In this document: positions 1 to 32,381 of the stretch, in pieces
Numbering within the stretch: position 1 is the stretch's first letter
Layout of the letters: every line of letters begins with the position of its first letter
NCBI GenBank assembly: GCA_008632985.1
Contig: QPGO01000006.1
Coordinates: 865,138-897,518 of the forward strand
DNA length: 32,381 nt
Source: Psammoneis japonica
Taxonomy: Eukaryota
Direction of reading: 5' to 3'
Made by a program: the position numbers and the translations under genes
Notes under the pieces: generated by a model
Seen by the model: only the letters and a program-made list of their open reading frames with translations
The model's database searches: none
Told to the model about the DNA's origin: nothing

Positions 1-1456
1 TGTGGTTGTGGAAATTGTGGTGGTTCCCAGAATTCTCATGGAGGTGCATCCCGCCATTGTTTGAATCAAAATGGCACCCAAGCCAACAATGATGCGCAAG
101 GCCATGGAAATCTGGCTGGATCAGCTCCTCCTGGTGGCTGGCAAATGGAGTTGCACCATTTTGATCAAGGAGGGCCTCATGAGATGCAAGGTGGAAATGG
201 GTGCAATCAAGGCAGTCGTTTTCCACAAAGCCAACAAAGTTGGTGCAACTGATGTGGGACGGAAGTGCCCAAGTCAGAGTGTGTCACTCAATCTTTTCAT
301 GTTTTGTGTGATTGTGAAAATTGTTTGTGTTTTAATGTGGATGAAAGTGTTGGAAACCTGATGGAGTCCTGTGCTGTGAATGACAAGAATTGGGCGGCAC
401 TTTGGAGTGTGCCATGCCAACCCCAAAAACTGCAACTCCCAAACCAATGAATGTGGTGCCTGCAACGTTGATGGCTTTGCGCACAATTCAGAATCAAGAG
501 AGTGAGCAACAAGTGTTGTGAGCACTTTTAGATTCTGGAGGCACTGCTGACACCCTTGTGCATTCTCAAGTTTCACCCAAGGGAGCCAATCCAATGGCAA
601 ATGACAAGGGATGAATGAGTTTCGAGACTGCAGCTGGATGGCATGAATCATCCCGGCATGTTGTCATGAAGGATCTGGTGCTTCCTGATTTTGATAAATC
701 CAAACAAGTGGATGGTGTTGTTGCGCAAGTTTTGATTCTTCCTGCAAGTGCAACATGACATTGGGTCAAGATTTTCTTGCCAAAGCTGGGACAGTGCTTG
801 ATTTCTGATTTGACATTACAAAGTGGTCAGATGCATCAATCCCAATGAAGCAGTCTAATCATTGGAACAAGGTGCAGAGCTGGTTGGAGACACTTGATGA
901 CCACGAGGAAAGTGATGAGTCTGAAGGAGATTTGCAGGTTGAAAGTTGCATGTTGGATGCCAAGCATGAAAAGGTTTCAACAGGAAAAGCAGCTCAAGCT
1001 CAAACGCATTTGACCATGGAACAATGTAGCCAATTGCAGGCCGTGCTTGAAAAGCATGAAACTCTTTTTGATGGCACACTCGGCAAGTGTCCGCATGAGA
1101 CAGTCCATTTGGAAGTTGATCCCAATGCTGTTCCCTTTCATTCTAAAGCCCGTGAAGTGTCAAAGAATGATGAGGAAGTTTTTAAAAGGGAGTTGAAGCC
1201 TCTCTGAGACATTGGAGTTTAAGAACAAGTGGATCCAATGGAGTGGGCAGCTGGAACGTTTGTCACTCCCAAGAAGGATGGACGAGTGCAACGGGTGTCC
1301 AATTTTTGAGGACTTAACAAGGTCCTTCGACACAAGGTCTGCCCCTTGCCTGTTGTTCAAGATGTGATTCATTGATGCTCAGGGTGCAAATTTCTAACCA
1401 AGCTGGACCCCACAATGTTTCACTGCCATGTTGAACTTGACGAGGAATCCAAGGAC
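1..1456 (+). mobile_element. Degenerate Ty3/Gypsy LTR retrotransposon fragment (gag tail, aspartic protease, N-terminal reverse transcriptase)
   Basis: Protease motif ALLDSGG at 522-542, followed by ...KCNMTLGQDFL (canonical YDMILGRDFL). Then ETLFDGTLGKCPHETVHLE and RT-like EWAAGTFVTPKKDGRV...F*GLNK...KVCPLP...GCKFLTKLD...ELDEESKD at ~1241-1456, where homology stops abruptly. Protease directly before RT is the Gypsy order. Contains stops and frameshifts. Confidence 0.9.
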
Positions 1457-1849
1457 CAAGGAAGAAATGAGAGCCACCCAGCAGCAAGAGAGCTGCTTCC
1501 AGCTCAGTTTGGTTTTCCCCATTTGGGGATTCCCCAAAATGGCCAGGGCAAGAGGGGGGTTACATTCCCCTTCTGGGGAATTCCCGGGAAATGAGGGCAA
1601 TTTTGAGGGAAAGAATGTCTGAAAGAGGTCAGGGGAGGGGAACAAAAAACGAGTGGAATCCGGCAATTCTGAATTGATTTGGCTCAGGCGCAAGTGCTTT
1701 TTTTATCTTCTGCGGTCGATCGAACTTACACAGCAGCTCTAGAGTGGCGGAGCAGAGAACTTCATTCACACGGCACTCCAGGCTGTTGCCATTGCACTGT
1801 AGATTAATCTACTTCGCTGCTGCCACTGCTGTTGATGCCACTGCTGTTT

Positions 1850-2400
1850 TCCATCTCCTCCACATTGACAGAGGCTGGCTTCAAGGTTCTTTGTTGGATC
1901 ATCTCAACCAAGCATTCATTGATCATCCATGGCTCCAAGGCTGCATCATCAATGCCATCATAATTCGGAGGCATTCCAAGGACACACCACCCACCACTTC
2001 AGCCCTTCTGGTGGTCAAGGTTGCTGCTCAACATGGTGCAAGTAACGTCATCGTCCACCACACAAAACGTCAAGCCCTCGCACTTCTGCAGCAGCTTGGC
2101 CTCCGCAAATGGATCATTCTTCTTGAGTGGTGGCTTCTCCCAGTCTGCCAGTCAGTGCCTGAACTTCTGTTTTGGGAGATCTCTCATGCTCTGCACGTCC
2201 ACTCCAAATCTCTCAAGACCCAGGTCAAACTTGGCGTCATCATCACCCCGCACACTCCCTTTGCTGGAGTCCAATTTCATCTTCTTGATTCTCTCATGCC
2301 TCACTTCCTGAAGCTGTGCCATGGCACAGATGATGGTCTGCTTCTCCATCTTGTCTCCACTGATGCAAATGTGTCATCCCAGATGCTCATAATTTCTGAG
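1850..2400 (-). mobile_element. Degenerate fragment resembling the C-terminal part of a diatom hAT-like transposase
   Basis: Minus strand reads SGDKMEKQTII...DDDAKFDLGLERFGVDV...LADWEKPPLKKNDPFAEAKLLQKCEGLTF...GGWCVLG. The resemblance is from memory; no catalytic motif is visible. TpA- and CpG-depleted like the other repeats. Confidence 0.4.
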
Positions 2401-2974
2401 AGCTCCTCTTCCTCTGCGACAGCATTGACATGGCTGTCGACACTCATGCAAGCATCATCCTGCTGCTCTTTGTCACTCATGTGCCAACATGTGTTTTTTG
2501 AGAGAAAGTGAACCCCTGCAATGAGAACAAAGATGATGGTGTGCAAAACTGAACAAAAAGATGTGGGTGGGCACATGAAGCATGAACGAAAAGATGCCAG
2601 ATGCACCTCTCAAGAAAAAAACACACCGGATGCGTGGCATCAAAAAGAAAGATGTGTCATCAACGTGACAGCAAACATGTGCTGCATCAACATGGTGCGG
2701 CAACAAAAGAAGGCATTGCAGCTGCAGAGAAGCTGCAGCAGATGTCATTGTGTTGAATGAATGGTGCTCCAAACTCTGCTGAGCACTGCAAGTGCAACAT
2801 CTTTGGGCAATGGGGAAGCACGGGGAATTGCCAATGTGTAAATTTTTGTTTGTGCACTCAGCACACATGTGACGAAGGGCAATTTGTGGCAATTCCCATG
2901 GAGTTCACCCTTTCCACAGCAAAACAGGGTAAAAGGTGGTGATCCCAGGGAACTTTGGGCAAAAACATGGTGAA

Positions 2975-3510
2975 ACCAAACTGAGCATGTTGCCCAGCAA
3001 TTTGAGAGCTGTTGGTTGTCTTGCCATCTTTGCCCAAACCAATGCATCCATGACAATGGTGGTGAATTTGTTGCAGAAGACTTTCAGTTGTTGCTGCAAC
3101 AGGCTGGAGTGGATGATGCACCCGCCACTTCACGGAATGCACAGTCCGATGCAGCATGCGAACACATGCATCAAACAGCCAGCAATGTCTTGTGCACTTT
3201 GCTTCATGTTCATCCTCCACAGAATGTTGGACAAGCAGGACAACTGGTGGACAATGCCCTGCCTGGCTGCAGCTGTGCATGCTGTGCAATGTCTCCTGGA
3301 GCTGTGGCATTCCATCGTGATGTGATTTTGGATCTTCCTGTGCCAGCAGATCTTGCTGCTGTTCAAGAACATCAACAAGCTCTTGTCAACGCAAATCTGC
3401 ACAGAGTGAATGCCAAATGCTGATCCTGAGACTTTCAAGTGGGCAGACAAGTTCCATTGAAGACCATTGATCCCACCAAGCTTGCACCAAGAGCTCTCAT
3501 GGTCCACACC
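2975..3510 (+). mobile_element. Degenerate Gypsy-type integrase (rve core and C-terminal region)
   Basis: HVAQQFESCWLSCHLCPNQCIHDNGGEF...TSRNAQSDAACEHMHQT...SPGAVAFHRDVILDLP...DFQVG matches the Gypsy integrase pattern WLSRYPRP..CIHDNGGEF...NPQSNAICERMHQT, with CpG- and TpA-type substitutions. Confidence 0.88.
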
Positions 3511-3519
3511 CCATTGTGC

Positions 3520-5037
3520 AAGTGCGTGCCAACGCACCTCACGCAGTCAAGCGCATCAACATTCGGTGCATTGCACCACATTGAGTTTGAGGTTGAGGGT
3601 TTTCTTCCCTCCACTTGGGTTTCCCTTTCTCTTCTCATTGGAGTTTGAATTGAAATTTAACAGTTTGGAGCCCCTCATGATTCTCCTGCTCCAAATCATG
3701 GAAGGGAAGAGTGCTGGTGCAGTGTCGCGCACCCTGTTTTTCTGACATGTGGCATTGATGATTGCATTGGATGTCAAAGGGAGCCGTTGCAACAGGCTTT
3801 GCCAATTGGCTCAGCTGATTGCGACCTGGTTCCCTTGGTCTTCTCTCACAACTTTGTTGTCACCAACGTCTTTGTCTTGTTTGACCTTGCAGGACATGAG
3901 CGAAATGTCCGAGAGACATTGTTTGGACATTGGTGCAAATGTCACAGCAGCAACACGTCACAGTGCGGCCCGTGCTTTTCTCACAACACCCCAAAATTTG
4001 TCCCATCGTGGTTTCTTGTGTTGAAGTGAAACAGTGCAAAACACAGCATGAGACACCAACAAGCAACGCCCCACGTCACAGTTTTCTCAAAAAATGTTGC
4101 TCATCACTTGTGGTGATGTGGCCGGGACAACTCAACATCACGCAGAAAAGACTGCCCCTCATGTTTAGAAGAGCAACATTCTTGTGTCTCATCAGACATT
4201 GTCTTGCTAAAAGAGTGAACAACATTTCTGCAGCATCATGTCAAAATGGACACAACTTCATTTTTTTTAAGAAAAAACCCTTTTTTTGCAGTGTGGACGC
4301 ATGTCCACTTCTCAACACATGGCGGAAGATGTGTCCACAAAAGAAATAAAAAACAGCGACATCAACAAAACAATGTGGACATCAGTTGGAATGCACCCTG
4401 TGCCTCTGGGTTTTGATGCAATGAACCCAATGGACGCAACCCTGCATCACCTGCCCACAAATGTCATTTCTGCAAAAACAATGTCTGGCCACACTGAGTG
4501 CAGGAGTGCATCAGTTTTGAGGCAGAAAATGCAATGGAGATCTTTGGCGCAGGTGCCAAAAGCACTTGTTGTGCATGACGGATGAAGAGTGTGGCGATGC
4601 CACTTCAAAGTTCAACGCTGATCAAGAGAAAAGAAATGGATGACATTTCATGTCACTTGCTCCATGCTCACTTTGACTTCAGCAAAAGCAGTCACAAAAT
4701 TGGAGCCCTCAGCCCACTGTGCTGCCACCTTCCATTCCCACCTTTGTCACCTCGGCTCCCTTCACCTTCCCAACCGAAATGATTTGCAGCTCTGGAAGAC
4801 AATGACAACTGCTTGGGTCACGCCAATGAATTTAGACTGCCAGCCATGTCTCTGTCCATTTTGATGAGCTTCTGCTTTCTGGGCAAGATGTTTCCGAGAC
4901 ACAAGTTTTCCCAGAGTCAAGTCAGCTTCTCCTGCTGCTGAAACCAGCTGTTGACCAAAAGTGGTTGTCCAGGCCTCCGCAGTCTTCTTTTCTTTCTGCG
5001 AAGCGCGCCACCAGCCATAAAGACCTACGTGGGTTAA
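3520..5037. mobile_element. Unclassified degenerate repeat DNA, possibly ending in a piggyBac-type terminus (GGG-TTAA)
   Basis: Same TpA/CpG-depleted composition as the recognised transposon fragments, with no recognisable protein. Composition returns to normal at ~5015-5040, where CCTACGTGGG|TTAA occurs. Confidence 0.4.
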
Positions 5038-5171
5038 GTGCCAGGTCTACAGAGCATTCCCAGTGGTGTTATCACAGTACGGTACTGTACACAGTAACTA
5101 GCTAGTAGGCATAAATAACTGAAATGACCAAACTCAGTCATTTTCGGGAATGTCCCCGACGATGAGAACAC

Positions 5172-6320
5172 CGTCGATGCGAACCCATGTTCCTCATTTT
5201 TTTGGTTCGCGGTTCATGGTAGACTCTACACGCTCACAAAAAAGTTATTCAGAATACGTTGAACATGCATTGTTGATGAACACCTTTTCGTCAGCAGAAA
5301 AAGCAAAGAAGAGAATACGCAAGCTCAAGAAAACAAAGTGAGTATCATGTCGTGCGCTGCCTTCAAAACAACTCTGTTGCCTTTCTTCAATGATCCTTCT
5401 TGCGCATCTCTTGTTTCTCCTTCTTGAACAGAAAAACAAAAGAAGGAAGAAGAGGTAGGTCCACAGTCGATGCGAACCCATCCCTCAACTTTTTTGTTCG
5501 ACCATACACCGCTCACTGTAACTTTTTTATAATACCTGAACCACTTTCAGAGTGGTGAGCATCGCATCGTTTGCTCTTCGGCTCGTCGCATCGCTCGCTT
5601 GTCATCGGAAACAGCCATATCTTGCTTCCTCTTCTCCTTTCGATGAAATTGCTCTCACTCACCCTATTCATGATGTTGCCATGCTGAACCACAGATTTAA
5701 AAGCAGAAAAGGCATCAAAGGAGAGAAGACACAAGGGCAAGAAAGCAAAGTGAGTATCATGTCGTGCGCTGCCTACAGCAATTCTGTTGCCTTTCTTCAA
5801 TCATCCTCCTTGCACATCTCTCGTTTCTCCTTCTTGAACAGAAAAAAACAAAAGAAAGAAGAAGAGGTAGGACCACAAATTGATGCGAACCCATCCCTCA
5901 ACTTTTTTCGTTCGCCCATACACCGATCACCGTAACTTTTTCATAATACCTGAACCACTTTCAGAGTGGTGCATCGCATCGTTTGCTCTTCGGCTTTTCG
6001 TATCGCTCCATTGTCATCGGAGACAGCCACTACGTACATAGAGAGGACTCAGATTTATAACTTGCATCATCGTTTCCTCTTTCGATGAAACTCCTCTCAC
6101 CCTATCCATGTTGTTACCGTGCTGAACTGCAGATTGAAAAGCAGCAAAGAAAGCAAAGGAGAGAAGACGCAAGCGCAAGAAAAAAAAGTAAGTATCATGG
6201 CATGGGATGCAATCATCAATGAGGAATCCACTCTGTCATAATGCTTTTTATTATCGCTCGGCATCTCTCGTTTTTCCCTCCTGAACCTGAACAGAAAAAA
6301 GAAAAGAAGAAGTGGTAGGT
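5172..6320 (+). repeat. Diverged tandem repeat, ~412-438 bp unit, about 2.5-3 copies, containing splice-site-flanked purine-rich segments
   Basis: GT(G/A)AGTATCATG recurs at 5338, 5750 and 6188; GATGCGAACCCAT at ~5176, ~5469 and ~5882; ATAATACCTGAACCACTTTCAGAGTGGTG occurs twice. Confidence 0.92.
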
Positions 6321-6433
6321 CAGAAGTCCACCATGACACTGTGGATTCGTCGCATGCTTTCTTAACGCGAAAACGCTTTGGCTAAACTTCTCACTTTCAC
6401 TCTCTTCTTTTAGATTGAATCATGCCTTTAAGC

Positions 6434-9400
6434 ATGAAGAGTTTGGTGGTGGCGGCAGTGGCGGTGGTCACGTTAATGGGAGGAGGAGTCAGGGGCTCTA
6501 ACCCGGTACGTAACAATAGCTGAAATCGTCCTTCTCATTGTTACGTTCGCTTGCACCAGAAGCAATCGCTTGTAGTATGCATGATGATATGCCATCCGTC
6601 GTTCTCTTAGCACTAAGATGAACATGTTGTGAGAACGACGGCGCGCATCTTTCTCATTTTTAGTACCTATGGTTGGAAACGGGCCTTGTCTGTCCTTAAC
6701 TCGTTCGACGACTCTCGATACAGTATGTAATTTCATCCAAGCGAGCCGTTGCTTTTATTGCTAACTCATCATTCCCTTTCTCTACACCAGAGCGTGCGTC
6801 GAGTCCACATTAAGGAGGAAGATGAAGGAAAAAACCGTCGCTTGCATACCGGTGCGGAGGAGCGTGTCGAGGGAAGTCTTCGCGCGCTTAACACCTTCCA
6901 ACGTCCCAGCTTCAAGAACGGCAAAACCGCAAAGAAAGGCAAAACCGCAAAAAAGGGCAAAGTCACCGACAAGGAAACTCTAATGGTTGCATTTGGAGGC
7001 ATCGATAGCGCCCTATCGCTAGAGAAAGGCCGGATTGATCTGCAATGGAGCCCAGCGGAGTGTTGGTGGGTCGACAAGGACAACAACGTTGATATCCGCG
7101 ACTGTGCAACCCAGTACTATGTCTTTTGCAAACCTGCTGAGGACACTACTCAAGAATGGAACTGTAACGATGTCGATAGTATCTTGCAACAGAACTCGGC
7201 TGTCGAAACCGATGGAATGCAGTACAGCATAGACGGTTTGACCGAAAACGAGTCATACACTGTGCTGGTACTGGCGGCATCGGATATTACTCTATCGCCA
7301 GTTTGTCATGCAAAGACCATTACTGTGACTGGAAAACAAGCAAAACTCGACGACGGTGTTGTTGTCAAGAATCTTGAAACCACTGCCTCGCTGACGGGTC
7401 CAACCCTTACTGTCAGTGGAAGCCCAGCTTTTGAGGTCGGTGATTACGCAACAGGAACCGATAGTTTGACTGGGATTCCTTACCTGGTCCTCGTCTTGGC
7501 AGTCGTTGAAGAAACGTCTTCCAGCTGTGTGGCACTCGTCAGAGATGCGTACCCCACCGAAGTTTTTGAAGACCTATCTATATCCTTGAGCTTTTCGGAT
7601 CTTATTCATCAAGAGCAAGGTAGTCGCAGACGATCTCGTCTCCGTCGGCTCAAAGACGACGGAGAGTCCATCCTAGAGAAATTGGATCTTAATAAAAAAA
7701 AACCACCTAAGGAGCAAGCAGACCCATCGAAGGCTATTGAATGCGACGCAGGCTTCACTTTCGAAGTGGAATTACTCGCCGGCTTTCGACCAATCCTCGA
7801 CGGCAGCATCGACATCGGCAGGGACCGCCAATACTTCAAGCTTTCCTTTGGCTTTGAATTTTCAGCGACGACGGGAACTAAACTGGACTTCGAAGCCAAG
7901 TGCAAATTCAACCCGGATTCTTATGAAGTATTCAAGACGCCTATCACAAAAGTGATATGGGTGTATTATGTACCGGTACTCATCGAAGTCATATTTGAAT
8001 TGTCGCTTGAGTTCGAAAACGAGATTAAAGGCAAACTCAGTTTTGATGCAGACCTTACATTTGCGTACACAAAGCTGTATTCTATCGTGTATGATAGTGA
8101 TCGGACAAACAAGTTCTTTGCTGACGACGAAAGTCCAGATCCCAGTTTAGAGCCCACTATCAGCGCCCGACTGGAAGCCGGCTTCCGATCTTACGCTGGT
8201 CTTCGTTTCACTGCCGATCTGATCTTTTACAAGCTTGTTGGGTTCCGTGGTGATTTGGCCCTCGGTCTAGAATTCTCCGGCAACGGTGAACAGGACTTAC
8301 TTGATGACACCCGCTTCTACTTGAAGAAGTTCCAGTTAGATTTAGTTCCCACGATTGAGCTGCAGGGTGTGTTGCCGAACCTAGATGGACCAACGGATTG
8401 CTTTGACGACTGTAAGGAAAGTCCAGAATGTGACACTGAGAAGTCGACCTTTGACAAAGATGAGTGCGAATCTTGCATCGATAAATGCGTCTCCGAGGAT
8501 GGCTTTTACGATTACCCGAAGATCGTTGGTGTGCCGATCAAAACGATCCATCTTTTTAAGCTGCCCGAAGTCGCTTTCAGGCCTGGAGTCGAATGCATGA
8601 ATGATCGGATAGCGGCGAAGTACGAGGCTTACATTCTTCCTTTTGGTGTCCAAACTGATGTGATATTTCCTCAGTCACTTGAGGGAACGCAGAAGAAGAA
8701 TTGGTTCCCTACGTGGGACACCGGAACCGAGCATACTGATTGGGATATAAGTGACCAGCATAGCAAAGAGGTCAAGCTGATTGCTGATCTGACGAAAGAC
8801 CCCCCCGCTCTACCAGATGAGACTTTGGTCTTTGAATTCACTCCCGAATATCCTGGGCTGAGCTATGTTTTTGCAAAAGTTGACTTGGGACTTGTCAAAT
8901 ACGGACCGTTTTTTAGCTCTATAGCCGAGGGTTGCTACTACTCATATGAATGTGGAAACGATGACATCACGGGGAGTTGTCGGCCAGGTTGCACGGCCCT
9001 CGACAAAGAGCTTGCTAGCGACACTAAATGTCGAGATGGCCTGTCATGCTGTAGTCAGGGGACGCTTTCATGCAAAGCTGGTTCACTACAGGGATACTGT
9101 CAAGATGCCGACACATGCCTGTCGAGTCCTCTTCAGCCTTCTGTGATGCTCCCAACAACAGAAGACCCCACAATCAATGGTGAATGCACCAACTGCTGTA
9201 TCCACTTAGTTCCATGTGTCGCAAATGGAGGGAGTGAGGAAGGTGTTTGCGTTGCAAACGAGGACTCCGAGTCTTGTGTACAGGACGGTGGCTACTTTGT
9301 CGATGGATCCCCATGCAGCGATGGCAATGCAAAGTGCTGCATCAAGAGTCCGCTCGTTTGCGAGCATGGCGGACAAAATGGCGAGTGCCTCGATCCTATT

Positions 9401-12400
9401 AAATGTGACAATAGTCTTGGCATCTCTTTTCCTCATGGGAGATGTTCGAACGCTTCGCCAGGCGGGATGAAGTGCTGTGTGCGCGACTTGAATTGCGCTT
9501 CATCTGACGGCGAACATGATGGAATGTGCCTTGCGGATATTATTTGCGCACGACAAGGCCGCGTTCCTCTGATTGAAGGGTGTCCTGATGGTTCTGAAAG
9601 AGGGGTGTGCTGCATATCCCCGTCAGACGAAAAGTGCGTGGTACATTCGATGTATGTCGGAGATTGCATGTTAAAAGAAAGTTGTGTTGCTTCGGGGCGC
9701 ACTCCTCTTCTCGCCTACTCTGAAGAAAAGCATCGTTGTATCAATGATAGTCACGCATGTTGTGTCACTCCTCCGACTTGCCAAAGTATGGTATCAAATA
9801 AAGAAAGCACACTTGTGGAAGGAGAATGCAAGCACGTCTCGGGTTGTAACTTGAATGCTGTTGCTGAAGATTGCCCTGACGGTGATGGTGATATCAAGTG
9901 CTGCATGGATCTACCCCCATGCAATGTAGAAGGTGTAGCTGGCCAGTGTATGGACCGCGACCTTTGCGACACAGACAATGGGGGTAAAATCCATGACGAC
10001 GAATGCCCTGGCAGCTCACAAATCAAGTGCTGTACAACCTTGTCAACCTGCAAAGTAGGAAACAACGTGGGTAACTGTGTGTGGAAAAGCGATGGCTGCA
10101 ATGGTATTCTCGCGGATAGTAACGACTGTCCAGATTCGGATCAAATTGGTTGCTGCCTTCCGTCGCCACCCGCGTGTAAAGTGGGGGATGTTATTGGAAA
10201 GTGCGGCACTGTGTCGTCGTGCGGTGACCAACTCGTCGCAAATGAATCTTGCCCTGGGGATACTGGCGACTCCGGTTGCTGTGTGGATCTTCCACCGTGT
10301 GAAATAGACAGCATTGGTGGGCTTTGCATCAGCAAGCAATGGGGCGAATGCAATGGTTTGCTTTTGAAAAACCTCGGTGGTTGCCCTGGAGGTGATCTTG
10401 TTGGGTGTTGTATCCCCCCAACCTCGTGCACTTTCGACGGTGTCACGGGCTCGTGTGTCGTTGGCGACGAATGCTTGCAAGATGCGGAGCTTCCAATACA
10501 CGCAAATCTGTGCCCCAACGATATTGGCTGTTGCGTTTCCCTCCCGGAATGCACAGCTGATGATACCAAGGGCAAGTGTATGCCCCACGGGGACTGCACG
10601 GGAGTTTCATGGTTTTCCAGTGACTGTCCGTACGATTTTTCGGCCGTTGGCTGTTGCCTACCCACGCCCTGCTTTTTCGATGATGTTCGCGGGGCCTGTG
10701 TTCCCGACGAACAGTGTGCACAGGATGGTGCCTTTGTAATACACGTCGATTGCCCGAACGATATTGGTTGTTGCGTTTCTCTTCCAGATTGCAGTGTGGG
10801 AGACACCGAGGGCAAGTGTATGCCGCATGATGACTGCACAGGAGCATCGTTCCTCTCGAACGATTGTCCCTATGACGATCTTGTGGTTGGATGTTGTATT
10901 CACGAGACCCAAGAACTCAACTGGGACGGTTTCCCTTGCGGACCGGAAGATATCCCGCCTCTGAACCTCAACAAGAATCCAAACGATCTTGAATATCCAA
11001 GCTACCTTTCCATACCTGGTGAACCTGACCTTTGCTTCATTCGATTGACAGACGATATCGCTAAGCCGGCAGCTGCGTCAGCTTTCGCATCATTTGCTTT
11101 TGATGAGAGCAATGCGGGATACACATTTTCAATGACCGCAAAATATCGTATTTATGGCGCAGATGACGGGTCTGCGGACGGTCTAGCTTTTGTGATACAC
11201 CAGAGTCAAGATGGCGAATCTGCTCTTGGAGGCCAAGGTCGGAACATGGGTGTCTATGCCGCAACGAATGGCATAGCACCTGCACTTGTTGTCGAACTGG
11301 ATACTTGTAAGTGATCACGTCTGAAACGTTAAATAATCTGTGAAAGCGACCTCCCACTTTTTCCTGAAAATGCTCTTTCCTTTCACATACAGATGAGAAT
11401 CTCGATAGCCTGGACAAGGGAGAGGATAGCATCCATGTGGTGCGAGTGCATGAGGACTCAACGTTGGAGCAACTCGCCCAAAGTCAGGGCGGACTTCCCA
11501 TTCGTACCGATGACACTGGCGCGCAGCATGGCCGCATTTGGATTGACTATTGTGGCGGTGGCATCCTCAAGGTCTATTGGAACAATAGTGGGGACAGCAA
11601 ACCAACGGTGTCGACTGTTGTTGCCAACGTTGATTTGGCACAAATCTTTTCGTCGGCCCAAGTGTTTGTTGGCTTTACGTCAGCTACGTACATGGAAGCA
11701 GACTTCCACGATATTTTGTCCTTTTCCTTCAAGCAGACCTGTCCTCTAACTATGGAAACTTGCCAATTTCACATAGCCGAAACACTTCTCGACTGGGAAC
11801 AGCACCAAGCCGCCGCGCTAGCTCAGAATTGCAACCTGGCATCAATATTGAGTATGGAAGAGAACATTCGAGCTCTGGAACTGATACGGGCTAGTTCGTT
11901 GGAAGGTGTGGATTCTATTTGGTTGGGAGGAAAGTACCGCGCAGGTGCCACGCACGGCCAGCCCGGCCCCGAGAACTGGGAATGGGCTGATGGTTCCGTG
12001 TGGGAGTATGAGAACTTCCATGAACATCAACCGGATGGATTGTCTTGGCAATCGCTGGCATTGACGTACTGGAAGGGGGGGGCGTACAATTTCGCGTGGG
12101 ATGACGATGTCGCCACCAAGTCTCTTCCCGCATTGTACAAATGTTGCGGGATCTCAACATGCGCGCAACCAAATTCCTGCTTTGACAGCAAACACGATCT
12201 TTTTGACGCAGTCGACCAAGTCCTTGCAGATCCAGTGGAGGCGGAAAGCGCCCTTGCGGGAAGCTACGGCTGGCCAATGGGTTGCTGGTGTTTCACCTCG
12301 AACATCCAAGATTTTAGCGACCTGTTCTCCAAGGATCGGAATGCCAACGCCGCGACGTTCGATGAAGACATTTCGAGCTGGAATGTTTCCCAAATCACAG

Positions 12401-13347
12401 ACATGAGCTTTATGTTTTACTATGCAGGTTCCTTTGACCAAGACTTATCGGCGTGGGATGTACGAAGCTTGGAAAGAGCAAACAGCATGTTCTACATGGC
12501 AGAGTCTTTCCGCGGAGGCCTTTCTTCCTGGGACGTGTCTCGCGTTGTGGACATGTCCAGTATGTTTGCGCATGCCAGTGTCTTTAACGACGATCTTTCC
12601 AAATGGAATGTAACAAGTGTCAAATGGATGGGATATTTATTCAGTTATGCACGTGACTTCCAGAGTGATTTGTCTGAATGGGACGTATCGAATGTTGAAT
12701 TTGCAAACGGCTTGTTCGCTTACGCCTCGGCATTCACATCCGACTTGTCTGCCTGGAACGTGTCGAATATCCGCTGGGCCAATAGCATGTTCTCATTTGC
12801 TTCCAGCTTTAACAGCTCGCTTGCGGATTGGGATGTGAGCAATATGGAGCGTGTCGCCTCCATGTTTAACAGCGCTCGTTCCTTCAACAGCAACCTTTCG
12901 AAATGGCGGCTCCCCAAGGTGACTTCGTTTTCTGAAATGTTTTACAGGGCGAGTTCTTTCGATTCTGACTTATCCAGCTGGGACGTGTCCAAGGTAACTC
13001 GTATGGAAGGAATGTTCGAAAACGCGAATAGTTTCAAGGGTGATATTAGCGGCTGGGACGTGTCGAGTGTCAAATCCTTTGCCTACATGTTTGCTAACAA
13101 TGAATTCTTCAATCAAGACATTTCCAACTGGAATCTCACCAGCGCCCTCACCGTGAGTGACATGTTTTGGGGCGCTGTCCGATTCCGCCAGAACCTGTGT
13201 AAATGGGGTACCTATTTGTACACCAACCGTGCCGTTGTGGAAACGTACGGCGGTCGCTCTCTGTTTGCTGGGACCGCCTGTCCCAACGAATCCGCCCCCG
13301 ATATCTCTAGTTTGCCAGTAGGTCCGTTGTGTTACGCTTGCGGCTAG
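6434..13347 (+). CDS. Large secreted multidomain protein (~2180 aa): signal peptide, Lys-rich segment, FN3-like domain, beta-rich region, 15 six-cysteine repeats, legume (L-type) lectin, C-type lectin, DUF285/BspA-like repeats. Exons 6434-6505, 6791-11306, 11393-13347
   Basis: Exon 1 encodes MKSLVVAAVAVVTLMGGGVRGSNP followed by GTACGT. Branch GCTAAC and acceptor CAG at 6790 join in phase 0 to the 1521-aa ORF. GTAAGT 11307..CAG 11392 (phase 1) joins to the 636-aa ORF and restores the lectin motif VVELDTYEN. Other motifs: ADGLAFVI (L-lectin), WLGG..WEWADGSVWEYENF..QPD..WDD (C-type lectin), 25-aa WDVS repeats. Extra micro-exons in intron 1 cannot be excluded. Confidence 0.9.
8951..10897 (+). repeat. 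15 tandem cysteine-rich protein repeats (C-x~6-GxC-x~5-C-x~10-C(P)-x~6-CC)
   Basis: Fifteen units, each ending in CC, counted in the translation. Units 12-13 and 14-15 are a recent two-unit duplication (CPNDIGCCVSLP, GKCMPH.DCTG, DCPYD). Confidence 0.93.
12358..13209 (+). repeat. 11 full DUF285/BspA-like 25-aa repeats plus a partial one
   Basis: Exact 75-nt periodicity from FDEDISSWNVS (12358) to FRQNLCKWG (13183); consensus F..DLS.WDVS.V..M..MF..A.S. Confidence 0.95.
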
Positions 13348-13559
13348 TACTTCTAGTAAATACTAAACAACTCAAATAGTGTGATCGTACGAACTAGTGA
13401 AAGGATGGTTACTCTTGGTTGTAAACAGCTGTTGTGGGTGAAACAAAGTTTTGTTCTCTAGAGATTATGACTGAAAGAATGATCGAAATTTCAACGATTT
13501 CGCGGGATTCGAGATTTTAATTCGAGGTGATGACGTCATGATGTCTGGACAAATGACTT

Positions 13560-16500
13560 GTGATGTCACAATGACTCCCTCTCAACCAAGAGGCACCAGC
13601 CCATTAGACTCTTCCGACAAATTTCAAATTTCACCTGGACGAGAGCCTTGGTAAATTGGTCAGCGAGCTGGGATTCAGTTCCAGTCAGTTGAATGAGACT
13701 CTTCTACTTTCGTGCAAAACCAATGACAGGGCACAGCAACATGCTCAGTCCGCAGAGCACAATCTTGGGAAGCCGCGCATCGCGCTTGAGACAGGCACTT
13801 GACCACACGAAGGCAGCTGTTGTGGTGGTTCTGGTTCAGAAGATGGACATCAAATTGGATGATGCCCTTGTGATGAAACTGGACAACAGCCCCTGGCACA
13901 GGTCCGAGTGCACCATCATGCAATGACAGTGCTTCCCATCGGCATGAACAGACACCCTGACCCTTGTCAAGATTGGGTGGCACAAAGTGGGTGCAAGTTG
14001 TGTGTGTCCAACACTCATGGCTGGCCCACCCAAGCTTGCAAAGTGCAGCAACTCTCTTCCAATGTGATTGTTTGGGCTCCTCGTGCAGACCATGCCAACA
14101 TCCTTGAGGTCCTCTCCATTGTTTGGGAACAGACCACGGGACAGTCAGGGGCTGTCAAGTGCTGACAGGAGGGTTTGGCACTGCGTTGTTGGGAAGTTCC
14201 AGGCCATGTGCAACTCAATCATTTGTGGTGGCATCAGTTGCAGGAATGCTTTTTGACAACACTTCTGGTGACGCAGCAGCAGTGGGAGGTGAAGACAATG
14301 CTGCAACATTGGAGGGGAAACCCGCGCTTGACATGGTGGGACAATCGCCAAGGAGGAGGGGGGGAACTGGCACAAGCAGAGCCTGAAATTTGGTCAACAG
14401 AAACAATGCCACTGACATCAATGCCATCACAAATTCCTCAGGAACATGCACCATGATGATCGACCATGCCAAAAATGGGGTGTCCTTCAAAAGCTGCACC
14501 CCCACGCAGAGGCAAGGGCCATGGAATGAACCCTGGCAGCACACTCTCTGGCTCACAAGCCCAAAAAGCAGGAACCAGTGGCTGCACCTCCAAAGTGAGG
14601 AGGGAGCTGGGGATGCAAACTGACAAAATCAGTGTTGGGAGCGCCTGCTGACATCGCTGCAGTCAGAGTGGGGGGCGTGGGATGAACCCTGGCAGCAACA
14701 TCGGAAAAGCCGTCAAACAGAACAGGGCATCTGGCTGCACCCCTGACGATGACAGGGGGCATGGGATGAACCCTGGCAGCACAGTGGACATCTCTGGTGC
14801 CACCCAAGCAAGGCGGCATTGCATGAATCTGAGTGGATGGAGATGGTTCTTGAGCCGGTGACTTCACTTTCCCACCCTTGTCTGCACTGTGACAATGCTT
14901 CTTTGATGGACAAGATTGGCAGAAACCCCTCCTTGCCTTGAGCAGTCTGATTGGGAGGAATGGAAACCCATGGCACCAGCAAGGATGTGTTGTTCACATG
15001 GCAAAATGAAGCTGGACAGCAAAAAATTGTGAACGAAAAATTGTGAACAAAAATTTCATGGTGACAAACCAAGTGAGCACAAATGAAAATTTCAGAGCAA
15101 ACAAACTTGCATGTTGAACAAGACATTGGCACAACAAAAGGCTGAAGGCAACAGCTTTTGCATTCATTGGAAAATGTCACAGATCAAGAAACAAATGAAA
15201 TTGGAGGTCAGGGATTCAAAACGAGAATGGAGCCTTGCTTCTTTTCTTCTTTCATGCAGTCAAGAACTTCTTGTTCCAGGTGAGTTTTTACACCACATTC
15301 ATCTGTGTTGGGTTCAGTGCAAATGCAAGTCACTTCTTGTTCTCTGCGGGTTCTTGTTGGTTGTCAGGTGGAGCAGTTTTTGTTCACACAATTTGGCAAC
15401 TGGTCATTTTGCACCTCCAAAGTTGTCTGTTCTGCCATTTCTGTCTCTGTGTAAATTGCTGCACACCCACACTGGAGTCTTCAAGCTTTTCTTGAAGATG
15501 TCCAGTGCTGTCCACACATCATTGCAGTTCTTGATGCCTGGCACATCAAGATCAATGGCGGCTCTAAATTTCTTTAGAGGTGGCTGGCCAGTTTGGGTGC
15601 CAGCAGATCTGCTCATTGATTGCATTGATGCTGTTGCTGATGGTTGTTTGGCATTTGGAATGAAAGGATTCTTTCATCTGACATCGTATGACAACTGAAG
15701 GAACATGTGCTCCAGTGCCAAAAAACACTCTCAATTGACAACAAGATGTGACTCAAGGATCGCGCGCTCCAGTGCCGAGTCACACTCTGAATCAACAATG
15801 AGATGAACGTCAGTTCACAAAGTTGTGAGCAAGAAAGCTTTTGCTTGCCTGCACTGCCAGCTGGTCACTGACTGTGGTTGCTGTGTTTTCACAATTGGTG
15901 GCACACCATGCTCCTGCTTGCTGCCCTGAAAAAAGCTTGAGAAAAAATGGCAAACTGCCAAGATTAAATTCACAGTGCTGTCAAATTCAGCCAGCTGACA
16001 CAAACAATAAACTTGATGTGATGCAATGTAGAATGGACATCAATGCAGAAAATCCCAGACCAATGCAAGCAATGGTCTGATGTGCACCCAGCCTTTTGTG
16101 CACATGTGACAGGAAGTCGAAACCAGCAATGTTTGAAAAATTGTGCTTTTGAGAATTTTCACACTTGTGCCTTGTCATTGTTGCTTTCTTCTCATTTTTC
16201 CCAATTCTGAACCCTGTGCTCCAGTGCATTGAGCCAACTTGCAGCAAAAGTGCAGGTGAGGTTGTTCATTTGCCACCATGTGCTTGAAAGCAGAGCATCT
16301 CCCATCTTTTTCTTTGGACTTCTCTTTCACTCACAACTCTGCCCCCTTTTTTCAAATGCTGCGGAGGATGCCCAGGCTGTCATGATCAAGCTCACACTTC
16401 CTTCACCCCATCCTCAATGCCAGCAGTCACAATGCTGTTCTGTTCCTCCCCCCAAATTCCTCGGACATGGAAAAGTGGCACGTTTTTGTTGCAGTTTGTG

Positions 16501-16690
16501 AGATGGCAACAAATGGAGGGACCCCACTTGAAGAGCTTCTTGGACGTGTTGTGTCTGCATCAGACAAAGTCCCTGGGTACAATGCTGATTTGGTCAATGG
16601 AGAAGAGGTCGACATCAACTGGCAAGGAAATCCGCAGAACCAGTCAGTTGAAAAATCAGGGGGGAAAGCGTTGGCTTCAATTCAATTCAA
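13560..16690. mobile_element. Block of heavily degenerate, probably nested transposon debris including a Copia RNase H remnant
   Basis: Strong TpA and CpG depletion. Minus strand 13701-13755 reads RTEHVAVPCHWFCTKVE (Copia RNase H, RTKHIAVPYHWFR). The rest is not assignable. Confidence 0.7.
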
Positions 16691-16958
16691 TTCGGTTTTT
16701 CGTCTATTCTCCCTCTCGAATAATCGATGCGATCGCTTCATGCGGTACGTAAATGACTGTTGACTTAGCAATCACAAAAGCAGCGCACTGTTTTAAAAAG
16801 GGTCTCTTCCGGTTGCCACGTTACACAGTGGATCAAGTTGCCCGTAGATTAAGATGTTGATTCCTTATGTTTGCGAAACTATGGCTGAGAAACAGACTTA
16901 TAGACCGAATTTAAAAGTGCAACATGTATCAACTTTCTTGAATGCTCATACCGGTTCT

Positions 16959-17829
16959 CTAAATGTACCCCATTTGAGCAAGAGCGTAATCACGCCCCTG
17001 GAGAGAAAGAAGAATCCGCGAGAATCCAACGCCCACGAGACCTATGCCAAGAGTAAAGCCTGGAACCCATTCTGCCGCAATGGGAAGAAACTTGACGGCG
17101 GATGCACTCACCAAAACACTCATGACTCCACTCAGCAAGGTTGCCCAAAAACCGTCCATCTCTCGGTTCTTGGAAGCCAGTACAATTCTGTACAACCCTT
17201 CGGAAAAGACAGAACCCGCAATTGCAAGTGTTGCAAACAGCTTGCTATCCCAGGGGTCAATCTGTACAATTGTTCCTAGAGCAATCTGCGCGATTCCAAG
17301 AAGAAACGATTGGGCCTTGTAGCCCTCTTCAACGTAAAAGGTAGACAAGAGGTTGAAGAATCCGACAGCATAAAGAGTGCAAATCACCGAAATGACAGAG
17401 AGATCTGTGGCGAAAAAGGGGAGGCTAAGGGCTGTAGAGCCGGCAGCAACACTGAAAGCGCCGTCCAGAAGGATAAAGCCCCAATTCTGAGAGATCGAAG
17501 TCTTGACAGCTTCAAGATCAACGACGAGTGCGCTTTCAGAGACAGCAACATCGTCGTTTTCGAATTCACCTTCTTCAGTCGAAAAGACAGGCTTTGACCT
17601 AAAGAGCGGCTAACAATAGCAACCAAGGTTGAAATGTAAGAAGAGCGATTTTGATTTGAATCAAATATATAGCGTAATCTCGAGCATGTCGACAAAAACT
17701 GGAAATCCTCCTTACCGAATTCATGGCAGGCGATTTTACAGCGTTCTTTACGCATCTCGCTGGGTGAATGCTAAAGGCATTGGTGAAACCGAGAACGGTG
17801 GCGATGATGAGAAATATCTTGATCGTCAT
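16959..17829 (-). CDS. Plastid-targeted HdeD/DUF308-family membrane protein (~254 aa); exons 17829-17716 and 17609-16959
   Basis: Signal peptide MTIKIFLIIATVLGFTNA-FS plus a basic transit-like segment. A phase-0 GTAAGG...TTAG intron (106 nt) leads into QNWGFILLDG...LPFFAT...DPW...EGLYRIVLA...GFWATLLSG...LPIAAEWVPGFTLGIGLVGVG, a six-TM pattern typical of HdeD-family proteins. Confidence 0.8.
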
Positions 17830-18239
17830 GGTGATATGAAGAAGTGAGAATAAGATTGGATCTTCCAGAGGTGACACTGTATCCTGCAGGTGTCGGATTC
17901 TTCAACAACTGCTGAAGCGAGGATTTGCCATTTTTTGGTTTGCTGGTCTTTCGAGTGGCTGTAGATATTATTATGAAATACTCATTGTTGCATGTTAAAA
18001 TAATTCTGTAATGATATCCTAATAAACTTATGGTGGATAAAATACAATGGCTATCCAGCAGTTCCTCACATCCAGCCACGGTTACATAATGAGTAGGATT
18101 TGTACAGTAGAATTCGTTGAAACATACTGTACGACGTCAGCAAGAACATGTGTCTGGTATGCACACATCTGTTACACTTGGCAGTAGATCGAGATATGAG
18201 GCGTCATAGTCGTACAAACGTCGTATAGTCGTAGTGGGT

Positions 18240-21200
18240 AGAACCGACTTCAACTACGAGATACATCATCGCACATTGAACTTCCACAAGATGTCGTTCC
18301 CGCTGACGTTCATAACCTCACCGGTGTGATGCCGCTGCTGTTAGCAGCACATCCCAATGTAGAACGCACGAGCGAACGATGACGTGTCAAGTGAATCGAG
18401 ACGAGCGATCTACAACGTGTCGGGTCCGTCAATCATGCACGGAAGTTTGCTTCAACCCTCATTTTTCATGAGATCTGAACTTTTGCAAAGGAAGACTCTC
18501 CAGCCATCTCAGTCACAAAGCATCGCCAGTTGCAGCTGAGACAACATCTGCGGGGACCAGAATGCACTGGTCGCAGAGTCTGCAGAGACCGGGAAACACC
18601 GGTTGCAGATTTGTCATTTCGCATTCATTGTCATTCATTGCACTCTTGACGTGCTGAAGATTTGTTGCACACACTCATCTGCTGAGTCCAGAAAACACTG
18701 GAAGTGGACCCTGCAGTGACTGGGGACACCAGTTGCAGGTCGGATTGTCTGCCATCTGTTGATCACATTGACTTTACTCAGATTGTTCTCATTGCAAGTC
18801 TCATGGGTCATCGTGTTATCTGGTGTGCACCTGTTGCTGCGTTGTTGGCTCAACTTGTCTTTGCGCAGTGTGAGCCTGCGGTTGCAAGCTGTCTCATGGA
18901 TGATGGCAACACCAGGCACCAAGACAACACAAACAGACGTTTTGAGAAGCTTTGTTGCAGGAATGGAAACGAGTGCATCCCTTGGGTTTGTTTGGTGTGT
19001 GACAGATTGTCAAAACCGTCTCAGACTGCTCGACTTTCTGTCAATGGATTGAATGAAGCCAGACACCTGTCAACTCCATCTGAATGGAACCAAGCATCGG
19101 AAGACCTGCACGATTGTTGTCGCATCGATGACGACCACATTCCACGGGATTGCTGATGGATTTCCGACCTGTTGCTTTCGCCAAGAGCTCGACATGTTGT
19201 TCCGAACGACAACAGAAGGTCTGAAGGATTCACTTGTTGCAGGCCTTGTAAAAGAAGTCTCTGCACTGCTTCTGTGCCTCTGTGCGCAACAGCAAACAAC
19301 AATCGCTGTTTTGGAACACCACCACCTGAATTGTCGTGTCTTGCCGAAGTGGAGCTGGCTTTGTTGACACCTGTGAAAACACATGGCTGCTGCTTCAGTT
19401 TTGTCGGTGGCAAACAGAAGAAACTGCAAGGCAGTCTTTCCTGTTGCAAGATAAACACAAAGAGCATCGCCCGCACCATCATGCACTTTGACGTGTTGAA
19501 CCTTCATCAAAATGTGGTTGTGTTGGTGTCCGGCAAAATGACACCAGAGCAAAGGCGAATGGCCAGACAAAAGAACAAAATCAGGACTCACTGTGCAATG
19601 AGAGCACTAGAATGGCTTGTCCATCACCACGAGAATTGGATGAATCAAGACATCGATCTAGAGGAAGTGCGAAGTAATTTACAGAATCCAGTTTTAGTGG
19701 ACAATGGCAGTTTGGACGAAAGCGAAAATGCAAACATTGAAACCACGGAGTCCCACAGTGTTTGTTTCCCCGATGGCACCGTTTCTTCAACAACTGGTGG
19801 ACAACGTAATTTAGACAGCTTCAAAGACTTGGTGCACGATGCAGCTGCAAGCGGTTTTGACATTGAATTCAAAGCTGATCTTTTGAAAGAATCAGTCAGT
19901 GACTTTGAGGACAACAACCTGGCAAATGCTTGCTTGCTGCAATTTCCTTGTGGGCATGGCGGCATCAATGAAACAAGAATGAAAGAAGACGGGAGTCTCG
20001 CCGACTGCACAAATCCAGCACATTGCGCAGATCACTTGGCCCGCATTTCTCAGCCCCATTTCCACAAGCAACTCTTTGTTCTGACCCTGTGCAATCTGAC
20101 TGTGAAGCAACGAATGGTGCATGGTGCTGGATGGAAAGTAAGAGACAAAAATCAAGCCAGACAATTCTCAAATGAACTGACACAAGACGACGTCGACCGT
20201 GCCACATGTGACAGACAGACTGGTGAACGCAGGAATTGTGCATTGGGACATCGTTTCTTAAGTGCAGTGGATGTGGTGTCGGCATCTGTTCCACGTGCAA
20301 ATGAAGCAGCAAAAAAAATGAGAAGAAATGCTGAAACCTGCCAACACCACTTTGGACAACCTGGAGTGTTTTTAACGACAAGCCCCGATGATGCCAATTC
20401 CTTTTTAGCTCAAATTCACACGGACATGCTCATCAACGAAGGCAGAGATGTGACAGAAATGTCGGATGAAGAATTGGCCGAAAAGGCTAAGGCAAGAAAC
20501 GAGCTTCGTGTGGAGCACCCGGGTGTCACGGCTTTTGCATTCGAAATGTTGTTGGAAATTGTCATAGAAGAAGCAATGGGATGGGACTTAAAAAGGAATT
20601 CACCCAGAGAAGATTTTGAATTCTACATGGGGAGACCCTCCGCTTTCACAGCTGCAATGGAAGAACAAGGTAGACTCTCGGCACACGGTCACATTCAGGC
20701 ATGGTTTGAAGACACAAACACAGCAAGAGACAATCTGCATTCTGACAACAGAGATTTTAGGCGTGATGGCAAAAGAACACTGTCCAAACTGACCAGTCGG
20801 ATCTGCACAACTGGGTTGACATGTGGCGAGGATTACACTCGACTGTCCATCACAGANNNNNNNNNNNNNNNNNNNNNNNNNNNNNNNNNNNNNNNNNNNN
20901 NNNNNNNNNNNNNNNNNNNNNNNNNNNNNNNNNNNNNNNNNNNNNNNNNNNNNNNNNNNNNNNNNNNNNNNNNNNNNNNNNNNNNNNNNNNNNNNNNNNN
21001 NNNNNNNNNNNNNNNNNNNNNNNNNNNNNNNNNNNNNNNNNNNNNNNNNNNNNTCCCTGGTCTGACTGCTTGTCCAGACAACACAACAAAGAGACTTAAA
21101 GCTGTGTGCATTCAGCGTCAACAATCCGATGAGAATGGGACAATCGAACCACACATTCCAGATGCTGCATGCAGCCATCACATGCATGCTAACATCGCTT

Positions 21201-22092
21201 GTTTTTCTAAGCTGAAACAATTTCCAAAAAATGGAAAAAAATTCCGAGAATGAAATGACCACTGGCAGAAGCGCGCGTGAGCGTAAATTGCACGAGATGC
21301 AAAATGCCGATTGCCATTTCAATCTCCCCGCCGCACACAGTAAATGCAATGTAATCAGGAAAGCTCACAACGCAAAAATTAAGTGGTTCTCTTGGGATGG
21401 CTCATTCCGTCATAGATGCGTCAAAGAAATTGTCCCCAAGAGGAGAAAATACGATGCTTTCCAGAATGTGTCGTGCCCTGCAATCAGCAGATCTGAGCTG
21501 ACATGCAACACAAACATCGCAGTTCTAATGCCAGGCATCCCAGGTGGATCATGTAGAACTCAAGCATGGCAACAAAAGCATCGATCCACCCACCTTTTCG
21601 CTCAAGCCTAAGTCTTCCACTTTCAAAGCCTGTTTAAAGGACCCAACCCAACAGATGACAGCTGAGGAAAAAGAGAAACATGTGCTCGGACTGAAAGCAA
21701 CCCAATTGCCATTCACAATGAACAACGCAACTGCAGGACACAAGCTTCAAGGAAGCGGTGTCGACAATGTGTTTGTACACAGCTGGAGCTGTGCACAAAA
21801 CTGGGCATGTGTCATGCTCTCCAGGGTTGAGACCAGAAATGGTCTGCATCTTCGGCAACCGCTGAAGAGAGATTTAAGTCTATACAGACTGCCGGACGGG
21901 CACAACGCCCTGCTCCGGTTGATGGAAGGAAGAAGTGTCACATGCTTCACCAACGAACAGCATGATGACATTTTGCAGTCCAATTGACAAATGGAACATT
22001 TTGATGCTGCATGTGGGAATTATTTCTGCCTTTTGGAAAATGTTCCAGGCTTTATACGCGGGCTTGCAAGCGTGCCCGGCAACAACCGATAG
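18240..22092 (+). mobile_element. Helitron (Rep-helicase), internally deleted and mutated
   Basis: One frame from ~18241 to the gap, broken only by TGA stops. Motifs FGTPPPELSCLAEVELALL, LQFPCGHGG, HFGQPGVFLTTSPDD, HUH motif EEQGRLSAHGHIQAW, later CNTN. PIF1 motifs V/VI (QLP...NATAGHKLQG...CVMLSRV) at ~21700-21830. GC-rich hairpin at 22059-22078. The 5' boundary is uncertain. Confidence 0.9.
20857..21053. other. Assembly gap (197 N)
   Basis: Run of n characters. Confidence 1.
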
Positions 22093-22510
22093 AAAACAAA
22101 GGGTCTAATCTAATAAATCGATGTTAGTACATTATTACAATGATAGACACACTCAGCAACCAGTGATACACAACGTTAGGACAGTTCTCTTATCATCTAC
22201 CATAGAACGATCACACCAGAATTATCAAAAAGGGGAAACCCACGTCTCTTCTTATAATATATCCATACACGAATACAAGAATTAAATCGCCATTTTTTGA
22301 TATAATATTAAAACATTAATATAGAATTACGTCGCACATTAATTAATTGCGAACCCATCATTTAAGCGTGCGAATTTTTTAAAAAATGATTGGTGGCAAG
22401 TAAAGATCAAAGCTCTAAAATTTGATGCTCGCGCGCATGGCAATCCAAACCAGCCCGGGTTCCACACCTCCTCACTTCGTGTCCAGAGTTCCTACCATAA
22501 AGGAGGAACC

Positions 22511-22548
22511 AATTTTCGAAAATTTTCGAAATTTCCAAAATTTTCGAG
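22511..22548. promoter_or_regulatory. Repeated AATTTTCGAA motif, heat-shock-element-like array upstream of the MYND gene
   Basis: GAA-aa-TTT-tc-GAA-at-TTC-ca-AAA-tt-TTC: 4 of 6 alternating pentamers match nGAAn/nTTCn, ~80-115 bp before the ATG at 22628. Confidence 0.3.
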
Positions 22549-22627
22549 TACAGTATGTTCTCGCATTATCCTCCTCCGTGGTGTGTCTTGGCTCTTCGCA
22601 GTCATCATCATTCGAAACCTGACAAAC

Positions 22628-23989
22628 ATGGCGTCACCAGAGCCGACGTCGCATCCCTCCAAACCGTTGGTGAAATGGTCTGGTTTGGAAACAAACGGAA
22701 TGAAGGACGTGAAATGTTCGCTACTTCAGCCTCCCGACGTCAAGCTGAAGCCGAGAATCAAGTCACTTCCAAAAACAAGCCTCGTTGTTTATAATGACGC
22801 AGCATGGGACTCGTCGTCCGATAGCAATAACGACATGCGATTCAAGTTTGACGGAACGACCGTTATGCAGCTCGAACCATCCTCGAACGAAAAGGGCAGT
22901 GCTCAAACCATGCCCGTGACAATGACTGTTGCCGGACGGTGTTACTTCACGGCCCAAGATTACAAGAATTTTCTATTAATGATGCGAACCAAGCAGCAAT
23001 CGGAGCAATTGGAAATAATCCCAAATGGAAAGTTTGATTGGCCTGATGTGAGAAGTTTCCTTTTGTGTCCCTTCTGTCATAAAAGTGCGCGCATTCCAAG
23101 ACGACACGACGAGTCAAACAAAGAGTTTTGGATGCTCTTTTATCCCTTGGTGCAATTTACAGTACTACCCGGTTATAAAATGGCTCTTGGTACCCGCACT
23201 ATTTGCCGTCTAACTTGCCTGGAGTGCATGGAACACGTGCTCAAGGGGAAAACCATAAAGGTAAAACGGACCGAGGGCGACGTTGTGAAATCAACCGTCT
23301 TGTCCGCCACGGACGTACTCCGGGTCGTTGGCTCTGTTTCGTTCCTGCAGGACAAGCCACCGCGACCCGAATCACATGCCAATATCCATGATGTTATGGA
23401 CGCACACACATTGTATACCCTGTGGGAGCAGTGTGGTGCCTGGGAGGCACTTCAGCACGATTACCATGACATGTTGGCTCGTTCCGTGACTGGCACAGAG
23501 CCACCGCCGCAGGACGTGGATGCACCATTTCGTTTTGGACGCAAATGTGACAATCCCGAGTGTAAAAGAGTTCACGGCAAGTTTGACAAGAGCTTGGGAA
23601 TAATTGTGTCACTGACGGTACCATGTCACGAGTGCAACTCTGTGCATTACTGCTCTCGCAAATGTCGAACCATCGCGTTCAACAATCACAGAGAAAAGTG
23701 CTTGGACTATCAAGAGAAGATCAAATTGGACGAGAACAAGAAAGAAGCGCGCGTTATTAAGAAAAAGAAAGAAGCACGCATTGACGAAAAGAAGCAGAAC
23801 GAGGACGAGACGAAGAAGCAAGAAGAGGAAATCAGAAAGGTGCGGTGTAGTTATTGCAAGAAACGGAGACCCTACACCAAGATGAAAGCCTGCTCTCGGT
23901 GCAAGACGGTTGCGTACTGCTCCACTGACTGCCAGAAGGAGGCTTGGAACTTTCACAAGGTCTTGTGTGTCAGACGAAAAAGTCAGTGA
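22628..23989 (+). CDS. Protein with two MYND-type zinc fingers (453 aa)
   Basis: CDNPEC...CHECNSVHYCSRKCRTIAFNNHREKC and CSYC...CSRCKTVAYCSTDCQKEAWNFHKVLC, separated by a K/E-rich coiled-coil-like linker. Additional CPFC/CLEC pair upstream. Single uninterrupted ORF from the first ATG. Confidence 0.9.
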   Translation: MASPEPTSHPSKPLVKWSGLETNGMKDVKCSLLQPPDVKLKPRIKSLPKTSLVVYNDAAWDSSSDSNNDMRFKFDGTTVMQLEPSSNEKGSAQTMPVTMTVAGRCYFTAQDYKNFLLMMRTKQQSEQLEIIPNGKFDWPDVRSFLLCPFCHKSARIPRRHDESNKEFWMLFYPLVQFTVLPGYKMALGTRTICRLTCLECMEHVLKGKTIKVKRTEGDVVKSTVLSATDVLRVVGSVSFLQDKPPRPESHANIHDVMDAHTLYTLWEQCGAWEALQHDYHDMLARSVTGTEPPPQDVDAPFRFGRKCDNPECKRVHGKFDKSLGIIVSLTVPCHECNSVHYCSRKCRTIAFNNHREKCLDYQEKIKLDENKKEARVIKKKKEARIDEKKQNEDETKKQEEEIRKVRCSYCKKRRPYTKMKACSRCKTVAYCSTDCQKEAWNFHKVLCVRRKSQ

Positions 23990-24077
23990 CAACATGCGCA
24001 AATTTATAATACATAATGATTATGACAACAATAATTCAAACAAACAATGGCTTTGATAAGAATAGACTGATATATAT

Positions 24078-25088
24078 TTAGGCGGACATGAGCACAGGGT
24101 TGCTCTTTCGATCCTCCAGAATGGCCTCTGCAACGTCCATATCTTCTGGCGTAGTGATTTTCAAATTGGTATATTCTCCAAGTGTCAGCTTGACTGGTTC
24201 ACCCAGAGCTTCAACAATTGAAACGTCATCTGTCACTTCCAGATCCTCCGCTTCCACCTTGGCAAATCCTCTCAGCAGCGTTTCAATTTTAATCACTTGC
24301 GGCGTATGCACTTCCCACAACCTTGATCGTTGAATCGTTCGAAGCACCAAGGTTCCGTCCTCACTTTCTTTAATTGTCGCCTTGCACGGTACACCCAAGA
24401 CTGCCGCGCCGTATTCCTTGGCATCCTGGACGACATGGTTGACTTCCTCAATCGTCACGAGCGGACGAGCACTGTCGTGGACCGCCACGTATTGGCACGC
24501 ATCACCGGCAATCTCGGCCAACTTGTTGAGTCCGTTTTCCACCGATCCCTGTCGTTCCTCACCGGGATTGGCAAACACGAGACGTCCCTCGTAATTGTCC
24601 ACAATGGGTTGGTATTCGGGTTGATACTTTGGGTCCAGCACCAAGACAACGAGCGGTGGGCCGCTTTTATAATAATTGTAGGGAAATAGAGAAGTGTCAA
24701 TTTTGTGACTTGCGTAATTTCTCAACATTATCATTCTCAATTCAAACCATTCTCACCTCAATCCTTGTTCTTGCGCATGTCGAGGTAACTGTTCTAGAAA
24801 AAGATCCAACGAATGGTGCAGCACGGGTACTCCACGAAGCGTCAAGAATTGCTTTGGCATGTTGGCCTTCATTCTTGATCCCGTCCCTCCAGCAAGCAAA
24901 ACAAACCCGACATCCCCCAAATTGACAGCTTCCTCCGAAGATTCTTCCGATGCTGCGAGTCTAGTGTTGTGCACCAACGCAGTCGGTAGCTTGTGTGGAC
25001 AAAACGCAAAGAAGCATGGCAGCGACGCGACGAGTAACATCAGCCCGAGAAACCTTCCCGAACGACGTGATTGTGATTCCGACCTCAT
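24078..25088 (-). CDS. ispD: 2-C-methyl-D-erythritol 4-phosphate cytidylyltransferase, plastid-targeted (~305 aa); exons 25088-24757 and 24663-24078
   Basis: LLAGGTGSRMKANMPKQFL, ERQGSV, VAVHDSARPLV, LWEVHTPQV, VTDDVSIVE and NLKITTPEDM motifs. Signal peptide ending FFA-F. A 93-nt phase-2 intron GTGAGA...AAG joins the two ORFs. Confidence 0.96.
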
Positions 25089-25487
25089 TTCTATCCTTAG
25101 ATTCTCTGGGCCTTTTGTGCTCTTCTGTAACAATATAAAGACTCTATACTTGTGCTTCACCGGGTATCTTCAATCTCACAGTACAGAAGCTTGTCGTTGT
25201 CGAACATCGCATCAACATCATGATGTTGTCGAAAAGAGGCGCTTTTCCGCGTGGAACACGCACGTTGGTGGCGAATAAGTCACGACTAAATTTCTCGCCC
25301 ACCAGATGCCAGATTCCAATTCTCACAATGACATCGCTGTTTGAACACCTAGTACAAAATCACGTAGAATTCTACGGGCATTCGAAAGATCCGTTCACCT
25401 CGTGTTGCGCGGCCATCATTGTCGCATTGTGCCCCCGTTGTCACATCATCATATCGTTGTCAACTTCTGCTGAGATATTGATTGAAC
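25089..25487. promoter_or_regulatory. Probable bidirectional promoter region between ispD and the adjacent plastid-protein gene
   Basis: 399 bp between two divergent ATGs; no specific element identified. Confidence 0.5.
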
Positions 25488-26113
25488 ATGATGTATGCTT
25501 CTTGTCTAATGTATGCGTCGCTTGCAATGCTAAGTGCTCCAGTATCTGGCTTTGTTGCACCGAAATTGGGTGATCCAGCGCAGACTGTAAGTGTTAGCAA
25601 CTTTGATGTACAGTATATTCGATTCCCAGAATTGAGAATGTTTCTTACACAAATTCTGATATATGCCTTTTTTCAGAGACACTCTCCTCGTTTTAGCACT
25701 GTCGAAGAAATCGACATGGGCTCCAAATTTTTCCAACTTCAGGAAATGGAAGACAAGGAGTGCGCCACGACGGAACTCTTTTTACACGAGGACGGTCAGG
25801 TGGATTTGTTTGATACCGACGGCCCGGTTCCCACCGCCACGGCTGGATCGTGGCAACACAACACGGGAAACGGTGAATTCATTATGCGAGTCAAACGAGA
25901 ATTTGAAGCCGGTAAGAACGAACGGGATGCCACCGATATGGGCCAATTCAAGTTTATTGTGGACCGGACCTTTACCGGATCCTTTCCAAAGTAGGCGGTG
26001 CGATTGCCGTGGAAGGTGTGATGCATGATATTGATGAGCTTTTGGGAGATCGTGAAGTTGGGTACTTTGAAATGCTGGATACGACAGAAACCCGATTGGG
26101 ATATGAAATGTAA
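25488..26113 (+). CDS. Plastid-targeted protein of unknown function; intron 25587-25676; apparent 1-nt frameshift at ~25983-25987
   Basis: MMYASCLMYASLAMLSAPVSG-FVAP (ASAFAP-like), phase-0 GTAAGT...TTTCAG intron, then FFQLQEMEDKECATTELFL...TDGP...GSW. The frame stops at 25994, but the -1 frame continues KVGGAIAVEGVMHDIDELLGDREVGYFEMLDTT to TAA 26113. Confidence 0.75.
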
Positions 26114-26372
26114 AAGTATTGAAGCTAGAGATATGATTGAAAGAATCCTTAGCCGGAGACGTAAGTGTTCAGCAAAGGGTTACAGGACAGATTCTGTGGA
26201 AGCAAATCATGAACAAAGTACGGTAGAATAACTCCCACGTTTAGAATCTATTTTAGATTAGATCTTAAGTAAGGAATCGGACGAACTTTTGGTATTGAAA
26301 GATTGTGCAAGTTCTATCATCCAAGCTCCCATCATGCTACTAGGGCCCTACCTACGACTCTCTGTCAAACCT

Positions 26373-26943
26373 GCAACGCTCCATCACGATACATGGATGA
26401 CTGCCGCTGCCCACAAACGGAACTCCAAAGCAGGATGAGGACGATTGGTTTGCTCGATAAACCATTCAGATTTCAGAATTTGAGGTTGCTCCAAGAACAG
26501 GTTTCAATGGGTACAACAGTTTCGGCCATTGGATTATCGTTGGTGGTGCTGCGCTACCGAATGTCAGGTAAGCAGTAGTTAATTTTTCTCTTGGCTAATA
26601 TACCGTATGTAACCAATCCAATCACCTTTGTGTTAGGGAAAAGAGGAAGGCTCTAGTGTAGACAAACGCAATAATATGGTCAGAAGCAACGCTCCATTAC
26701 GGTGCATGAACGACTGCCGCTACCCACAAACAAAACACCAAAGTAGGACAATCGGTTAGCTCACTCATCCATTCAAATATTATTTCAGGATTTAAGATTG
26801 CTCAAAGAACAAGTTTTCAACGGATTATCGTTGGCGGTGTCGCCTTACCGAACGTACGTCAGGTAAGCAGTAGTTAATTTTACTCTTGTGTTAGGGAAAA
26901 GAGGAAGGCTCTAGTGTAGACAAACGCAATAATATGGTCAGGA
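26373..26943 (+). repeat. Tandem duplication (copies 26373-26685 and 26686-26943)
   Basis: Both copies begin GCAACGCTCCAT and share GACTGCCGCT.CCCACAAAC, GTCAGGTAAGCAGTAGTTAATTT and an identical 56-nt block (26628-26683 = 26886-26941). Confidence 0.93.
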
Positions 26944-26944
26944 G

Positions 26945-27295
26945 TGTTCTTTTTTTAGGAGCATTTGTTTACAAGTGTCATGGATAGGCTGGTGTGAATT
27001 GAGCAGGGCAAAAACATCGGTTACACAGTATCTAGGGCCTACAGTCGTGAACTCCAAGCTCGGTTCTACACTGTCAACACAGTACGAACTCATGCGCGAT
27101 ACGCGCGCGCTACACTTACGCATGCGATTTCCCGCCATCGGTCTTTTTCAACTTTTCTCACAATTACAACATCTAGTGTAACAAGACATTAGCAGCTTTA
27201 CCGACACACCATTATCGTTGGCCCTCTTCGCTAGCGATGCATCTATCACTCGACCTCAGTCGACTTCCCCTGACTCTCAGACGAGAGTTGTCGCA
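26945..27295 (+). repeat. Probable 5' LTR (3' end fixed by the PBS, 5' end uncertain)
   Basis: Ends in CA immediately before the PBS. Several TG candidates for the start (26945, 26976, 26993). The second LTR is outside the window. Confidence 0.55.
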
Positions 27296-27307
27296 GGTTA
27301 TGAGCCC
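27296..27307 (+). promoter_or_regulatory. Primer-binding site complementary to the anticodon arm of initiator tRNA-Met
   Basis: GGTTATGAGCCC is the reverse complement of GGGCTCATAACC; the same internal (half-tRNA) priming site type as Drosophila copia and yeast Ty5. Confidence 0.88.
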
Positions 27308-27409
27308 AAGCATCACGCTTGATCACTCCTGCGCTCATCTCTTTCTCTCCGGTGGACGAGAATTGAGCTCCGTACACTTTTTACGTACAATTCTACGTGA
27401 GTGTTGCAC

Positions 27410-27769
27410 ATGTCCGGAAGGAACTCTGCGACACTTGACGACCTCATTGAACAACTGCAAGCCCTGCAACTTCAAGACGCAGAGCTTGTTCGTCACGTTG
27501 CCGAAGAAAGAGAACGGCAGAATCGCCTCACTGCGCCAACGCGAGCCGGAACCGCTCGCACTTCAACCATGCGAGAACCAACCATCGCGGATTTTCGTGT
27601 GGGTGACCGAGTCATTGTGACTGACGAAATCTGCAACTTTCGACGCTCCACTGCCATCCAAGACCGTCAAGCAACTGTCTTTCGAATTGCAGAACAACGC
27701 GCACATGTCCGCATGGACAACGGCAATTCAACTGACCGTCATCCAAAGAATCTGCGTTTTCTCGAGTGG
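27410..27769 (+). pseudogene. Small accessory ORF upstream of gag (119 aa; coiled coil + SH3/KOW-like motif), original stop probably mutated TAG->TGG
   Basis: LDDLIEQLQALQLQ...FRVGDRVIVT...DRQATVFRI...VRMDNGNSTDRHPKNLRFLE, then TGG at 27767-27769 just before the gag ATG. Confidence 0.65.
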
Positions 27770-27774
27770 TTCGC

Positions 27775-29256
27775 ATGCCAAGCAAAGCAGCGAGCATTCC
27801 GCTCCCTCCTTCTCCGCCAGCCAGCATGTCTGAGGCAACCATTGACGGACGGAAAGTGAAAGTCCGCGCGAAGCCGAAAGCATTGCAAGAAACTCTTGCT
27901 GCCCTCTGCACTGAGGCGCAGAGGAACAGGTTGGATCCTGACAAGCTCAACGACCTCTTTCTGAAGGCGACTTCGAAACAGCAGACAAAATTTGACCTCC
28001 TCAACGTCAACATCAACGATCCTGACAAGCTCGAGGATGCTTGTGACCTCGCGATGTCCATCTCAACCATGCGTTCGAACCATGTTAAGTGTGACATGGA
28101 TGACGTCTTCACCATCATCAACCCGGACAAATTCACGACGCGCGATCTTTACAAGGAATGCTCCACGATCACCGCAGCGGAGGTCGCCGCAAGCAACAAA
28201 TGGCGCGCAACCATGCTCGAGGACCCCGGTGGGACTTGGGCGAGCCAAAACCTTCGTCTCACTCACGACCACTTTGAGCGGAACGCGTCCGTCGCACTGC
28301 AGAAGAAAGTCAACGAGACACACCTCAAACATGACCAGGAAGAGCAGGGCGGACCTCTTTTCTTCGTTCTCATGATGAAACTCCTTCAGAGCAACTCTGA
28401 AGAGGCTGCTCGTCATTTGGTTTCCAACATGACCAACCTCAAGATCACCGACTTCGATGGAGAAGACGTGAGCAAAGTCGTGTCTCTTGTTCGCGGTGGC
28501 TGTTCTCGACTCGCTAATCTCCAGGATCAGAAAGGACAGTCTGTTGTTCCCACTGATTTTCTGGAGAATCTCACCAAAGTCTTCCAAACGTCGAGTGTCC
28601 CCGAGTTCAACTCTCTCTTCGAGCACCTTGCCAAGGACTCCACCTCCAAACTCAAGCAATCAGGCTCGACGACCGCTGCAACGACTGCTGTGGTGGATGA
28701 CATCTTATCTTTCGCCAAAGGCGAGCATCTCGCTCTTGTCTCCTCCGACAAGTGGTCCGGCGTGACTGCCAAGAAACAAGCAACTTCGTTCGTTGCGGGA
28801 GTCGTCACTTGTTTTAACTGTGGCGGCCCTCATCCTTTGTGCGACTGCAAGAAACCGGTCAACGACGCTCGTGTTGGTGCTGACAAGAAGCTCTTCTTCG
28901 ACGCGAAACGAGCCCAGCGCAAGAACAGCTCTTCGGGATCCTCCTCTTCCGGTCCCTCCACTGAGGCCATTCCCAAGAAATGGCAGCCACCGACTGAAGC
29001 CGAAAAGAACAACAACAGTCGCCGCAACATCGATGGCAAGGATCACTGCTGCCATTGCAAAACCAAGCGCTGGCGCCCGGTGACTGAGACGGGGAACGTT
29101 GCTTCCGCTCCTGCCGCTGCACCTTCTCCCACTCCGGCCGCTGCGCCCGCTCCGGCACCGGCTTCCGCTCCTGTCACGGATCGAGACCTCGCCATTGCCA
29201 ACGCCAAGAAGGAGATGGTCGAAACTGTGTCCGGCCTCTTCGCCTCCTTCACCTGA
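27775..29256 (+). pseudogene. gag: Copia gag ORF, open but hypermutated
   Basis: EEQGGPLFF, LKITDFDGEDVSKVVSLVRG, VFQTSSVPEFN, zinc knuckle CFNCGGPHPLCDC. Only 1 Tyr in ~493 aa. Confidence 0.9.
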
Positions 29257-29396
29257 AGCTTCGGGCGCGCCTCCTCTCCTGAGCGTGTGGCCCTCTCTTC
29301 TCACTTGTTCAACCATCCGTCCGATCCTGGAAGGGACATCCAGGCTCATTTTGTCGGTCGGTCACTTTTTGCTCCTATGGTTCACTCTCCAGATTC

Positions 29397-32381
29397 TTGG
29401 AGAGGGAGGGATCGAAGCAGTTTTGTCGATTTTTCAGTTGCTGTTTGTTTTGGCAGGTGGATGTTTGTTCCACTTGCTTCTCTTTTCCAAGAATCCTTCG
29501 CTTTTCATACGACGATCTTCCCGACTTTGTTGTTGTTCCTGCTTTCGAACCGACCTCATTTCGTCGTCCTCCTGATCGAACTCGGATGACTCATCATTCT
29601 CAAGTGCGCCGCTTGGATCGGCGGCCAGTTCGAATCCCACATAGAGACCCCTTGTGGTCCTTCCTTCATCCAACGACTTGGCGCAAACAGCGCCGAACAC
29701 CTGTTCCGGACAGTGCAGCGATTGCCGATCCGGATCTCTCCTGTCGAAAATCCAAGTCGTGGAAACTCTCAAGATCGAGACGTCGATTCAAACCCAGGAA
29801 AACGAGACCACCTAGATTTGCCTACGTTGATCCTCAACAAGAAGCCGCAGAAGCCTGCACTCAAATCAAGCATCGCCTGCTGCATCTGCCTTCTGAGATG
29901 TGCAAATTTCCTCATGGTGCGACTCCAACTGATTTCATTGTTTTACTTGATCCTCTCGGCGACTGCCTCAGGACCAAGCCTCCTCACAACTCCACAATGC
30001 GAACGGAGCCCTCACCTTTTGCACCACCAGATGACCCTGAAGCTTCCGAACTAGAAGAGTTCCACCGCATCAAGCACCGACTGTTGCACCAAACCTGGAT
30101 TGTGTGCGACATGCAGTGCGGTTGTTCGTTAGACGAATTTGTTCAAGGCATTGATCCTTTGGAACAATTCCATTTGATCAAGACACTTGCCTCTTCCGAA
30201 ATGTTACGAGCTTGTGGTCAAGCGCCGACGCTCTCTTGCGTCGCAACCAACTTGTCACGCACGACAACAGCAACCTTTACGAGTGGTTTTGGTGGAGCAG
30301 CCATGTTCTCTCACCAGACCATGACAGGTCCATCTCACGTTGTTGCATCCGAGCCGGATCCACCATGGCTAACCGACGATCCAACGCAGTGTGTCAAGTC
30401 CTTCCGTGATGCAAGAGATCTCGAAGGCCGCCAATGTCAAGCATTGACATCGTGCTCACCTGTCGATGCACCTGTTGTTCTCGACACAGGTGCATCTTCA
30501 TCGCTCACACCTCACTCAAGTGACTTTGCAGGACCGCTGGAACCCGTTGATGCCACTACAATCAACGGATTGTCCTCCAGCACCCAAGCAGTTGGTCAAG
30601 GTTTCGTAGAATGGGGCGCAATCGATTGTTGGAATGCAATCCGGACTGTCCGAATGCGAGCCCACTGTGTTCCTGATGCCTCCATTCGCCTCTTCAGCCC
30701 TCAAGCCTGTTTTCAAGAGAATGGAAACCAAGGTGAATGTCTCGTTCGAGGAAACAAAGCAACCCTCACTCTTCCAAAAGGGGATGTGCTCGAGTTCCTG
30801 TACAACAAAGAAAACAACTTACCTTTTGTGATGATGTCCGAACCAATCTCAGCCGGAGTCACCCAATGCAACTTGGCTCCCGTCAGTGCTGAAGCACGCC
30901 TCACTTCGTTTCTTTCTGTTGCTTCTCAGACCAATCAGAATCTAACACCCGGCCAGAAGGAGCTTCTTTTGCTCCATCAGAAACTTGGTCATGCCGGCTT
31001 CCAGCACATTCAACGCTTGTGTGCAATGCCACGGGACCCTGCCAAATCCCACATTGTCAAGCCTTCAACCCACGCCGTCTCCAGTTGTGCTGCACCTTCA
31101 TGTGCTGCCTGTCAACTCGCAAAGCAGAAACGATGAACACCTGACCGTCGCGGCACCTCCAATCATCCGCCGTTGACTTTGCGACAGGGAGATTTGGCGC
31201 CTGGTCAATGCGTCTCCGTTGATCAGTGTGTCAGCCGTGTCCCTGGCCGTCTTCCGACGTCCAAGGGACGCGAACCCAAGAAAGACAAGCACTGTGGAGG
31301 CACGATTTTTGTTGATCATGCTTCTACCTGCGTCTGTCTGACCCATCAAGTTGGTCTCACCGCAGGTGAAACTGTTCGTGCCAAGTGATCCTTTGAGCAG
31401 CTTAGTGACCAATTTGGGGTCCGCATCCAGTCCTGCCTTGCTGACAACATCCAGTTTGGCACCAAGGCTTTCATGGACAACCTAGAAGAAAACAACCAGA
31501 CTGTTGATTTTTCTGGTGTTGGCGCTCATCATCAGAACGGCGCAGCCGAGCGCTCCATCCAAACAATCACTTCATGGGCACAAGCTGTGCTCCTGCACGC
31601 CATTCTCATGTGGCCTGATGCCGCCAACCTGGAGTTGTGGCCTTTTGCCATGACCCATGCGACCTGCTTGTGGAACCACATCCCAAAGTCTGACACTCGT
31701 GCCGCGCCAGTTGAGATCTTCTCCAAGCAACGCTTTGACACCTGTGCGCATCTACAGCGCTTACAAGCATGGGGTTGCCCTGCATGTGTTCTTGATCCCA
31801 AGTTACAAAACGGGAAGAAACCACCTGAGTGGGACCCCAGGAGTCGCCGCGGCCAACATCTCGGCATCTCCCTGGATCATTCAACTAACATTGGCCTCAT
31901 TTTGAATCTCTCGACGGGCCATGTTAGCCCTCAGCATCACGTGGTCTATGACAACCACTTTGCAACAGCACCCAATGGTGACTCTGGCGGTTTCTTCCAG
32001 GACATTCCCTTCACCGCCGACCTTTGGGAATCCCTCCTCACCGCCGACTCGCTGGCACACAATGCTCCGCCTGAGCCTTCCGACACCGCCGATGACCCTC
32101 GTCGTCGCTTGCCGGCTTTGCACGATGATTGGTTGACACCCGCAGAGCGCCGCCATCACGCTAATCATCGACACGACCGCCGTCAACGTCGTCTTCAAAA
32201 CTCCAAAACAGCCCCTCCCGCTGTCCCTCCTTCAACCTCTTCCATCACAGCTCCAGAGGGAGAGCTTCCTGCATCACCTGCATCATCCGCTGACGATCTA
32301 GAATCTGTGACTTCAGAGGCTCCAGAGGGAGTCGAGATTGATGAGTGCAGCGATGACAGCGACAACGAATTGTCACTTGTC
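29397..32381 (+). pseudogene. pol: Copia pol (protease, GAG-pre-integrase, integrase), two in-frame TGA stops, truncated by the window end
   Basis: VVLDTGASSSLTP (~30475), LLLLHQKLGH...CAACQLAK, VSVDQ...GGTIFVDHAS, ADN, SGVGAHHQNGAAER, LWPFA, WGCPACVLDPKLQNGKK..WDPRSRRG, TGHVSPQHHVVYD. Single frame with TGA at 31134 and 31386 (likely CGA->TGA). Confidence 0.93.

Follow-up and report, generated by a model that had tools for sequence, protein, structure and literature searches.

The question raised by this stretch of DNA from the diatom Psammoneis japonica (the window, 32,381 nucleotides in all) is what has removed the dinucleotide TpA from large parts of it, and why the few TA sites left there lie beside particular bases. 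The ratio of observed to expected TA is about 0-0.4 in four blocks, designated A to D, and about 0.4-0.9 elsewhere, including the intervening host genes; the combined ratio for TG and CA is as high as 1.8 where that for TA is below 0.1. Two of the blocks have been identified, one as a Helitron and one as a Copia element, and the depletion is restricted to mobile DNA, the host genes between being spared. For counting, TA sites in the contexts TTA/TAA and TAGA/TCTA are termed protected here, and unprotected sites are those of the form V-TA-B minus TAGA/TCTA. The background contains 311 unprotected TA in 16047 bases, or one per ~52; blocks A-D hold 11, against ~313 at background density, and runs free of them inside the blocks measure 3999, 2292, 3188 and 1990 bases. 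The depletion ends sharply at block borders.

Block A (1-5025, no strand assigned) continues past the start of the window and is depleted in both TA (ratio 0-0.3) and CpG (0.1-0.55); its only unprotected TA in 5025 bases is at position 1027, and no Pfam family was found in the 12 frames scanned there. Block B (13396-16577, no strand assigned) is likewise depleted in TA and CpG, with zero TA in the windows covering 13801-15200 and a single unprotected TA, at position 15687. Its sequencing depth is 82-390, compared with 58 for single-copy DNA, and the stretch 15588-16234 is TA-poor despite a depth near single-copy; tblastn places the C-terminal remnant of a Copia element on the minus strand at 13575-13752. 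A Pfam scan of 20 frames in blocks A-D, 16 of them in A and B, gave nothing credible in those two blocks, which are therefore left unclassified apart from the short Copia remnant. Block C (18263-21882, plus strand) is a TA-depleted Helitron copy with an internal deletion, TA ratio 0.04-0.4 and a depth of ~2000 against the same 58, and it has zero unprotected TA from 18262 to 21450. Pfam DUF6570 and Helitron_like_N are found on 19157-21253, and the reading frame at 19172-20856 (plus strand) corresponds to the N-terminal part of the Helitron Rep/helicase, with 35 homologues at 33-50% identity. The coding similarity spans 18920-21975, around an N gap at 20857-21053, and aligns to homologue residues 8-875 and then 1721-1864; as the residues between are skipped, the helicase part is absent. 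Beside this block, at approximately 21883-22486, lies DNA that is repeated, yet TA-normal. Block D (27233-32381, plus strand) is a TA-depleted retrotransposon of Copia type which continues past the end of the window, with Pfam gag_pre-integrs (29283-31136) and SH3_retrovirus (31389-32381); the closest homologues with a named source, for IspD as for Copia, all belong to diatoms, which places the host among them by homology and not with Bigelowiella natans. TA in block D is at 0-0.3, about 0.1 overall, with CG undepleted at about 1.0, so that loss of TpA is separable from CpG decay. Self-comparison of the window found blocks A-D to be without mutual similarity; it thus offers no internal pairs of copies. 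Long open frames are present on both strands of all four blocks, since TA-free DNA is poor in stop codons, and annotators should beware of spurious ones in such DNA.

That the loss is mutational, rather than ancestral composition, is seen at the tyrosine codons. At positions with Tyr in half or more of the homologues, the Helitron and Copia frames retain it in only 3 of 31 codons, 15 of the others being TGY (Cys) and 7 CAY (His), whereas other conserved residues are kept in 623 of 813 cases (Fisher p = 2e-14); a MAFFT-based count agrees. The Helitron retains 1 of 18 such codons (8 are now Cys, 3 His, 4 Phe, 1 Asn and 1 Ser), and Copia 2 of 13 (7 Cys, 4 His). The products are balanced between the strands in three blocks, with TG:CA at 520:503 in A, 325:323 in B and 314:341 in C; in the C-rich block D it is 368:446.

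The initial annotation had proposed, from hand counts, that the TA sites still present are almost confined to the protected contexts. For the Helitron frame at 19172-20856 a recount gave exactly the same figures: 20 TA, of which 15 are in TTA or TAA and 5 in TAGA or TCTA, with none outside. The 10 of 11 counted as TTA/TAA at positions 1-1440 were also recovered. The statement that TAGA/TCTA accounts for most of the remaining pol survivors holds roughly but not exactly, as 5 of the 16 TA in 29283-31136 lie outside both classes (7 are TTA/TAA, 4 TAGA/TCTA); the 10 in 31389-32381 comprise 6 TTA/TAA and 4 TAGA/TCTA. Over the four blocks, 107 of 118 survivors are protected (27/28 in A, 13/14 in B, 38/40 in C and 29/36 in D) as against 333 of 644, or 52%, in the rest of the window (Fisher p = 3.2e-17). 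Protected contexts account for a similar 53% (9070/17056) of TA in 58 non-depleted homologous Helitron loci, and from these background fractions the chance of finding 20 of 20 protected is ~2-3e-6. Nor do the survivors have the flanks expected from base composition within the window: compared with the blocks' own composition, chi-square p is 2.7e-9 under a mononucleotide model and 6.3e-5 under a first-order Markov model. The survivors themselves look ancestral, 30 of the 32 that fall within codons coding for a residue common to at least 20% of homologues.

The loss is symmetric between strands and dependent on context, as had been suggested, and it is graded. Relative to background density, TA survival is 0.035 where neither side is protected (11 vs 311 sites), 0.26 where one is (73 vs 277) and 0.60 where both are (34 vs 56). 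Sorted by the following base, survival is 0.05 for TAT, 0.15 for TAC, 0.26 for TAG and 0.32 for TAA, a gradation which makes T-A-pyrimidine the true hot spot. The base beyond also has an effect, TAGA surviving at 0.51 compared with 0.11-0.16 for TAGC, TAGG and TAGT (p = 4e-6), and TACG at 0.17 compared with 0.07-0.09 for TACC and TACT. The hot context is thus T-A-Y, equivalent to R-T-A on the other strand, with TAA and TAGA refractory; that the protected contexts form reverse-complement pairs follows from the rule applying on each strand. In all of these comparisons the ancestral distribution of contexts is represented by a proxy, namely the window background, homologous loci or composition models. 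Half-sites taken as independent predict ~0.15 survival for one-sided protection, lower than the 0.26 observed; perhaps hits on the two strands are not independent events, or the proxy is off. The excess of TGY products over background fits block C but not block D, where the ancestral composition was different, and product counts give the rule only weak support.

The mutated sites provide a test of the rule that is independent of the survivors. A lost Tyr codon becomes His when it is the T that has been hit, and this is the case for 6 of 10 lost codons that follow a purine and 1 of 12 that follow a pyrimidine (p = 0.02). In a 7.7-kb metagenome Helitron, L005, the corresponding figures are 6 of 12 and 1 of 21 (p = 0.005), and for the window and L005 combined the dependence of strand choice on the preceding base has p = 8e-5. 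The strand that is hit therefore obeys the same flank rule.

The same metagenome locus has a TA ratio of 0.03, with 11 of its TA in TTA/TAA (p = 0.026, on 13 survivors only), and 33 of its 45 Tyr columns are now Cys or His (26 Cys, 7 His); control loci with normal TA keep Tyr in 33 of 39 (L003) and 34 of 44 (L001) columns. The flank rule is not universal, however. It holds in L005 and fails in L049, where 24 of 52 survivors are in protected classes, and in the pooled TA-poor metagenome segments it is absent (64/117 protected vs 9904/18570 elsewhere, p = 0.78). A one-strand version of the rule was considered for L049 and rejected, TG being 475 and CA 459 there, with many survivors after a purine. 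Contigs from sequencing runs X1-X3 show the blocks to exist in multiple copies, which differ from one another mainly by transitions, though X1 possibly represents the sample behind the window assembly and so is not independent support. From the window to the other copies there are 238 A>G, 292 G>A, 310 C>T and 300 T>C changes, with 32-65 in each transversion class. Among 40 listed of the ~1520 copy differences, 34 fall inside the blocks: 10 make up 5 TG/CA doubles, 5 have TG/CA in the window and TA elsewhere, 11 are of CpG type and 8 are other. The doubles are ambiguous, as the ancestor could have been TA or CG, and the 34 are too few for per-context rates.

Taken together, these observations are best accounted for by a directed hypermutation of TpA in the mobile DNA of a diatom-like nuclear genome, with a DNA adenine deaminase as the simplest agent, a reading to which we would give a probability of about 0.65. 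The T:A pair of TpA would be converted to C:G, which turns TA into TG when read on one strand and into CA when read on the other. The targets would be mobile DNA (the Helitron, the Copia element and the two degraded blocks), with both strands of the inserted DNA hit, the process halting at element borders, and favoured sites being driven almost to completion. The A in 5'-T-A-Y-3', which belongs to the same pair as the T in 5'-R-T-A-3', would be hit most, TAT more than TAC; a purine after the A would slow the reaction, A more than G, and an A two bases downstream would protect further, as in TAGA and TAAA. If loss of TpA does run near completion at favoured sites and read its context in this way, the surviving TA are ancestral TA in refractory contexts. 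The depletion, its borders, its mutational origin, its symmetry between strands and its dependence on the flanks are shown by the counts above; the agent would presumably be an enzyme, as the initial annotation had also proposed, most simply a nuclear DNA adenine deaminase that protects the genome from mobile DNA, in line with the proposal made for Bigelowiella natans.

The closest known system is indeed that of B. natans, for which the main text of a 2026 preprint (10.64898/2026.01.13.699255) describes TpA-to-TpG/CpA hypermutation of integrated viral DNA; 230 of 231 de novo mutations there were of this kind, the de novo TpA change in mutation-accumulation lines ran at ~1000 times the background rate, and an ADAT2 homologue was named as candidate agent. 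That rate favours a catalysed process over drift. As far as that text describes it, the likeness to the present case includes the conversion of TpA to TpG/CpA, on both strands and in foreign or mobile DNA only, and clusters low in TpA and high in CpA+TpG, in which reverse transcriptase and DDE domains are over-represented. The likeness may extend to a pace far beyond that of background mutation, for which the window offers an indirect sign, the contrast between Tyr and other conserved residues in the footprint. The differences are that B. natans is a chlorarachniophyte, and thus a rhizarian, while the host here is a diatom, a stramenopile; that the targets here are a Helitron and a Copia element, near saturation, rather than integrated viral DNA; and that de novo events were recorded there, the window holding the footprint alone. 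The terms flank, context, trinucleotide, tetranucleotide and neighbo- are absent from the main text of the preprint, though the same rule may sit in its supplementary mutation table, and literature searches found no report of TpA hypermutation in diatoms. The observation is thus confirmed as real and of the same kind as the B. natans hypermutation, to which the flank rule is an addition.

Repeat-induced point mutation (RIP) of ascomycete fungi resembles the present case in its dinucleotide-directed transitions, its ruin of mobile DNA, its respect for borders and its dinucleotide footprint, but is opposite in direction: it changes CpA to TpA, by C-to-T, raising TpA and lowering CpA/TpG, whereas here TpA is lost and CpA/TpG gained. 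Among adenine deaminases, the tRNA enzymes of TadA/ADAT2 type have as their natural target A34 following U33, within U-A-C-G for bacterial TadA. This is a T-A-pyrimidine context like the hot one here; on the other hand, TAT is hit more than TAC in the window, TACG survives better than TACC or TACT, and the wild-type enzymes act on RNA loops. ADARs and the ADAT-dependent editing of Fusarium graminearum share with the window an A-to-G outcome and a U or T favoured before the A, but their substrate is RNA, and in the available part of PMC4817773 the preference at +1 is given as G>C~A>U for human ADAR and A~G>U>C for F. graminearum, with UAG and UAA best. TAA and TAG are refractory here and TAT and TAC hot, so that the 5' T fits an ADAR and the 3' G does not (TAG 0.26 vs TAT 0.05).

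It might be argued that no directed process is involved, the elements having arrived TA-poor because of their codon usage, the composition of the donor or selection against UpA, with composition or chance behind the bias in the flanks. Many genomes do have less TpA than expected, and the ratio in the window background is itself 0.5-0.7. The proposal is nevertheless extremely improbable, given the Tyr codons turned to Cys or His relative to homologues, the departure of the flanks from composition models, a pattern common to four unrelated blocks, and the retention of Tyr in the related Helitron loci of normal TA content, L003 and L001. The initial annotation raised a comparison with Pol eta, and a polymerase with a WA hotspot of that kind might have introduced the errors during repair synthesis in silenced chromatin. 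At WA motifs Pol eta does misinsert G opposite T, and CpG is depleted as well in blocks A and B, as it would be in long-methylated, often repaired DNA. Such a hotspot should erode AA and TT as well, but in the depleted kilobase bins these stand at 0.9-1.6 of expectation, close to their level in the background, and with block D TA-depleted while its CpG is intact, and loss at hot sites near total (0.035 survival), this route is very improbable.

An agent acting on the thymine of TpA, for example a thymine oxidase of JBP/TET type producing T-to-C in R-T-A through 5-hydroxymethyl- or 5-formyl-uracil mispairing with G, is closer to the data. Thymine, once oxidised, gives rise to T-to-C mutations, and modification of T at TpA occurs in some protists. 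The same base pair would be hit, and T-A-Y on one strand is R-T-A on the other, so that sequence cannot discriminate between the two bases; we regard a thymine agent as unlikely, the only experimental report (10.64898/2026.01.13.699255) proposing adenine deamination in its main text, though as yet unproven. Improbable, in turn, is the editing of a transposition intermediate rather than the chromosome, whether this was RNA that an ADAR- or ADAT-like enzyme had changed before its reverse transcription or the single-stranded DNA of a Helitron. The block borders do coincide with element ends, and according to the available part of PMC4817773 a U ahead of the target A is preferred by ADARs and in fungal ADAT-dependent editing alike. 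The order at +1 here, T>C>G>A, is however the reverse of that reported there for human ADAR and Fusarium; an intermediate is a single strand, while the strands have been hit about equally (TG:CA, and both Cys and His at Tyr codons); the Helitron, a DNA transposon without an RNA genome, is affected like Copia, which speaks against an RNA route; and the mutations described in the main text of the B. natans preprint (10.64898/2026.01.13.699255) arise in resident single-copy DNA.

A more far-reaching reading may be tentatively put forward, although we think it rather doubtful at present: that diatoms possess a dedicated nuclear DNA-modifying enzyme, with a recognition of about four bases, R-T-A-Y, refractory to TAA and TAGA and unrelated in specificity to ADARs and the fungal ADAT-based editing, which clears both strands of invading DNA of their TpA in a RIP-like defence of the genome. 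If this is true, the system would be common to diatoms and Rhizaria, and the defence an ancient one in the SAR lineages. The flank rule is a testable sequence fingerprint of the mutator. It distinguishes the process from editing of the ADAR-like and Fusarium types, whose preferred contexts are those spared here, tells in advance whether a given Tyr codon will turn into Cys or His, serves as a detector of affected DNA in other genomes, and gives a simple basis for assaying candidate enzymes, with TAT and TAC set against TAA and TAGA. Directed A:T-to-G:C hypermutation of mobile DNA has one prior report, the 2026 preprint on a chlorarachniophyte, and the footprint in a diatom would extend the process to a second major algal lineage, one that includes transformable species.

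Four blocks of the window, at about 1-5025 (A), 13396-16577 (B), 18263-21882 (C) and 27233-32381 (D), have a TA observed/expected ratio of 0-0.2, against 0.5-0.9 elsewhere in the window, and a TG+CA ratio of up to 1.8. Block A was unclassified in the Pfam scan, block B contains a short Copia remnant, block C is a Helitron with an internal deletion (residues 8-875 and 1721-1864 of its homologue are matched, with a gap of Ns at 20857-21053) and block D is a Copia-type element. CpG is scarce in A and B as well (o/e 0.1-0.4) but stands at about 1.0 in D, with C intermediate, so the TA and CpG depletions are separable. In D about 90% of TA is gone with CpG intact, which makes the process far quicker than the decay of CpG. 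Contig depth in a public sequencing run, possibly from the same source as the window itself, is about 2000 for the Helitron, about 500 for the Copia and 82-390 for block B, against 58 for single-copy genes, so the blocks are multi-copy. Ordinary genes lie between them: a 1527-codon frame, DUF285, DUF308 and zf-MYND proteins, and IspD. For IspD and the Copia protein alike, every nearest named homologue is from a diatom, and the host is accordingly read as a diatom or something closely related, not Bigelowiella.

Several other features of the region were seen. Two further segments, 21883-22486 and 17529-18262, are repeated by depth (bins of 1156-2235 and 429 against 58 for single-copy sequence) with normal to high TA density (o/e 0.6-1.0); they are either different repeats that escape the process or spared Helitron ends. 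Local direct repeats at 5293-5871 and 5702-6319 (78% identity) and at 26373-26686 and 26686-26944 (67%) are TA-normal. The 90 bases at 25587-25676, with GT..AG ends, are absent from the contigs of run X2 and represent a host-gene intron removed by splicing; the uneven depth of these contigs suggests that they are transcript-derived, despite the label "DNA?". All four blocks carry long open frames on both strands (on the minus strand, for example, 19021-19503, 19070-19606, 19965-20429 and 20600-21364); these are not genes, but follow from the disappearance of TAA and TAG stops from TA-free DNA.

The Helitron reading frame containing 19172-20856, with Pfam domains DUF6570 and Helitron_like_N, has 36 homologues, 35 strong (33-50% identity) and one weak. 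In tblastn alignments of the homologues with the window, the codons scored were those at which half or more of the homologues carry Tyr. Only 1 of 18 such codons is kept in the Helitron (8 are now Cys, 3 His, 4 Phe, 1 Asn and 1 Ser) and 2 of 13 in the Copia (7 Cys, 4 His), compared with 623 of 813 conserved residues other than Tyr (p = 2e-14); in a second count, made with MAFFT, 13 positions yielded 1 Tyr, 6 Cys and 2 His. The change of TAY to TGY or CAY matches a TA to TG/CA change exactly and, judged from these alignments, the TA loss is mutation, not inherited composition. Of the 32 within-codon survivors -- TA dinucleotides still present in the blocks -- 30 lie in codons (chiefly Leu TTA/CTA, Val GTA and Ile ATA) whose residue is common to 20% or more of the homologues, and from this match they look ancestral. 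The Helitron frame at 19157-20855 also shows Arg to His at 3 of 29 conserved Arg columns (as in consensus FPYGRGG, here FPCGHGG); such a change is of the CpG type, and this copy has therefore been subject to both kinds of decay.

The survivors are far from random in their flanks. Hand counts in the initial annotation proved exact, with 20 TAs in 19172-20856, 15 of them TTA/TAA and the other five TAGA or TCTA, and 10 of 11 in TTA/TAA at 1-1440. Over the four blocks, 82 of 118 survivors are TTA/TAA, 25 TAGA/TCTA and 11 other; in the rest of the window the 644 TAs divide as 270, 63 and 311 (Fisher p = 3.2e-17). These two protected classes hold 27/28 survivors in A, 13/14 in B, 38/40 in C and 29/36 in D. 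The ten strand-collapsed NTAN classes depart from the window background (chi-square 70, p = 1.4e-11), and the flanks depart both from a mononucleotide (p = 2.7e-9) and from a first-order Markov expectation (p = 6.3e-5) drawn from the depleted blocks themselves. Block borders are very sharp, since unprotected TA occurs about once per 52 bases outside and is missing from stretches of up to 3999 bases inside.

Survival, taken as density in the blocks relative to background density, is graded by context: 0 for ATAT, 0.03 for ATAC/GTAT, 0.07 for ATAG/CTAT and for GTAC, 0.12 for ATAA/TTAT, 0.22 for CTAC/GTAG, 0.30 for GTAA/TTAC, 0.32 for CTAG, 0.46 for TTAA and 0.51 for CTAA/TTAG. Per strand it is 0.05 for TAT, the least surviving triplet in all blocks, 0.15 for TAC, 0.26 for TAG and 0.32 for TAA; with no, one or two protected sides it is 0.035, 0.26 and 0.60. 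The second position matters as well, with survival of 0.51 for TAGA but 0.11-0.16 for TAGC/G/T (p = 4e-6), of 0.22 for TACA against 0.07-0.17 (p = 0.02) and of 0.43 for TAAA against 0.22-0.30 (p = 0.05). The strand-symmetric V-TA-B preference first proposed is thus supported, but refined into a T-A-Y rule that is graded and includes an additional effect of A at +2. Of the 11 survivors that fall outside the protected classes, six (15687, 21450, 27373, 27386, 29508 and 29823) are in TACG/CGTA, and survival is 0.17 for TACG, compared with 0.07-0.09 for TACC/TACT; the process may be hindered there by the neighbouring CpG, which is possibly methylated.

Mutated sites, which need no proxy for ancestral contexts, bear on the rule independently of survivors. 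In a Tyr codon the coding strand always presents T-A-Y, and the opposite-strand target is set by the base preceding the codon; in line with the rule's prediction, His replaced the lost Tyr at 6 of 10 codons preceded by a purine and at 1 of 12 preceded by a pyrimidine (p = 0.02). Among 72 loci found by scanning metagenome contigs with the Helitron alignment, the 7.7 kb L005 (47% protein identity, TA o/e 0.03, CG o/e 0.30) repeats the pattern: 11 of 13 surviving TAs are TTA/TAA, Cys or His occupies 33 of 45 Tyr columns, and the lost Tyr became His at 6/12 codons with a purine before them and at 1/21 with a pyrimidine (p = 0.005, or 8e-5 jointly with the window). TA-normal control loci retain Tyr (L003 33/39, L001 34/44). 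The much diverged L049 (TA o/e 0.15) has no protected-class bias (24/52 survivors), and in the pooled TA-poor segments of the metagenome loci the bias is gone (64/117, against 9904/18570 elsewhere; p = 0.78). The flank rule is therefore not general to all TA-poor Helitrons, and belongs to this organism and the carrier of L005. Other Helitron relatives among these loci have TA-poor segments at L049 151-4250, L029 1951-3450, and L030 2901-3900 and 6701-7500; CG o/e is 0.04 in L049, which lacks the TTA/TAA bias, and above 1 in L029 and L030. Several organisms may show loss of TA, each with a different specificity.

The nearest known case is hypermutation in Bigelowiella natans. In two viral regions integrated into its genome, A-to-G or T-to-C changes at TpA made up 230 of the 231 de novo mutations and arose about 1000 times faster than background mutation; TpA-poor, CpA+TpG-rich genomic clusters are enriched in transposon domains, and adenine deamination was proposed, without proof (bioRxiv 10.64898/2026.01.13.699255). 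The main text of that preprint contains no flank analysis. Full-text literature searches found no report of a TpA-directed process in diatoms, and a paper on diatom DNA methyltransferases mentions RIP, not TpA; fungal RIP makes the reverse change. Both ADARs and Fusarium editing favour a 5' U, as does the process here, and a 3' purine, their best triplets being UAG and, in Fusarium, also UAA (PMC4817773); these triplets are the contexts spared here.

The process is a transition of the T:A pair in TpA, acts on both strands (TG and CA are balanced in blocks A-C), is restricted to mobile DNA, where hot sites are near saturation, and depends on at least two flanking bases each side. By analogy with the unproven B. 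natans proposal, the simplest candidate agent would be a nuclear enzyme deaminating adenine in 5'-T-A-Y. Bacterial TadA has the target context U-A-C, which resembles this hot context. A thymine-modifying enzyme acting in 5'-R-T-A would leave an identical footprint. A Pol eta-like process at WA is unlikely, since AA/TT is not eroded. Editing of a transposition intermediate is less favoured: TG/CA strand symmetry in blocks A-C, the same pattern in a DNA transposon (Helitron) and a retrotransposon (Copia), and the B. natans events in resident single-copy DNA all favour action on the chromosome.

The phenomenon here is a further case, in a diatom-like host and in Helitron and Copia elements, of a process described once, in 2026; its flank rule seems not to have been described before and lends itself to direct testing.

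Follow-up and report, generated by a model that had tools for sequence, protein, structure and literature searches.

The window analysed here is a 32,381-nucleotide stretch of the Psammoneis japonica assembly GCA_008632985.1 (contig QPGO01000006.1, positions 865,138 to 897,518) in which host genes alternate with stretches poor in the dinucleotide TpA. This raises the question of which process removed TpA from one kind of DNA and left the other intact. An initial annotation had proposed a DNA-level mutator that turns TpA into TpG or CpA and is limited to mobile elements. The direction of tyrosine replacement towards Cys and His, the state of a Helitron and the strand symmetry of the loss all bear out this core reading.

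TpA depletion across the window

Four sharply bounded TpA-depleted blocks were found (Table 1; limits approximate), with edges sharp to within ~200 nt. Per 500-nt window, the observed/expected ratio (o/e) of TpA was 0.00–0.30 in these blocks (median 0.09, n = 131) and 0.30–0.90 in host stretches (median 0.54, n = 141), the two ranges touching only at 0.30. Other dinucleotides were normal in the blocks (AT 0.82–0.93, AA 1.14–1.27), and block-wide TA o/e values of 0.05–0.14 compared with 0.8–1.3 for AT, AA, TT, AC, AG and GA. The Copia block held 32 TA, against a mean of 268 and a minimum of 225 in 1000 mononucleotide shuffles. Non-coding parts were also depleted (18400–19171 and 27395–27765).

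The TA counts on which the initial annotation relied were reproduced (5 in the gag ORF versus 30 in host positions 7921–8520), as were its tyrosine counts for gag (1 of 496 residues), the pol ORF (3/579) and the Helitron ORF (2/561). Host genes were free of the signature, as claimed, with normal TA o/e and normal tyrosine numbers in the MYND gene (12/468), the DUF285 gene (21/636) and the large host ORF (39/1521). Depletion was thus confined to mobile-element blocks, two of the four being identified as transposable elements (TEs), with adjoining host DNA normal. While all four blocks do share the signature and the Copia and Helitron identities hold, the labels 'Gypsy' and 'DNA-type debris' given to the first and second blocks are unconfirmed, a six-frame search of both having returned no Pfam match. 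The sole signal in the first was a weak rve match (E = 0.05) at 2701–3700, and this block is probably an LTR-retroelement remnant.

Table 1 Features of the window and their dinucleotide composition (TA, CG and TG/CA values are o/e).
Position	Strand	Feature	Details
1–4800		Old TA- and CG-poor block	TA 0.08, CG 0.31, TG/CA 1.7
5000–13400	+	Host control	TA 0.56, CG 0.96; 1521-aa Cys-rich ORF 6749–11314, DUF285 gene 11437–13347
13650–16400		Old TA- and CG-poor block, identity unassigned by Pfam	TA 0.05, CG 0.24
18400–21800	+	Helitron remnant	Pfam DUF6570, Helitron_like_N; TA 0.14 (0.27 past gap), CG 0.63
21900–27150		Host control	TA 0.61, CG 1.04; MYND gene 22583–23989 (+), IspD gene 24078–24740 (-)
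27395–32381	+	Copia-type LTR retroelement, 5' part, continues past window end	TA 0.12, CG 0.92; Pfam gag_pre-integrase, SH3_retrovirus
27401–27859	+	152-aa ORF upstream of gag, within TA-poor block	No family found
27766–29256	+	Intact gag ORF, 496 aa	5 TA, 1 Tyr
29283–32381	+	pol reading frame (protease + integrase part)	Single frame; in-frame TGA at 31134–31136, 31386–31388

The closest relatives of the Copia element were pennate-diatom Copia pol proteins (52–58% identity). The final TA cluster upstream of its block lies at 27373–27394. The stretch adjoining the element (27157–27394) is a high-depth repeat, yet its TA content is normal.

Direction of change at tyrosine codons

We compared the element proteins with their relatives at columns where the relatives carry tyrosine. 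Cys or His now occupied 11 of 13 such columns in Copia pol (window residues: C 7, H 4, Y 2), 10/14 in gag (C 6, H 4, Y 1, F 1, R 1, A 1; columns with at least 40% Tyr among 15 homologues) and 10/13 in the Helitron (C 7, H 3, F 2, N 1, Y 0). Taken together, Cys or His stood at 31/40 columns, with Tyr kept at 3/40 and Phe at 3/40, and the replacement codons were always TGY (Cys) or CAY (His). Where pol columns reached at least 70% conservation, 7/9 tyrosines were altered compared with 35/235 other residues. Tyrosine was also lost from Helitron Rep columns that are 97% Tyr in relatives; the Rep-side ORF (19172–20856) is interrupted by an N run (20857–21053). The motifs that had first suggested the replacement stood up to this comparison: the columns concerned in AHC..SPQAC, DQC, PACVLD and ETHLKHD are 74–100% Tyr in relatives, and the two Cys examined in GKDHCCHC correspond to columns with 60–80% Tyr. 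Since the Tyr columns of relatives read Cys (TGY) or His (CAY) in the window, the direction of change is TA to TG or CA.

Strand symmetry, neighbour context and CpG decay

Survival of TA was strand-symmetric, with similar values for TAT and ATA (0.03/0.06), TAC and GTA (0.14/0.11), TAG and CTA (0.22/0.26) and TAA and TTA (0.32/0.28). Loss depended on the 3' neighbour of the target A and decreased from T through C and G to A. In keeping with a neighbour effect, a purine preceded 8/11 His outcomes versus 5/20 Cys outcomes (Fisher test, P = 0.02). The rule extended to a 7761-nt metagenome Helitron (L007; TA o/e 0.02) with an open 1878-aa RepHel ORF holding 2 Tyr, in which none of the 13 surviving TA was followed by T.

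Relative to the host baseline, the TA+CG deficit matched the TG+CA excess in three of the four blocks (349 versus 322, 217 versus 202 and 126 versus 131), and the balance was half-closed in the Copia block (149 versus 74). The balance in these three blocks and the 31/40 Tyr columns both match A>G/T>C changes. CpG decay forms a second layer, with CG o/e of 0.24–0.63 in the older blocks. This layer is the slower one, because 80% of the expected TA is gone from the Copia element while its CG o/e is still 0.92. TpA loss therefore precedes CpG decay.

The initial annotation had called the Copia element young and free of frameshifts in gag and pol, and had taken the intact ORFs to mean that the changes accumulated far faster than background. 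The element is indeed younger than the other blocks by its CpG o/e (0.92 versus 0.24–0.63), but it is not pristine; gag is intact and pol keeps one frame, but the latter carries two in-frame TGA stops. Although no frameshift accompanies the ~80–95% loss of TA, open frames are a weaker argument for speed than was assumed, because no stop codon can ever arise through TA>TG/CA.

Copies in short-read and metagenome data

Exact 31-mer unitigs from a public short-read run (X1) were compared with the window. Within 21900–27150, the host part was recovered as a single unitig of 4173 nt (k-mer depth 58) with 4 differences. Over 21100–32381, 205 of 892 aligned contigs were at least 99% alike. Among the 40 differences listed of 1415, three were TG/CA double differences and 27 fell in the Copia element; of these 27, nine were window-private CpG losses and only five touched TA. 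One of the private CpG>TpG/CpA changes of the window Copia created the stop at 31134, where all four other X1 contigs aligned there read CGA.

Public metagenomes contained Helitron proteins without tyrosine of up to 1875 aa. Among 150 Helitron representatives, two lacked Tyr altogether (866 and 1355 aa) and 15 had less than 1.7% Tyr. Within one 90% cluster, copies 97–98% identical differed by Cys/His swaps in 8/24, 8/30 and 12/28 mismatches, four of these swaps falling at conserved-Tyr columns. This answers, for the public Helitron family, the question of whether all copies share the same Cys and His residues: sister copies differ at ancestral Tyr sites, which argues that each was mutated independently after insertion. 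The process is nevertheless far from universal, as 15/17 metagenome Helitron loci had ordinary TA (0.35–0.74) and TA changes were few in three near-identical pairs (1/18, 1/13 and 5/48 differences).

Proposed mechanism and alternative explanations

We consider it likely that a process in the diatom nucleus turns the TpA of resident mobile elements into TpG or CpA in the following way. The nucleus would mutate the DNA of these elements, converting the A:T pair of TpA steps into G:C on either strand, at a rate so far above background that nearly all TpA would be gone before indels or other changes accumulate. Reading frames would remain open, the conversion being unable to yield stops, and every Tyr codon (TAY) would become Cys or His, disabling the element proteins, including likely catalytic tyrosines of the Helitron Rep. 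The neighbouring base would be read, A followed by T being hit most, A followed by C less and A followed by A least. CpG decay, which cytosine methylation is expected to cause, is slower; it would come later and add to the same TG/CA pool. The agent is probably an ADAT2/TadA-like deaminase that converts adenine enzymatically to hypoxanthine. The natural substrate of such enzymes is U33–A34, with the target A preceded by U, and the T-A context of the window fits this substrate. The process may serve as genome defence, and it may, as the initial annotation proposed, be directed at repeats. For the diatom, the whole account is deduced from end states.

The same DNA-level change could also arise by other chemistry. 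In silenced DNA, TpA might carry a modified base, either N6-methyladenine or a modified thymine such as 5-hydroxymethyluracil, that mispairs at replication or is mis-repaired to give T:A>C:G with no adenine deaminase involved. TA is self-complementary like CG, the same blocks lose both into TG/CA as expected for a maintained symmetric mark, and strand symmetry suits a mark on the duplex. However, TpA and CpG loss are separable, as the Copia element shows (TA 0.12, CG 0.92), and both 5-hydroxymethyluracil and N6-methyladenine pair mostly faithfully; we regard this chemistry as unlikely.

Inherited composition would require no targeted mutator if TE lineages avoided TpA/UpA, for example to evade a host factor that reads TA or an RNase that cuts at UpA. 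Cytoplasmic RNA is reportedly under selection against UpA (PMC3829696), the ORFs are open (496 aa in gag, 1878 aa in L007), and most of the window sequence seems to be common to the X1 copies of the Copia family; this family may have spread from an ancestor already poor in TA. As a general account, inheritance is improbable, because the trait is common to four unrelated blocks with sharp edges at their borders and affects both strands and non-coding parts equally. Furthermore, tyrosine gave way to the one-step transition products Cys and His rather than to the conservative Phe, even Helitron Rep columns that are 97% Tyr were lost, and Cys/His differences between near-identical sister copies are not produced by selection on a shared lineage.

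RNA editing followed by reverse transcription, with UA in transcripts or dsRNA of TEs edited by an ADAR- or ADAT-like enzyme and the edited RNA then copied back into DNA, is very improbable. The Copia element does have an RNA stage. The preference of ADAR for a 5' U is raised in the discussion of a preprint on Bigelowiella natans (bioRxiv 10.64898/2026.01.13.699255). On the other hand, ADARs are known only from animals, the strands are hit equally, and the Helitron, which has no RNA intermediate, and its metagenome relatives carry the same signature, so reverse transcription is unnecessary.

Although X1 may be the assembly's own sample and hence not independent, and the platform is unstated, mis-calling of modified bases in silenced repeats as G or C by sequencing or polishing, a possibility raised in the initial annotation, is hardly credible, since the X1 unitigs show the same sequence with a depth and length that imply accurate reads, the Tyr-free state recurs in unrelated JGI and ENA metagenome assemblies, and the changes are context-dependent and codon-coherent.

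Significance

To our knowledge, repeat-induced point mutation (RIP), confined to fungi, is the sole well-understood example of cells destroying their own repeats by mutation. A process of opposite chemistry has, according to the preprint main text, just been caught live in one rhizarian alga, and the saturated end state in diatom transposons and environmental Helitrons suggests wide spread among major marine phototrophs; it may be a widespread means of disabling invading DNA. We put forward, tentatively, that diatoms and chlorarachniophytes have in common an ancient DNA-editing defence preferring T-A-Y, which would kill mobile and viral DNA by erasing all its Tyr codons with frames left open, before and independently of cytosine methylation, and that its traces in environmental data, long Tyr-free ORFs, occur often enough to chart where it exists and to identify the enzyme through phylogenetic profiling. 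A simple marker, either TpA o/e below 0.3 or long Tyr-free ORFs, would be available for genome surveys, for dating insertions (TpA loss, then CpG loss) and for finding candidate deaminases by presence/absence. The T-A-Y context rule is a biochemical prediction open to testing, and a natural, double-strand-symmetric DNA adenine editor would, if true, be of interest for base editing. Standard profiles will miss TEs in such genomes, as for two blocks here.

Comparison with known systems

CpG decay of methylated transposons resembles what is seen in the older blocks (CG o/e 0.24–0.31 with TG/CA gain) and is present as the slower layer; as sole cause it was rejected, since 5mC-driven decay cannot remove TpA. 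Animal deaminases likewise act on nucleic acids against mobile elements (APOBEC on cDNA, reportedly that of retroelements, PMC4866542, and ADAR on dsRNA), and ADAR and ADAT favour U before the target A. APOBEC differs in making C>T/G>A changes, and both the APOBEC and ADAR routes work by way of RNA or cDNA. In the window, by contrast, a Helitron is affected, and both strands equally. ADAR-type hyperediting fixed by reverse transcription was rejected, as the required RNA intermediate is absent in the signature-bearing Helitron. Fungal RIP (Neurospora and others) is similar in being a host process that makes transitions at one dinucleotide within sharp local limits and leaves elements dead in place. 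It runs in the opposite direction (CpA>TpA), creating TpA and stop codons, and was rejected because here TpA is removed and ORFs stay open. RIP also requires duplicated sequence and a sexual phase; the insert targeted in B. natans is single-copy (bioRxiv 10.64898/2026.01.13.699255).

The initial annotation knew of no description of such a system. This holds for diatoms, for which our literature search found no report of TpA hypermutation, but not for B. natans, where the main text of a 2026 preprint (Mettrop et al., bioRxiv 10.64898/2026.01.13.699255) reports that 230/231 mutations in two integrated viral regions of mutation-accumulation lines were A>G or T>C changes, every one of them in a TpA step, at a rate ~1000 times background and with activity in some lines only. 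According to the same text, reverse transcriptase and DDE domains are overrepresented among TpA-poor coding sequences, and its authors also propose an ADAT2-like adenine deaminase. In both organisms, as far as that text goes, only TpA>TpG and TpA>CpA occur, only foreign DNA is affected with host DNA normal, and what remains in the long term is a depletion of TpA accompanied by CpA+TpG gain; we infer that the diatom process is of the same kind. The hosts differ (a rhizarian there, a stramenopile diatom here), as do the targets, which in B. natans are a giant-virus and a virophage insert retaining 3.3% and 9.2% TpA and in the diatom the Copia and Helitron elements together with the two old blocks, depleted near saturation. 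B. natans provides live mutation rates and the diatom end states. The novel details here are the 3'-neighbour rule and TpA loss ahead of CpG decay; these and the Tyr-free proteins were not found in the main text of the preprint, whose supplements may hold contexts. The diatom case adds to a TpA hypermutation that has already been described.

TpA depletion and element content of the window

Judged by dinucleotide profiles, four blocks of the 32.4-kb window are nearly devoid of TpA and the rest is host DNA. Over 500-nt windows, the observed/expected (o/e) ratio of TA was 0.00–0.30 in these transposable element (TE) blocks (n = 131) compared to 0.30–0.90 in host DNA (n = 141), and the TA count in the Copia block was 32 against a minimum of 225 over 1000 shuffles. 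Each count made in the initial annotation was recomputed and matched exactly. Dinucleotides apart from TA, CG, TG and CA were ordinary in the TE blocks. Biased gene conversion was rejected, as it would lift GC at every A/T site and AT, AA and TT were normal.

Coordinates and composition of features in the window
Feature	Position	Strand	TA o/e	CG o/e	Remark
First TE block	1–4800		0.08	0.31
Second TE block	13650–16400		0.05	0.24
Third TE block (Helitron)	18400–21800		0.14–0.27	0.63
Fourth TE block (Copia)	27395–32381		0.12	0.92
Host ORF	6749–11314	+			intron-free, 1521 aa, 109 Cys
IspD gene	24078–24740	-			MEP-pathway cytidylyltransferase; Pfam E = 3.5e-41; TA content normal
ORF	25482–25994				no Pfam family
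Host direct duplication	5293–5871 and 5702–6319				78% identity; TA content normal
Host direct duplication	26373–26686 and 26686–26944				67% identity; TA content normal
Assembly gap	20857–21053				197 N within the Helitron ORF; hides the catalytic region of Rep in this copy

The last block contained a Copia-type element (Pfam gag_pre-integrase and SH3_retrovirus) and the third a Helitron (Pfam DUF6570 and Helitron_like_N). The labels ‘Gypsy’ and ‘DNA-type debris’ proposed in the initial annotation could not be confirmed, because six-frame read-throughs of 1–4800 and 13500–16500 matched no Pfam family and the sole Pfam signal in sub-segments of the first two blocks was a weak integrase-core rve match (E = 0.05). 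A reverse transcriptase-like stretch was seen by eye near 1100–1450. Comparing the window with itself by BLAST turned up no paralogous TE fragments, protein searches with pol and gag of the Copia yielded no copy from the same species (best matches 58% and 48% identical, respectively), and the viral contig scan with Copia pol returned a single, irrelevant locus (L018).

Host genes comprised a DUF285 gene, a MYND gene, IspD and the Cys-rich 1521-aa ORF, whose C-terminus had a sub-threshold match to L-type lectins (27 bits; cut-off, 78). Searching the DUF285 protein against the Atlas gave no usable match. Among the matches listed, the MYND protein and Copia pol had their closest named relatives in raphid pennate diatoms (Nitzschia, Entomoneis, Mayamaea, Seminavis, Cylindrotheca and Fragilariopsis; 37–58% identity). 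The source is accordingly a diatom, distinct from Bigelowiella, to which no entry in the database is closely related.

The Copia had lost ~80% of its expected TA with CG o/e still at 0.92, and the older blocks were poor in both dinucleotides. TpA loss is therefore a fast, early layer and CpG decay a slow, later one. The latter was uneven along the Copia, as CpG o/e was 0.5–0.8 within 31000–31800, with TG/CA reaching 1.5–1.7 toward the 3' end of the window.

Direction and sequence context of the change

To establish the direction of change, window ORFs were aligned with their homologues and columns in which at least 40% of homologues carried Tyr were scored. Pol (best 59 of 120 listed matches) had 13 such columns, occupied in the window by Cys (7), His (4) and Tyr (2). 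The 14 columns of gag (all 15 matches) held Cys (6), His (4) and one each of Tyr, Phe, Arg and Ala, whilst the 13 in the first 900 aa of the Helitron protein (best 60 of 150 listed) held Cys (7), His (3), Phe (2) and Asn (1), with Tyr at none. At these columns, Cys was always encoded by TGY and His by CAY, the codons to which a Tyr codon is converted in a single step by TA>TG and TA>CA, respectively. Where pol columns were at least 70% conserved, Tyr had changed in 7/9 cases versus 35/235 for other residues, and several of the latter changes were likewise of the TA type (V>A, I>V, M>V). The Tyr share of the pol fragment was 0.3% versus 1.2–4.6% across all 120 listed relatives.

The signature was present in the Helitron, an element without an RNA stage, including its non-coding flank. 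Survival of TA relative to host DNA was strand-symmetric and depended on the 3' neighbour of the target A. It was lowest for TAT (0.03; complement ATA, 0.06), followed by TAC (0.14; GTA, 0.11), TAG (0.22; CTA, 0.26) and TAA (0.32; TTA, 0.28). T followed 6% of the 107 surviving TA in TE blocks compared to 30% in host DNA (p = 5e-9), and ATAT, the commonest form in host DNA (59/631), was absent from TE blocks. This context rule predicts the product of a mutated Tyr codon, with His arising from a bottom-strand event favoured after a purine. A purine preceded 8/11 His and 5/20 Cys outcomes (p = 0.02); the overall Cys:His ratio of 20:11 lay in the predicted direction and was non-significant (p = 0.15).

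By the codon table, TA>TG/CA creates no TAA, TAG or TGA at any frame position unless a stop pre-existed. Open frames are therefore expected and alone are no proof of speed. The initial annotation had taken the frameshift-free gag and pol as a sign of rapid change; frameshifts were indeed absent from gag (1.5 kb) and pol (3.1 kb), which argues that few other events took place. Pol had two in-frame TGA stops, the first of which was CGA in all four other family contigs and is thus a private CpG>TpG change.

Family copies in public sequencing runs

Sampled 31-mers of 22400–32381 were present in a public short-read run (X1) at 67%. The single-copy host part was recovered as one 4173-nt unitig at a depth of 58.5 with four differences. 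Such exact, long unitigs imply accurate X1 reads, from a run whose platform is unrecorded and which may itself have supplied the assembly. Over the Copia, depth summed to ~500, or ~8–9 copy equivalents at a likeness of at least 80%, and 892 contigs aligned to the whole of 21100–32381 (identity classes 205/224/287/176). Differences from the window were viewed through 40 listed rows out of 1415, biased to sites at which the window stands alone against every other contig. Among these 40, 27 fell in the Copia, where the other contigs carried CpG against TG/CA in the window in 9/27, would form TA in 3/27, and lacked a TA found in the window only in 2/27. Adjacent TG/CA double differences occurred in the same listed rows at 28881–2, 21152–5 and 21278–9; alternative outcomes would leave such pairs, and an ancestral CG could yield them as well.

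Directly upstream of the Copia block, X1 depth was ~19 copy equivalents from ~27157, with loose ends there, and 27157–27394 held 13 TA in 238 nt, a normal density up to 27394. This highly repeated yet TA-normal segment does not fit neatly with the proposed process. Either a brief or unrelated repeat spared by the process or the untranscribed part of an LTR may lie here.

In a second public run (X2), listed as DNA and RNA-like in character, a depth-226 contig within 25247–26377 skipped 25587–25676 with GT..AG ends, joining 25586 to 25677 and indicating an expressed, spliced host gene. No X2 contig aligned on 27509–32381.

Independent mutation of environmental Helitrons

We searched exhaustively with the Helitron ORF, and the 150 listed representatives, drawn from JGI and ENA metagenome assemblies, had a median Tyr content of 3.3%. 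Fifteen of them fell below 1.7% and two (866 and 1355 aa) had no Tyr. One 90% cluster contained six Tyr-free members of up to 1875 aa. Within it, Cys/His was the top mismatch between pairs 97–98% identical (8/24, 8/30 and 12/28), followed by M/T, L/P, A/V and D/N. Two members, P0283 and P0411, had four Cys/His differences at columns that are 55–97% Tyr among normal relatives, and so mutated independently from a Tyr-bearing ancestor. The initial annotation had set against its proposal the case of all copies sharing the same Cys/His residues; in this public cluster, close sisters differed at them.

In four Tyr-poor sequences, two columns with 97% Tyr, four residues apart, read C/C, H/C, C/H and H/C. 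These columns probably hold the paired catalytic residues of Rep, and their replacement by Cys/His predicts that these four open frames encode dead enzymes.

A metagenome scan returned 17 Helitron loci. The 7761-nt locus L007 had a TA o/e of 0.02 (CG, 0.27) and an open 1878-aa RepHel ORF with two Tyr, and T followed 0/13 of its surviving TA. L017, from the same metagenome, showed a boundary, and the remaining 15 loci had TA o/e of 0.35–0.74. Three near-identical locus pairs, in which TA changes made up 1/18, 1/13 and 5/48 of differences, serve as negative controls. At conserved-Tyr columns of L007 (2059–7695), Cys outnumbered His 11 to 1, compared to 20:11 in the window and 8:7 in P0283; this much stronger coding-strand bias could be a context or strand effect.

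Comparison with a known system

A similar process has been described in mutation-accumulation lines of Bigelowiella natans, where A>G and T>C accounted for 230/231 mutations within two integrated viral regions, every one of them at TpA, at ~1000x background and in some lines only (Mettrop et al., bioRxiv 10.64898/2026.01.13.699255). According to the accessible text of that preprint, a TpA-poor subgroup of 324 predicted CDS was enriched in RT and DDE domains, and its authors propose an ADAT2-like candidate. Scaling from the B. natans figures (211 mutations, 6169 TpA, 3132 generations), we estimate ~1e-5 per TpA per generation; by analogy, such a rate would remove 85% of TpA within ~2e5 generations and leave fewer than one background change in 5 kb. 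For the agent acting here, our leading guess is likewise an ADAT2/TadA-like enzyme that deaminates adenine; the chief alternative is a base modification that mispairs. Candidate triggers are repetition, chromatin state and foreignness, and the process may act as a defence. A term search of the accessible preprint text gave no mention of diatoms, and a full-text literature search, with most subscription journals outside its coverage, found no report of the process in diatoms or stramenopiles. As far as that text describes the B. natans system, the signatures are alike, whereas the window represents a different supergroup lineage and classical TEs, with depletion carried to saturation. To this the present analysis adds the dependence on the 3' neighbour, the timing of TpA loss ahead of CpG decay, Tyr loss as a functional consequence and, in environmental Helitrons, the independent mutation of sister copies.
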